DNA of 64,000 nucleotides from Myxococcota bacterium. Its GTDB lineage: Bacteria; Myxococcota_A; SURF-8; G963663525. Where the stretch lies: NCBI GenBank assembly GCA_963676915.2, contig CAXXVK010000010.1, forward strand, positions 150,992-214,991. Direction: 5' to 3'. Numbering within the stretch: position 1 is the stretch's first letter; the number at the start of each line of letters is the position of its first letter. A program made the translations under genes and the position numbers. The notes below the pieces were generated by a model. That model had not been told where the DNA came from and made no database searches. It saw nothing but the letters and a program-made list of their open reading frames with translations. This document shows, piece after piece, positions 1-64,000 of this stretch.

Positions 1-670
1 CCAGAGAATACAGCAACTCGTCATCGACTTCCTGCGGTCCCAGAATCTTGGCTCCGGCTCGCATACGATAACCGAAGTTCAGGCCGAGCAGCAGCCATTC
101 GAGCGGTTCGGTATCGACGAGCAGTTTGAATTCGGTTCCGAAACCGCCGTCGCTCATCCAGCTTTCGTCGTCGCCGGTGGGAAGAATCAACGTGGTGAGG
201 AAACCAACACCGACCGGGTACTGGGTACGGTCCAACAGACGGAATTTGTTATGGATTCTCAGATCTCCGATTCCCGAAGCGGCGGGGTCGTCGTCGTTGA
301 GAAAGCCATCGCCATCCTGAAACAGCACCACGGGAAATTCCAGACCGAGTTGGTAGTATTTCCAGAAGGCGATGGAGTATTGCAGATCCATGCGCAACTG
401 GGAGCCGAGTAGATCGACTGTCTCGGTTTTCTGGGTTTCGGTGATCCGGCGATTCAATTCGAGCAGACCGTAGGCGAATTGCGTATGCACCGCCCCGCCC
501 ATTCCCCATTGGGAATACAGCGCCGTCGAATCCGTTTGAAGGAATCCGAGATTGTCCACCGGAGGATGGTAGTGATTAAGATCCACGCCCTGGCTTTGCG
601 CCCATAGCGTAGAAGGTAACAATACCAAACTAATTAATATAAGGCTCCGCAGCCACCACGATTGCAGCAC
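1..670 (-). CDS. Partial (runs off left edge) secreted outer-membrane beta-barrel protein, resembling the N-terminal barrel of myxobacterial OmpA/TraB-like proteins; absent from the ORF track
   Basis: Manual translation from GTG at 670 (GGAGAG RBS upstream): MLQSWWLRSLILISLVLLPSTLWAQ signal peptide, then GIGDLRIHNKFRLL, LILPTGDDESWMSDG, LGLNFGYRMR; open to position 1. Confidence 0.7.
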   Translation of the reverse strand, partial: MLQSWWLRSLILISLVLLPSTLWAQSQGVDLNHYHPPVDNLGFLQTDSTALYSQWGMGGAVHTQFAYGLLELNRRITETQKTETVDLLGSQLRMDLQYSIAFWKYYQLGLEFPVVLFQDGDGFLNDDDPAASGIGDLRIHNKFRLLDRTQYPVGVGFLTTLILPTGDDESWMSDGGFGTEFKLLVDTEPLEWLLLGLNFGYRMRAGAKILGPQEVDDELLYSL

Positions 671-699
671 CGCACACTCTCCCTGCAAAGATAACATTC

Positions 700-734
700 A
701 AACCGCCCCATCATGGCACGAGCATGGGCGGTTT
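700..734 (-). terminator. Putative intrinsic terminator hairpin downstream of the nitroreductase gene
   Basis: AAACCGCCC...GGGCGGTTT inverted repeat. Confidence 0.4.
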
Positions 735-797
735 ACAAGAAATTACTGGTTGTAAGACGTTTCCGACGGCAAAAACATCGATTTGCGTCGAATTCTT

Positions 798-1328
798 TCA
801 CCATCGGTCCCGTTTGAAAATTTCGTCGAACGTTTTCCGTTTCTTTTCGCGGGGTTTGTAGTCCGGTAAAGGTCGTCCCAGCGGCGTCATCGCCACCACT
901 TTGACTTCTCTCGGAATACCCAATTCCCGCTGTACGGTCTCTTCGTCGTATACGCCCAACCAACAGGTGCCGTAGCCCATTTCCCAGGCTTTCAGCGTCA
1001 GGTGGTCGAAGGCGATGGCCACATCCACGTATCGGTAATCGATTCCGTTGTAAACACCGGATTCTCCCGGCACCGCACAGGCGACAAGCAGCATCGGCGC
1101 GTATTTCGCCCAGCGATTGACGGCTTTTTCCATCCAGGGAATCTGCACCAGGGCTTCGATCTTCGCAGGATCGGTAACGGCGATAAACCGCCAGGTCTGC
1201 GTGTTTTTCCAACTCGGCGCCCGTCCGGCCGTCTCGATGATCTCCCGAAGGTCTTCTTCCGGGATGGGGTCGGGCAGAAATTTACGGATCGAGCATCGGT
1301 TTTTCGCAAGTTCGGAAAAATCCATCAC
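798..1328 (-). CDS. Nitroreductase family protein
   Basis: RCSIRKF, APSWKNTQTW, GYGTCWLG motifs typical of FMN nitroreductases. Confidence 0.92.
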   Translation of the reverse strand: MMDFSELAKNRCSIRKFLPDPIPEEDLREIIETAGRAPSWKNTQTWRFIAVTDPAKIEALVQIPWMEKAVNRWAKYAPMLLVACAVPGESGVYNGIDYRYVDVAIAFDHLTLKAWEMGYGTCWLGVYDEETVQRELGIPREVKVVAMTPLGRPLPDYKPREKKRKTFDEIFKRDRW

Positions 1329-1633
1329 TACCTACCTTTTGCTGCAAAAAAACGAAAAGACTTGGAATTGTTTATTAATACAAATTTTTACGGCTGTAAA
1401 CCCGAAAGGGATGCGAATCGAACTCTTGGGAGGAATATGATGGATTTATGACGGATAGAATGCACGTTTTTCTCAACTGTGAAAGCTCATTGCTTGCACG
1501 ACGTTCGTTCTGTAAAATGTGTTCAAATCATTTGGGAAAAAGAAAAACTCTTTGCCGACAACGTTTTTCGGTACGGTTTTCTATTTTACTTGCGTTTCAT
1601 GCACAACGACAATGGCTCATTCTGGAGGATGGA

Positions 1634-2680
1634 ATGCCGCGTTTTTCCTTAAACGAAGTTTTGACCGTCGTTATTTGGATTCTTCTTGTCGGTTGTTCAG
1701 CGGATGACTCCTCTTCGTTGCAAGCCGATGAGGATGTGGAATCCGAACAGTCGGAGCTTTTCGAAGATGGAGATGCCGTTCCCGATGTTTCGCAAAACGG
1801 ATCTTTCGCTTTTTCACAATCACGTGAGGTCTTGGAGGTCGAAAACGGCAGCGAAACGCTGGCGCTGGAGTTTCTTTTGTTACTTCCCGAAGGAGACGGG
1901 CCGTTTCCTCTGGTGGTTTTCACCCACGGATTCTCACTCAGCCCTGAGATGTATACCACGTATGGAGAGCGTCTCGCTTCCTGGGGATTGGTTGCAATAT
2001 TGCCACAAATGCCGGGAAGTTTGACCGAGCCGGAAACCCATCGGGAACTCGCGGACCATCTTGCTGCCCTGATCGATTGGGCCACCGATCCGGCGACGGA
2101 AAAACTCGCGGGAAAACTGAAGGAACAGAGCATCGGCCTGGCGGGTCATTCGATGGGAGGCAAAATTTCCTTTCTGCTGGCGAGCAGGGATTCGCGAATT
2201 CAAGCGGTTTTCGGGGTGGACCCGGTGGATTCCGCACCGCCCATCGAATACGACGCCGAGGATTATCCTTCCGTAACTCCCGAACGTATGGCGGATATCT
2301 CCGTGCCATTCGTCGCGCTGGGAGAAACGACAAACGGAGGAGACAGTTCTGCGGCTTGTGCACCTTCCGCTGAGAATTTCGAGCAAATTTATGCATTTGC
2401 CGAAAGTCCGGCCTTTCGAATCGAAATGCTTGGAGCCAACCACATGTCGTTTCTGGATGATCCCGACTGCGGCATCCTCTGTGCCGTCTGTCCGACAGGT
2501 ACGGATGATCCGGCGATGACGCGGGCTTTGACCCAAAAATATATGACGGCGTTTTTTCTGGCGGTTCTTGAAAACCGTTCCGAATGCTTCGACTACCTGA
2601 CCGGGGATCGCATGGAGGAGGACATCGAAGCCGGATGGGTCGATGTCGAAACGAAAAACGGTTTCGGAACGGGCCTTTAG
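1634..2680 (+). CDS. Lipoprotein alpha/beta hydrolase (chlorophyllase/PAF-acetylhydrolase-like)
   Basis: GGAGG RBS before ATG 1634; lipobox LVGC; PLVVFTHG, GHSMGG nucleophile elbow, VDPVD, GANHMSF. Confidence 0.85.
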   Translation: MPRFSLNEVLTVVIWILLVGCSADDSSSLQADEDVESEQSELFEDGDAVPDVSQNGSFAFSQSREVLEVENGSETLALEFLLLLPEGDGPFPLVVFTHGFSLSPEMYTTYGERLASWGLVAILPQMPGSLTEPETHRELADHLAALIDWATDPATEKLAGKLKEQSIGLAGHSMGGKISFLLASRDSRIQAVFGVDPVDSAPPIEYDAEDYPSVTPERMADISVPFVALGETTNGGDSSAACAPSAENFEQIYAFAESPAFRIEMLGANHMSFLDDPDCGILCAVCPTGTDDPAMTRALTQKYMTAFFLAVLENRSECFDYLTGDRMEEDIEAGWVDVETKNGFGTGL

Positions 2681-2841
2681 AAGCCATCCTAAAATTAGCG
2701 ACCGAGGATTTTGAGGCGATTTCGAGACGGATTCGTCGTTGTAGAGACGCGGAATACCGGGAGTCTTTCAAGTCGAGATCAGCGGCGAAGTCGTCCAAAA
2801 GCGTCCGAAAGGCGACAGGAAGTATATTTAGGATGGCTTCT
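2679..2841. mobile_element. MITE-like element of ~163 bp with perfect 15-bp terminal inverted repeats
   Basis: AGAAGCCATCCTAAA (2679-2693) and TTTAGGATGGCTTCT (2827-2841); no credible ORF inside. Confidence 0.65.
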
Positions 2842-3066
2842 TGTTCAAAGTGGCACCCCTTCCCGCAACGGAACTTGACAGAAGGGCCAGAAACGTTTAC
2901 TAGAATCCTTCGCGATCCGAAACGGTCGTGGGAAATTATTGTATTGGGTCGGCGGGAGGAGGCAGACGCGCAAAAAAGCGCCAAACGAAGAAAAATCGCC
3001 TCGTCTTTTGCATCTTCGGTAAATCGTGTATAGTCGAACCCAAGTGAAACAGGTAAAGGTAGACCA

Positions 3067-3351
3067 ATGGCCATCGAAAAAGTCAGCGCCCCCATCCTTT
3101 TCGACGTACGATGCTCCAAACGGAACATGGACAAGGGGTTGTTGGATTCCGCAGAATACCAAAAGTACCTCGACTCTCTGCCGGACAGCAGTGACAAGGC
3201 CGCAGAACTCGAAGTGGATCAAAACGCCGAAATCGCCGAAAAAGAAGCCCGACGCGAAGAGTTGGGTATCGTGACGAAATCGGAAAGCGATTCGGCGAAA
3301 ACGGTGGAGGAACCCAAGGAAGAAGCCGCCTATTTCGAGGAGGAAGAGTGA
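3067..3351 (+). CDS. Small acidic hypothetical protein
   Basis: AAGG RBS; FDVR...KGLL...EYQKYLDSLPD; stop overlaps the start of the next gene. Confidence 0.75.
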   Translation: MAIEKVSAPILFDVRCSKRNMDKGLLDSAEYQKYLDSLPDSSDKAAELEVDQNAEIAEKEARREELGIVTKSESDSAKTVEEPKEEAAYFEEEE

Positions 3352-5171
3352 CCTTATCTCTTCGTCTTTCGTTTCGGCCTCTTTGGAGCCTGCTGGTGCT
3401 GCTCATCGGCGGGCTCGCCGTGTCGAGCTGTTCTTTCGGAAAAAACACCCCCTCTCCTCGAACGGTGACCTTGCTCGTCGAGCAGGAAGACGGCTCCGTC
3501 TCCGAAAAACACGTGCGTGCCGGTTCCCCTTCGGCCTACAGCTATTATCTTCACGCCAAACAACTCGAACATCTGCGCCGTTATTCGGAAGCCGCACAGG
3601 CTTACGAAAAAGCTTTGCAGTTCGAAAAAGGTTCGGCCGTCATTCGCTCGGACTACAGCCAGGTGCTGTTGTTGCTCGACCGGGTGGACGACGCTCTGCA
3701 ACAGGCGGCGTACGCCACACGGCTGGAGCCGAACTGGGCTAGAGGATACTATCAACTCGGACGCATACAGTTTTCGATCGACCGCTTCGAAAACGCGATT
3801 GCCTCCTTCGACAAGGCGATTGTCTGCAACCCGGATTTCATCGAAGCTTACCGACGCAAGGGAGAAGTTCTCTATATTACCGGAAAGTTGGAAGAACTCG
3901 CCGAAATGTACCTGGACTGGACCCGGCGTCGCCCGGACGACCGTATGGCCTGGTACTACCTCGTACGACTTTATCGTTTCGAGCGAAATTTGCCCGCATT
4001 GGAAAACGCCCTGCTCAAGCTTCTGGAATTCGAGCCGGATAACACCGAAGCACTGCACGAACTGGTGGTTTGGTACGAACGCACGCGACGCTATGAAGAC
4101 GCCGCACGGCAACTGGAACGGCTCGACAAGCGCCACCCCGACAACCCCGCCATTCTGATCCAAATCGGTGCGAATTACGCCAAAGCGGGAAAGATCGATA
4201 AGGCGCAGGAACTGTTCGAGCGCGCCCGCCGACTCGATGGCTTTTCGGGAAAACTTCACTTGCAGATTTCGTTAGCCTGGTATGAAGCCAAGCAATACGA
4301 TCGCACCGAAAAAAGCCTGATGGAACATTATCGCCTGGGTGATCGGGCGCTTGCCGCTTTTATGATGGGCACAATCTCCCAGGATCGAAAACAGTTCGAT
4401 GCAGCGTTGAAATGGTACGAGGACGTAACAACCATCGAACCCGACACCGAACGCGGCCTGGAAGCTCTCCTGGCGATGGCGAGGATTCACCACCAACAGG
4501 GTCGGGATGACCTTGCCCTTAGAAAGTTGCGCACGGCGGAGCGACTGTTCCGCGACTCACCGAGATACTGGATCGGCGCAAGCGACTGGCATCGTGAAGC
4601 AGGCCAACCCGAGCAGGCCATTACCGAGTTGGAACGCGGCATGGATATCGTGCAAGACCCGCTGATGCTCGAATATACCAAAGCAGCTCTTTTGGAACGA
4701 CTGGGACAGGTGGACCGCTCCCTTGAAATGATGGAAGACATCATCGCCCGGCATCCCGATCATGCCAACGCGCTCAATTTCGTAGGATACGTCCTGGCCA
4801 ACTCGAACCGCAACCTCGACAAGGCCGAGCGCTACATTCGCAAAGCCATTCGTCTGGCTCCCGACGAGGGATACATCATCGATTCTCTGGGATGGGTGCT
4901 CTATCGCAAGGGACAGACGGACAAAGCGCTGAAGTGGTTGTCACTGGCCCGGCTGCTGTATCCCGAGGAAGCGGAAATCCTGTATCATTACGCCGTAGTG
5001 CTCAAAGACACCGGTAAAATGGACGACGCTCGTGCGGTGCTGGATCAACTCTCCGGGATGACCCTGGAACCGCCTCAACTGCGCGAAGGCTTGGAGAAGA
5101 ATTTTCCCGACGACTGGCCCCGACCCAACGCCTCGCCCACGCCGGAACCCTCGACTCCGCAAACGAAGTAG
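3348..5171 (+). CDS. Tetratricopeptide-repeat lipoprotein
   Basis: Lipobox VSSC; many TPR units; C-terminal ALNFVGYVLA...YIIDSLGWVLY. Confidence 0.9.
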   Translation: MTLSLRLSFRPLWSLLVLLIGGLAVSSCSFGKNTPSPRTVTLLVEQEDGSVSEKHVRAGSPSAYSYYLHAKQLEHLRRYSEAAQAYEKALQFEKGSAVIRSDYSQVLLLLDRVDDALQQAAYATRLEPNWARGYYQLGRIQFSIDRFENAIASFDKAIVCNPDFIEAYRRKGEVLYITGKLEELAEMYLDWTRRRPDDRMAWYYLVRLYRFERNLPALENALLKLLEFEPDNTEALHELVVWYERTRRYEDAARQLERLDKRHPDNPAILIQIGANYAKAGKIDKAQELFERARRLDGFSGKLHLQISLAWYEAKQYDRTEKSLMEHYRLGDRALAAFMMGTISQDRKQFDAALKWYEDVTTIEPDTERGLEALLAMARIHHQQGRDDLALRKLRTAERLFRDSPRYWIGASDWHREAGQPEQAITELERGMDIVQDPLMLEYTKAALLERLGQVDRSLEMMEDIIARHPDHANALNFVGYVLANSNRNLDKAERYIRKAIRLAPDEGYIIDSLGWVLYRKGQTDKALKWLSLARLLYPEEAEILYHYAVVLKDTGKMDDARAVLDQLSGMTLEPPQLREGLEKNFPDDWPRPNASPTPEPSTPQTK

Positions 5172-5177
5172 CGCGAC

Positions 5178-5957
5178 ATGACACGTTTTTCACTCCTTTT
5201 TCGGCTTTTGTTCGTGGTTATCCTCGGGGTAGGAACGCTTTCCGGCTGCCGCAGTACATCCACGCCCGATCCGCAGGTGCAAAACCTCCCCAAACCCGAT
5301 GTCGCCGACCTGCTCGATTCCCTGCGCCAGCGGGACAAGGAAATCCGCAACATCAACGTGGTGTTCGATGCCGAAATTCTGGAAAACAGCCGCGAGCAGC
5401 GGGTGCAGATTATCGCGATTGCCGAGAAACCCGATAAACTGTATCTGGAAATCGCGGGACCGCTGGGGATGCTCGGAATGTTCAGTTGCGACGGTCAGGA
5501 AATCCGGCTGTTCAACGGTGAAACGCGACAAATGGAAATTGGACCAGCGGACAAGGCCGTGCTGTCCTCGCTGATTCCCATAGAAATGGACCCGGCACAG
5601 CTCGTTTCGGTCTTGAGCGTTGCGCCCACACCCATCGAGCACGATGCCCACAATCTTTCCTACGACGCCAAGGCCGGTTTGTGGGTGTTGACCTTTGCCC
5701 ATCGCCCGAGCCACACGATGCAACGCTTTCGCTTCGCACCGTCCACGATGGATTTGCACTCGGTGGCCTATCTGGAAAACGGAACTCTCGTGGCCCGTGC
5801 CACCTATCTGCGATGGAAAAAGACACCCAAAGGACGCCTGCCGGAGTTATGGAAGATCGATATTCCCGCCCGCAACGTGACCCTCAACCTTGACCGCAAC
5901 GGCGAGGCCATCCTCAACCGGGACTACCCGGAACAGACGTTTCGGATTTCTCCCTGA
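5178..5957 (+). CDS. Outer-membrane lipoprotein, LolB-like/DUF4292-like
   Basis: Lipobox LSGC; beta-rich LolA/LolB-like pattern; directly follows a TPR gene, as lolB does in many proteobacteria. Confidence 0.6.
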   Translation: MTRFSLLFRLLFVVILGVGTLSGCRSTSTPDPQVQNLPKPDVADLLDSLRQRDKEIRNINVVFDAEILENSREQRVQIIAIAEKPDKLYLEIAGPLGMLGMFSCDGQEIRLFNGETRQMEIGPADKAVLSSLIPIEMDPAQLVSVLSVAPTPIEHDAHNLSYDAKAGLWVLTFAHRPSHTMQRFRFAPSTMDLHSVAYLENGTLVARATYLRWKKTPKGRLPELWKIDIPARNVTLNLDRNGEAILNRDYPEQTFRISP

Positions 5958-5977
5958 AGGCGGAGAGATCGTTGGGC

Positions 5978-6003
5978 GTGCATCACAAAATACAGCGACT
6001 TTC
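5978..6003 (+). repeat. Solo MITE-like terminal repeat
   Basis: GTGCATCACAAAATAcaGCGACTTTC matches 60256-60281 at 24 of 26 positions. Confidence 0.7.
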
Positions 6004-6017
6004 AAGCTGCCAAGCGA

Positions 6018-6042
6018 TGGACGGGGATTGCATCGCCGTCCA
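6018..6042 (-). repeat. REP-like palindrome, family copy 1
   Basis: Minus strand TGGACGGCGAT-GCA-ATCCCCGTCCA, one mismatch from 18412-18436. Confidence 0.75.
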
Positions 6043-6081
6043 GTTTCTTCTCGATGGAAAATGTGGGGAACGGGAAGTAAT

Positions 6082-6756
6082 CTATTGGTTGGAAGATGAG
6101 GTGTAAGTTGCCTTTTCTATTTCCTTGTTCAACTCCTCGACTAATCTGTACACGGTGGTAGATGGATTGGGATACGGTTCATTTTTGTAATTGGCAATAA
6201 GTTTTTTGGCGTAACGTATCCCGTTCTCTTGTTTGTCCAGCAACTTATCATATATTCCAGGATCATTCTTTACATATTTATATCCGAGCTTTTCATCTAA
6301 TTTTCTACATAGTTGTTTACGGCCATAACCGGTAATTGTGTAATCAAAGTGCAGTAAATACCACAATTCAAAAGCTTCATTGGAGAAGGCTATTCGGTAG
6401 ACTTTCTTGTTGCCGAATATCTTATTCAGGTTTCTTACCTTTTGAAAAGCCTGATTGATTTGTTCGGAGCTGAAGCCATCATGGTCAAACACGCACCATA
6501 CATGATCGAAAGGTCCGTTTTGATCTACAAGTTTTTCAGCGTAAGTAACCAATGAAATCGTATTTCGACCAGTTCCTTTAATGGTGACCTGGACGGAATT
6601 TCTCCTCAATTTCTGGCGAAAGGATTCAAAATACTGTGGCTCTGTTTTTTCGCCTTCACAGACGATAAGAATCGTTTTGAACGGTTCACGGTTTTTGTAG
6701 GGTCTCTTCGGTCGTTGTCTTCTAACACGTCCCGTTTTTTTCGCACCTCTACCCAT
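6082..6756 (-). CDS. rloB: RloB family protein (TOPRIM-like; AbiLii-related)
   Basis: ILIVCEGEKTEPQYF, WCVFDHD, SNEAFELWYLLHF, NPSTTVYRLV; AT-rich; start overlaps the rloA stop. Confidence 0.9.
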   Translation of the reverse strand: MGRGAKKTGRVRRQRPKRPYKNREPFKTILIVCEGEKTEPQYFESFRQKLRRNSVQVTIKGTGRNTISLVTYAEKLVDQNGPFDHVWCVFDHDGFSSEQINQAFQKVRNLNKIFGNKKVYRIAFSNEAFELWYLLHFDYTITGYGRKQLCRKLDEKLGYKYVKNDPGIYDKLLDKQENGIRYAKKLIANYKNEPYPNPSTTVYRLVEELNKEIEKATYTSSSNQ

Positions 6757-8041
6757 CGCATGAATCTCCGTCTGCAAAGCCACCCAAGAACGGGATTGCT
6801 CCGTATTTGCCTCGAAGATAATTCAAGTCCAAAGCCTCATCGTTTCTTGGACTAAATTCAGCAAGGCTATACAAATCACTGGATTGATCCTGCCGTTTCT
6901 CTGTAAACATGATCTGGTCACGTCTGAAGAGATTTGTGCGCCGATTAAGAAGATTGGAGTCGTGAGTGGTTACGATAAGCTGCGCGTTGTTTTTATTCAT
7001 TTTATCCGTGCGGAATAAACGCAACAACTCCATAGTCATCAGTGGATGCAAACGGGCGTCGACCTCATCAATCACCAGCACTCGTCCCTCTGCCAGAGTT
7101 TCAAGAAAAGGTCCAGCCAGTGCATAAAGCTTCTGGGTACCATGTGATTCGTGTTTTTCCAGATTAAAATGAACCGGTTTTTGGCCTTCGATTTCATGAA
7201 TGGTGTTTATCGACGTTATGCCTTTTTTTCCAGTTATCTCATTATACGAAAACTCAAAATTACCAGTCTCCTTCATATTTCTCATGAAAATTTTCTCAAA
7301 CTGGTCTTCATCTATTTCCGTATTGTTGCAATCGACGCCTTTAATCCCAACATCAAGCTTACATAAAAACTTGTTTATTTCTTCCGAAAACTTTCCTTCT
7401 CTATGAAGGGAAAGAGTATGTGCTTTAAAGGATCTAGGTTCAAACCCGTCAATGATGATCAATTTTAGGAAATATTTAACAATATCACCTGCAATCTTCC
7501 CGTCCATTTGGGCAACGAGAGACAAGAAAAGGGCATTTTTTCGTAACCGTTTTGTTAAATCGAGACCTTCTTTGAAAGTTGCTTTATTGATGTAGTAAAC
7601 ACCGTCTGTGTTTCGCTCGAAGAGACGAATTTGTCGCTTTTTACGCCTGTACAACCATTCTTCTATTATCGCTTCTTTTGTCACTTTGAATCCGTAGGTA
7701 TACTCACTGTCTCCAATAAAGAAAATTAATTCGAATAGCGAAGGTTCTTGTGACGATTTAGGATCAAGCAAAAACGGTTCTGACTCTATGGGTTCACCTT
7801 TTTGGGTATCCTTTGATGAGTGCAGAACCATACTTTTCATGTACCGAAGTGCCTTGACCAGATTTGATTTTCCACTGGCGTTAGCACCGTATATGGCAGC
7901 AGTATTTAGCAATTTTTCACCGTCTGGAGCCGTAATTAAATTTGTGCTTTCCATTCCTTTTAGCTTTTTTTCAGCTTCCATGAACAAGGTTACCTGTTCT
8001 TTGAATGAGCGAAAGTTTTCTACACTAAACTGTCTTAACAT
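6749..8041 (-). CDS. rloA: RloA-type AAA_21 ATPase (AbiLi-related)
   Basis: FSVENFRSF, Walker A YGANASGKSN, ESHGTQK, Walker B IDEVDARLHP, QLIVTTHD, YLRGKYGAIP. Confidence 0.9.
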   Translation of the reverse strand: MLRQFSVENFRSFKEQVTLFMEAEKKLKGMESTNLITAPDGEKLLNTAAIYGANASGKSNLVKALRYMKSMVLHSSKDTQKGEPIESEPFLLDPKSSQEPSLFELIFFIGDSEYTYGFKVTKEAIIEEWLYRRKKRQIRLFERNTDGVYYINKATFKEGLDLTKRLRKNALFLSLVAQMDGKIAGDIVKYFLKLIIIDGFEPRSFKAHTLSLHREGKFSEEINKFLCKLDVGIKGVDCNNTEIDEDQFEKIFMRNMKETGNFEFSYNEITGKKGITSINTIHEIEGQKPVHFNLEKHESHGTQKLYALAGPFLETLAEGRVLVIDEVDARLHPLMTMELLRLFRTDKMNKNNAQLIVTTHDSNLLNRRTNLFRRDQIMFTEKRQDQSSDLYSLAEFSPRNDEALDLNYLRGKYGAIPFLGGFADGDSCDG

Positions 8042-8423
8042 TTATTTTACCTTTTAGTTATCTTTAAGTTTTGTGTGTTTTCCGTATAAAACATAAATAA
8101 CATGACCGTTCGATAAAGTCAACGCTTTTAGATAATTTCAGAGTTTTCTGATTGATCTCCAGCTTTGGGAAAACCAACGTGACTGATGAAGTGTTGTCAA
8201 TAAAGCGTGAACCTGTGTCGGAACGATTACCACGAATCACATTCCAATCAAATACAATCCGTTTGATTGACTCCCGTAATTCTTTGGATACCTTGAGACT
8301 ATGCTCTTTTCATTCTTTATCCTCCCTCTCCCCCCAGCCCACAAAAAATCCTGTATTTCCGCACTATTCATGGTATAGGAGACGGGACTGCGGAATTACT
8401 TCTTCGATGCTTTTGGAGATGCC

Positions 8424-9797
8424 ATGAAGACGATTATCGAGCCGTTTCGTATCAAAATGGTGGAGCCGCTGCAATTCACGACGGTGGAGCAACGGCGCAA
8501 GACGCTGGCCGAGGCGCATTACAACGTGTTTCTGGTGCGTGCTCGGGACATTCTGATCGACCTGCTCACCGACTCCGGCACCTCTGCCATGAGCGCTCAG
8601 CAGTGGGCGGCGATGATGATCGGCGACGAGTCTTATGCCGGGTCCGACAGTTTCTATCGGTTCAAAGAAACCGTGGACGATATCTTTGGCTTCAAGCACG
8701 TTATTCCGACCCACCAGGGACGAGCCGCCGAGCGGATTTTGTTCTCGGTGATGGGCGGCGAAGGGAAAACCATCCCCAACAATACCCACTTCGATACGAC
8801 CCGCGCCAACATCGAGTACTCCGGCTCGGACGCGGTGGATCTCGTCATCGAAGAAGGTCGCCAACCCCAGAGTCGGCACCCCTTCAAGGGCAACATCGAC
8901 ACTGCCAAGCTGACCGCGTTGATCGAGGAACGCGGGGTCGAGAACATCCCTTGCGGCATGATCACCGTGACCAACAACTCGGGTGGCGGACAACCGGTGA
9001 GCATGGCGAACATCCGGGAAGTCTCGGAAATTCTTCACAAATACGGTATTCCTTTCATTATCGACGCCTGTCGTTTCGCCGAGAACGCCTATTTCATTAA
9101 GTTGCGCGAAGAAGGCTACACCGATACGCCGGTCAAGAAAATCGTTCAGGAGATGTTCTCGTATGCCGATGGCGTTACGATGTCGGCCAAAAAAGACGCT
9201 ATCGTCAACATCGGCGGCTTTTTGCTGCTAAACGACGATGCCGTGGCCGAGCAATGCCGCAACCTGCTGATTCTGACCGAAGGATTTCCCACCTACGGCG
9301 GACTGGCGGGCCGCGACCTGGATGCTATGGCCACGGGCTTGAAAGAAGTGCTGGACGAAAACTACCTGCAATATCGCCTCGCCTGTACCGAGTATTTCGG
9401 CAAAGCCTTGCGAAAAATCGGCGTCAAAATCGTCGAGCCGCCGGGAGGCCATGCCATTTACATCGACGCTCGGGATTTCCTGTCGCACCTGCCGCTGGAT
9501 CAGTTCCCGGCCTGGGCGCTGGCCAACGAACTGTATATTGCCGGGGGTATCCGGGGGGTGGAAATCGGTTCGGTGATGTTCGGCCGCAAGGACGAACAAG
9601 GCAACGAACTTCCCGCGCCGATGGACCTCGTACGGCTCTGTCTGCCGCGCCGGGTCTACACCCAAAGTCATGTGGATTACCTCGTCGAGGTGATCGAAGA
9701 ACTGTATCACCACCGGAAAGAGGTCAAGGGCGTGCGGATCGTCAAAGAACCGCCGTTCCTGCGTCACTTCACCTCGTGGTTCGAACCGGTGGATTAA
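8424..9797 (+). CDS. tnaA: Tryptophanase (beta-eliminating lyase)
   Basis: EPFRIKMVE, IDLLTDSGT, HQGRAAE, PLP lysine motif MSAKKD, RRVYTQSH, LRHFT. Confidence 0.88.
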   Translation: MKTIIEPFRIKMVEPLQFTTVEQRRKTLAEAHYNVFLVRARDILIDLLTDSGTSAMSAQQWAAMMIGDESYAGSDSFYRFKETVDDIFGFKHVIPTHQGRAAERILFSVMGGEGKTIPNNTHFDTTRANIEYSGSDAVDLVIEEGRQPQSRHPFKGNIDTAKLTALIEERGVENIPCGMITVTNNSGGGQPVSMANIREVSEILHKYGIPFIIDACRFAENAYFIKLREEGYTDTPVKKIVQEMFSYADGVTMSAKKDAIVNIGGFLLLNDDAVAEQCRNLLILTEGFPTYGGLAGRDLDAMATGLKEVLDENYLQYRLACTEYFGKALRKIGVKIVEPPGGHAIYIDARDFLSHLPLDQFPAWALANELYIAGGIRGVEIGSVMFGRKDEQGNELPAPMDLVRLCLPRRVYTQSHVDYLVEVIEELYHHRKEVKGVRIVKEPPFLRHFTSWFEPVD

Positions 9798-9839
9798 CCG
9801 AACCGTTCCCGGCACGACACGCCGGAAACAGGAAAGATC

Positions 9840-10667
9840 ATGGACCTTAAACAAGATTTCTCCAGTTTTTCCGAAGGGTTGTCGATTCCATTGCAGGCGG
9901 CGAAAGCCATCAAAGGCAACTTGTCGCTGGCGCTGTATTCGTTGTTGCCGCTGCTGGTCAACCTGATCGTCTTCGGCTTTGGGCTGTACGGAATGATCAT
10001 CTACCGGGTCGAACTGATCGAGTTGATCTGGGCTTTTCCGGCGGACGGCATCGACTACGCCTGGTTCTGGCAAGGCTTGTGGTATGTACTCGGAGTGGTG
10101 ATTTTCCTGTTGATTTTCCTCGTGATTTTCTTCCTCTTCACTCCTCTCGGTTGCCTGATCGCCGCGCCGTTCAACGACGCATTATCCGAATCCACCGAGC
10201 GGGTGCTCGATCCAACGCGCCCCGAGTTGCCGTTCAGTGTCAAACGGATGCTCGGCGAGTTGGTGATGTCGCTGAAGTCCGAGTTGCAGAAGTTGTTGTT
10301 TTGGTTGATGATTTTCGTTCCGGCGTTATTGCTCAACCTGCTACCGGGCATCGGATCGGCGCTGTATTTCGCGCTTGTTGGCACGGCGGGCGTGTTTTTA
10401 ATGGCCTACCAGTTTTCAGACTATCCTCTGGCGCGTAAACGCTTGAGTTTCAAGCAGAAACGAGCATTTCTCGATCTCGATTTCCCATTGTCGATGGGTT
10501 TTGGGGCGGGCTGCTCGCTGCTACTGCTGATTCCCTTTCTCAACCTCGCATTGATTCCGGTTTGCGTGGTCGGCGGCACGATGCTGTTCGACCGTCTGCG
10601 TACCCGGCAGGGAGCCGAAGCGCTCCTCGAACGCCAAGCTCCCGAGGTGGTTTCCGAGGAAAACTGA
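9840..10667 (+). CDS. CysZ/EI24-family membrane protein
   Basis: IAAPFNDALSE, DYPLARK, LLLIPFLNL...VVGGT; several hydrophobic segments. Confidence 0.85.
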   Translation: MDLKQDFSSFSEGLSIPLQAAKAIKGNLSLALYSLLPLLVNLIVFGFGLYGMIIYRVELIELIWAFPADGIDYAWFWQGLWYVLGVVIFLLIFLVIFFLFTPLGCLIAAPFNDALSESTERVLDPTRPELPFSVKRMLGELVMSLKSELQKLLFWLMIFVPALLLNLLPGIGSALYFALVGTAGVFLMAYQFSDYPLARKRLSFKQKRAFLDLDFPLSMGFGAGCSLLLLIPFLNLALIPVCVVGGTMLFDRLRTRQGAEALLERQAPEVVSEEN

Positions 10668-10935
10668 GACCACACCGTTTCGCTTCAAACAACGTATTTT
10701 CGAGCAAATTCACGTCGATTCGGAGGAGATTACGCAAATTCGTCCGGCAGACGCCCGTCTGCGAAAAGCCCGAAAAAGGCCGTTTTTCTGTCATATATCA
10801 CAGAATCTATCAAATATGGCAGCACAATGTGCGGCACAAAGGGCGGGATTCGAGTGGGAAATGACACGATATCTCCTGGTTTGACCCGCACGGAAGCGAC
10901 GCACAGCGAGATAGCGCAGGTTTGCGTCAAACGTA

Positions 10936-10952
10936 GCGATTCGGCATAGGGG
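10936..10952 (+). repeat. 17-bp direct repeat, left copy, bounding the AIPR insert
   Basis: GCGATTCGGCATAGGGG identical to 12966-12982. Confidence 0.85.
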
Positions 10953-10961
10953 GAAGAAGTT

Positions 10962-12656
10962 CTAATGAATTTCGTTATTCTCCTGCTTGTCCAGAATTCC
11001 GATCAGATCTCCTCTTCGAAATGTTGCGGCAAGTTGTTGCAACGAAATGCTCGAATCGCCATATAATTCTTCAAGAGCTTTCTCAATATCCGACAAGGCT
11101 GTTTGGAAGAAACGTTCTTTGTTTTTTTCGAAAATAGTCATCGCATCTTTAAAGGTTTGATGGTTGACTCCCGAAACGTTGAGGTTCATCTCCTTCAGTA
11201 GATATTTTCCCATTTGCATGCTGATGAAGCAAGAAGCATATCGTAAAAACGTAGGGGCATCTTGTGGAGGACGCTTCCTTTTGTTTTCCGAATACCGATG
11301 AATTATCGTGGCAAGAATGGTTTGCGATCCATTCAAGTTTTTCGAAAAAATGATGTCATACAGTTTCCCGAAATGTTCCCTAGAAAAATACTTGGCTTGG
11401 TGGGGTCTTCGTCGCCAAACGGACAAAATGGATTCTGCTGCGACTCCCGAAGTGATTTCCGTCGATCTTAAAGATGAGTCACTTCTTTTTCGTTTGTAAG
11501 AATAGCCAAGTTGCGCAATATCCGTCTCTAGTTGAATCTGTTTTTCATGATTCGATTTCAAATCTCGCAAGTCAACGGGGTTTTGACTGTTTGTCGCGAA
11601 AGTGATTTGATGAACAAGATTTTCGTCGTTGCTGGGAAGTTGGTAAAGTCGAATCAAGACGTATGCTTCTGATGAGGCTAATAAACTTGGATTTTCAAGA
11701 GCTTCGTAAATGGTCATGCAGGTTTGACCGCCATTGATGATCTGGAGGTTCTCGACATTCACAATATAATCACCAGATTGCAGAGCATTATAGCTGAATT
11801 TATCGCAAGTAAGAGTTATACCGTTGTTGTAAAAATAGAAGTTCGCTCTATGGGAACTTTTTAACGTCTCGTAAATTTCTTTATTGACTCTGTTGGTTTG
11901 AAGACCGAGATATCGTCGAATGTTGCGATCCAGAAGACGCTCACCATGGCGTTTCATGAGGGCATGAATTTCTTCAACGGCGATTCGACCGATGAGAACA
12001 CGGCTGAAGTTCATATCCTCAACAACGGCTTTTCCGCTTAACTGCAACTTATCATCGACTTTCTTCGTTCCCTGTAATACCTGTACGATGTTGTCATGAT
12101 TTACATGACACCAGGCAACTTGATCTTTGAAGCCTTCTTCATTGGCACGATCGATCTCATCTTGAGCGGATGAGTTCCATTGCAATCCGTTGTTGCAAGC
12201 CAAAACTTTGATTTGTGGGATGTGTCCATCACTGATAAGGGAACGAGCCTCTTCGACTTTTGTTCTCAGTCGTTCGTTGATGTTTTCTAGGATGGCATTT
12301 GGATTGAAAATGTATTTAATCGCATTAACAAGCTTGACGATACCGTTTTCGGGAAAATGTGAATCTCCTTTAAGGTTTCGTTTGTATTTACCTTGAAAAA
12401 GACTAATGGTCAGTTCGCCTCTGTATTCATTCGAAATATGGATGGCATCGACACCAAAGTCCTGCCCTCCTTCCACCAGGCAATCGAATGCTTCCACATC
12501 ATCAAGATCGAGTGCTGTCTTTACACACAGAAACACAAATGCCAAAGACTTCAGCATGTCATCATTGCGAATGTTCAACTCATTTGCCGCACGTTCCCTG
12601 ATGGTTTCCATTACTTTGGTTATTTGCTGGTCTACTATTGCGGCATTGATATTCAT
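10962..12656 (-). CDS. AIPR family protein (abortive infection/phage resistance-associated)
   Basis: EGGQDFGVDAI...LFQGKY N-terminal domain; NIRRYLG, FYFYNNGIT, QIINGGQT, ATNSQN; AT-rich; GGAG RBS before ATG 12656. Confidence 0.9.
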   Translation of the reverse strand: MNINAAIVDQQITKVMETIRERAANELNIRNDDMLKSLAFVFLCVKTALDLDDVEAFDCLVEGGQDFGVDAIHISNEYRGELTISLFQGKYKRNLKGDSHFPENGIVKLVNAIKYIFNPNAILENINERLRTKVEEARSLISDGHIPQIKVLACNNGLQWNSSAQDEIDRANEEGFKDQVAWCHVNHDNIVQVLQGTKKVDDKLQLSGKAVVEDMNFSRVLIGRIAVEEIHALMKRHGERLLDRNIRRYLGLQTNRVNKEIYETLKSSHRANFYFYNNGITLTCDKFSYNALQSGDYIVNVENLQIINGGQTCMTIYEALENPSLLASSEAYVLIRLYQLPSNDENLVHQITFATNSQNPVDLRDLKSNHEKQIQLETDIAQLGYSYKRKRSDSSLRSTEITSGVAAESILSVWRRRPHQAKYFSREHFGKLYDIIFSKNLNGSQTILATIIHRYSENKRKRPPQDAPTFLRYASCFISMQMGKYLLKEMNLNVSGVNHQTFKDAMTIFEKNKERFFQTALSDIEKALEELYGDSSISLQQLAATFRRGDLIGILDKQENNEIH

Positions 12657-12933
12657 TGAACTTTCTCCAAAAATGCACACAAAATCCTATTGTATGCCAT
12701 TTTGCGTTTGTTTTCTGAAATCATCATACGGAACTCATTGCATCATTGTTGATGCAAGTTAGATTTCGGAAAAAAGCAAAAATACTCTTTCAGAATTTAC
12801 CACGCCAAGCAGTGAATAGGCAAACGTACAGATCAACGAAAAGCAAAGATGGGTGTGAATTAAAATGTGGGGAAATGGAACTTCTCGCACAAAATCCGTT
12901 AATTCCGGTTTTCAACCTGAACCGAAACGTTTG

Positions 12934-12956
12934 GGAGCAGGATACAATCCTGCTCC
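12934..12956 (+). repeat. REP-like palindrome, covariant family copy
   Basis: GGAGCAGGAT-ACA-ATCCTGCTCC perfect 10-bp stem; followed by ATCAGCTTGGC, compared with ATCGCTTGGC after the minus-strand copy at 6018. Confidence 0.65.
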
Positions 12957-12965
12957 ATCAGCTTG

Positions 12966-12982
12966 GCGATTCGGCATAGGGG
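12966..12982 (+). repeat. 17-bp direct repeat, right copy
   Basis: Identical to 10936-10952. Confidence 0.85.
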
Positions 12983-13002
12983 CCGAAGAAACCCCCCCCC
13001 CT

Positions 13003-14040
13003 CTACCGGGTTTTCGTGACCTTCGACAAAAACTTCGGTTTGTCGGGGTTGATGCCTTTGAGGTCCGCTAGATACATAGCGAAGAACTGGGCCGGGATGA
13101 TGTAGGGGATCGGCGTGGCGATTTCGGCCACGGATCGCGGCATGATGAAATGGGTCGTGGCGTAACGCTTCGTTTCGTTCGTGTTGGAAAACACCACCGT
13201 TTCGGATTTCTTCTCGTGCAGATCCTTCAGAATGTTCAGCATCGGACGTTCCATTTTCCCTCGTGCGACGAACAGGAAGGTGGGGAAGCCGTCGTTGATC
13301 ATCGCGATGGGTCCGTGCATGAAATCGGCCATGGAAAACGCCTGCACCGGCAGGTAGCTGGTTTCCATCAGTTTCAGGCTGAATTCCTTGGCGGTGGCGT
13401 AATGGTAGCCACGGCCGATCGTCACGGCGCGGTCCATGTAGCGATAACGGCTGACTTTGGCTTTGACATCCTCTTCGATCTCGATGATCCGGTCCGTGAT
13501 CTCGGGAAGTTTCACGATCTGGTCCAGCGCTACCTTGTGCTTGGCCCAACAGGCCACCAACGCCAGAAGGGCGTAGCATTCGGATACGTAGGTTTTGGTC
13601 GCGGCGACCGATTCTTCCCGACCCGCGTGCAGCGGAATGACGAAATCCGCCGTCTGGGCCAGAGGAGAACGCACATGGTTGGTGATGGCCAGCGTCGGCG
13701 CACCGCTCGCCACGGCGTCGGCGGTGTATTCGTTGATGTCGGTGCCTTCGCCCGACTGGCTTACGGCAATCACCAACGTATTGGACAACGAAAGATGGCT
13801 TTTGTACACGGTCAGAATCGACGGAGCCGCCAGATGCGCCGGAATGTTCAGCAGCGATTCGACGATGTATTTGCCATACAGACAAGCATTGTCCGACGAC
13901 CCGCGAGCCACGAAGGTGACCTGCCGAATATCCTGATCTGCCAGGAATTTCGCATACTTCTCTATCCGAGGAAACTCGGATTCATAGAGTTTGGTCAACA
14001 CGGTGGGGGTCTGTCGCAGTTCGCGTCGCATTTTCTTCAT
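13003..14040 (-). CDS. Double-SIS sugar-phosphate isomerase (glucosamine-6-phosphate deaminase GlmD-like; GlmS C-terminal homologue)
   Basis: ARGSSDNA, AVSQSGE, ESVAATKTY, LKLMET, DFMHGP, LSKVTKT; no glutaminase domain. Confidence 0.88.
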   Translation of the reverse strand: MKKMRRELRQTPTVLTKLYESEFPRIEKYAKFLADQDIRQVTFVARGSSDNACLYGKYIVESLLNIPAHLAAPSILTVYKSHLSLSNTLVIAVSQSGEGTDINEYTADAVASGAPTLAITNHVRSPLAQTADFVIPLHAGREESVAATKTYVSECYALLALVACWAKHKVALDQIVKLPEITDRIIEIEEDVKAKVSRYRYMDRAVTIGRGYHYATAKEFSLKLMETSYLPVQAFSMADFMHGPIAMINDGFPTFLFVARGKMERPMLNILKDLHEKKSETVVFSNTNETKRYATTHFIMPRSVAEIATPIPYIIPAQFFAMYLADLKGINPDKPKFLSKVTKTR

Positions 14041-14288
14041 GGCTCGTTCCTTTATCGCCAGTTTCGCTGTTTAGGGTTGGCACCCAAGGGATCGGGAATG
14101 GGAGACAAACGAAAGCCTCCGTTTTCCGACTGCGGCCTTCGATACTCCAAGAATAGCCGATTCGCAAGGGATTTTCCAGCGTTTTGACGGGAAAGCGTAC
14201 GTTGAAAGCGACGAACGAACCCCGGATGGTTGCATCCGGAAAAAATCTGTCGATAATGGGGGCGAAACCATCGAAGGGAGAACGTAGC

Positions 14289-15299
14289 ATGGCGGCGAAA
14301 ATTCTGGTAAGCGGCGGGGCGGGATACATCGGGTCGATCACGGCGCATTATCTTATGGAAAAAGGTCTGGACGTTCACGTGCTGGACAACCTTTCCAAAG
14401 GCTATGCTCGTTTCGTGTCCGATTTGCCGTTGCATCGCATCGAGTTGGCCGACACCGACGCCGTACGCCGCTTGTTCGTCCAAGAAAATTTCGAGGCCGT
14501 GCTGCATTTCGCGGCCTTTATCGAGGTGGGAGAATCGGTACACGATCCGTTGCGCTACTACCGCAACAATGTCGCCGGAACGCTTTCGCTTTTGGAAGCC
14601 ATGCAGGCGGCGGGAACGAAAACGCTGGTGTTTTCTTCGACGGCGGCGGTCTATGGCGAACCGCAGGTCATGCCGATTCCCGAAAGCCATCCCAAGGCTC
14701 CGATCAACGCCTATGGACGATCGAAGCTGACCGTCGAACGAATCCTTGCCGACTGCGCCCGAGCCTGGGGACTGAACTGGGCGGCGCTGCGGTATTTCAA
14801 TGCTGCCGGAGCCGATCCGAAAGGGCGAAGCGGAGAATGGCACGACCCCGAAACCCATCTGATTCCGCTGGCTTTGCGAGCCGCCGTGCGTGGACGGTCC
14901 AACGCAGCCGAAAAGGGCTTGACCGTTTTCGGCTCGGATTATCCCACCCCGGACGGCACCTGTCTGCGGGATTACGTGCATGTTTGGGATCTGGCGCAAG
15001 CCCATAATTTGGCGCTGGAATACCTGCTGGATGGCGGTGCGAGTCGGGCTTTCAACCTGGGTTCTCAGGAGGGCTTTTCGGTGCTGGAGGTGATTCAGGC
15101 CGCCGAGCGCGCCACGAAGCTTTCGGTACCGCATCGAATGGGAGAACGTCGCCCCGGAGATCCTGCCCGACTGATCGCATCCAGTGAAGACGCCCGAAGC
15201 ATTCTGGGGTGGTTGCCCGAATGCAGCGACCTCGACCGCATTCTTGCCGACGCCTGGAAATGGCATGAAACCAACGGTTTTTGCGGCGGGCGGGAGTAG
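14289..15299 (+). CDS. galE: UDP-glucose 4-epimerase
   Basis: GGAGYIGS, HFAAFIEVGES, FSSTAAVYG, YGRSK, LRYFNAAGAD, DGTCLRDYVHV. Confidence 0.95.
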   Translation: MAAKILVSGGAGYIGSITAHYLMEKGLDVHVLDNLSKGYARFVSDLPLHRIELADTDAVRRLFVQENFEAVLHFAAFIEVGESVHDPLRYYRNNVAGTLSLLEAMQAAGTKTLVFSSTAAVYGEPQVMPIPESHPKAPINAYGRSKLTVERILADCARAWGLNWAALRYFNAAGADPKGRSGEWHDPETHLIPLALRAAVRGRSNAAEKGLTVFGSDYPTPDGTCLRDYVHVWDLAQAHNLALEYLLDGGASRAFNLGSQEGFSVLEVIQAAERATKLSVPHRMGERRPGDPARLIASSEDARSILGWLPECSDLDRILADAWKWHETNGFCGGRE

Positions 15300-15316
15300 G
15301 ATTTTATCGATGAGAC

Positions 15317-15610
15317 TCAGGATTTTTTAAACAGTGCATCCAGGGCCGATTTGGCTTTTTCGGTTTCGCTGATACCATCCGCAGCCTCTCCGTCGCCGCC
15401 TTCGAAGGAAAACCAGTCGCAAAAATTGGCGTTTTCCTTGTCGGACACCGGCTCGGACACCGGTTCAGCGCAATCGTTGTGACGTCCGGGAGAATAAAAC
15501 CGGCACTGAACACAGCTATGCAGGTCGGCTCCGCAATGAGGGCATTCGTCCCGACGCATCACCCGTTCTTCGATTTCGATCTCTTTTCCGCATTTTGCAC
15601 AGCTTGGCAT
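15317..15610 (-). CDS. Small cysteine-rich putative zinc-binding protein
   Basis: CAKC, CPHC, CVQC plus two more Cys; AAGGGAG RBS. Confidence 0.8.
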   Translation of the reverse strand: MPSCAKCGKEIEIEERVMRRDECPHCGADLHSCVQCRFYSPGRHNDCAEPVSEPVSDKENANFCDWFSFEGGDGEAADGISETEKAKSALDALFKKS

Positions 15611-15688
15611 GGAGATGTCTCCCTTCGTCAAGAAACGTCCCGGTAGATCCTATTTCGTATTTACCATAGCTTTTTCAAAGACAGAACG

Positions 15689-15720
15689 AAAAAGACCCTC
15701 CCGGGAAAACGAGGGAGGGT
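15689..15720 (-). terminator. Intrinsic terminator of the Spy-like gene
   Basis: Minus strand ACCCTCCC...GGGAGGGT followed by CTTTTT. Confidence 0.6.
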
Positions 15721-15822
15721 AGAGGGAGAAAGGCGGGAAATTGGGGAGGGAGATGAGGCGGGAGATGCGATGCCCGGTTTTCAGGACAGGTTGCCGGGTT
15801 GCACGCCGAACCTCGCGGAAGA

Positions 15823-16887
15823 TCAGTTCTCGTTAAGGACTTTCCAGAAGGCGTCGGTCAACAGCAGCATCCGGATTTTTTTCTCGTGGAAACGACCTCG
15901 GGCAAAGCGGGGAGCGGCATCGAATTCTTCGTCTTCCGGCGGCGGAGGATCGTCCAGGGTGTCCGCGCCACCGAAGCCGGCTCCCGGACCCATACCTTGA
16001 CCCATACCGCCGCTACCCATTCCCGGACCCATGCCTTGGCCCATACCTTGTCCCATTCCACCGCGTCCCATACCCGGACCCATGCCTCTTCGACCTTTTC
16101 CACGGCCCATCATGGCTTTTCCTTGTCGGGCACCGAATCCGCCGCCGTTACTCAGACGTTGCACCATGCGATCGGGAAGCTGGGCGGCGAGTTCGTCGCG
16201 TCGCTGGAGGTAATCGGCTTCGGACATGTCACGTACCTGCTCGAGCATGTCGCAGACCCGACCGGCCTGTTGTCCACCCCTGCGACCCCGTTTCTGCATA
16301 CGCTGCTTGTGCATGGCCCACACGTCATCGGAAAGAGTGCGAATGCGGTCGAGAATTTCGGCGGCGTTTTGTGGCGGATCATCGGCGAACGGCGAACCCA
16401 TACCGAGACTGCCTTGTGGATTGAAACGTTGCAGGCGATCTTTCTGCTCCGGGGTCAGGATATCGATCATGGCTTTGAGATAGCCTTCCATTTTCGAGCG
16501 ATAGGGTTCCAGTTGGTTGCGTTCCTCCATCATCTCTTTCATGGTGGCCGCTTGTTGATCCTGATCGGGCTTTTCGCCTTTTTTCAGGGTTTTATTCAGG
16601 GATTTCATATGGTTTTTCATTTTATCGCGGTGTTCGGTAAGTCCTTCTTCCAGTTCTTTTTTGAGTTTGCGAAGCTGTTTTTGTTCTTTGATCCACTGCG
16701 CTTTCTGGTCTTTGGTCAATTCCAGGGTCTGCAACAGCAGTCGCGCTCCGACTTCGTGTTTCAACTCCAGAAACTCTTCATCGGCTTTGGCGCTCCAAGG
16801 TTGGGCCGAAGCGGTCGTCGCCATGAAAAAGAGCATCAGGAACGGTATGGCGGCTCCAAGGATTGATTTTCGTGTTGAAATCTGCAT
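15823..16887 (-). CDS. Exported alpha-helical protein (Spy/CpxP-like LTxxQ motifs) with Gly-Met repeat region
   Basis: GGAGGTG RBS; signal peptide ...TASA-Q; LTKDQK and LTPEQK motifs; GMGQGMGPG tandem repeats. Confidence 0.7.
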   Translation of the reverse strand: MQISTRKSILGAAIPFLMLFFMATTASAQPWSAKADEEFLELKHEVGARLLLQTLELTKDQKAQWIKEQKQLRKLKKELEEGLTEHRDKMKNHMKSLNKTLKKGEKPDQDQQAATMKEMMEERNQLEPYRSKMEGYLKAMIDILTPEQKDRLQRFNPQGSLGMGSPFADDPPQNAAEILDRIRTLSDDVWAMHKQRMQKRGRRGGQQAGRVCDMLEQVRDMSEADYLQRRDELAAQLPDRMVQRLSNGGGFGARQGKAMMGRGKGRRGMGPGMGRGGMGQGMGQGMGPGMGSGGMGQGMGPGAGFGGADTLDDPPPPEDEEFDAAPRFARGRFHEKKIRMLLLTDAFWKVLNEN

Positions 16888-17041
16888 AGTGTCACCTCCA
16901 GTAGGATGATGTTTGTGTTCTTCTCTTTTCACCCAGAGAGACGAACCACCGTCCGGTTTGTTACAACAATCCCGATTTTTTTCGAGTCCTCTTCGTTTTT
17001 TTATCGAAGTGGGTTATTTTTCGAAGCAAGGAGCGGTTTCC

Positions 17042-18385
17042 ATGAAAATTACCGTGATCGGCGGCGGCGGCATCCGCGCCCCTCAACTTGTTCAGGCTTT
17101 GTGCGCGAACGCCGAAGCCACCGGATTGAACCAACTGGCTCTGTACGACATCGACCGGCGCAAAGCCGCCGTAACCTTCCGGCTTTCGCAATCTGTCGCA
17201 CAAAAGGAAAACCCGGCGGTGGCATTGCAACCGACCTTCGATCTGGACGACGCCTTGGACGGTGCGGACGCCATTATCACCACGATTCGTCCCGGCTTTG
17301 AAGCGGGACGCGCCAAAGACGAGCGTATCGCCCTGAATCGCGGGGTTCTGGGTCAGGAAACCACCGGTCCGGCAGGTTTCGCTTTCGCGTGCCGTTCCGC
17401 TCCCGAGGTCGTGCGATACGCCCAACAAACGCTGGATAAAAACCCGGACGCCTGGATTGTCAACTTCACCAATCCGGCAAGTCTGGTCACCGAAGCCCTG
17501 CAACGTTCGGGCTTCGAGCGTTCGGCGGGTATTTGCGACTCATCGGACTCGGGACTGAAGAAAGTGGCCAATCATGCTGGCGTGAATTGGCGAGAATTGG
17601 AAAGCTGGACCTTCGGTCTGAATCATCTGTCCTGGGTTGGTCCGGCTCTGCACAACGGGAAAAACATCCTGGAGGACGTGCTGTTCGACAAGGACTATCA
17701 GGCAGCGCATATTCCGTGGATGCCTCTCGATCTGCTCGAAACCCTGCGCCTGCTGCCCAACGAATACCTGTATTATTTCTACCGTGCGAAGTCTTCTTTG
17801 CAAGCCCTGCTGGATGCCGACGAATGCCGTGGCGAGGAAATTTTGCGCATCAACGGCGCGATTCTCGACACGCTGGAGAAAAACGCGGCGGCGGGAAGTT
17901 CCGACGAGGAACTTCATGCCACGTACAAAAACTATCTCCAACGCCGGGAAGCTACCTACATGATCAGTTCCCGCAAAGGCAAGGAACGCAAAAGCAAAGC
18001 CGAGCCGGAAGGATACGCGGGTGTGGCGCTGGATCTGTTGCAGAACCTGAGAAAAGACGATCCCGTGCGGATGGTGCTCAATGTACCCAACCAGGGAGCT
18101 TTGGATTTCCTGGAACCAAACGATATCGTTGAAATCACCTGCGAAGTCGGTCGTGGAGCCTGGAAGCCCGTTGCACCTCCGCAAGTGCCCGAAAAATGTA
18201 AGGAACTTTCGCTGGCCGTCAAAAAATACGAACGACTGGCCGTGGAAGCCATTCTCGAAAAGCGCGTGGAAGCCGCTGTGGAAGGTCTCCGGCTGCATCC
18301 GCTCGTACAGGACGAAGAATGCGCCTACGGCCTGTTCAAAGATTATCGTGACGCCTGGCCGGAGGTGTTCCAAGGTTGGAAATAG
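17042..18385 (+). CDS. Glycoside hydrolase family 4 (6-phospho-beta-glucosidase-like)
   Basis: KITVIGGGG, GQETTGPAG, NFTNP, GICD, GLNHL, PNEYLYYFY. Confidence 0.92.
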   Translation: MKITVIGGGGIRAPQLVQALCANAEATGLNQLALYDIDRRKAAVTFRLSQSVAQKENPAVALQPTFDLDDALDGADAIITTIRPGFEAGRAKDERIALNRGVLGQETTGPAGFAFACRSAPEVVRYAQQTLDKNPDAWIVNFTNPASLVTEALQRSGFERSAGICDSSDSGLKKVANHAGVNWRELESWTFGLNHLSWVGPALHNGKNILEDVLFDKDYQAAHIPWMPLDLLETLRLLPNEYLYYFYRAKSSLQALLDADECRGEEILRINGAILDTLEKNAAAGSSDEELHATYKNYLQRREATYMISSRKGKERKSKAEPEGYAGVALDLLQNLRKDDPVRMVLNVPNQGALDFLEPNDIVEITCEVGRGAWKPVAPPQVPEKCKELSLAVKKYERLAVEAILEKRVEAAVEGLRLHPLVQDEECAYGLFKDYRDAWPEVFQGWK

Positions 18386-18411
18386 CCAACGTTTTGTTTC
18401 GAGAAAACATG

Positions 18412-18436
18412 TGGACGGGGATGCAATCCCCGTCCA
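18412..18436 (+). repeat. REP-like palindrome, family copy 2
   Basis: (G)TGGACGGGGAT-GCA-ATCCCCGTCCA perfect 11-bp stem. Confidence 0.8.
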
Positions 18437-18482
18437 TTGATAGGCTATCAATCTTCCGTATTGACGACTACCAAAGGAGCCG

Positions 18483-19691
18483 ATGATGTTTTCAACGATG
18501 CACGCGGGCGCGGCTGTCGTGGAAATCACGCCTCCGAACCCCAGGGGGCACTATCTGTCGGGGTTTGGATTCAACCGGATCTCCGAATCCGTTCGCGATC
18601 CATTGTACGCTCGTGCCGTGGCGCTTCGGAATGGAGAAACCACCCTCGTGCTCGTAGCGCTCGACCTTACAGGACTGATGCGAGATGACGTGCTGCGCAT
18701 CCGCGAAAAAGCCGGGATGGGAGAAGACGTAACGATACTCGTGGCCAGCACCCATAGCCATGCCGCACCGGATACCATGGGATACTGGGGACCGTCCATT
18801 GTCGGTCTGTTTCCTTACAAAACGGGAAAAGATCCGCACTATATGAACTTTCTGCACGAACAAGCCGCCGAGTCGGTTCGTCAAGCCGTGGAAAATCTGA
18901 CACCGGCAAAGGGCAAATGGTTCACCTTGGAGATTCCTCCGGTGGGTTACCATGAAAACATCCATCCGGGGGCGGCGCTGGATTCGAAAATGCGGGTATT
19001 AGCGCTTCGAGATGAAGAAAACCGCCCACTGGCGACCGTCGCCGACTGGGCTTGTCACCCGGAGATGCTTTGGGAGCGAAACAAGCGGATCAGTTCCGAT
19101 TTCGCGGGTCGATTTTGCACCGAACTGGAAACGCTCGTCGGTGGAACGGCGGTGTTTTTCAACGGTGCGCTGGGAGGAATGGTTTCGGGCGATCTGGCCA
19201 TGGACCTTCCCGATGAGGAACGAGGGCCGTTTATCGACTGGTTGGGGCGCAGATTGGCCGAGAGAGTTTATGAAGCACTGCCGGAAGCAAGCACGTTCGA
19301 GTCGTACGATGTGCGCCACGCAGAAACGACTTTCGAAATGACCGTAACCAATCGGCGCTTTTTGCTGGGACGCAAACTTGGGATTTTCAAACGGGAAAAT
19401 TTCACAGACAGCAGCCTCACCACCGAATGTCACCTCGTGCGTATCGGTCCAGGAGCCTTGTTGACGATCCCCGGCGAAGCCCTGCCGGAGTTGTCCGAGA
19501 AGCTACTTGGGGAAATCGATTCGGAAATTTCCGCCGTGGTTTCGCTAGGTTGCGACGAGTTGGGCTACCTGCTTCCGGAAGCGCTGTTTTCCACGAAAGA
19601 ATATCGATACGAAGCGTCGATGTCGCCAAGCGCAAAAGCCGAGGGCGAACTCGTCACGCAAGCCGGGAAACTTCAGGAAATGCTTCCCTGA
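18483..19691 (+). CDS. Neutral/alkaline ceramidase-like amidohydrolase
   Basis: DPLYARAV, STHSHAAPD, WACHPE, SSDF, NGALGG, PGE motifs. Confidence 0.8.
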   Translation: MMFSTMHAGAAVVEITPPNPRGHYLSGFGFNRISESVRDPLYARAVALRNGETTLVLVALDLTGLMRDDVLRIREKAGMGEDVTILVASTHSHAAPDTMGYWGPSIVGLFPYKTGKDPHYMNFLHEQAAESVRQAVENLTPAKGKWFTLEIPPVGYHENIHPGAALDSKMRVLALRDEENRPLATVADWACHPEMLWERNKRISSDFAGRFCTELETLVGGTAVFFNGALGGMVSGDLAMDLPDEERGPFIDWLGRRLAERVYEALPEASTFESYDVRHAETTFEMTVTNRRFLLGRKLGIFKRENFTDSSLTTECHLVRIGPGALLTIPGEALPELSEKLLGEIDSEISAVVSLGCDELGYLLPEALFSTKEYRYEASMSPSAKAEGELVTQAGKLQEMLP

Positions 19692-19779
19692 TTTTCTTTT
19701 CAGATGGTGACGGCCGGTTGTCGTTTCGCGAGAAATATGCTAGGGATGGTGCCAAAAATCCCTGGGGAAGTGAGACGAA

Positions 19780-29423: not shown

Positions 29424-29520
29424 TTTAAAAAAGGGTTACATAGACAATCCAGAATGATCGAGAAAAATTGGCCTGACCTTGTGACTTACTGTGTTCCAAA
29501 TGCGAATTTCGGATTGTTGT

Positions 29521-29549
29521 TGGACAGGTGTATGTACCTGCTGTAAACA
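29521..29549 (+). promoter_or_regulatory. Candidate sigma70-like promoter with a palindrome in its spacer
   Basis: TGGACA-17 bp-TAAACA; CAGGT-N6-ACCTG palindrome overlapping the -35 and spacer. Confidence 0.3.
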
Positions 29550-29572
29550 ACGATTTCACCTACTCTTCCAAA

Positions 29573-29798
29573 TTCCCCAGGATGTTTCAATTCTTGAACG
29601 ATTTGCCCTGTTCGGGGGGGGTGGCACGGTCTTTCACCGTAGGTGAATGGCCGTGAAAACACAAACCATCCGGGCCATCGATCCGTTGCGGATCGAAGAC
29701 CCGGCCACCCATTCCTAGATTTACCGAGTTCGATTTGTGCAGGATCAAGAATTGAATCACTCTTTCAAATTCTCGCCCAAGATTGACCCTTTGGGGAA
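29573..29798 (+). ncRNA. Candidate structured non-coding RNA (rod with Y-shaped end; loosely 6S RNA-like)
   Basis: Nested pairings TTCCCCA/TGGGGAA, TTCAATTCTTGA/TCAAGAATTGAA, CCTG/CAGG, TTCGG/CCGAG, GGGTGG/CCACCC plus two terminal hairpins; G-U pairs favour the + strand. Confidence 0.5.
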
Positions 29799-29924
29799 AA
29801 TCCTGTAGCTTTTGAGTCGAACATGTGCAAGATTCCGTAAAAAACACCCGGCGTTTCAATCATTGGAAGTGATCTGCACGATAGGAGACGCCGAAACATT
29901 CTCATCTTGGATCGAAGGAATGCC

Positions 29925-31871
29925 ATGAATTTGTATCGACAAGGCTTATTTACCATTTGTTTTTTGATGTTGTGCTGGAGTAGTTTTGCTTGCTCGGACG
30001 ATTCCGGTTCTTCTGTTGTCAATGATGGGGACACTGATAGCGATTTCACAGAAAACGAATCGTCGGAAGACGAAACACTCGATTGCGCTCCGTACGTCGA
30101 GCCTCAATACGAGATCGACACCGAACAGAAGAAATTCGCCGTCAACCTGCTGCACTTCAATCTGCAATATGTGGCCGGAGGACTGGAAGGCTACGACGAT
30201 ACCCAGCCGGATGTTTTCAATCTCGACGAGAAGGCAACCGAAGATCTGATTATTCGCGAAAGCTTCGTTCCCGTCGTCGATTTCTACGACGAACACCCCG
30301 ACTGGCACGTTACCCTCGAATTGCAGGGGTACATGGTCGAAGTTCTGCGCGACCGTTTCCCGGATACGTTGGTTAAGCTGAGGAAACTCGTGGAAGAGGG
30401 ACGGGCCGAAGTCGTAAGCTGGCATTATTCCGACCAGCTTTTCCTCGCCTATCCGAAACGCGCCATGGAGTGGTCCATTGCCCGTAACAACAAAGCTCTG
30501 CGGGAATCCTGCCTGCCCCGGCACGGCTCGGTATTCACTCAGGAAGGCCAGTTCGGTGAGGGCATGGTGCCGTTGATGAAGGAAAACGACTACCGTACCG
30601 GTCTATATGCCATGAATCTGCTTTCGTTTTTCACGGAGCCTTTCGATGGCAAGCCGTGGTTCGACCTGAACGGCATCGATATCGTGATCTGTGAAAAAGA
30701 AGTGCACGACACGGACACGGGCATCGATCTGGTGTGGACGTTTTTCGACGATGGCGAACTGCTGGCCACCGGGATGCTCAACCCCTACATGTTGCCGTAT
30801 TTCCAGTACAATCCCGATGCGATGGACACGTATGCAAACGAACTTACCGACCTGGAAAACGAAGGCTACAAGCACGTCACGATTTCCGAGTACGTCGCGC
30901 ATCTCGAAGCTCAGAACATCGCCAAACCCGCTCTGCCCACCGTGCTGGACGGTACCTGGCACCCCAAGAAAACGGATGACTTTTTCCTGTGGATGGGAGG
31001 CAAAGAAGGCGCGGGAGACGAGGAGGACAACAATGTGCTGACCTCCAACGTCCAAGCCTATCATAAGGTAATGGCCGCCGAAACCGCACTGGCGGCGTAT
31101 CCCGACGACAGCCTTCAAGCGGACATGAACGAAGCGATCGACGAATTGCTGTTCGCCCACTGCTCCGATTCGACGGGATGGCGTCCCTGGCGCAAAGAAG
31201 TCGATTACAGCCTCACTCATGCCGAAGCGGCGAAAGAAGCCGCAGGGCGAGTGCTCGAAGGTATACGCGACGCCCAGGGATGGGATCACATCCGGGTGGA
31301 CAACAACACGGCGGAAGTCAGCGGAGACATGATTCTACCCGAGCAGCCCGACACCACTGACCCTCTGTTCGAAATCGTCACCGAAAGCGAACGAGAGATG
31401 GAGGTAACCTGGTACAAGATCGGCGACGCGATTCGTGAAGTTCGTGTGGAAATCTCCGCCGTGGATGCCCCGACTAGCGACGAGACCGACCGTGTCTCGG
31501 CGATGCTTACGATGCCGTATTCGGCAGACGACATCATCTATTCGCCCGGTCTGATCGATGATGAAACGGTGCATTATGCACGAACGGATTTCTGGTTCGA
31601 AGGCTATGGATACACCCATTTGCCGTTGCATAACGGTTTGCTGGGATTGGGTGGGGATCGCTGGTTGATTCTCGATACCTCGGTCTGCCACCTTGCGCCG
31701 AGAATTCCGAACAAGGACGACACCGTAGCGCCGGACAGCATTCGGATCATGGATAATTCGTTGCGCTACGACCGAAACAGTTCCTGGTCCTTCTATATTT
31801 TGACGGGTACCGAGCAGGAAGCCATCGATTTCGCCGTGCAGACCAATGTGAAACGCACCTGGCAGGAATAA
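29925..31871 (+). CDS. Lipoprotein with glycoside hydrolase family 57-like catalytic domain
   Basis: Lipobox SFAC; HFNLQY, GRAEVVSWHYSD, FTQE, DDGE, SDSTGW in the order of the five GH57 conserved regions. Confidence 0.7.
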   Translation: MNLYRQGLFTICFLMLCWSSFACSDDSGSSVVNDGDTDSDFTENESSEDETLDCAPYVEPQYEIDTEQKKFAVNLLHFNLQYVAGGLEGYDDTQPDVFNLDEKATEDLIIRESFVPVVDFYDEHPDWHVTLELQGYMVEVLRDRFPDTLVKLRKLVEEGRAEVVSWHYSDQLFLAYPKRAMEWSIARNNKALRESCLPRHGSVFTQEGQFGEGMVPLMKENDYRTGLYAMNLLSFFTEPFDGKPWFDLNGIDIVICEKEVHDTDTGIDLVWTFFDDGELLATGMLNPYMLPYFQYNPDAMDTYANELTDLENEGYKHVTISEYVAHLEAQNIAKPALPTVLDGTWHPKKTDDFFLWMGGKEGAGDEEDNNVLTSNVQAYHKVMAAETALAAYPDDSLQADMNEAIDELLFAHCSDSTGWRPWRKEVDYSLTHAEAAKEAAGRVLEGIRDAQGWDHIRVDNNTAEVSGDMILPEQPDTTDPLFEIVTESEREMEVTWYKIGDAIREVRVEISAVDAPTSDETDRVSAMLTMPYSADDIIYSPGLIDDETVHYARTDFWFEGYGYTHLPLHNGLLGLGGDRWLILDTSVCHLAPRIPNKDDTVAPDSIRIMDNSLRYDRNSSWSFYILTGTEQEAIDFAVQTNVKRTWQE

Positions 31872-31909
31872 ACGCGAACCGGGGGACGGTTCGGGAAAGG
31901 CGGGGGAGC

Positions 31910-32758
31910 ATGAAGACCATGAAATTCGTAGTTTTTTTCGGAATGCTGGTCTTGGGACTTGCTGTGGTGGGCTGCGATTTCTACCCGAAAGAAACCAAAC
32001 GCGGAAAACCTCTGCGACTTCTGAAAGATTCTCCCGAGAAAACCTCCGTCGATGAAAAAGCCAAGGCGGCCATTTTGAAAAAACGTGAAGAACAGCAAAA
32101 AGGTCAAAACGTGGCGGGAATCGAAATGGATTGCACGGTACAGGATACTCAGCGACCCATTCGGCTGCTCAACCGGTCTTTCAAGGGGTTTGCTTTGATG
32201 GCATCCTGCGACGGTTCCGAAGACGGAAAAACCTCGACGAAAAGAATTTACGTACTGGAAGACGAGTTCGAGGATCTGTATTCCATCGGCAAAGGCACGA
32301 GAATTACGGTTACCCAGGAAATGCAAGCCGGAGAACGTTATTTCCGATATACCGGGATTACCTCCGGGGCGGTCCAGCAACGTATGCTTCCCGGCGGCGT
32401 GGATGACTTCAATGAAGTGATGCTCGGTATGCCCGGAGGCGAAGGGTCGGAATACACCTGTTTGGCGTCCGATCGCATGAAGAAAATGAGTATCGGAAAA
32501 GACCGGATGCTTCGAACCCATGTGGGCGACGATGTACACGACACCTATTGGTACGTGGAATGCGCGGGAAGAACCTGGCCGGCGGAAGGTGTGCTCGTGT
32601 TCTATAGCTCTTCAGAAGAGGTTGTGGCCACCCAAGCCCAACCGCTCCTTTGTTATCGAAATTACCGGATATTACGGAACCGAATCCTATCTTACGGGTC
32701 GGGCTGTCTTGTAAACAACAACGTACGGCATTTTGGGAAAGTGTGGACCGTACCTTGA
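31910..32758 (+). CDS. Hypothetical lipoprotein
   Basis: GGGGAG RBS; lipobox VVGC; several Cys. Confidence 0.75.
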   Translation: MKTMKFVVFFGMLVLGLAVVGCDFYPKETKRGKPLRLLKDSPEKTSVDEKAKAAILKKREEQQKGQNVAGIEMDCTVQDTQRPIRLLNRSFKGFALMASCDGSEDGKTSTKRIYVLEDEFEDLYSIGKGTRITVTQEMQAGERYFRYTGITSGAVQQRMLPGGVDDFNEVMLGMPGGEGSEYTCLASDRMKKMSIGKDRMLRTHVGDDVHDTYWYVECAGRTWPAEGVLVFYSSSEEVVATQAQPLLCYRNYRILRNRILSYGSGCLVNNNVRHFGKVWTVP

Positions 32759-32808
32759 GATAGGTGATTGGTAAGCAATCTTCAAACGAAAGAGGATAGT
32801 CACTGACG

Positions 32809-33903
32809 ATGCGGTCCGAATCCCTGCCCGAACATTCCGGGGTTTCACGAAATGCCCGTTTCGATAACCTGAAACTGATACTGATCGTTCTCGTGGTTCT
32901 CGGTCATGCTCTCGAACTGGCCTGGGGCGGGCGTCCCTTGTTGCGTGCTGTCTGGCAGTGGATCTATCTGTTTCATATGCCGCTTTTCGCCTTTGTTTCC
33001 GGCTACTTCACGCGGGGTGATCTCGATTCGAAACGCATGTTTTCTGCGTTTTGTCGTTTGATCGTGCCGTATTTCCTCTTCATGATTTTGTATCGTTTGT
33101 TTTTGTATTTCATGCAAAACGGCAACGTTTTAACGTTGAATTTGTTTCATTCGTACGACTTGATGTGGTTTTTACCGGCTCTGTTTTTCTGGCGGATGTC
33201 CGTGCCGATCTTCATGAAGGTGCGTTATCCCTTCTTGCTTGCAGTGGCTTTGGGGCTGTTGATCGGCTTCAATCCGTTCATTTCCGGCACTATGGGTTGG
33301 ACGCAAACCTTTGCTTTTTCACCCTTTTTCGTGCTGGGACTTCTTGCACAAAACAAAAATCTTCAACCGCTGTTCGATCGCAGATCCCGGATACTTTCCG
33401 CCATTGTGTTGGTGACTCTGTTTGGCTTGTTGCTGGCCTACGGTTCCGAATTCGACACAAAATGGCTCCGTCACGCAATGTATAAAGATATCGGTCGTCA
33501 CGACTGGTGGGCTGCTTTGAATCGGCTCGCGGTCTATGGCGGTTCTTTGATATCCGGCATTGCGTTTCTATCGCTTGTCCCAGGACGGGAAATGAAATGG
33601 AGCGCTCTGGGAAAAGTTACGATCTTCCCCTATCTTTTGCACTATTTCGTGCTGAAAACGATTTATTTCACCGGTTGGCACAAAGCCATACCTTCCGAAA
33701 TGCCGCAAATCGGCTGGGTACTGTCGTTCTTGTTTTTATCGGTGCTTTTGGTGTTGCTTTTCAGCCATCGGTGGACGGTCCGCCTGCTGGAACCTGTCGT
33801 GCAGCCATCTCCCGACTTTATTCGGCGCTATGGAGTATTTTTACTCCTCGCCGGGTGGGCGGCGCTCGTAGCCTTCAACGGTATTGCTGCTGCCTTTCGT
33901 TAA
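32809..33903 (+). CDS. Acyltransferase family 3 (O-acetyltransferase) membrane protein
   Basis: RFDNLK...VVLGH, IYLFHMPLFAFVSGYF, WFLPALF, PYLLH. Confidence 0.9.
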   Translation: MRSESLPEHSGVSRNARFDNLKLILIVLVVLGHALELAWGGRPLLRAVWQWIYLFHMPLFAFVSGYFTRGDLDSKRMFSAFCRLIVPYFLFMILYRLFLYFMQNGNVLTLNLFHSYDLMWFLPALFFWRMSVPIFMKVRYPFLLAVALGLLIGFNPFISGTMGWTQTFAFSPFFVLGLLAQNKNLQPLFDRRSRILSAIVLVTLFGLLLAYGSEFDTKWLRHAMYKDIGRHDWWAALNRLAVYGGSLISGIAFLSLVPGREMKWSALGKVTIFPYLLHYFVLKTIYFTGWHKAIPSEMPQIGWVLSFLFLSVLLVLLFSHRWTVRLLEPVVQPSPDFIRRYGVFLLLAGWAALVAFNGIAAAFR

Positions 33904-33957
33904 CCCACATCGTCGCAAGATAAAGAAAACCGAAGATATTTCAAGAGGTTGGGGTGA

Positions 33958-36285
33958 CTACAACTGGCCGCCACGGGCCAGCCGTTGCCAGTTCGAAGCT
34001 TCCAGGTGGCGCAGTTTCCAGTTGGAAAAATCGAGGGAGAGTTCCCGCACCTTTTCCGGCAGACGATCGCGGAGGTTGCGCTTTTCACCCGGATCGACCC
34101 GCAGGTTGTAGAGTTCGAACAGGTTTTCATCGGTACGGTAGATCAGTTTCCAAGGCCAGTCCTGGTAGCTTTGCAAGGTATAGGAGAACGAGGGAGAGAA
34201 GATTTTTTCGCAGAAAATCGGGACGGGACGCGGGTCTTCGCCTCCGACGATGGATGCCGCAAGACTGCGTCCCTGATGTCGGGGATCGGCAGGCAATCCC
34301 ACCAGATCGAAAACTGTCGGTGCGAGATCCACCAGCGATACGGGCGTTTTTACACGGCGGGGGGAAACACCGGGCATTCGTATCACCAACGGAACGTGAA
34401 CCGATTCTTCGTAAATCGCCGAACCATGGTAATGGCCGCCGTGCTCTTCGAACTCTTCGCCATGATCGGCCGTCAACACCACGATGGTTTTCCGTGCCAT
34501 CTCGGTTTTTTCGAAGGCTTCGAGGAATCGGGCGACTTCCTGGTCCGAAAAGCGGATTTCGTGGTCATACAGATCCATCTGGCTATCGCCGTAGCGCTTT
34601 ACACCGGGATGTTTGATGTAGAGGAAATGAGGATCGAAATAGTGTAAGTACATGAAAACGCCACGGGTTTTCGCCTCACTCTCCCAGTTGGGCAATTGGG
34701 CGATAGCTTTGTTGGTAATCAAATGACTTGTGGCGTTGGCTTCGGCGTGGCCGTTTTCACGAAATGCGGTGGTGTCCCAAAGGTCGGCGCCACGTTCGAG
34801 ATTGCGGTGGTTGAAATACCAGTAAGAAAAAATGCCGTTGACCTGGTAGCCCAAATCACCTTTCAACCGCTCGTACATCGGCTGGGTGCGGTCGTCGATT
34901 TTGGGGAAGTTGTGGTAATTGCTCCAGTCGATTTGGGAAGGATACCGACCGGTCAGCAATGCCGGGATGGCTTGCGGCGTGTTCGGCGCTGTCGTATATG
35001 CCCGTTCGAACACCACCGACTGCCTGGCCCATTGGTCCAGTTTCGGCGATACGTCACGAGGATAGCCGTACATCCCAAGGTGGTCGGCCCGGAGTGCATC
35101 GATGACGATCAGCAGGATGTTGTATTCGTCCCGGAACATCTCGACGATACGCGAGGCACCGCCTTTTTCTTCTTCCGTTTCCTCCACTTGAGCAACAACG
35201 GGGGCAGCATCGCCACCGAGACAGTCGTTATCGAGTCCGTCGCCGGGGATTTCCTGCGCCAGAGGGTTGATGGTCGGGTCGGAATCGTTGCAATCCGCCC
35301 CTCCCAATACGGCGGAGAAACCATCGCCGTCGCGGTCGGTGACACGATGCAACAGAGCGAGCACCGGTTTGCCCAGTCCTGCATGATGGCGAACCATGCT
35401 TCCTGCATAGGAGAACCTGGGCCAGCTATCGATAAGCAGCATCCAGGCTCCGACGAGCAATGGTATCAGAAGCAGTCCCAGAATTTTCGCACCGATACGG
35501 AACCCTTGTGCAAACGGAACCAGCCCGGTGAGCAGGTACACCAGCATTTGGGTGGAGAAGAAAATACCCAGCAAAATGAACGGTGCCGGGTCGATCATGG
35601 TAAACAGGCTGCGGTTGATCCAGGCCAGCGTGACGATCGAAGTTCCCAACACGGCGGAAAGAAACAGGATTTGGATCTGTAAAAAGCGTCCCGGCAACCA
35701 GCGTTCGAAAATCGACCTACGTTGCGACCCAATGCCAGTAACAGCACCAGGAGCACCGGAGCCAGCACGGCAAGTCCCAAGGCTACCAGCGTAAAGACAA
35801 AAGCCGCCAGCGGTTTGTTGTTGTAGGCTGTACTGAAGTGAAGTTGAAGCAGAAACAGGCTGGGGACCGTCAGTGTCACCACCCCCGATTCCCGCAAAAA
35901 GATACGCCCCGAACCGCTGGTCTTCACCGGCCAGCCAGCGACTGATCTGGTACATCCAGTACACACGGCCGGAGAGGTCGAAACGTTTTTCCAGATACGA
36001 CCACAACGAGCCGCCGATCAGTCCGTACAACAGAGCGGGAGGAGCGAGCAGACAAACAGCCGCGAGAAAGTACCAGGCCAACTCGTTCCAGCTATGGAAA
36101 AACGCCTCGTTGGATGGCAGGGCCATCAACGCCACTTCGGAGAAAATCGTCGTCGGCACGGCGATCAATGCACCCAGGAAAAAGCGCGTACCGATGACGC
36201 TTTCCGCCGTCTGCGTCACTCGTATCTCACGAGAACGGGCGGTTTCTCTTGTATCGGCAGCCTGTTCCGTTTTCGTCTCGCTCAT
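33958..36285 (-). CDS. Membrane-anchored sulfatase-fold/phosphotransferase protein (Thr at the nucleophile position) with a MopE-like metal-binding motif; apparent compensating frameshifts at ~35710-35886
   Basis: DRDGDG...DCNDSDPTINP...DGLDNDC; IDALRADH, APNTPQAIPALLTG, HYFDPH, ADHGE, HVPL. Confidence 0.8.
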   Translation of the reverse strand: MSETKTEQAADTRETARSREIRVTQTAESVIGTRFFLGALIAVPTTIFSEVALMALPSNEAFFHSWNELAWYFLAAVCLLAPPALLYGLIGGSLWSYLEKRFDLSGRVYWMYQISRWLAGEDQRFGAYLFAGIGGGDTDGPQPVSASTSLQYSLQQQTAGGFCLYAGSLGTCRAGSGAPGAVTGIGSQRRSIFERWLPGRFLQIQILFLSAVLGTSIVTLAWINRSLFTMIDPAPFILLGIFFSTQMLVYLLTGLVPFAQGFRIGAKILGLLLIPLLVGAWMLLIDSWPRFSYAGSMVRHHAGLGKPVLALLHRVTDRDGDGFSAVLGGADCNDSDPTINPLAQEIPGDGLDNDCLGGDAAPVVAQVEETEEEKGGASRIVEMFRDEYNILLIVIDALRADHLGMYGYPRDVSPKLDQWARQSVVFERAYTTAPNTPQAIPALLTGRYPSQIDWSNYHNFPKIDDRTQPMYERLKGDLGYQVNGIFSYWYFNHRNLERGADLWDTTAFRENGHAEANATSHLITNKAIAQLPNWESEAKTRGVFMYLHYFDPHFLYIKHPGVKRYGDSQMDLYDHEIRFSDQEVARFLEAFEKTEMARKTIVVLTADHGEEFEEHGGHYHGSAIYEESVHVPLVIRMPGVSPRRVKTPVSLVDLAPTVFDLVGLPADPRHQGRSLAASIVGGEDPRPVPIFCEKIFSPSFSYTLQSYQDWPWKLIYRTDENLFELYNLRVDPGEKRNLRDRLPEKVRELSLDFSNWKLRHLEASNWQRLARGGQL

Positions 36286-36682
36286 GCTTCTATTCTATAA
36301 ACTTGCTGGAATTTCGGCAAGTTGCCGCACGAATATCCGTACTGCGTTTCGGTACAAAACCTGACCGCCCCGCACTCGGATAAATATATTTAGTATCTTA
36401 CCTCAAGACGTTCTTTTTGGCTAGGAAAAGACGGAAAAAGAGCGTCCAATATAAAATGGTAAAAGAAACCGTTCGAGGAATTTCATTCGAACGGCGGTTT
36501 TTCCTGCAAAAACAATCAAGCTCCAAAGAGAATGAAAATGAGTAAATTCTCGGAGAAACGTTCGATTTGTCGTAAGATTTGGCGATGATGTGACCGAATG
36601 CGTATCTTTTTGCATAGAAAACCTGTAACGTTTCGTACCATGAAACGGTGTAGTGCGTGACGTTTTGATGGAAGGGAACCTT

Positions 36683-39600
36683 TTGAAGGTGTTGGCGACA
36701 TTTCCCGGTGCTTTTCAGGTGTTTGCGCTGGTTTGTCTGGTGATGGCCGGCTGTTCGGATTCGCCTGTACCGAGGAGTCCCGTTCGTTGGTCGCGACAAG
36801 AGAAACCCTGGAAGACAACGGGTTTCATACTCTGGAAGAAGCCGACGCGGACGAAGCCTTACCCGAACCGACGGATTGGCAAAACCCGGACGAAGATTTC
36901 GAGACAAACGACCTGGAAGACAACGACACCTCTACGGAAGAGATTGAAGAGGATTCGGATGAGCCGGTGGTTCGGGTCATCAGCCTGCGCGTGGAAGGAA
37001 ACGGCGGCAATGTGCAGGTATCCTACGAAATCGAAGGCGAAGCGCCCTCTTCGAGCCATCTGATTCCCGGATACAAGGAACAGGACGGCGAATGGGAACA
37101 AGCCCACACCACGCCGTCCACACTATCAACCGAAGCGGGAAGGCATTCATTGACCTGGCACAGCCATGTGGATCTTCCGTTTACCCAAACCGAAAACCCC
37201 ACCTTCGGTCTCTCCTGGGATACTCCGGGAGGCGAGAATCGAACGGTTCAGGTCGAAGCGCTCGACAATCGCTACGTGGTTTCTCCACGCCGGATCGATA
37301 CTCCGAGAAATGTTCCGGCTTATGGACGAGAACCGCAGCTTTTACAAGCACGCGACAACACATTGTACATGCTCTGGAAACAGGAGTCCGGAGAGGACAG
37401 AAGCGTCTGGTTCAACCGTGCCGGGGATGGACGGAAATGGGACGAAAGCGTCGTTGAAGTACCCTTCGGTACGCAAGCTATCGATGATTCGTCGTCGGAG
37501 TCGGAAGAGCAGTTTTTCATGTGCGCGGACGGCAAAGGGGATGTGGCTATCGTACGAACCGTTATTCAGGGAACGGTGAAACGGATCGACTTGCAGGTCT
37601 CGGAGAATTACGGGCAGCAATGGTTTTCGGCTCCTCGAACGATTTCAGAGGATTTTTACGATCATCACGCGAATCGCAACGTTCAGTGTTTGCTGTTCGA
37701 TCGGCAATTGCTGATATCCTGGGTGCAAGAAGACGAAATCAGCACGTCCATAATGTTGCTGGATACTCATCTTTCCTTGTTGCATGACGCGCAGCCCATT
37801 GTTTTCGAATCTGCTGAGCAAAGCTATCGATTGCTCCAGAACCCTCGTTTCGTGGTTCATGGGAATGTATTTCGCCTGTTCTGGTTGGATTTCGATGGTT
37901 CATCTTCAAGCTGTCAGTTGATATTTCGCCAACGGATCAGCGCTTATACCGATTGGTCGGAGCAACAGGAAGTCGAAATCGATACGGGAGAAAGCACGAT
38001 CGTGGATTTCTTCGTCCGGTCGATGGATCACCTGCTGGTTCTGCAAGCGACGATGATGGAATCGACGACAATGCAAATAGGACTTTATCTGTCCGAGGAT
38101 GGCGGGCAGCAGTTTTCCGAGAATCTCAGCCCTGGTATTGCTGCCGGTTCCACTGGCTACTTGTGGGCCAACGAGCCTCCGGCCTTGCTGTTGGATGGGG
38201 ATCACATGGTGATGGCCTGGCAGGAGGTCGTTTCGTCCTATACCATGTTGAAGGTAGCGTATTCCGCCACGGCGGGGCAGTTCTGGTCGGACCCGGTTGC
38301 GTTGTACCAGTATGAAGATTATGCCAATGTCCACTTGTTGCCTCCTCAACTGGCCTTGGGTGAGGGTTCAAGGGTGGTTTTGACCCACTTTGCCGGGATC
38401 GAAGACGATGGGGAAGAAGAGGTCGATTTGAGGGTTTTCGAAAGTTCCAACCACGGGGCTTCGTGGTCCTCATCGTACCCCGTCGCGGATGGATTGGTCG
38501 TCGAGGACGAAGACCGCGTGCTTCAAGTGATGAATCTAGGTGGTGGCGTCGTCGGATTGATGACCTTGGGAACGTTTTATCAGCGTATGGAACCGCGCTG
38601 GTACGAGTCGGTCGAAGCCTATCAGTGGAAAGCGGTCGATCCCCGGCCAGGGCATTACGGAAATCGATCCAATTCCTACAACTTTCAGCTATGGAGTCAA
38701 GACGATACCCTATACGGGATCTACATCGACGACCGAGACGACACGCCGTTTCCCTATTTTTCCGTCAGCACGGATGCGGGAGAAAGCTGGCAGCCGGATC
38801 AGGCCGTGATGCCTCTGGAGGAAAAAGAAGACGCCGCGTATTTCAGTATGGATTTCACGGTGTCCGATCCCCCTGCCGTGCTTTTGCAGACTCGTACGGA
38901 CATTGAAAGCCAGTACCATTACGGAAGAGGTATGGATGACAGTTTCTCGCCACCTGCTCCCCAAGGTGGGTTTTCCGGTGAGCACGATGGTCGAATCCTG
39001 GATTTGGTCCATACCGCCAACGGGCCTGTTGCCTTTGTCTATGCCGAGCCTGATACACGGCATCTGATTCGTGTACGGACTTCCACCGACGGTGGAGAAA
39101 CCTGGTCGTTCGTCGCCGACGATCTCGAAATGAAACCCGGCTTCGATCGGGGACCGTATCTTGCCATCGAAACCGAACCCTTCGGAGCGCTTGCCGCGTG
39201 GTATGCGGTGCGTTCTTCGGATGATGGCGTGGTTTACGATGTGACGATGGCGCATTTCGATGGTACGGACTGGCAGACGATCCAGAATTCCTGGCTATCC
39301 GGGGACGATGACAAGCGCGATATCCGGCCCGTTTCCTTGAAGAATGGACGATGGGGGTTGTTGCGCACCACGGCAGAACCTCCATATGGCCTCATCGAAC
39401 TGTATACGGCTTTCGACGGAGCACGAGGAACCTGGGCGAAGCAGGAAGGGCTGATTTTCTCCCCATACGATCCGTTGATTCTGAAACATTGGATCGATAA
39501 CGAAGGGACGCTGCACCTGTTGTTCGGAGAAGCCGAATCCGTGGGGACGATGCTTACCTATTGCCGTTTCGATGGCACGAATCTGTACTGGAGCGGGAGG

Positions 39601-39918
39601 ACGACGGTGCAGCCGGTGGTTCCCGATGCGAATTCAGTACGATTTACGGGCTTCGGTACGCGAACCTTGTGGACCACCTGGACCGAAACATTCACTCGTT
39701 CGCGGGTGTTGTTTGGCGTGTTCAGTCACGATGGCGGCCAGTACTGGCACGCACCCGTGATTCTCTCGCCGGATCAGGACTATCTCTCCGGGTATGATTT
39801 AATCGTCGCGGACGATGCTACGACACACATTGGTTATTCCGTATACGAAGGGGAGGACCTCAACGTATACGGGATTCGTTGGCCTGCCCTCGTGGAGGAT
39901 CTCGAAACTTCTCGTTGA
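36683..39918 (+). CDS. Large lipoprotein with BNR/Asp-box repeats (sialidase-like beta-propeller); signal peptide apparently out of frame with the body
   Basis: Asp-boxes SENYGQQW, SEDGGQQF, SSNHGASW, STDAGESW, STDGGETW, SHDGGQYW in ORF 36733-39918; lipoprotein signal MKVL...VMAGC starts at TTG 36683 in another frame. Confidence 0.72.
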
Positions 39919-39983
39919 TCCGATCGATCTCAGAAAAAAGTTGAACAAAAGCGGGAAACCGGGTTTAGTGGTCGAAAAAGATC

Positions 39984-40013
39984 TTGCATTGTTTACTGTA
40001 ATTTTGTACAGTA
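39984..40013 (+). promoter_or_regulatory. recA promoter with overlapping LexA (SOS) box
   Basis: TTGCAT-17 bp-TACAGT; palindrome TACTGTAATTTTGTACAGTA (39994-40013) fits CTGT-N8-ACAG. Confidence 0.75.
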
Positions 40014-40055
40014 TGTCTGTTTTCAAGATGATTTGTCTCGAAAGGGGAGAATTCC

Positions 40056-41093
40056 ATGCCGGCCTCAGCGGATAAACAGGATAAACAAAAGGTTCTCGGC
40101 GAAGCGATCAAGCAAATCGAAAAGCAGTTCGGTAAAGGCTCGATCATGCGTCTTGGCGAGGAAGGCTCTATCGCCGATGTGGAAGTGATCCCCACCGGTG
40201 GGGTCGGGTTGGATGTCGCCTTGGGTATCGGCGGTATCCCCCGAGGGCGTGTCACCGAAATCTACGGACCGGAGTCTTCCGGTAAAACCACCCTGGCGCT
40301 CGAAGTTATCGCCCAGGCGCAGAAACGTGGCGGTATCGCTGCATTTATCGATGCCGAGCACGCTCTCGACCTCAAGTACGCCCGTGCTTTGGGTGTCGAT
40401 ACGGATGAATTGCTCATTTCCCAGCCCGATTACGGTGAACAAGCGCTGGAAATCATGGAAATGCTGGTGCGTTCCAACGCGATCGACGTCATTGCCGTCG
40501 ACTCGGTGGCAGCGCTCGTTCCCCGCGCCGAGATCAATGGCGAAATGGGAGATTCTCACGTCGGCCTGCAAGCCCGCCTGATGAGCCAGGCCATGCGCAA
40601 AGCCACGGGCTTGATCAGTAAATCCAATACCGCCGTGATTTTCCTGAACCAGATCCGCATGAAAATCGGCGTCACCTACGGCAGCCCGGAAACCACCACA
40701 GGCGGCAACGCGCTGAAATTCTATTCCTCGGTACGCATCGATATCCGCCGCATTGCTGCCATCAAGGATTCCGATAGCATCCTTGGGAATCGCACGCGGG
40801 CGAAAATCGTGAAAAACAAGCTTGCTCCGCCCCACCGACAGATCGAATTCGACATCATGTTCGGTACCGGCATCAGCCATGAAGGCATGGCGCTGGATAT
40901 GGGAAGCGATCTGGATCTTGTCGAAAAGGCCGGTTCGTGGTACAGCTATAAAGGAGAAAGGCTGGGACAAGGCCGGGAAAACGCAAAACGGTTTTTAAGA
41001 GAGAATACCGAAGTGCTCGAAGAGGTCGAGGCGGGTATTCGAGAGCACTACGGGTTACCCTCTCTTCTCGGAACGACACCGACTGCGGAATAA
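40056..41093 (+). CDS. recA: Recombinase RecA
   Basis: [42 protein letters not shown]. Confidence 0.99.
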
Positions 41094-41176
41094 GCTAAAA
41101 CCTTTTCGTTTCCCGAGTCCGTCATCGTTTTAACGAGATCCCATTGAAGGACGGGGAAACGAAAAGGGGAACTTCC

Positions 41177-42349
41177 ATGCGAATCGACGACATTTTACGG
41201 GTTGGGCATCAGGGAAAAGCCAGCGATATCCATCTCAAGGTAGGATTGCCTCCGATGTTCCGCATCGCGGGTAGCCTCGTTTCTCTGAAAAACGCCAGCC
41301 GCCTAACACCCCAAAATTGCGAAGATTTGGCGCGGCAGGTTTGCAACGACCGCCAGTACAAGCAGTTTTTGGAAGAATGGGAAGTCGATCTCGCCTATTT
41401 CATCAAGGATTTGGGACGTTTCCGTGTCAACGTCTACCGTCAGAGCAGCTATGCCGGAATGGCGATCCGTGTCATTCAATCCAAAGTCCCCACACTCGAC
41501 GACCTGAACCTACCCAAAGTCATCGAAAAAATCGCGAAAACGCAACGCGGGCTTGTGCTTGTCACCGGTACGACCTCCAGCGGTAAATCCACCACGCTGG
41601 CGGCGATGATCAACTACATCAATCACTCCCGAACCTGCCACATCATGACGATTGAAGACCCGATCGAATACATGATCGCAGACAAGCGCAGCATGATCAA
41701 CCAGCGCGAACTGGGAATGGATACCACCAGTTACGCTCGTGCGCTGAAGTCTGCTTTGCGGCAAGACCCGGACGTGATTCTTATCGGCGAACTTCGCGAC
41801 CTCGAAACCATCGATATCGCCATGGCGGCTGCCGAAACCGGCCATATGGTGTTCAGTACCTTGCACACCATGGACGCACCGGAAACCATCAACCGTATCA
41901 TTTCTCTGTATCCACCCAACCAGCAGGATGCTGTCCGGCTTCAGTTGTCCGGCATCCTTCAGGCTGTTATCTCTCAACGCCTCGTTCCGAGCAAAGACGG
42001 CACAAAACGCGTTCCCGCCGTGGAGGTGATGATCGTCTCCAACCGCGTTCGTGAATTGATCCAGAACCCCGAGTTGATCGGAGAGCTGCACGACACGATG
42101 GCTCAGTCCTTCGACTCCTACGGCATGCAGATTTTCGACCAGTCGCTGATGTCGCTTGTCAAACGCAACTACATCACCTACGAGGAAGCGCTCAAGCAGG
42201 CCAGCAACCCGGCCGACTTCGAACTTCGCTTCTCGGGTATCAGCACTTCGGACGGTGGGGGCTGGGAAAGCATGCAGGACGCGGATCAGGAAGAGGAACT
42301 TTTCGGCAAGGATGATGAAGACGACGATTTCACCATCGAACGATTCTGA
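41177..42349 (+). CDS. pilT: Type IV pilus retraction ATPase, PilT/PilU family
   Basis: ASDIHL, GRFRVN, GTTSSGKSTT, TIEDPIE, ALRQDPD, GELRD, AAETGH, GMQ. Confidence 0.88.
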   Translation: MRIDDILRVGHQGKASDIHLKVGLPPMFRIAGSLVSLKNASRLTPQNCEDLARQVCNDRQYKQFLEEWEVDLAYFIKDLGRFRVNVYRQSSYAGMAIRVIQSKVPTLDDLNLPKVIEKIAKTQRGLVLVTGTTSSGKSTTLAAMINYINHSRTCHIMTIEDPIEYMIADKRSMINQRELGMDTTSYARALKSALRQDPDVILIGELRDLETIDIAMAAAETGHMVFSTLHTMDAPETINRIISLYPPNQQDAVRLQLSGILQAVISQRLVPSKDGTKRVPAVEVMIVSNRVRELIQNPELIGELHDTMAQSFDSYGMQIFDQSLMSLVKRNYITYEEALKQASNPADFELRFSGISTSDGGGWESMQDADQEEELFGKDDEDDDFTIERF

Positions 42350-42361
42350 CCCGGAGGCGTT

Positions 42362-43183
42362 ATGCCGTACAAAGTGCTGGATATCTACGCGGATCTTCCG
42401 AAAACCAACTGCGGCGAGTGCCGTAAAAAAGCCTGCTATCCTTTCGCAGTGGGTGTCTTTCTGGAAGGGCTGAAACTTTCGGAATGCCCGCACCTCGACG
42501 ACGAAAAGCGTCAGGAAATGCAAAAACGGCTGAACGAGGAAAAAGGCATAGGCGGTTCCGGCAAAGCGGCTGCCAGCGAAAAAGCCTTGGAATTTCTTCT
42601 CGAAAAGCTGAAAACCAGCGATTTCAAACTACTGGCGCGCCGTTGCGGCGGTGAATGGATCGACGAGCCTTCCGAAGCGATCCGACTGCCGTTTCTTGGC
42701 CGAAACTATCGGATCGAACGTGAGGATGTACGCGCAGAGGAAGGCGAGCAGCCATCGGTATTCATCAAGATTCTGTTGATGATCTACGCCACCCGTTCCA
42801 GCGATGCCGAGGTGCTGGATAAATGGACCGCGTTTCGCGAACTTCCCAACTCCACCAGCAAGGCCAAATCCTTCGAAGACAACGCCGGGCGTATCGCTGG
42901 ACTTTTCGGAGAGGATCTCGATGGACTGGACGAAGCCGTTTTGCGCTGGGGAGGTCTTCCGGCTTCCGAAAGCAGCGCCGACCGTGCGTATCGTTTCCAG
43001 GCGCTGCCGAAAGTCGAGTTGCTGTTGCTGTTCTGGAAGGGTGATGAGGATTTCGAGGCTCGAACCTCGATTCTATTGAACGCCAACGTGCTGGATTTCC
43101 TCGACCAGGAGGCCATAACGTTCCTTTCCGAAGCGCTGGTCAACGCCCTGATGGGGGAAGATATCAACGATATCGCGCCGTAG
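42362..43183 (+). CDS. Fe-S binding domain plus DUF3786-like protein
   Basis: LPKTNCGECRKKACYPFA...CPHL; C-terminal ALPKV...LFWKGDEDF. Confidence 0.8.
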   Translation: MPYKVLDIYADLPKTNCGECRKKACYPFAVGVFLEGLKLSECPHLDDEKRQEMQKRLNEEKGIGGSGKAAASEKALEFLLEKLKTSDFKLLARRCGGEWIDEPSEAIRLPFLGRNYRIEREDVRAEEGEQPSVFIKILLMIYATRSSDAEVLDKWTAFRELPNSTSKAKSFEDNAGRIAGLFGEDLDGLDEAVLRWGGLPASESSADRAYRFQALPKVELLLLFWKGDEDFEARTSILLNANVLDFLDQEAITFLSEALVNALMGEDINDIAP

Positions 43184-43252
43184 TTTATCGCGCCCCGGCA
43201 TTGACGGATTCACAATCTAACCATACCCACCGTTGAAAACGAGGAGACCATC

Positions 43253-44026
43253 GTGGAACAAAAGCCGACATCTTGCGCTGATTCCTACACTGTCATTCAA
43301 GAGGGACGTTCCAGTGAACCTCCATGGGTATTTCTTCACGGCGCGTTGGGTGATGCTAATATCTGGCATCCTATGAGCCAAGCGCTTTTGTCCGGCGGTT
43401 TCGAACGAAAAATGGTGCTGCTCGATCTTCCCGGCCACGGATTTTCCCACGGTCCGGCGTTTGACGATCTCGACGCTACGGCGGCGTATGTCGTCGATTT
43501 TCTGGAACGCCACGATTTATTTCCCTGCATCCCTGTGGGGCATTCGATGGGAGGAGCGATCGCTCAACTCGTTGCCTTGAGCCGCCCGGAAGCGATCGAG
43601 TCTTTGGTGCTCGTAGGTTCGGGAGCGACGCTAGGCGTAGCACCTGTAATTTTCGACAAGCTGGAAAACGATGTTCCCAAAGCGCTGGACTTGATGCAGG
43701 CTTTCAATTTCGCCAAGGAAACGTCGTCGAAAACGATTCGTTTCGTTATGGATGGCATGGCCCGCTGTGGCGCAGAAACCGGCATTCGCGACTTAAAAGG
43801 CTGCGACGCCTTCCGCACGGTCGAGCGCTTGTCCTCGCTAAAACTTGCCCAACCGCCGGTTGTTTTCGTGGGGAATGAAGACAAAATGACTCCACCCAAG
43901 AAAAACCGCCGACTGGCCGAATCCCTGGGGGCATCTTTTCACGAAATCGCGGGGGCCGGTCACATGCTGCATGTTGAACGTCCCGACGAATTGGTTAAAA
44001 TTCTTGCCACTCTGCCCATGTTTTAA
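43253..44026 (+). CDS. Alpha/beta hydrolase
   Basis: FLHGA, DLPGHG, GHSMGG, EDKMTP, AGHM. Confidence 0.9.
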   Translation: MEQKPTSCADSYTVIQEGRSSEPPWVFLHGALGDANIWHPMSQALLSGGFERKMVLLDLPGHGFSHGPAFDDLDATAAYVVDFLERHDLFPCIPVGHSMGGAIAQLVALSRPEAIESLVLVGSGATLGVAPVIFDKLENDVPKALDLMQAFNFAKETSSKTIRFVMDGMARCGAETGIRDLKGCDAFRTVERLSSLKLAQPPVVFVGNEDKMTPPKKNRRLAESLGASFHEIAGAGHMLHVERPDELVKILATLPMF

Positions 44027-44043
44027 GTCTTTTAGACAGAAAA

Positions 44044-44073
44044 CGGCCCGTTGTCATGGTGGACAACGGACCG
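44044..44073. terminator. Hairpin between convergent genes; likely terminator
   Basis: CCGTTGTC-N6-GACAACGG stem preceded by an A-run. Confidence 0.5.
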
Positions 44074-44096
44074 CTGAAAGACCGAAACGGGATGAA

Positions 44097-44981
44097 TCAG
44101 AACGTTTTGCCGGTCAGGCGTTCGTACAGGTCGATGTAGATTTCCGAGGCGGACTTGATCAGGCTTTCCGGCATCGGCGGAATCTTCGGCTCTTCGATTC
44201 CTTTGGCCCGTGCTTCGTATACTTCGTCCTTGAATCCGATCTCGACGTAGTGGTTTCGGACGAATTCTTTGGACATATCGACCATTTCGCCGGTTTTCTC
44301 GAAACGGGAGGCGTCCCAGAAGCGGTCTTCGTCCGGTGTACCGAAAACGTCAACCACCATCAGTCCGCCGTTTTCGTTGCGACCGAATTCCTTTTTGCCG
44401 TCTACGTGGATCAGGCCGTTTTTGGCGGCTTGTGCGTTCATGACTTCATCGATTTTCAAGCACATGTCCCGCAGAGTTTCCATTTCGCCTTCTTCGAGCG
44501 CCGCGATGCGCGTGGCTTCCTCGAAATCGATCAGGCGATCCACCGGTTCGAGCTTGGTGGACACTTCGAAATAGGGAGCGGGCATCTTGTCGCCGGTTTT
44601 CATCGAGGCATACTCTCCGGCGATTTTGCCTTTCTTGATGCGGTCCGCGAACGATCCCGCGATGTAGTGGCGCACGATGCATTCGAGAGGCACCAGCGTG
44701 CTCACCGAACCTTTTAGTTTGGCCGGATCGGCTTCGATGGCCACCTTCTTCACGCGCATGGCTTTGTCCTGCATTCCCAGGTAATGGGTATCGAAACCCA
44801 ATTCTTTGCAGACCTCGAACCAATGCGCCGCGCATCGTCCCACGACTTCGCCTTTGTGAGGAACTTCCGAGGGGATAGGGCAATCGTAGACCGAAATGCG
44901 GTCGGAAAAAACGAACAGCAGCTCGTTTGGGTTGTCGCCTTCGTAAATATCTTTTACGGAACCTTTGTGTACCAGTTTCAT
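44097..44981 (-). CDS. purC: Phosphoribosylaminoimidazole-succinocarboxamide synthase
   Basis: KGSVKDIY, SDRISVYD, PLECIVR, VDGKKEFG, TPDEDRFW, SKEFVR. Confidence 0.95.
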   Translation of the reverse strand: MKLVHKGSVKDIYEGDNPNELLFVFSDRISVYDCPIPSEVPHKGEVVGRCAAHWFEVCKELGFDTHYLGMQDKAMRVKKVAIEADPAKLKGSVSTLVPLECIVRHYIAGSFADRIKKGKIAGEYASMKTGDKMPAPYFEVSTKLEPVDRLIDFEEATRIAALEEGEMETLRDMCLKIDEVMNAQAAKNGLIHVDGKKEFGRNENGGLMVVDVFGTPDEDRFWDASRFEKTGEMVDMSKEFVRNHYVEIGFKDEVYEARAKGIEEPKIPPMPESLIKSASEIYIDLYERLTGKTF

Positions 44982-45253
44982 AGACTTTCTCCTTGTTTTC
45001 ATTCAACGGAGGCCAATGTATACTCTATTTTCGTTCCTTGCGCCAGTACCTAAGAAACGAATTTTTCGTAATACAAACCAATTTTTTTAGAGTTATAAAA
45101 TTTGGTCGGTGTAGATTGATTAAATCCATACAGATATATATACAAGAAGGCTTCAGATTGCTCTTTTTAGATTGTTTTCATGTTCTTCCTTTAAAAAATC
45201 GATGGATGTTTGTTCTGTTTTTTCATTTTCAAAATTGTGATTGAAATCCTTAA

Positions 45254-46648
45254 TTATTCCTGACCGAAACCACTGTAATATAAAAGCCCCGTAAACACGA
45301 AACCAGAAATAAATAGCGCCCCAATGGGTGTAAAATTTTGTAACAATGGGTTCGAAATAGTAAAGCAACCGAAACCAATCGCAAACAATAGGCCTATCAC
45401 AATCGCAACGATACCAATATATTCTGGGACATCATTTGCCTCTCCTATTGAACGAAATAGAACTAACGGTAGCAATACCAATTGGCAAGAAAAGAACATC
45501 AAGAGAAATGCAACGATTTTTTCTGATGAATCCATTGTTGTAAGTAAAGCAGCTAAACCAAAAGCAATAACACCAATTATCACTAAAAAGCCTCTTGCTT
45601 TGTTGACTCCATACCTGTTTTTTCCTCTAAGAACATCCACCGTTATGGCTTGGGATCCGGCAATCAGCATGCTGTCTGCGGTGGATAAAAAGGCAGACAC
45701 AAAAAAAGTTATGAGAAACATTGATCCAACTTCTGATATCTGTAACACACGATCCAACAGTGCTATAGGCTCAGCGGCATTTCCTGTTGCTACATTATGC
45801 ATGCTTACTCCTATCCAAACGATAGCAGAAGCAACAATAAAAAATAGAATGCTACCCAGAAAGCTCCCACGCCGAATGTTTATTTCACTTCCTGTCGCAG
45901 CTGATCTTTGCCACATGTCCATTGCAGAAAATTGCCATAGTCCATTGACCACGATCAGCATAGAAATGAAAAATGGAGGTAAATTGTCAAAATTTCCAAC
46001 AGATGAATTTTGTGGATTATTCGTGTTGATTGAAAACGCTACGAGAACAAATGTTGCAATTGCCAATATCATTACCAAGAACTGAAGTATGTCCGTTTTT
46101 ATAACGGCGTCAAATCCACCACTGGCAGAGTAAATAATAAGTACTATTGAGAGAATTATTGCAGAGCCAAGTGGTGTAATTGGTGTATATGATGAAATAA
46201 AAATTGAAAAAATGTAGATTTCAGCACTAATAAAACCTATTAATGTGGTTACAGTGACAAGCGCAGCAGCAGATTCTAAACGATGAGAATCATTGCTTAG
46301 TGATGAGATAAATTCATGCAAGGTTCTTTTTTGATCTATGTCTGTGGAAGATAATGGAATAAACTTGGGTAAAGAATAAAGGAAAAACCCAAGAATAGCT
46401 GTGCCAATTGCCCAAAAAGCTTGATATCCATAGAGATAAGACCAAAAAAGAAGAACAAACACTGCGGTGATAAAACTAAAATTAGATCCAAAAGTGTTGC
46501 AAGCAAATCCAAATACACTCAAAGGTCGAGAGCCAAAGAAAAAGGCATCTAGATTTTTTACGTCCTTTGCGCAATACAAGCCAATTCCTAGAAATGTAAC
46601 CAGAACAACCATAGGAAGTATGAAAACCCACCCAGACAAGCTAGACAT
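45254..46648 (-). CDS. Sodium:solute symporter family protein (AT-rich island)
   Basis: Many hydrophobic helices; YSASGGFDAVIKTDILQF, MWQR, SAFLSTADS. Confidence 0.85.
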   Translation of the reverse strand: MSSLSGWVFILPMVVLVTFLGIGLYCAKDVKNLDAFFFGSRPLSVFGFACNTFGSNFSFITAVFVLLFWSYLYGYQAFWAIGTAILGFFLYSLPKFIPLSSTDIDQKRTLHEFISSLSNDSHRLESAAALVTVTTLIGFISAEIYIFSIFISSYTPITPLGSAIILSIVLIIYSASGGFDAVIKTDILQFLVMILAIATFVLVAFSINTNNPQNSSVGNFDNLPPFFISMLIVVNGLWQFSAMDMWQRSAATGSEINIRRGSFLGSILFFIVASAIVWIGVSMHNVATGNAAEPIALLDRVLQISEVGSMFLITFFVSAFLSTADSMLIAGSQAITVDVLRGKNRYGVNKARGFLVIIGVIAFGLAALLTTMDSSEKIVAFLLMFFSCQLVLLPLVLFRSIGEANDVPEYIGIVAIVIGLLFAIGFGCFTISNPLLQNFTPIGALFISGFVFTGLLYYSGFGQE

Positions 46649-47318
46649 TTTCCTTCCTCCTTGCAATTACTAGTGTAAAATACACGTCCTCGCTAGATTG
46701 TGGGGATGTGTATGCATAATACTTGAACCATTCGATTATCTCGCAACCTGCTTCAATGATTGGAGCCTCTACGAATTCTCTTTTGTTTCTATATACGGTA
46801 ACCCCTGTTTTTTCTTTCATAAGCTTTGAAACTACACAATTTGAGGTGTTGCGATAACAATCTCTATCTTTTCCTTTGTCTTGTTCCTCATAATTGAATG
46901 CAATTAAACCGCCTGGCTTTAGAACTCTAAGACATTCATGAAGCAGTTCTTGAAATGAGTGTATGAAATAAAATACGCCGTTGGAAATTACATAGTCAAA
47001 AAACGAATCAGGATAAGGAAGATTTTCCGATTCTAGATCTATCTTGGCAATCTCTTGGCAGAATTTTTTTTGGCCACATAGATTCAGCATTTCATCGGAT
47101 CCGTCGATACCGAAAATGTTGACTCCCATTTTATGGAAAGGCAAAGAACTCAAACCAGTCCCAATTCCAACGTCAAGCAGGTTTGTGTTACTCTTCAGGT
47201 TGTCGAATAACATTCCAAACAATATTTGTGGGCTAATCCAATGATGTTGCTTTGCAAGTATATCATACTCAGGAGCAAATTTATCATAATACTCAATTGC
47301 GGAAAGTGGTGGCTTCAT
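46641..47318 (-). CDS. Class I SAM-dependent methyltransferase (AT-rich island)
   Basis: LLDVGIGTG, GIDGSDEML, FDYVISNGV, RVLKPGG. Confidence 0.9.
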   Translation of the reverse strand: MKPPLSAIEYYDKFAPEYDILAKQHHWISPQILFGMLFDNLKSNTNLLDVGIGTGLSSLPFHKMGVNIFGIDGSDEMLNLCGQKKFCQEIAKIDLESENLPYPDSFFDYVISNGVFYFIHSFQELLHECLRVLKPGGLIAFNYEEQDKGKDRDCYRNTSNCVVSKLMKEKTGVTVYRNKREFVEAPIIEAGCEIIEWFKYYAYTSPQSSEDVYFTLVIARRKENV

Positions 47319-47950
47319 CGTTTTTTATTCCTTAGGAACAGCATGCACAAGAACGGAAACAAATACAATCCATGAAAAAGTACAAGGAACAATTTAAGAG
47401 AGTCAAAAGCAATTCCATTTTGGGGGGTACAAATCCCATCACTGTTCCAAAGACATATGGCTATTAATAAAAATAAAAGAAGTGAATATATATCAAATTG
47501 CAATCCTCTAATCCATTCCTTTTTATTTGCCTTATAGTGCGAATTAAGCTGCTTTAAACAAAGCAAATAAAATATATCTAACAAGAAAACGACAAACATG
47601 ATGAAATAAAAGATAGAAAGAGATTCAAGTTTTAGGAATTTAGGGCTAATAGTTAAAAGACAACATAGAAGGAGAACGCTTGTTTTCAACCACCGAAAGG
47701 TATTTTGTGTCTCAGGTTTCAACTCAGCAGCAAACAACTTTGAATCTTTATGAAATGTAACAAACAAATTGAAATAACCAAATAACAAATAAAGGCAGAA
47801 GACAAGTGTAGCAGCAAAAATCAATGGATTTTCCAGGAATTCTACCTGACCAACGAGCAAAACACTACCTAACAACAAACCTACAAACAAATTACTAAAG
47901 GCATCTGATTTGGCACCAATCAATTGATTTTGATTTAAATCTCCATCCAT
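47315..47950 (-). CDS. Hypothetical integral membrane protein (AT-rich island)
   Basis: GGAGG RBS; about six hydrophobic segments; ATGA overlap with the methyltransferase gene. Confidence 0.75.
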   Translation of the reverse strand: MDGDLNQNQLIGAKSDAFSNLFVGLLLGSVLLVGQVEFLENPLIFAATLVFCLYLLFGYFNLFVTFHKDSKLFAAELKPETQNTFRWLKTSVLLLCCLLTISPKFLKLESLSIFYFIMFVVFLLDIFYLLCLKQLNSHYKANKKEWIRGLQFDIYSLLLFLLIAICLWNSDGICTPQNGIAFDSLKLFLVLFHGLYLFPFLCMLFLRNKKR

Positions 47951-48114
47951 AATTGGCCTCCCATAAAATCTTTGTACAACTTTTCTTTATTTGCATTTAT
48001 TATCACGCCTATAAGCATATTTCAAACGTTTTTATGGTCAATATTCAAAAAAGGACGGAATATTCCTCGGTATTCCTGGAATGCTTCCGTCCTTGTAAAA
48101 ACGATATTGGCCCG

Positions 48115-49110
48115 TCAGCTTTCCAGATCCCGCAGTTGTTCGTACAGCTTGCGGGCTTCGTCGGAGAGCGGCTTGGGTGGCACGATGCGAAGTTCCACCA
48201 GTAGATCCCCACGGTTTCCTCCAGGCATCGGCATTCCCTGCTGTTTCAGACGCAGTTTGCTACCGGAACCCGTTCCTTCGGGTACGTTAATGGTAACCGA
48301 TCCGTCGATACCCCGAATTTCGACTTCGCCACCGAGCGCCGCAAGATACGGCGGGATATCCTGTTTCAGATGCAGGTTGCTGCCATCGAGCGTCAGCCGA
48401 TCGTGGGGAGCGATCTTTATTTTAATGAAAAGATCCCCGGAAGGCATTCCCATATTGCCGGGCCTGCCTTGTCCGGCCATACGGATTTTCTGCCCGTTTT
48501 TCACACCCTTCGGAATGTTTAGGCTGTAGGATTTGCGCTCGCTGCCATCGCTGAGGGTAATGCTTTTTTCAGCGCCATGAAAAGCGTCTTCCAACGTAAT
48601 CGTAAAATCCGCTTCCACGTCCTGACCTTTCGAAGGCGCTTGATAGCCCCCGCCGAAAGGTGAATTTCCGCCCATATTGCCGAAGGGAGATCCGCCCCCG
48701 AAATGAACGCCACCCGAAAACGGGGAATCGCCGCCGAAGGGATTTCCTCCCCCTCCACCGGCACCCCCGAAACCACCCGGAAAACCGGAGGCTCCCTGGC
48801 CGAAAAACACGTCGAAAAAGTCGCTGAATCCGTGTGCCGCTCCTCCGGGATGCACTTTTTTCCATCCGGGAGGCGGCCTGAATCCGCCGCTCTTCCACTC
48901 TTTTCCCAACAGGTCGTATTGTTGGCGCTTTTCTTTGTCTTTTAAAACTTCATACGCTTCGTTGATTCGTTTGAATTCGGTTTCCGCTTCGGGAGACTTG
49001 TTGACATCGGGATGAAACTCACGGGCTTTCTTGCGGAAAGCGCGCTTGATTTCGTCGTCCGTCGCATTGCGTTTGACCCCCAGCGTTTTGTAATAATCGA
49101 TGAAATCCAT
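48115..49110 (-). CDS. DnaJ-class chaperone without zinc finger (CbpA-like)
   Basis: DYYKTLGV...HPD J-domain; G/F-rich region; DnaJ C-terminal domain; no CxxCxGxG. Confidence 0.92.
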   Translation of the reverse strand: MDFIDYYKTLGVKRNATDDEIKRAFRKKAREFHPDVNKSPEAETEFKRINEAYEVLKDKEKRQQYDLLGKEWKSGGFRPPPGWKKVHPGGAAHGFSDFFDVFFGQGASGFPGGFGGAGGGGGNPFGGDSPFSGGVHFGGGSPFGNMGGNSPFGGGYQAPSKGQDVEADFTITLEDAFHGAEKSITLSDGSERKSYSLNIPKGVKNGQKIRMAGQGRPGNMGMPSGDLFIKIKIAPHDRLTLDGSNLHLKQDIPPYLAALGGEVEIRGIDGSVTINVPEGTGSGSKLRLKQQGMPMPGGNRGDLLVELRIVPPKPLSDEARKLYEQLRDLES

Positions 49111-49149
49111 GCTGGCACCTCTCGATCACTGTGCGACTTCCCGGTCCGA

Positions 49150-49839
49150 TTACTGGTTTTTGACCACAACAACTCGGGCCGGACGCAGAACGCATTCACC
49201 CATTCGATAGCCGGTACGTTCGACGGCAAGAATCTTGCCCTCTTCCATTTGAGCCATCGGAACGGCGGCCGTTGCCTCGTGAATCTCGGGATCGAAGCTT
49301 TCGGCGTCGGCGATTCGCTGAATGCCGTAGCGTCCCAAAATGTCCTGACTCCGGCGGTGAATCATCTCCAGACCCTGGGTAATATCCTTTTCTTCCCCTC
49401 CGGTTTTCAACGCCCGTTCCAGATCGTCGGTCAGGTCCATCAAGTCCGAAAGAAAGCGTTTTTTAATGCGTTGCTCCGCCTGTTCGATACGGATCTCCGC
49501 TCGGCGTCTGGTGTTCTCGATTTCCGCCATGGCGCGCAACGCTCGGTCTTTCCACTCGTCCCGTTCCGCTGCCGGGTCTGCGGGTTCTTCTTCGACCGCT
49601 TCCGTCTCGTCGGTACCCGTCTCGTCGTCTTCCGACTTCAGCACGCGAAGCTTGGGTTCCGTCGTCTCGGGGGACTCGGAAACCGTCTGAGTGGAATCGT
49701 CGTGCCTATCATTCTCGGACGCAGAAATATCAGTATCCGAAGGCTTTGTTTCATTGGTCTCGATGGGTTTTCGGTCGTCTTCCACCATGATGTCCTCGTT
49801 GCTCTTCGTTTCGTTTTCCACCTGAATGGGAATTCGCAT
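49150..49839 (-). CDS. grpE: Nucleotide exchange factor GrpE
   Basis: RAMAEIENTRRR, DDLERAL, FDPEIHEA, GY...LRPARVVV. Confidence 0.92.
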   Translation of the reverse strand: MRIPIQVENETKSNEDIMVEDDRKPIETNETKPSDTDISASENDRHDDSTQTVSESPETTEPKLRVLKSEDDETGTDETEAVEEEPADPAAERDEWKDRALRAMAEIENTRRRAEIRIEQAEQRIKKRFLSDLMDLTDDLERALKTGGEEKDITQGLEMIHRRSQDILGRYGIQRIADAESFDPEIHEATAAVPMAQMEEGKILAVERTGYRMGECVLRPARVVVVKNQ

Positions 49840-50082
49840 GGTTTTCTCCCGTTTAAACCACCTGTCGGCTCGTTCCGGGTCAGGAGGCAGTTGGTCATCT
49901 ACCGCGCCTCAAGGCGTCGGATCGAGCCTTTCACGGTATCGGGAATAGGGTAAGGTCGATTTTTTTCGTTTCAATAGCTTAGATAGAGGAGTTTTGTCAT
50001 TTTCAGGAAGAGAAAAATACCTTGCTGCATGTGAATAACACCCGTCCCCTCCTATGTTTTCAAGAAACTGCTGCGTTTGGAA

Positions 50083-51381
50083 TCAGTCTTCTTTGGGTTC
50101 CAGAGAAGCAAAGGGATCGCGGCCCAGCTTGGCCTCTTTTTCTACCACTTTAGGTTTCGACGTGTTGCTTTCGGCGGATTTTTCCTTCGTTTCGGCTTTG
50201 GTGGCCGGTTTCTTTTTGGTGGTTTTCTTTGCTGCTTTGTCCGACGTTTTTTTCTTCTTCGCTACGGTTTTCTTCGCCTTTTTCGTGGCTTTCTTTTCGT
50301 CCTTCTCCGGCTTTTCTTCCTTTACTTTTTTCTTTTTCGAAACGGCTTTTTTGACCTTTGGCTTATCCTCTTTTTTCGTTTCAGAGGCTTCGGATTTTTT
50401 CTTCACTGCCGTCTTGGAAGCGGACTTTTTCGGTGCCGCCTTGGCCGCGCTTTTCTTTTTGGCCGGAGCTTTTTTCTTGGCGGGTTTCGCTTTCGCCGGC
50501 TTTTCCTTTTCCAGCTTTTCTGCAATCGGGAAATAGGCGGTCATAAACTTTTCGATGCGCAGGTTGAACAGGTCCACCAGCTCGATCGGTGCGGTATGCC
50601 CGCAGCTGGGGAACATGATGTACTCGGAACCTTCGATCGTCTGATGCATTTCCTCACTGAGCCACTTGGGCGTAAAGCCGTCGAACTCGCCCGCCACGAT
50701 CAACGCCGGTACCTTGAACTCTCTCATATGCGCTTTGGCGCTGTGTTGCTGGGCATGGTAGAGCATCGTGGTGAAAAGTTCCGGATCGACGTATCCCAGG
50801 TGCCAGAGGTAGGGCATGAAATCGTCCTTGTCGATCAACTCGCCGTTGACTTCGGTGTTGATCGCCACTTTCCAGGCGATTTCGGAAGGAACTACCGTTT
50901 GCATCACCAACGTTACAAGGGACTTATGCCGGGAAACGAAATTTTTGACATAGGGAATCAGTTTTCCACCCAACGAGCTGCCATTGAAGGTGTTGAGCGG
51001 TTCGCCGTACGACCCACAGACCGGCACCAGCCCGGCAACGTGCTTCGGATAGAGATGCGCAAACTCAAAAATCACCTGTACGCCCATGGAATGTCCCATC
51101 AGCACGGCGGGAGGTAGCTCCAACTCTTTGAAAAGACAATCGATATCGTGACAGAGGTGCTCGATGCCGACGTTTTCCAACTTCACCGGCATCTGGCTTT
51201 TTCCATGACCTCGATAATGCATGTGCACGAAACGATAGCGGTCTTTGAGGTAGGGAATCAGGTGTTTCCAGATGAAGCCATCGCAACCGATGCCGTCGCA
51301 CAACACCACCGGCTGTCCTTTGCCGAATTCCCTGTAATACAGGCGGGTTCCGTCGTGGCCGGTGATCATCCCGTCTCGCAT
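50083..51381 (-). CDS. Alpha/beta hydrolase with C-terminal histone H1-like Lys/Ala-rich tail
   Basis: YRGHG, GHSMG, GEFD, GHTAP; ~140-aa KKAPAKKK-rich tail. Confidence 0.88.
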   Translation of the reverse strand: MRDGMITGHDGTRLYYREFGKGQPVVLCDGIGCDGFIWKHLIPYLKDRYRFVHMHYRGHGKSQMPVKLENVGIEHLCHDIDCLFKELELPPAVLMGHSMGVQVIFEFAHLYPKHVAGLVPVCGSYGEPLNTFNGSSLGGKLIPYVKNFVSRHKSLVTLVMQTVVPSEIAWKVAINTEVNGELIDKDDFMPYLWHLGYVDPELFTTMLYHAQQHSAKAHMREFKVPALIVAGEFDGFTPKWLSEEMHQTIEGSEYIMFPSCGHTAPIELVDLFNLRIEKFMTAYFPIAEKLEKEKPAKAKPAKKKAPAKKKSAAKAAPKKSASKTAVKKKSEASETKKEDKPKVKKAVSKKKKVKEEKPEKDEKKATKKAKKTVAKKKKTSDKAAKKTTKKKPATKAETKEKSAESNTSKPKVVEKEAKLGRDPFASLEPKED

Positions 51382-51584
51382 GGCTTCCTCCTAAGCGACT
51401 CGTTGGATTGTCTCTCCCAAAATCCTTCCGGTCGGGCCACCACGCCCGAACGCGAGATATGATATTTCTTATGACGCGCTACGGCAAGAAAAACCCAAGG
51501 AAAACTCACGATCGCGAGCGTACAGAGTATCTTTGGAAATTTTCTCTTTTTTACTGCTAGCTTAATAACCCGTGTCGTCGGTAT

Positions 51585-52781
51585 CTACTTCTTTTTCGGT
51601 TTCAATGAACCCGCCCGATGCACGCTCCCCAGTCCGAAGCGTTCCTCGATGGAATCCAGGGTGCGATCCAGTTTTTCCCGGCGCGGATCGGGGCGATCTT
51701 CGGGAAAAAGCTGAAGTTGCTCGGGTTCGTCGGTTACCAGATCGGCCACTCCCAACCCGATCAGACGCACGGCGTAGTGTCGAAAACCGCAATGTTCGTA
51801 TAGATTCCAGGCCGCCTGGAATATCTCGTCGTCCAGATCAATGGGACGCTCCAGCCGTTTCCGTCGGGTGTGCGTCTCGAAACCTTTCAGGCGGATTTTC
51901 ATCGTGGCGGTATGACCTTTGAGTCCTTTTTTTCTCAGCCGTCGTCCAACTTCTCGCGATAGATCGCGCAATGTGCGGTTCAGTATGGCTTCTTCGGTGA
52001 CATCTTCCTGATACGTTACTTCCTTGCTGACCGATTTCCTTCCCACGCCCTGCTCGACCGTCGCCGACGAACGCCCCCAGACCTGCCGAAAAAGCGCCCT
52101 GCCAAAATGTTCGCCCAGTTTCCGAATCAGGTAGGTTTCATCGCACCGGCGAACGTCCGACACCGTGCGACATCCCATCGAATACAGCTTGTCCCGACCT
52201 TTCGCACCGACGCCGCGCAGTTTGCCGACATCCAGCGGCGCTAGGAAGTCGAGCAACTCCTCTGCCGCGACGATCACCAACCCGTCCGGCTTTTCCAGAT
52301 CGCTGGCGATTTTCGCCGCCATTCGGTTGGGAGCGATGCCGACGGAAGCGGTCAGGCGAAGTTCCGTTTCGACCGTCTTTTTGACTTTTTCACCGATATG
52401 ACGCGCTTCGCCCCATAACGCCGTACAACCGGTGAGATCCACAAACGCTTCGTCCACCGAAACCGGTTCCACCACGGGAGAAAACCGGCCCAGAACCTCC
52501 ATAACCTGCCGGGAAACCTCCTGATATCGGGACATGTCCGGCGGAAGGTAAACGCCCTGGGGACAACGACGGTAGGCTTCGGAAATCGGCATCGCCGAAT
52601 GAACACCGAAACGCCGGGCTTCATACGAGCAGGTCGAAACGACCCCACGAGATCCCGGAGCCGCGCCGACGATCACGGGCTTTCCGAGCAGTTCGGGGCG
52701 GTCCCGTTGCTCCACGGAGGCGAAAAAGGCATCCATGTCCATGTGCATGACGAGGCGGGCGGTCGTGGAATTCTCTGCCAT
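51585..52781 (-). CDS. dinB: DNA polymerase IV (Y family)
   Basis: HMDMDAFFASVEQ, SYEARRFGV, SVDEAF, KPDG. Confidence 0.95.
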   Translation of the reverse strand: MAENSTTARLVMHMDMDAFFASVEQRDRPELLGKPVIVGAAPGSRGVVSTCSYEARRFGVHSAMPISEAYRRCPQGVYLPPDMSRYQEVSRQVMEVLGRFSPVVEPVSVDEAFVDLTGCTALWGEARHIGEKVKKTVETELRLTASVGIAPNRMAAKIASDLEKPDGLVIVAAEELLDFLAPLDVGKLRGVGAKGRDKLYSMGCRTVSDVRRCDETYLIRKLGEHFGRALFRQVWGRSSATVEQGVGRKSVSKEVTYQEDVTEEAILNRTLRDLSREVGRRLRKKGLKGHTATMKIRLKGFETHTRRKRLERPIDLDDEIFQAAWNLYEHCGFRHYAVRLIGLGVADLVTDEPEQLQLFPEDRPDPRREKLDRTLDSIEERFGLGSVHRAGSLKPKKK

Positions 52782-52807
52782 GATCGTACCGAAAAGTCAG
52801 GCCCGGT

Positions 52808-53758
52808 TCAGGCGTGCAATGCCCGACCGATGACTTCATCGACGCGGACTTTCGGCGAGCCGTCCGAATTGAGGGGACAATGGATGTTGAATTGGCTCGT
52901 ATTGAAACGAAAATGCGTGTTTTCGCGGGTTTCTCGGCAGATTTGTCGATACTCCCGACTTTCGAAATGGGCTTTCAGTCGATCGTTCAAGGGAAGAATC
53001 TGTTCTTCATGGAACCAATCGAACTCCGCACCCACGCGCTCTTCGACCACGCAATGCAGCAGGCGTCCCCACGAAACATGGGAGAGCGGATAAGGTTCGA
53101 GGTCACGCATCAGGGCTTGCAGTTTTCCTTCTGTCACCGGGTTCAGGTAGTGAAATTTATACGAATACAGCACGGCATTGTGTAAGTATTCCGGGGTGTT
53201 GGCCACCCCGCCGTAGTTGTTGCGTTCTCCCATGGCAATGAAAATACGCATGATGTCTTTGCCGATTCTCAGGCCGGGGTGCCGTTGACCGGGAAGGGCA
53301 GGGAGCGGTTTTTCGAACGGAGCGAAAGGGTTCTGAAGGCAAAGCCACTGAATGAAAATCATCGGCAGCACCACACCGTGCAGATCCTTTGCACACTCTG
53401 CATGCGTAGAAAACGCGCCGTCGTGAATAAACGTTTCGATCAGCAGGTTTTCGGGTTGCGAGTTTCCGTTGTAGATACGAACTTCCCACACTCGCCGCTC
53501 TCGGGCTATAACTTTGGTACGCAGATCCGTAAATCCCGCGCTTCGTAGTTTCTGGGCGATGCCGTAGTGTTCAAGGCGTTCGGCTACCTGATCTTTATCG
53601 TATCGTCCCAATAACTTTGCCGGAGCCCCCAGATTCACCATTTTCCAGTCGTAATCCTCGTTCGACGGTAACAAGGTTTCGACATCGATATCCAACAACT
53701 CCAGGTGAAGCAGGTTGTTCAAGGCTTGTTCCAACCATTTCGGTCGTCGTGGCGGCAT
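52808..53758 (-). CDS. Conserved hypothetical protein resembling the C-terminal domain of myxobacterial deacetylase-family proteins
   Basis: FIQWLCLQNP...LPGQRHPGL...PEYLHNA...EGKLQALMRDL; resemblance recalled, not searched. Confidence 0.65.
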   Translation of the reverse strand: MPPRRPKWLEQALNNLLHLELLDIDVETLLPSNEDYDWKMVNLGAPAKLLGRYDKDQVAERLEHYGIAQKLRSAGFTDLRTKVIARERRVWEVRIYNGNSQPENLLIETFIHDGAFSTHAECAKDLHGVVLPMIFIQWLCLQNPFAPFEKPLPALPGQRHPGLRIGKDIMRIFIAMGERNNYGGVANTPEYLHNAVLYSYKFHYLNPVTEGKLQALMRDLEPYPLSHVSWGRLLHCVVEERVGAEFDWFHEEQILPLNDRLKAHFESREYRQICRETRENTHFRFNTSQFNIHCPLNSDGSPKVRVDEVIGRALHA

Positions 53759-53898
53759 GGGGTTCCTTTCGTAAGGAAAGGAGATCGATCACGGTATGGT
53801 ATCCACCGATTCCATTCCTTTACTATACAGGAAACGGTGAAAATCGTCTATAGGATCATTGCGGATGACAAGACCGTACTATCCGAAATGGTAGTAAA

Positions 53899-55182
53899 CT
53901 ACGGCTTCCCCTGTACCGCAAACCCTCGTGAAATCCGTTCGGCCAGGTGCTCTCCGATGATCCGGTGTCCCAGGGCGTTGGGATGAATCGGGTCGGTTTC
54001 GGGACTGACGAACAGATAGCGGGTTTCTTTTTCGAACGCTGCCGGAACATCCACGAGCGGTGTCCCGGTGGTGTGGGCGATCCGTTCCATGATCGCGTTG
54101 TACTGCAATCCCATGCGACCGCAGCGCTTCGATTCGCTCGCCATGGTTTTTCGAATGGCTTCCCTCGCCTCGTCATCTCGTCCAAGCTTCCTGCAACATC
54201 GAGCCATCGTGTAATGGGCTAACGCCAGATCCGGCGCTAGTTCGAGCGCTTTTTCAAGCTCGGGTAACGCGTCCTCCCAGCGGTTTTCTTCGGACAACCG
54301 AACGCCTTTTTCCAAATGATCGTTTGCTTTTTCAAGGGTTTTCGCATCGGGCACGATTCCGGCAGGGAGATGGACCGGCATCTTGATCAGCCACACCCGA
54401 ATACCCTGCGCTTTCGCACTTTCGATAATGGCTTTTACATTTTCCTCGTAGTGACGTGGAGAAACCCGCACCGACTGGGGACGATACAACTCCATCGGTT
54501 TACCGTCCACCGTATCCGTACCACCCGCCAACGTCACAGACAGACGGTTCAATAACCTCACCAACAAGCTTCTCATCAATAGATTTTGCAGTGTGACTCC
54601 CACCAAGCCGGCAGGTTCCAGGCTGCGATCGGGGCGACCATCGGAGCGGAAAAAGCGGTAGGAATCCACATCGTTGATCACGTAGGAAACCGTAATTATG
54701 TCAGGGTGTTGTGGTGCAATTTCCCGTTCGAACAACAACCGTCCCTGGTGGGAGGAATAGCCGATCATCCCCCCGTTGGTCACTTGAACCGGACGCTTGA
54801 GTGACGCCGACAACCGATGCTGAAGAACCTGACTGTAGGTTTCGGAAGCGTCCACGCCCCATCCGAAGGTTGGCGAGGCTCCCAGGCAAACGATACGGAG
54901 TGCCTCCGACGGGTCACCATCCTCCCGAGCATCTTTCTCTGCCACCCGAAATCCTCTTTCGTCGGTGACAACCGCATGCTCTGCAAAGATCGTATCCAAC
55001 CCGGAGCGCTGCCGCCAGAACAACACCGGATCTTGCTCCAGTATATCGAGAATCTGGTCCAACTCGCTTTCGTCCGTGACCCATCGGGCAACCAGTTCCA
55101 GCGCCACGAACAAAAACAAACCGAATCCCACTGCAAGCAGGCGGGCCAGTCGTTCCACGTTTTTTCGGCTTCGTAAGGTCAT
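53899..55182 (-). CDS. Membrane-anchored SGNH/GDSL hydrolase-fold protein with TPR insertion
   Basis: N-terminal TM; CLGASPTFG, NGGMIGYSS, VIND, DPIHPN; TPR ALELAPDLALAHY. Confidence 0.85.
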   Translation of the reverse strand: MTLRSRKNVERLARLLAVGFGLFLFVALELVARWVTDESELDQILDILEQDPVLFWRQRSGLDTIFAEHAVVTDERGFRVAEKDAREDGDPSEALRIVCLGASPTFGWGVDASETYSQVLQHRLSASLKRPVQVTNGGMIGYSSHQGRLLFEREIAPQHPDIITVSYVINDVDSYRFFRSDGRPDRSLEPAGLVGVTLQNLLMRSLLVRLLNRLSVTLAGGTDTVDGKPMELYRPQSVRVSPRHYEENVKAIIESAKAQGIRVWLIKMPVHLPAGIVPDAKTLEKANDHLEKGVRLSEENRWEDALPELEKALELAPDLALAHYTMARCCRKLGRDDEAREAIRKTMASESKRCGRMGLQYNAIMERIAHTTGTPLVDVPAAFEKETRYLFVSPETDPIHPNALGHRIIGEHLAERISRGFAVQGKP

Positions 55183-55194
55183 AACGGTAGAGTA

Positions 55195-56028
55195 TCAGGA
55201 GTTCCGGTCGATCATACGAGAAAGATCCGTGTTTTTATCCTCAAGTCGATAGCGTTCCAAATGTTCGGCCACACGGGCGATTTTCTGCCGATAATACCGC
55301 TGAATCCCTTTTCGGTAGGCGTCTTCACCGTGGCGGGGAATATAATATCCCAATGCAAAGGCATTGAGCAACGTCAATTGAAAACAGCGGGCTTGCATGC
55401 TGCGGTCGGTTTCGGTGCCTTTCAGATTCTCTTCCTCGGAAAGTCCGAAATCCACCAAAAGTCGGCCCGTCGTGCGCTGTTTTTCTTCCTCGCTCGATGA
55501 TTTTTCCTCCTTCGGAATCAAACCGACTTTGTGTGTCCAGTCCAATCCGCCGGGAGAATCGTAGTCGAATACCGGATTTTGGTAAACAATCCCGAAACGG
55601 GCATACAGGTTACGAAGTTCATCCAGAACCTCTTGCATCTGAGCGGGAAAATGCGACATATGCCGGTTCGCGCCGTCCGCAACCTCGCCGATGCCATGAT
55701 CGAGGCAATATACGAGCGTCCGCACGTGCATGCTCAATTTGCACAGACCACAGGTGGTCAGGTTGAAAAAGCCGAACTTGCGGACATTCTCCCAATAATT
55801 CAGGTAGGTTACCCAACGAAACAGACGGTCCACATCGTAGATGCGATGTTCGAAGCGTTCACCGAACCTTTGTTCGAGCAAACGAACGTTGGTACGGCTG
55901 TTTTCGGGTTTGGAAATCCCCGAATGCCCATAGGACAGCAGGTGCAGACGGTCGTAGGATTCGGCCAGCAACGCCACGGCGGCGGTAGAATCGGTTCCTC
56001 CCGAAAAAAGTACGGCGATTTCCTTCAT
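55195..56028 (-). CDS. PP-loop (adenine nucleotide alpha hydrolase) ATPase
   Basis: LFSGGTDST PP-loop; CGLCK. Confidence 0.8.
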   Translation of the reverse strand: MKEIAVLFSGGTDSTAAVALLAESYDRLHLLSYGHSGISKPENSRTNVRLLEQRFGERFEHRIYDVDRLFRWVTYLNYWENVRKFGFFNLTTCGLCKLSMHVRTLVYCLDHGIGEVADGANRHMSHFPAQMQEVLDELRNLYARFGIVYQNPVFDYDSPGGLDWTHKVGLIPKEEKSSSEEEKQRTTGRLLVDFGLSEEENLKGTETDRSMQARCFQLTLLNAFALGYYIPRHGEDAYRKGIQRYYRQKIARVAEHLERYRLEDKNTDLSRMIDRNS

Positions 56029-56198
56029 CCACCGTTCTCCTTTCGTTCGAGACGCTTCAGCATCCAGCGCATGAGAGCATAATATAATCCGTAAAGACCT
56101 TGCGCGACCCAGCCCAGCCCTTCCGCCAGCGCGACACGCAACCGCCAGGGTAGCAAAAGCGCTAGAAGAAGCAGGAAAAAGAGCATCAGCCGTTTCAT
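56025..56198 (-). CDS. 57-aa membrane microprotein (absent from the ORF track)
   Basis: MKRLMLFFLLLLALLLPWRLRVALAEGLGWVAQGLYGLYYALMRWMLKRLERKENGG; ATGA overlaps with both neighbours. Confidence 0.75.
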   Translation of the reverse strand: MKRLMLFFLLLLALLLPWRLRVALAEGLGWVAQGLYGLYYALMRWMLKRLERKENGG

Positions 56199-57643
56199 GT
56201 CTTTTTCCCTTCCTTCGTTCCTGCCATCAACCGCCGCACCAAAAACGCCTGTAAGCCCAGCGCTAATGCTTCAGCCACTCCACGCAAAAAACGCCATTTT
56301 TTCGGTGCTTTTATAAAACCTCGCCACAAACGGCGAAAACTGAACACGAACCGTTCCTGGGCCAGCAGGATCAGTTCGTTCAACTCGGTCACATCCAATT
56401 CGCCGTAACTGCGAGCATACGAGAAAAAATGATACTCCGCGAAATTTTCGGGACGGGTTCCGCTTTCTTTCGAATGCACTTGCTCGAAAAATCCGCTTCC
56501 CGGATACGGCGTCGCCTTGAAAAAATAGGCGGCATCCAAACTCGAACGTACGGCGAAATCGATGCTGTCGAGGATTTCCTCGCGGGTCTGCGTGGGAAAA
56601 CCGAACATGAAATACGCCCCAGTGAGAATCCCGATTTTCGAGGTTTTTTCAAAGACTTCGGATGCTTTTTCCACGTTCAGGTTCTTGCCAATCACCTTTT
56701 GTAACCGTGGAGAAGCGGTTTCGAAACCGTAATTGACTTTGTAGGTTCCGGCTTTGTAAAAAAGCTCGATCAACTCATCGGTCATGATATCGGCGCGCAA
56801 TCCATTGGGAAAAGCAAAAGACAAGTCCATCCCGGAGTCAATTACCCGCGTCATGATCTCTTTGGCGCGCTTGGCGTTGAAATTGAAGATATCGTCGAGA
56901 ACGTGCACCTCTCGAACGCCGAATTCCTCGTACAACCGTTTCAATTCATTAAAAACGCTGTCTGCGCTTCGGGCACGAACCCTTTTCCCGAAAAGATTGT
57001 GGCAAAAATAGCAACCGTACGGACATCCTCGCGAGGAGGACAGCACCGCGTAATAGTCCGCCTTCAATGCCCCGTTCCAGTTGGCGAACGCGGCGTAGTA
57101 TTTCATATCAATCAGATCCCAGGCCGGAAACGGCAGGTCATCGAGATTTTCGATAGGGGAACGCTCGGCATTTCGGACACGTTCGCCGTCCTGTCGGCTA
57201 ACCAATCCAGCGATGGACTCGAACTGTGAACCATCTTCATAAGCATCCAGAATTTCAGGAAAACTCTCTTCCGCCTCACCGAGAACGATCAGATCGAGGT
57301 TGGCATCCCCCAGCAGATCTTCTCCGGCAACGGTGGCATGAGGTCCGCCAACCAGCGTCAATGTATCCGAACGAGCGGCTTTGACAACTCCGGCCAGCTC
57401 GTGCAACAGGTCGTCCTCGCAGCTCATCACACTGAAGCCGACGATATCGGCTTCCCCCGAAGCGAGCTGCTTGCGAACCGCTTCCTCTCCCAAAATTCCG
57501 GTATCGAGAATGCGTATCTCGTAGCGCTCTGCAAATCGCTCACGCACCACAGCGGCCAGCGACAACAACCCCAACGGAGGAACGGGACCGCCACCTTTAA
57601 GGAATTTGAACGTTCGGACGAACCATAGTTTCCGTTGGTGCAT
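56195..57643 (-). CDS. Cobalamin-binding radical SAM enzyme
   Basis: PPLGLLSLAA, GGPHAT B12-binding domain; SRGCPYGCYFC; DDIF; GFET; TPYPGS. Confidence 0.92.
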   Translation of the reverse strand: MHQRKLWFVRTFKFLKGGGPVPPLGLLSLAAVVRERFAERYEIRILDTGILGEEAVRKQLASGEADIVGFSVMSCEDDLLHELAGVVKAARSDTLTLVGGPHATVAGEDLLGDANLDLIVLGEAEESFPEILDAYEDGSQFESIAGLVSRQDGERVRNAERSPIENLDDLPFPAWDLIDMKYYAAFANWNGALKADYYAVLSSSRGCPYGCYFCHNLFGKRVRARSADSVFNELKRLYEEFGVREVHVLDDIFNFNAKRAKEIMTRVIDSGMDLSFAFPNGLRADIMTDELIELFYKAGTYKVNYGFETASPRLQKVIGKNLNVEKASEVFEKTSKIGILTGAYFMFGFPTQTREEILDSIDFAVRSSLDAAYFFKATPYPGSGFFEQVHSKESGTRPENFAEYHFFSYARSYGELDVTELNELILLAQERFVFSFRRLWRGFIKAPKKWRFLRGVAEALALGLQAFLVRRLMAGTKEGKKT

Positions 57644-57652
57644 GAAAAACGC

Positions 57653-57889
57653 CTAAAAAATGGCGTAAATAGCGGGAAGAATGGAGGAATTTCCGGTAAG
57701 CGTAAGAAACAGACCCAGAAAACCCAGCACCAGCCAGAAGGGGATCAAATAGTATTTTTTACTTTCCCGGATACGCAGAAACAAGTACAGCAACAGATCC
57801 CGATTGCTCTCGAACTGGGGATACTCCTGGTTTTCGGATTCCGTTTCGTGCTCCTGCTTTACGGGTTCATCGGGGAGGGGGGTAGTCAT
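57653..57889 (-). CDS. DUF5989 (SxtK-like) small membrane protein
   Basis: KKYYLIP...SSILPAIYAIF C-terminal signature. Confidence 0.8.
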   Translation of the reverse strand: MTTPLPDEPVKQEHETESENQEYPQFESNRDLLLYLFLRIRESKKYYLIPFWLVLGFLGLFLTLTGNSSILPAIYAIF

Positions 57890-59379
57890 TGTGCAATCAC
57901 CCTTTCCTTTACAAGCGTCTCGTAAAGCGTCTCAACCATAACCTGATGCCCCAGCGGAGTGCAATGATCATCGTCCAGAAAATACTTGTTTTTCGGCGAT
58001 AATGCATCGAAAACCGGGAGGTGATCGACCAACGGAAGCTTGTGTTCCTTGGCCGCAGCCTTCAAAGCACTGTTGGCTAAAGGATATTCGATGGGATAGG
58101 TCTGCAACACCAAGGGAGCCTGGCTTTTGCGGTGAATCATGCGAATGATGGTGTCCAGGTCGTCTTCGATCCAATCCTTGACTTGGCGTTCCCACGTCAA
58201 TTTGTCCTCGAAAATCCGAATGTACGGCTCCAAAAACGGACTGGGCTTCGGATCGATGGAATCGAGCGCCTCACGTTGCAGTTTTTTCAGCGTATCCACC
58301 ACCGTTTGGGCATCAATGCGGCTTTGGCGATCGAATACTTTGCTCAACCAGTAGTAATTGTCCTCGGAAATCGGTTTGGCTTTAACACCTTTTAAATACA
58401 CTTCTGCGGCCTGGTCGTATTGGCCATTGTACATTCGATGATCGCCCAAAAATCGAAAATACTCGGAGGCACAGCTTTTTAGTTGTTCCGTCGAAAGTCT
58501 CTGTCCACCGGGAAGCGTGGAATTGACCCACTTCGCCGCTTCAACCAAGTCTTCCTGATCCATGGCCAGGCCAATCATTTTAAACAATACACGATGTTCG
58601 GGATCTTTGGCGTCAGGGTCATCAAGAAAGGCTTTTCCGGCCTCTAATGCATCTTCGTAGCGATTTTCTTTGACATACTTCCAGAATTCGGGGGCACTCA
58701 CGTCACCGGGTTCTGGAGAAGACGCGTACATTTTTCGATAATCGGGAGGATCGAAAGAGCAATTGGAGTGATTTGCTTTGAGATAATTGAGCCGTGTGTA
58801 GGTTTCTCCCAGGTTATATTCTTCTTGGAGATTTTCATCCACGTCGGGTGTTTCCATGAAACTCATGGACATCAACCGCACCATTTGCACGACGCGCCGG
58901 TCGTAAAACCAACTTTTTAGCCTGGACTTCCAATCGTTTTTGCGGTGCTTGTCGAATTCCCACGGATTGAACAAATTGGCAGAACCCACCAATAAAATCA
59001 CCAGATCGGGCCGATATTTTTCGAGAACTCCGGGAAGGTAGGTGATCAATTCAGTCGTGTTGGTCTCGCAAACTCCCTGGTTGAATACCCGAAACGCTCC
59101 CGGACCGTATTTTTCATCCAGCGTTTTTTGCAGATACGCCGGATAGGTTTCGTCATCGTCTACCAAGCCGCCATGGGTGTAGCTATCTCCAAGGCAAAGA
59201 ATCCGCCGCGTTCCCGGGTTGTCGGCGTCAGGCGCACCTATCGTAGGTCGGTCGAATATGTACCGACCTGCAAGAATCAATCCCCCCTCCAACAGCACTA
59301 TGAAGAACACCAAGCTTATCAGAAAAACAAGCCCTCGACCCCAGACTGGAAGAGGTTTCACTGCCCCTTTTTTGTCCAT
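57886..59379 (-). CDS. Membrane-anchored SGNH/GDSL hydrolase-fold protein with TPR-like insertion
   Basis: N-terminal TM; CLGDSYTHG, NQG, GSAN, DDDHCT. Confidence 0.85.
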   Translation of the reverse strand: MDKKGAVKPLPVWGRGLVFLISLVFFIVLLEGGLILAGRYIFDRPTIGAPDADNPGTRRILCLGDSYTHGGLVDDDETYPAYLQKTLDEKYGPGAFRVFNQGVCETNTTELITYLPGVLEKYRPDLVILLVGSANLFNPWEFDKHRKNDWKSRLKSWFYDRRVVQMVRLMSMSFMETPDVDENLQEEYNLGETYTRLNYLKANHSNCSFDPPDYRKMYASSPEPGDVSAPEFWKYVKENRYEDALEAGKAFLDDPDAKDPEHRVLFKMIGLAMDQEDLVEAAKWVNSTLPGGQRLSTEQLKSCASEYFRFLGDHRMYNGQYDQAAEVYLKGVKAKPISEDNYYWLSKVFDRQSRIDAQTVVDTLKKLQREALDSIDPKPSPFLEPYIRIFEDKLTWERQVKDWIEDDLDTIIRMIHRKSQAPLVLQTYPIEYPLANSALKAAAKEHKLPLVDHLPVFDALSPKNKYFLDDDHCTPLGHQVMVETLYETLVKERVIAQ

Positions 59380-59635
59380 CCTACCCCTGTTGTCTAAAAC
59401 CGTGCCGTTTAGATACTTTCGTAGTTAAACAGCGTTGTGTGATGGCGGTCGATCTCTTTCGCGGGGAACGGAATACATTTCTCCATTCAGTAAGATTTGA
59501 ACCGAAACCTTGAAAGTTCCAGCATGAGCCACCATCCTCCCCGATTCGCGGGAACCCCCGCTCTCATCAGTGTAACGAATTGTGGCAGACGGTGTCAACC
59601 CGAATCGGTCACAGTGGGGACGTTTCAGTTGTGAA

Positions 59636-60127
59636 TCAGCGTTTTTTCGGTATCCAGGCCCAGGTCATTTCACATAGTACCGGCTCGATGCTCGCCTCGT
59701 CGGTCAACGTAACCGGAACCGTCACCTCACCCTTGGGATCGTTGCGAATGCTGGCCAATTGCTCGTCCGTGAGTTTGGCCACCGCTGTGAAATCCCCGGT
59801 GGAGCGCTTGACGAAATTCAGCTTCATGCTTTTCATCAAAGGCAGGGAATGGTCCGGCAGGTTGATCCCGACCATCAGCCCGGTGGCGGTTTCGGCAAGC
59901 AGGCACATCGCCGAAGCATGAACCTGTTTGAGATGATTTTGCGCTTTTCGCCGGTTTTTCAGAATCAGTTCCACGCGCCGTTCATCGACCGAAACGATTT
60001 TCACGCCTGCCGTCGCCATAAACGGGACTTTCAGCCCGAAAGCCAGGGAAAACACCGAAGTACGCATGGATTCCGGCAAAAACGAAAAGGTATTGTAAGC
60101 TTTGGTCAGTTGATTGGAAAACGGCAC
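59636..60127 (-). CDS. Hot-dog fold thioesterase-like protein (DUF4442/PaaI-like)
   Basis: GTG start after GGGAGAAGG; NHLKQVHASAM...ETATG. Confidence 0.8.
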   Translation of the reverse strand: MPFSNQLTKAYNTFSFLPESMRTSVFSLAFGLKVPFMATAGVKIVSVDERRVELILKNRRKAQNHLKQVHASAMCLLAETATGLMVGINLPDHSLPLMKSMKLNFVKRSTGDFTAVAKLTDEQLASIRNDPKGEVTVPVTLTDEASIEPVLCEMTWAWIPKKR

Positions 60128-60253
60128 GGTCCTTCTCCCTTCGGTTTTCGTTGCAGGCGTCGACCCGAAACCGGTCGATTTGACACACCATGTCATAGTA
60201 TGTTCGGACTCGGAAAGCAAGAGCGGGAGTTTTTAGAATTTTTGGGATGGATG

Positions 60254-60455
60254 GGGTGCATCACAAAATAGTGCGACTTTCGTAAAATCCTCTTTTTTCG
60301 TAGCGGCGAGGCGTAAGCCCGCCGTTTTTGCCTTTTGAAAGTTGCTTTTATGCCCCCAATCTCCCTTTTCGGCGGGCTTACGCCTCGCCGCTACAACCCA
60401 ATGAATGAAAGCTTCAATGTTATTGGGCCAATTCGCACCATTTTGTGATGCACCC
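60254..60455. mobile_element. MITE-like element with 23-bp terminal inverted repeats enclosing an inverted REP doublet (REPIN-like)
   Basis: GGGTGCATCACAAAATAGTGCGA (60254-60276) versus 60433-60455 (22/23); inner perfect 25-bp inverted repeat GTAGCGGCGAGGCGTAAGCCCGCCG (60300-60324 / 60370-60394). Confidence 0.8.
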
Positions 60456-60618
60456 GGATTGATGTCCCCCAAAAACTAGGTCTTGTGACTCCGTTGAAGG
60501 TTTGTACAAAAATTTCTGCCGAAATCGCATGTCATCAAAGATTCGGGGTTTGCGTTGTCCGGGTTTTGGATTATACTTTCTCACTCCGCGTGTTTCGAAC
60601 GCTTGAAAAGGTACGGTC

Positions 60619-61657
60619 ATGCTGTTTCCCTATACCGAAAGAACCTACTCGGTGCCTCGGATCGGCTCCGAGTTTCTACCGACTCTGCTGGACGATATCC
60701 GTACCTTCCATGAAGGTTTTACGGGGTACTTGTTGCTGTCGAATTCCGTCGAAGCGGCCTATCTCCTTTATAAAGACGGAACTCCCATTCAAAGGGCCAT
60801 GTTCGATGCCGAGACGGGCGGACTTCGTTTGTTCGATAAACGCCTGCCCGCGCCACTGGTTCCGAAGGAATCCTTCTGGAATGCGGAGTTGCTGGGATGC
60901 GACGAAGGCTTGGTCCGATGCTGGCGAGCCTGTTTCGTCACAAGGCTTTGGCTACATTTCCCGGTCACAAAGAAACGGAAGCGGTCGAAGCATTGGCTTC
61001 TTTTCCCATGACCTTGCTGATTCGTCGGTATGGGTTGTATTGCGAATTGTCGCTTTGGGAAGGTGGGGCGTTTGTCGTCGGTTATCGGTACAATCGGGCG
61101 GTCGGCGGTTTTCTGCGTGTCGGGGAGAGCCAATGGAGTGAAGATGTCGCGGAAGCCGACGAGGTCTCCATCGTCTCCGCTGCCGAATATGAGGATTCTC
61201 CCGTGCAGTTTCCCGACGATCCCGACCCGCTGAAAAGCACGCTGGATAAATATATTTCCGTATTTACCGAACTGCATTTGATGCTGGCCTGGCAGTTGGG
61301 AGATAAAACCAACGTGGGAATGACCCGCCTTTTGCAGCGGCTCAAAGAACGGTACACGGCGCTTTACCAGGGGGTGGAGTTGTCCGAGGATGGCCGCAGC
61401 ATCAATTGAAACACATTCTTGAAAACCGAAACAAAGTCGATACGAAATACCGCTACGACCAGTTCTTCCTCTATCTCGACGAGATCCTGAGCAATCTCAT
61501 TCGCGGCGCGGCACAGAAGACCGAAAACCGAATTCTCCCCGAATTGTGGAAATACACCGATCGACTGTACAAAATTTCCCAGGACAAAAACCTGGCAAGC
61601 ACGAAGTATTTTTTTAATAAAATAGATACGTTGCGAAAAAAACTGGAAAAGGAATAA
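60619..61657 (+). pseudogene. Hypothetical protein split into three frames (pseudogene or sequencing errors)
   Basis: Protein-like sequence continues across ORFs 60619-61011, 60897-61409 and 61406-61657, with shifts near 60915 and 61407. Confidence 0.65.
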
Positions 61658-61822
61658 CATCCCCGAAACTGGAGTTTCCAATACAGGTGGGGATGACGAC
61701 AGAAGGTAAGCTTCGACAAAAACAGGTGTCAAAACAGGCTTGTTGATTCGAAGTGGATCTTTTTTGCTGTATTTTGCTTGATATTGCCGGATTGCCGAAA
61801 ACACAAAACGAGGAAAAATTCC

Positions 61823-63499
61823 ATGTCCGAGCCGCGCTGGTATCGACAGTACGACCCACATGTTCCACACCATCTGGAGTATCCCAACCGGGATCTGTAC
61901 TCCTACGTAACGGCGACCGGTCGTCAGCGACCCGAACGCGCCGCCATACGGTTCATGGGATTGACACTGACTTATGAAGAGTTGCTGGCGTATATCGAGC
62001 GTTTCGCAGGGGCGTTGTACGCACGGGGAATTCGCAAGAACGACCGTGTGATCCTGCTGATGCCCAACTGTCCTCAGTTCATTATTGCGTATTATGCGCT
62101 GATGAAGCTCGGAGCGGTGGCGGTGCTCGCCAATCCGCTCAATGCCGAAAGAGAACTGGAATTCAAGTTCAAGGATTCCGGGGCACGTACGTTGATCGCG
62201 TTGGATCTGTTGTCGAAAAAAATCAACACCATCCGCAAAACCGTCGAATTGGATGTGCTGGTCTATACCTCTCTCGCCGATTTCCTGCCGTTTCCCCTGA
62301 ACCTACTGTACCCGATCAAGCGACGATTCGACAAAGCCATGCCTGCGGTGAATATCCCAAAGGATTCAATCACTTATCGCATGCGCCCGATGCTGCACGA
62401 GTTTCACGAGGCACCCGAGGTCGAAATAGATCCCGATGCACTGGCCGTGCTGATCTATTCCGGTGGAACGACGGGGATTTCCAAGGGCATCATGCTGTCC
62501 CATCGGGCGATGATCTGCAACGCCATGCAGGCGACAAGCTGGGTTGAAATCCAGGAATCCGACAGTCTTTTGGCGGTGTTGCCGCTGTTTCACGGGTTTG
62601 GAATGTCGGTTTGCATGAATGCTCCGCTTTCCTGCGGGGGGACGGTGATCCTGTTGCCGCGTTTCGACGCACGCGAGTTGGTTCGTACCGTCGATCAGGC
62701 ACGACCGACGATTTTCGCCGGTGTCCCGACGATGTTTATCGCCATCAAGGAACTGGCCGATCTGGACCGCTACGACCTGACCTCCTTGCGGGGAATTTTC
62801 GTGGGCGCGGCCCCCCTTCCGTTGGCGGTGATGCGAGACTTCGAGGAGCGCAGCGGGGCGGCGTTGATCGAAGGCTACGGTCTGACCGAGTGCGTAACCG
62901 CCATCGCCTGCAATCCAGCGCATGGCAAGCGCAAACCGGGCACCATCGGTATCCCGTTTCCCGACGTGGAATGGAAAATCGTGGATCTCGAACGAGGTGA
63001 AAAGGAAATGCCGTTGGGTGAGTCGGGAGAGATCGTTGTGAAATGTCCCGATTTGATGCTGGGATACTTGAACCAGCCTGAAATGACAAAGGAAACCCTG
63101 CGAGACGGCTGGTTGTATACCGGCGATATCGGAATCATGGACGAAGACGGTTACATCACGATTGTAGACAGGAAAAAAGATCTGGTGATCGTCTCCGGGT
63201 TCAACGTGTTTCCCAGTGAAATCGACGAAGTACTGCACGAACATCCCCAGGTTGCCGAGGCGGTGGCGGTTGGGTTGCCCCATCCGACCAAAGGCGAGTT
63301 TATCAAAGCGTATGTCGTGCCGAAATCAGGGGAAACCATCGAACCGGAAAGCATTCGGCAGTTTTGCAAAGACAAACTAAGTCCTTATATGGTTCCGAAA
63401 GAGGTAGAATTCCGTAAAGAATTGCCGAAATCGATGATCGGCAAGGTTTTGCGACGTTCTTTGCGAGAAGAAGAAGAAAAGAAGTGGTCCGAAAGCTAA
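61823..63499 (+). CDS. Long-chain fatty acid--CoA ligase (FadD-like)
   Basis: YSGGTTGISKG, GYGLTE, YTGDIG, DRKKD, GKVLRR; GAGG RBS. Confidence 0.93.
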   Translation: MSEPRWYRQYDPHVPHHLEYPNRDLYSYVTATGRQRPERAAIRFMGLTLTYEELLAYIERFAGALYARGIRKNDRVILLMPNCPQFIIAYYALMKLGAVAVLANPLNAERELEFKFKDSGARTLIALDLLSKKINTIRKTVELDVLVYTSLADFLPFPLNLLYPIKRRFDKAMPAVNIPKDSITYRMRPMLHEFHEAPEVEIDPDALAVLIYSGGTTGISKGIMLSHRAMICNAMQATSWVEIQESDSLLAVLPLFHGFGMSVCMNAPLSCGGTVILLPRFDARELVRTVDQARPTIFAGVPTMFIAIKELADLDRYDLTSLRGIFVGAAPLPLAVMRDFEERSGAALIEGYGLTECVTAIACNPAHGKRKPGTIGIPFPDVEWKIVDLERGEKEMPLGESGEIVVKCPDLMLGYLNQPEMTKETLRDGWLYTGDIGIMDEDGYITIVDRKKDLVIVSGFNVFPSEIDEVLHEHPQVAEAVAVGLPHPTKGEFIKAYVVPKSGETIEPESIRQFCKDKLSPYMVPKEVEFRKELPKSMIGKVLRRSLREEEEKKWSES

Positions 63500-63578
63500 A
63501 AATGTTGTAAAATTTTACACGCAACGTTAATTAGGTCAATAAACTTGCTATGCAAGAATCAATAATGGAGGAAGGCGT

Positions 63579-64000
63579 ATGTCCCGTATTGTGAATCATT
63601 CACTATGGCTGCCGGGATTGGTGTGTTTATTCCTGGTGACCGGTCTTTGGGCCTGTCAGACCGGGAAATCGGCGGGGAGATCCGATACAAAATCGGCATG
63701 GTCCGAACCGTTGCCGTCCGAGACGGAAGAACAGGCGATGCCCGAGATCGACCCTTGCGACAAAATCGATCGTACCGTTTTGCTCGGGGATGAAGCGAAA
63801 CTGGCGGAAATCAAGAAAAAGCTGGTTGATCCGCAGACTTATGAAGATGGTTTGCAATACGCCACGGAAATCATTATGGATCCGGCACAATACTGCCTGT
63901 ATCTCGTATCTCCGAACATGGACAATATCGATTCGGGCAAAACGTTGGCTCATCTGGTGGTGGAAAAATACGAAACCGTGGCCGATATTGCCATGGGTGA
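63579..64000 (+). CDS. Partial hypothetical lipoprotein (runs off right edge; absent from the ORF track)
   Basis: GGAGG RBS; MSRIVNHSLWLPGLVCLFLVTGLWAC lipobox; open to the end of the window. Confidence 0.7.
   Translation, partial: MSRIVNHSLWLPGLVCLFLVTGLWACQTGKSAGRSDTKSAWSEPLPSETEEQAMPEIDPCDKIDRTVLLGDEAKLAEIKKKLVDPQTYEDGLQYATEIIMDPAQYCLYLVSPNMDNIDSGKTLAHLVVEKYETVADIAMG

Follow-up and report, generated by a model that had tools for sequence, protein, structure and literature searches.

A conserved cassette that joins a YcfA-like PP-loop ATPase to a variant DUF5989 microprotein and membrane-anchored SGNH proteins and probably decorates the cell envelope

In the Dlt D-alanylation system (the MBOAT DltB, the microprotein DltX and the SGNH protein DltD), the cytoplasmic ANL-type ligase DltA forms an adenylate (PMC13231372). 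An FXYXXF "acyl shuttle" motif has been published for DltX and bacterial MBOATs (PMC12148441). That source places it in the C-terminus, outside the cell, of DltX and of PatA, from the PatA/PatB system of peptidoglycan O-acetylation, gives the PatA motif as FIYANF and reports experimental demonstration of an acyl-tyrosine. The saxitoxin (sxt) cluster encodes a DUF5989 microprotein, SxtK, and an SGNH protein, SxtL, which has been proposed as a decarbamoylase (PMC2679770); SxtJ and SxtK are given no function in PMC2679770 and PMC2684587. Our literature search found no paper on DUF5989. YcfA, of the YcfA/YcfC pair of Erwinia amylovora (9KQ6, 9KQ7, 9KQ9, 9KQD), is a thioamide-forming enzyme of 6-thioguanine synthesis whose mechanism is treated in PMC12494993. 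Here we describe a myxobacterial gene cluster that resembles each of these systems in part.

Organization of the locus

The window, a 64,000-nucleotide stretch of a Myxococcota genome (contig CAXXVK010000010.1), carries six co-oriented minus-strand ORFs at 53899..59379. In order, they encode a membrane-anchored SGNH protein (g1), a DUF5989 microprotein (g2), a B12-binding radical SAM enzyme (g3), a 57-aa hydrophobic microprotein (g4), a PP-loop ATPase (g5) and another membrane-anchored SGNH protein (g6). The sequence-only reading of this DNA had described six co-oriented genes joined by ATGA overlaps or gaps of at most 12 bp, and ORF coordinates together with direct reading of the junctions bear this out: g1/g2, g3/g4 and g4/g5 overlap by 4 bases at ATGA, g4 thus overlapping both of its neighbors, and gaps of 9 and 12 bases separate g2 from g3 and g5 from g6. 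A topology scan found one hydrophobic segment each in g1, g2, g4 and g6 and none in g3 or g5. Domain searches of the six genes returned no carbamoyltransferase, MBOAT or SxtJ match, and the cluster lacks a cysteine desulfurase or other PLP partner. The flanking genes, which encode DinB, a 316-aa protein of no assigned family and DUF4442, are not envelope genes. Approximately 190 bases upstream of g1, a promoter-like site (59569..59598, minus strand; TTGACA, 18-base spacer, TACACT) is the top consensus match of the region at 10/12, a weak signal, as the scan found 7 sites where chance predicts 5.2.

A constant core of four genes

Versions of the cassette are found in differing surroundings in Myxococcota, Omnitrophota and Bdellovibrionota. 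A genome of the same genus (G001) holds all six genes at 60-82% identity, and one of the same order (G007) holds five of the six, both amid unrelated flanks; this recurrence indicates that chance does not explain the arrangement. The sequence-only reading had allowed that the genes might not co-occur elsewhere, which they do, or that homologous clusters might always contain a carbamoyltransferase, which is present in 7 of the 26 loci with scanned neighbors.

What stays constant is a core of four genes: the 57-aa microprotein, the PP-loop ATPase, a variant DUF5989 and a membrane-anchored SGNH protein. Of the 28 loci in which the PP-loop gene is full-length, 26 have a g4 homologue; within 8 kb, 22 have an SGNH gene and 20 a DUF5989 gene. 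An SGNH gene is also found in 19 of those 20 DUF5989-bearing loci, the exception being L042, whose sequence stops 870 bases past the PP-loop gene. The minimal four-gene cluster is L049; L050 is similar, with DUF5989 not detected. A channel-forming loader of the MBOAT or AT3 type is absent from the window and from 25 of the 26 scanned loci. Envelope genes found around the relatives include those for a GT9 heptosyltransferase, a PMT_2/ArnT-like protein, an O-antigen ligase, an SIS protein with a cytidylyltransferase, and an MBOAT.

These distributions bear on the reading that the cluster combines two independent modules acting on a common polymer, with g4, g5 and g3 serving sulfur insertion into, or tailoring of, a glycan or lipid precursor in the cytoplasm, and DUF5989 and SGNH proteins serving acylation or deacylation from an unlinked donor. 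The PP-loop/microprotein pair does occur with neither an SGNH nor a DUF5989 gene nearby in G076, G091, L031 and L038 (the first three with a tandem PP-loop paralogue), and in L028, L034 and L037 the DUF5989 gene lies approximately 6 kb from the PP-loop gene and adjoins a carbamoyltransferase. We nevertheless consider this reading unlikely, as L049 consists of just the core genes, translational coupling or near-coupling links all six genes of the window, and a variant DUF5989 tail is found only in PP-loop genomes (8/8, detailed below).

Both g3 and g1 are lineage-specific. The radical SAM enzyme had been taken as a working member of the cassette, but orthologues of g3 (56195..57643, minus strand, 482 aa) are confined to the window, L011, L023, L024, L025, L026 and L027 (7/31 loci), which places it outside the constant core. 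An orthologue of g1 was found in L011, L024, L025, L026 and L027 and not in L023. The g3 product is a class-B (B12-binding) radical SAM enzyme by Pfam (B12-binding, E 7.5e-17; Radical_SAM, E 2.2e-22), with a CxxxCxxC motif visible in the translation, and sequence comparison with the PDB ranks AprD4 (6fd2, E 2.6e-14) and TokK as its nearest relatives. Remodeling of a membrane lipid by g3, akin to what HpnJ, HpnR or ladderane-type enzymes do, with the SGNH proteins as lipases or acyl-exchangers, would suit the weak NCBIfam matches of g3 to HpnJ, HpnR and TIGR04072, a family of lipid B12-radical SAM enzymes, and the closest solved relatives of g6 by sequence are TesA/lysophospholipase L1-type enzymes. 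This is the least probable of the readings considered here: every NCBIfam match of g3 scores far under its cut-off, the gene lies outside the core, and the invariant tyrosine tail and the PP-loop enzyme are left without a role.

Instead of g3- and g1-type genes, Bdellovibrionota loci have one for a SufS-like desulfurase and one for a different radical SAM protein. The Halobacteriovorax and Bacteriovoracaceae loci show a microprotein/PP-loop/Cys-Cys protein/SufS arrangement, with the same microprotein and PP-loop pair and the same YcfA kinship as the window, whose cluster has a B12-radical SAM gene instead of the SufS and Cys-Cys genes.

The PP-loop ATPase and the 57-aa microprotein

The product of g5 (55195..56028, minus strand, 277 aa) is a YcfA-like PP-loop (AANH) ATPase with the motif SGGTDS. 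Pfam returned only sub-threshold QueC and DUF7411 matches. The predicted structure (pLDDT 88.3) has a PP-loop fold, as does YcfA (PMC12494993), and its top Foldseek matches are the four YcfA entries 9kq6/9kq7/9kq9/9kqd (E 4e-11, TM 0.64/0.80); a profile search of the PDB also found YcfA (E 3.2e-20, residues 4-160), the closest solved relative of g5. The earlier assignment of the PP-loop enzyme to an adenylating type is supported.

SGGTDS, C108 and C215 are invariant in all 28 g5 homologues, and C93 and C96 are conserved in 25 and 24 of them. From YcfA, g5 keeps the catalytic Asp of the SGGxDS loop and the equivalents of F132 and Q135, but residues for GTP binding, general-base function and cysteine positioning are lost; non-conserved positions in the alignment are R18/T12, Y128/H123, Q129/M124 and E134/A129 (YcfA/g5). 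The enzyme further differs in its extra cysteines C93, C96 and C215, its conserved C-terminal helical domain and its coupling to a membrane microprotein, and the cassette lies in an envelope-gene context rather than one of antimetabolite synthesis. The Bdellovibrionota relatives, unlike the window, share with YcfA/YcfC a cysteine-desulfurase-like PLP partner beside the gene: in six of these loci a SufS-like gene (403 bits, cut-off 475) lies downstream of the PP-loop gene. Because the nearest relative makes thioamides and a SufS-like desulfurase is adjacent in Bdellovibrionota, the evidence points to sulfur chemistry, which the earlier reading had not considered.

The g4 microprotein (56025..56198, minus strand) has an LPWRLR motif, with P17 and R21 invariant across 19 sequences, and no match in Pfam or NCBIfam. 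It had been paired with DUF5989 as a joint relay across the membrane, but the two are not equivalent: g4 has no tyrosine motif, and wherever it occurs the PP-loop gene is there too, making it the probable membrane partner of that enzyme.

DUF5989, the SGNH proteins and a proposed route

The g2 product (57653..57889, minus strand, 78 aa) is a DUF5989 protein (Pfam, 41 bits; cut-off 27) ending in ...LPAIYAIF. Its single hydrophobic segment (48-66) is flanked by K/R on the N-terminal side only. P50, P72 and Y75 are invariant in 23/23 aligned members, and the tyrosine sits three residues from the C-terminus, as it does in 30/30 further loci. Canonical tails read FIYTLF and fit FXYXXF; variant tails read AIYA[IL]F or AIYSLIP, departing from the Dlt/Pat motif in that Ala replaces the first Phe. 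Compared with the canonical form, the window protein has PAIYA[IL]F for PFIYTLF and a longer N-terminus. The earlier comparison with DltX holds for DUF5989, likewise a single-pass microprotein with a tail predicted to lie outside. The resemblance consists of a six-residue motif and topology; homology to DltX was undetected, with no other Pfam family recurring at E up to 10, and a profile search found no PDB relative of DUF5989.

DUF5989 occurs in 165 of 301 sampled Myxococcota genomes, mostly in polysaccharide loci and mostly without a radical SAM gene. The best eight copies (at least 83.6 bits; next, 70.9) all have the variant C-terminus, and all eight are in genomes among the 10 with a full-length PP-loop gene, to which this C-terminus is confined. 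A C-terminal regex matched 25 of 8174 ORFs, all DUF5989-like apart from one MBOAT (L051) with the tail PFIYFQF. Canonical DUF5989 adjoins a carbamoyltransferase in 13 of 17 Myxococcota loci, and the source genome also carries such a pair, on contig C60. An SGNH gene is near canonical DUF5989 in 1/17 loci by Pfam and 3/20 by purpose-built HMMs, so DUF5989 can work without a neighboring SGNH.

This last pattern would also be expected if DUF5989 and the 57-aa protein were mere tethers or regulators that keep cytoplasmic enzymes (PP-loop and radical SAM here, carbamoyltransferase elsewhere) at the membrane's inner face, where these would modify a lipid-linked glycan precursor ahead of its export, with the SGNH proteins trimming or editing outside. 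A tether-like fusion of SxtJ to the carbamoyltransferase in L028, the lack of an encoded loader channel and the proposed decarbamoylase role of SxtL (PMC2679770) lend this reading some weight, yet we find it rather unlikely. Tethering alone would not call for a tyrosine that is kept without exception at a set spacing from the free C-terminus, across the membrane from the enzyme; the PFIYxxF ending is shared by the L051 MBOAT, and the variant form of the tail tracks the presence of the PP-loop cassette.

Each SGNH protein carries a single hydrophobic segment near its N-terminus (g1, 17-35; g6, 13-31) and intact Ser/Asp/His blocks, in agreement with the earlier comparison with membrane-anchored SGNH proteins such as AlgJ, PatB and DltD, and their catalytic domains are predicted to lie outside the membrane. 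The core partner is g6 (53899..55182, minus strand, 427 aa; Lipase_GDSL_2, E 4.1e-17), in which S103, D397 and H400 are invariant and N170 nearly so across 20 sequences. Its TPR insert exceeds the Pfam cut-off (TPR_2, TPR_19). The lineage-specific second SGNH protein, g1 (57886..59379, minus strand, 497 aa; Lipase_GDSL_2, E 1.2e-16), has GDS at residues 64-66, a DxxH block near the C-terminus and a helical TPR-like insert with TPR matches below cut-off. The g6 model (pLDDT 91.2) adopts an SGNH fold at Z ~21; its matches in fold searches are generic esterases and the peptidase CgnD.

The last of these matches raises a RiPP-like or cofactor-like pathway, in which DUF5989 or the 57-aa protein would be a precursor modified by the B12-radical SAM and PP-loop enzymes (by methylation or thioamidation, for example) and released by an SGNH peptidase. 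Peptide thioamides are made by PP-loop enzymes in closthioamide synthesis, and in mycofactocin synthesis radical SAM chemistry acts on peptides with a C-terminal tyrosine. ApyD and rSAM_ocin_1, both RiPP enzymes, are among the top NCBIfam matches of g3, though far under cut-off, and CgnD, the SGNH-type leader peptidase of crocagin (PMC10070186), aligns with g6 over the longest stretch (247 residues, Z 21.2). We regard such a pathway as very unlikely, given that DUF5989 is a widespread membrane protein found mostly in polysaccharide loci, that most PP-loop loci have no radical SAM gene, that the SGNH proteins are anchored with their catalytic domains predicted outside, and that we saw no gene for a transporter, for leader binding (RRE) or for peptidase export.

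Our preferred reading, offered tentatively, is a Dlt/Pat-like extracytoplasmic transfer system that lacks an MBOAT and would be loaded by an adenylate-forming cytoplasmic enzyme. In the cytoplasmic half, whose function we infer from fold and motif, g4 would hold g5 at the membrane, and g5 with ATP would adenylate a carbonyl or carboxyl oxygen of a small group or precursor, which it may then exchange for sulfur, on the model of YcfA and other PP-loop enzymes of sulfur transfer. In the window lineage, g3, translationally coupled to g4 and g5, would tailor the same group; in Bdellovibrionota, the SufS-like desulfurase, small Cys-Cys membrane protein and different radical SAM protein would take its position. 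In the periplasmic half, motif, topology and triad suggest a chemistry in which the g2 tail (...PAIYAIF), exposed outside the membrane, carries the group as an ester on its tyrosine, a candidate shuttle like the FXYXXF tyrosine of DltX and PatA. The core protein g6, with g1 as an extra, would accept it on the catalytic serine for transfer to an envelope polymer or lipid. The membrane-crossing step and the acceptor, also part of the earlier scheme, we infer.

Like Dlt and Pat, the cassette encodes a membrane-anchored SGNH protein with a Ser-Asp-His triad, and, like Dlt, it would have an adenylate-forming enzyme upstream in the pathway. It differs in lacking a carrier protein as well as any MBOAT or AT3 protein, in using a PP-loop ATPase for activation and in the internal TPR-like insert of its SGNH proteins. 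The design parallels the carbamoyltransferase/SxtJ/DUF5989 cassette, known from the saxitoxin cluster and from numerous polysaccharide loci of bacteria, which also combines a cytoplasmic ATP-dependent enzyme with a small membrane protein; the PP-loop ATPase and 57-aa protein would stand in for that pair.

The envelope-modification reading thus survives in part: conservation, the DltX likeness, the SGNH blocks and an adenylating PP-loop enzyme favor it, but a core role for the radical SAM enzyme and equal relay roles for the microproteins have fallen away. The link of the PP-loop/microprotein pair to a DUF5989 tyrosine tail and SGNH enzymes is new here. The cassette, conserved and undescribed, probably decorates the cell envelope, and the group that it transfers may contain sulfur.

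Organization and conservation of the cassette

The cassette lies on the minus strand of contig C10, part of an assembly of 5.18 Mb with a completeness of 90.8%. It runs from g1 (57886-59379; 497 aa), which matches the Pfam family Lipase_GDSL_2, through g2 (57653-57889; 78 aa; DUF5989), g3 (56195-57643; 482 aa; B12-binding and Radical_SAM domains), and g4 (56025-56198), a 57-aa microprotein with zero Pfam matches, to g5 (55195-56028; 277 aa), which carries the PP-loop motif SGGTDS at its start, and g6 (53899-55182; 427 aa; Lipase_GDSL_2 and TPR). Read from the sequence, ATGA overlaps join g1 to g2, g3 to g4, and g4 to g5, and distances of 9 and 12 bases separate g2 from g3 and g5 from g6. Open reading frames and Pfam searches thus bore out the six-gene, co-oriented cluster of the sequence-only reading in its coordinates, overlaps, gaps, and domain calls. 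TPR matches above the Pfam cut-off occur in g6 only, as opposed to g1, and the matches of g5 to QueC and DUF7411 are both sub-threshold. Promoter and terminator scans returned counts no higher than the shuffled expectation; the single good -35/-10 match found by the promoter scan lies upstream of g1.

Several neighboring genes were considered as further members. A 316-aa gene downstream of the cassette (52808-53758, minus strand) was rejected as a seventh member on account of a 140-base gap and its absence from homologous loci. Its product has no Pfam or NCBIfam match and is 25% identical to the C-terminal portion of a 556-aa ORF from L017, a locus with a shorter-matching PP-loop gene. Upstream, a DUF4442 (hotdog-like) protein (59636-60220, minus strand) and an AMP-binding enzyme of the acyl-CoA ligase type (61778-63499, plus strand) were rejected as an acyl-activating part, since the upstream genes differ in a genome of the same genus. 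About 20 kb from the cassette, the window also encodes two envelope-type proteins, a 775-aa protein with a sulfatase domain and a MopE-type metal-binding motif (33958-36285, minus strand) and an adjoining Acyl_transf_3 (AT3) acyltransferase (32809-33903, plus strand).

Forty-one related genomes were searched with g5, and all six proteins were mapped onto the fetched regions. In the same-genus genome G001 the six genes are all present, in identical order and at 60-82% identity, and G007, from the same order, has g2 to g6; the cassette is rearranged in two further genomes, G006 and G023. In G001 the flanks are a TPR lipoprotein gene upstream and a GT9 heptosyltransferase gene downstream; in G007, an APH-type kinase gene precedes the cassette, and genes for a sensor kinase and a sigma-54 regulator follow it. 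These differing flanks indicate a unit bounded by g1 and g6.

A wider scan took one genome per species (84 relatives, of which 80 were kept). The g5 protein was matched over nearly its whole length in 29 loci (L023-L051), with L025 shortened by a contig end; in L052 the match is limited to residues 2-108, where the contig ends, and in loci beyond these it is confined to the approximately 155 N-terminal residues. As deposited, the labels of the full-length loci are Myxococcota, Omnitrophota, and Bdellovibrionota (Halobacteriovorax, here L034; Bacteriovoracaceae; Pseudobdellovibrio), with further loci from metagenome-assembled genomes (MAGs) labelled Rickettsiales, Enterobacterales, Burkholderiales, Elusimicrobiales, and Curtissbacteria. 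The loci found come mostly from metagenome assemblies, and counts of them are non-independent because several are near-duplicates or derive from the same genomes as those searched above.

Gene recurrence across these loci defines a core. A g4 homologue is present in 26 of 28 loci with a full-length PP-loop ORF (none in L048 or L051) and directly adjoins that ORF as called in 20; where it does not, an ORF was called too long, a PP-loop paralogue intervenes, or the two genes are farther apart. Within 8 kb of the PP-loop gene, 20 of the 28 loci encode a DUF5989 protein and 22 an SGNH protein, and 19 of the 20 with DUF5989 also have SGNH within that distance. Five of the eight loci without DUF5989 end 2.7 kb or less past the PP-loop gene, and the other three (L031, L038, and L050) extend further. 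Locus L049 holds only g4-like, g5-like, SGNH, and DUF5989 genes, set between unrelated genes. The core therefore comprises the microprotein, the PP-loop enzyme, DUF5989, and an SGNH protein. An orthologue of g3 (E < 1e-60) occurs in 4 of the 28 loci, plus L025, G001, and the window itself (7/31), all of them Myxococcota, unclassified, or Omnitrophota, and both the g3 radical SAM gene and g1 are lineage-specific additions. The proposal that the six genes form one pathway therefore stands in part: the cassette is conserved, and the radical SAM gene falls outside its constant part.

A Pfam scan of neighbors covered 26 distinct loci. In six Bdellovibrionota loci (L028, L029, L032, L035, L037, and L041), downstream of the PP-loop gene come first a gene for a protein of about 120 aa that belongs to no family, with a Cys-Cys pair near its N terminus in L028, and then an Aminotran_5 gene whose product is SufS-like (403 bits; cut-off 475). 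A radical SAM gene of the non-B12 type comes after the Aminotran_5 gene in L028, L029, L035, and L037. A carbamoyltransferase is encoded in 7 of the 26 loci (L026, L028, L029, L032, L035, L037, and L041), fused to an SxtJ domain in L028. Other neighbors are PMT_2/ArnT-like glycosyltransferases (L029, L045, L047, and L051), an O-antigen ligase (L027), SIS and cytidylyltransferase genes (L029), and peptidase-U32 genes with another B12-radical SAM gene (L045).

The genome searches with g5 also turned up a larger PP-loop family that matches g5 over residues 2-155 only (L053-L102; L017, L019, and L020). Such proteins are common in Desulfobulbaceae and other Desulfobacterota and are also found in Myxococcota; several are in open frames of 400-600 aa and may be fusions. 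In L019 and L020 the gene lies approximately 1.7 kb or less from a B12-radical SAM gene. Elsewhere (L031, L039, and L115, L116, and L117 from genomes G091 and G076), the microprotein gene is followed by tandem PP-loop genes, one full-length and one of the N-terminal-only type, and the regions fetched there contain neither SGNH nor DUF5989 genes.

Predicted enzymes of the cassette

Structure-based comparison places g5 with YcfA, the PP-loop enzyme of 6-thioguanine synthesis. The best 20 Foldseek matches of the g5 AlphaFold model (pLDDT 88.3) are all Erwinia amylovora YcfA chains (best E 4.3e-11; TM 0.64 by query and 0.78-0.81 by target), and the next are QueC, TtuA, NcsA, and asparagine-synthetase-type enzymes at TM 0.35-0.44. 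The g5 family profile likewise retrieves YcfA by hmmsearch (residues 4-160; E 3.2e-20). Across 28 aligned homologues, SGGTDS, C108, D118, G119, P128, K203, G204, D208, Q212, and C215 are invariant, with C93 kept in 25 and C96 in 24.

In the account of PMC12494993, YcfA activates the C6 carbonyl of a guanine nucleotide by adenylation and joins L-cysteine to it; the C-S bond is then broken by YcfC, a desulfurase-like PLP enzyme, and a thioamide remains. Pairwise alignment pairs D13 of g5 with the essential D19 of YcfA, and F127 and Q130 with F132 and Q135. The guanine- and cysteine-handling residues R18, Y128, Q129, and E134 are replaced in g5 by T12, H123, M124, and A129, so that the substrate, and perhaps the sulfur donor, must differ; positions 123-126 vary within the g5 family itself. 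Pfam searches found no adjacent PLP-dependent C-S lyase or desulfurase partner in the window. The cassette thus shares its enzyme family with YcfA/YcfC but differs in substrate residues and genomic context. The family is small: 652 of 1.84 billion cluster representatives match at E <= 0.001 and 123 at E <= 1e-30, and about 33 of the 150 matches listed cover the whole profile.

The g3 protein combines an N-terminal B12-binding domain (PF02310, E 7.5e-17) with a radical SAM domain (PF04055, E 2.2e-22), and its translation contains the CxxxCxxC motif as C-PYG-C-YF-C. These features identify it as a predicted class B (B12-dependent) radical SAM enzyme. It falls in no named subfamily (PhpK, HpnJ, BchE, ApyD, or others): all 25 NCBIfam matches listed are far under their cut-offs, the best at 157 bits against 575.

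Both SGNH proteins flank the DUF5989 gene in the window cluster. Across 20 g6-type sequences, G101, S103, D171, D397, and H400 are invariant and N170 nearly so, and by alignment g6 has the Ser of block I, the Asn of block III, and the DxxH of block V. Its model (pLDDT 91.2) consists of a long N-terminal helix, a small beta domain, and an SGNH core, with a helical insert at residues 280-372 that contains the TPR matches. VIA-align scores many SGNH esterases at Z 19-21. The longest alignment among the matches listed, 247 residues with the beta domain included (Z 21.2), is to CgnD, which is also the top Foldseek match and which PMC10070186 describes as a slow-acting leader peptidase in the biosynthesis of the RiPP crocagin. 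Neither PatB nor DltD occurs in the 50 structural matches listed for g6, an absence that excludes nothing. The translation of g1 carries GDS and DxxH blocks, and the similarity it has in common with g6 is limited to the block I region.

A tyrosine tail on DUF5989 proteins

Among 23 aligned DUF5989 proteins, all of which match that Pfam family, only P50, P72, and Y75 are invariant. The tail tyrosine is kept in 30 of 30 further Myxococcota DUF5989 loci, and its spacing to the C terminus and the final Phe are retained in most. Tails in PP-loop loci read LPAIYA[LI]F, with the minor variants YSVF, YTFF, YMSF, YIAF, and LYFIF, or LPAIYSLIP in four loci; the two aligned copies from carbamoyltransferase regions (the second copy in L029 and one on contig C60 of the window genome) end in APFIYTLF. 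We refer to AIYA[IL]F and AIYSLIP as variant tails and to FIYTLF as canonical. A third DUF5989-like tail type, SPLLYPLF, again with the tyrosine, ends a small ORF directly after the carbamoyltransferase gene of L041 (13586-13771).

In PMC12148441, DltX and bacterial MBOATs such as PatA are described as bearing an extracellular C-terminal "acyl shuttle" hexapeptide, FXYXXF (FIYANF in Neisseria PatA), whose tyrosine accepts the acyl group and hands it on to an SGNH partner; non-Dlt pathways are described there as lacking a DltX-like microprotein. The canonical DUF5989 tail, F-I-Y-T-L-F at a free C terminus, fits this hexapeptide exactly, and the window tail, A-I-Y-A-I-F, fits at all positions except the first. 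A search pattern with two residues between Pro and Tyr and two more between Tyr and a C-terminal Phe, or ending in the IP variant, matched 25 of 8174 ORFs from loci L023-L102. Twenty-four of these are DUF5989-like, and the 25th is an MBOAT in L051 (PFIYFQF).

This MBOAT is the only one in the 26 neighbor-scanned loci. It is encoded in a Pseudobdellovibrio MAG (L051:3870-6256), with an SGNH gene immediately after it. These two genes share their locus with a variant DUF5989 and a PP-loop gene, so that a classical MBOAT-SGNH pair and the PP-loop cassette sit side by side.

Hydropathy analysis detects a single hydrophobic segment in g2 (residues 48-66), with Lys or Arg at 39, 41, 44, and 45 before it and zero after. 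By the positive-inside rule, g2 would be a single-pass membrane protein with its C terminus outside. Searches for DltX homology found no other Pfam family in more than 3 of the 23 aligned members at E up to 10, and the DUF5989 profile retrieved no relevant PDB chain. A complex prediction for the g6 SGNH protein with DUF5989, each supplied with its alignment, gave a score of 0.02 (mark, 0.32), a result that weighs neither for nor against such a complex.

A profile search detected DUF5989 in 165 of 301 sampled Myxococcota genomes; full-length g5 matches occur in nine, with a tenth (G008) cut by a contig end. The eight best DUF5989 matches (83.6-99.5 bits; next, 70.9) come from G000, the window's own genome, and from G001, G006, G007, G008, G023, G078, and G098, which make up 8 of the 10 genomes with a full-length PP-loop gene. 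All eight copies have the variant tail and the next 22 loci have the canonical one; given the relatedness of these genomes, the association does not amount to a statistical test. A variant DUF5989 is missing from the other two PP-loop genomes, G076 and G091, which have the microprotein, the PP-loop gene, and a PP-loop paralogue in tandem, and no SGNH or DUF5989 gene was found in the 11-19 kb fetched around them.

Canonical DUF5989 genes keep other company. A carbamoyltransferase gene is found within plus or minus 1.5 kb in 9 of 22 Myxococcota loci, and, in a Pfam scan of wider regions that left out six very long ORFs (L151:5688-9098, L154:9629-12355, L157:592-5271, L160:4120-7131, L161:5114-10771, and L167:32-4036), in 13 of the 17 loci in which DUF5989 was re-found (20 fetched). 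Exosortase EpsH or its DUF3485 partner is encoded in 7 of the 22 loci, and UDP-GlcNAc 2-epimerase, glycosyltransferase, and Poly_export genes are also present. This placement in polysaccharide loci supports an envelope-glycan role for the DUF5989 family. In L150, L154, L159, L162, L166, and others, the carbamoyltransferase-DUF5989 pair adjoins EpsH and its partner, and downstream there are often DUF362 and GFO/IDH-type oxidoreductase genes. The window genome has such a carbamoyltransferase-DUF5989 pair on contig C60 (L112, G000:C60:147000-163000, about 2400-9400). There the gene for a 614-aa carbamoyltransferase precedes those for a canonical DUF5989 (PFIYTLF) and for a 179-aa protein with zero Pfam matches; also nearby are a radical SAM gene of the SPASM type, a further B12-radical SAM gene, and a fragment of an IS4/5 transposase.

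SGNH genes are rare around canonical DUF5989 (1 of 17 loci by Pfam at E up to 1e-7; 3 of 20 by HMMs built from the g6 and g1 families). Close linkage to SGNH genes thus characterizes the PP-loop cassette and the sxt cluster and not DUF5989 generally, which weakens a general model of shuttling to SGNH proteins. The same rarity keeps alive a less likely alternative, in which DUF5989 would serve as a tether only.

A candidate transfer route and its implications

Our preferred reading is a Dlt/Pat-like extracytoplasmic transfer without an MBOAT. It builds on features obtained directly: gene order, translational coupling, conservation, the PP-loop fold and motif, the tail tyrosine, the SGNH triad, and the hydrophobic-segment pattern. 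We propose that g4 would tether g5 at the inner face of the membrane, where g5 would adenylate a carbonyl or carboxyl group, possibly swapping oxygen for sulfur, and that g3 may tailor this group. The group would then become an ester on Tyr75 of g2, outside the membrane, and g6 and g1 would pass it via their catalytic Ser to an envelope acceptor. Pfam detects no MBOAT in the window cluster, and the cassette contains neither an MBOAT nor an AT3 conduit. YcfA is described in PMC12494993 as a two-layer heptameric ring; in principle, seven or more g4 helices joined to a ring of g5 might make up such a conduit.

We also put forward a bolder, joint claim, although we think it unlikely to hold in full: DUF5989 (SxtK) proteins would be free-standing tyrosine shuttles of an MBOAT-independent class of extracytoplasmic transfer, in which a tethered, adenylate-forming cytoplasmic enzyme loads the C-terminal tyrosine and the group passes to envelope polymers, via SGNH proteins where present, with the PP-loop version being sulfur-bearing. 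The loader would be a NodU-type carbamoyltransferase with SxtJ or, here, the YcfA-like ATPase g5 together with its 57-aa partner g4, and the group that g5 would load may be of the thio-acyl or thiocarbamoyl type.

Comparison with known systems sets the cassette apart. With Dlt and PatAB it shares the tail logic and the SGNH partner but differs in its loader. With the saxitoxin-cluster carbamoyltransferase/SxtJ/SxtK/SxtL type it shares the microprotein family but differs in its enzyme: the window cluster has DUF5989 (SxtK) and SGNH (SxtL) genes, and Pfam finds neither a NodU/CmcH carbamoyltransferase nor SxtJ in it. In PMC2679770 and PMC2684587, sxtJ and sxtK are given as "unknown" or "hypothetical," and the former source proposes SxtL as a decarbamoylase. 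Literature searches found no paper on DUF5989, nothing on acyl-shuttle microproteins beyond the PatAB paper and its preprint, and nothing relevant on a carbamoyltransferase with SGNH in the periplasm. New here are the link between DUF5989 and a tyrosine tail, the restriction of the variant tail to PP-loop genomes, and the version with a B12-radical SAM enzyme. The cassette is real, rare, and undescribed. We place it with the SGNH/tyrosine-shuttle systems of envelope modification; the bolder, MBOAT-independent and possibly sulfur-moving class is the less likely reading.

Acylation of envelope polymers controls resistance to antimicrobial peptides, lysozyme, and phage. To our knowledge, it has been explained so far by two loaders, MBOAT and AT3, that feed an acyl-tyrosine and then an SGNH enzyme. 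The cassette combines a tyrosine tail and SGNH proteins with neither of these loaders, and has a PP-loop ATPase of a small family instead. If the tail tyrosine acts as in DltX and PatA, such systems would have a third feeding route, possibly with a sulfur-bearing group, and DUF5989, which is also present in the saxitoxin cluster with its role unassigned since 2008-2009, would gain a function. We know of no transfer of the thio-acyl or thiocarbamoyl type on bacterial surfaces. Were the bolder reading true, SxtJ, SxtK, and SxtL would receive their first mechanistic roles, and the sulfur-bearing group would represent a chemistry new to bacterial surfaces.
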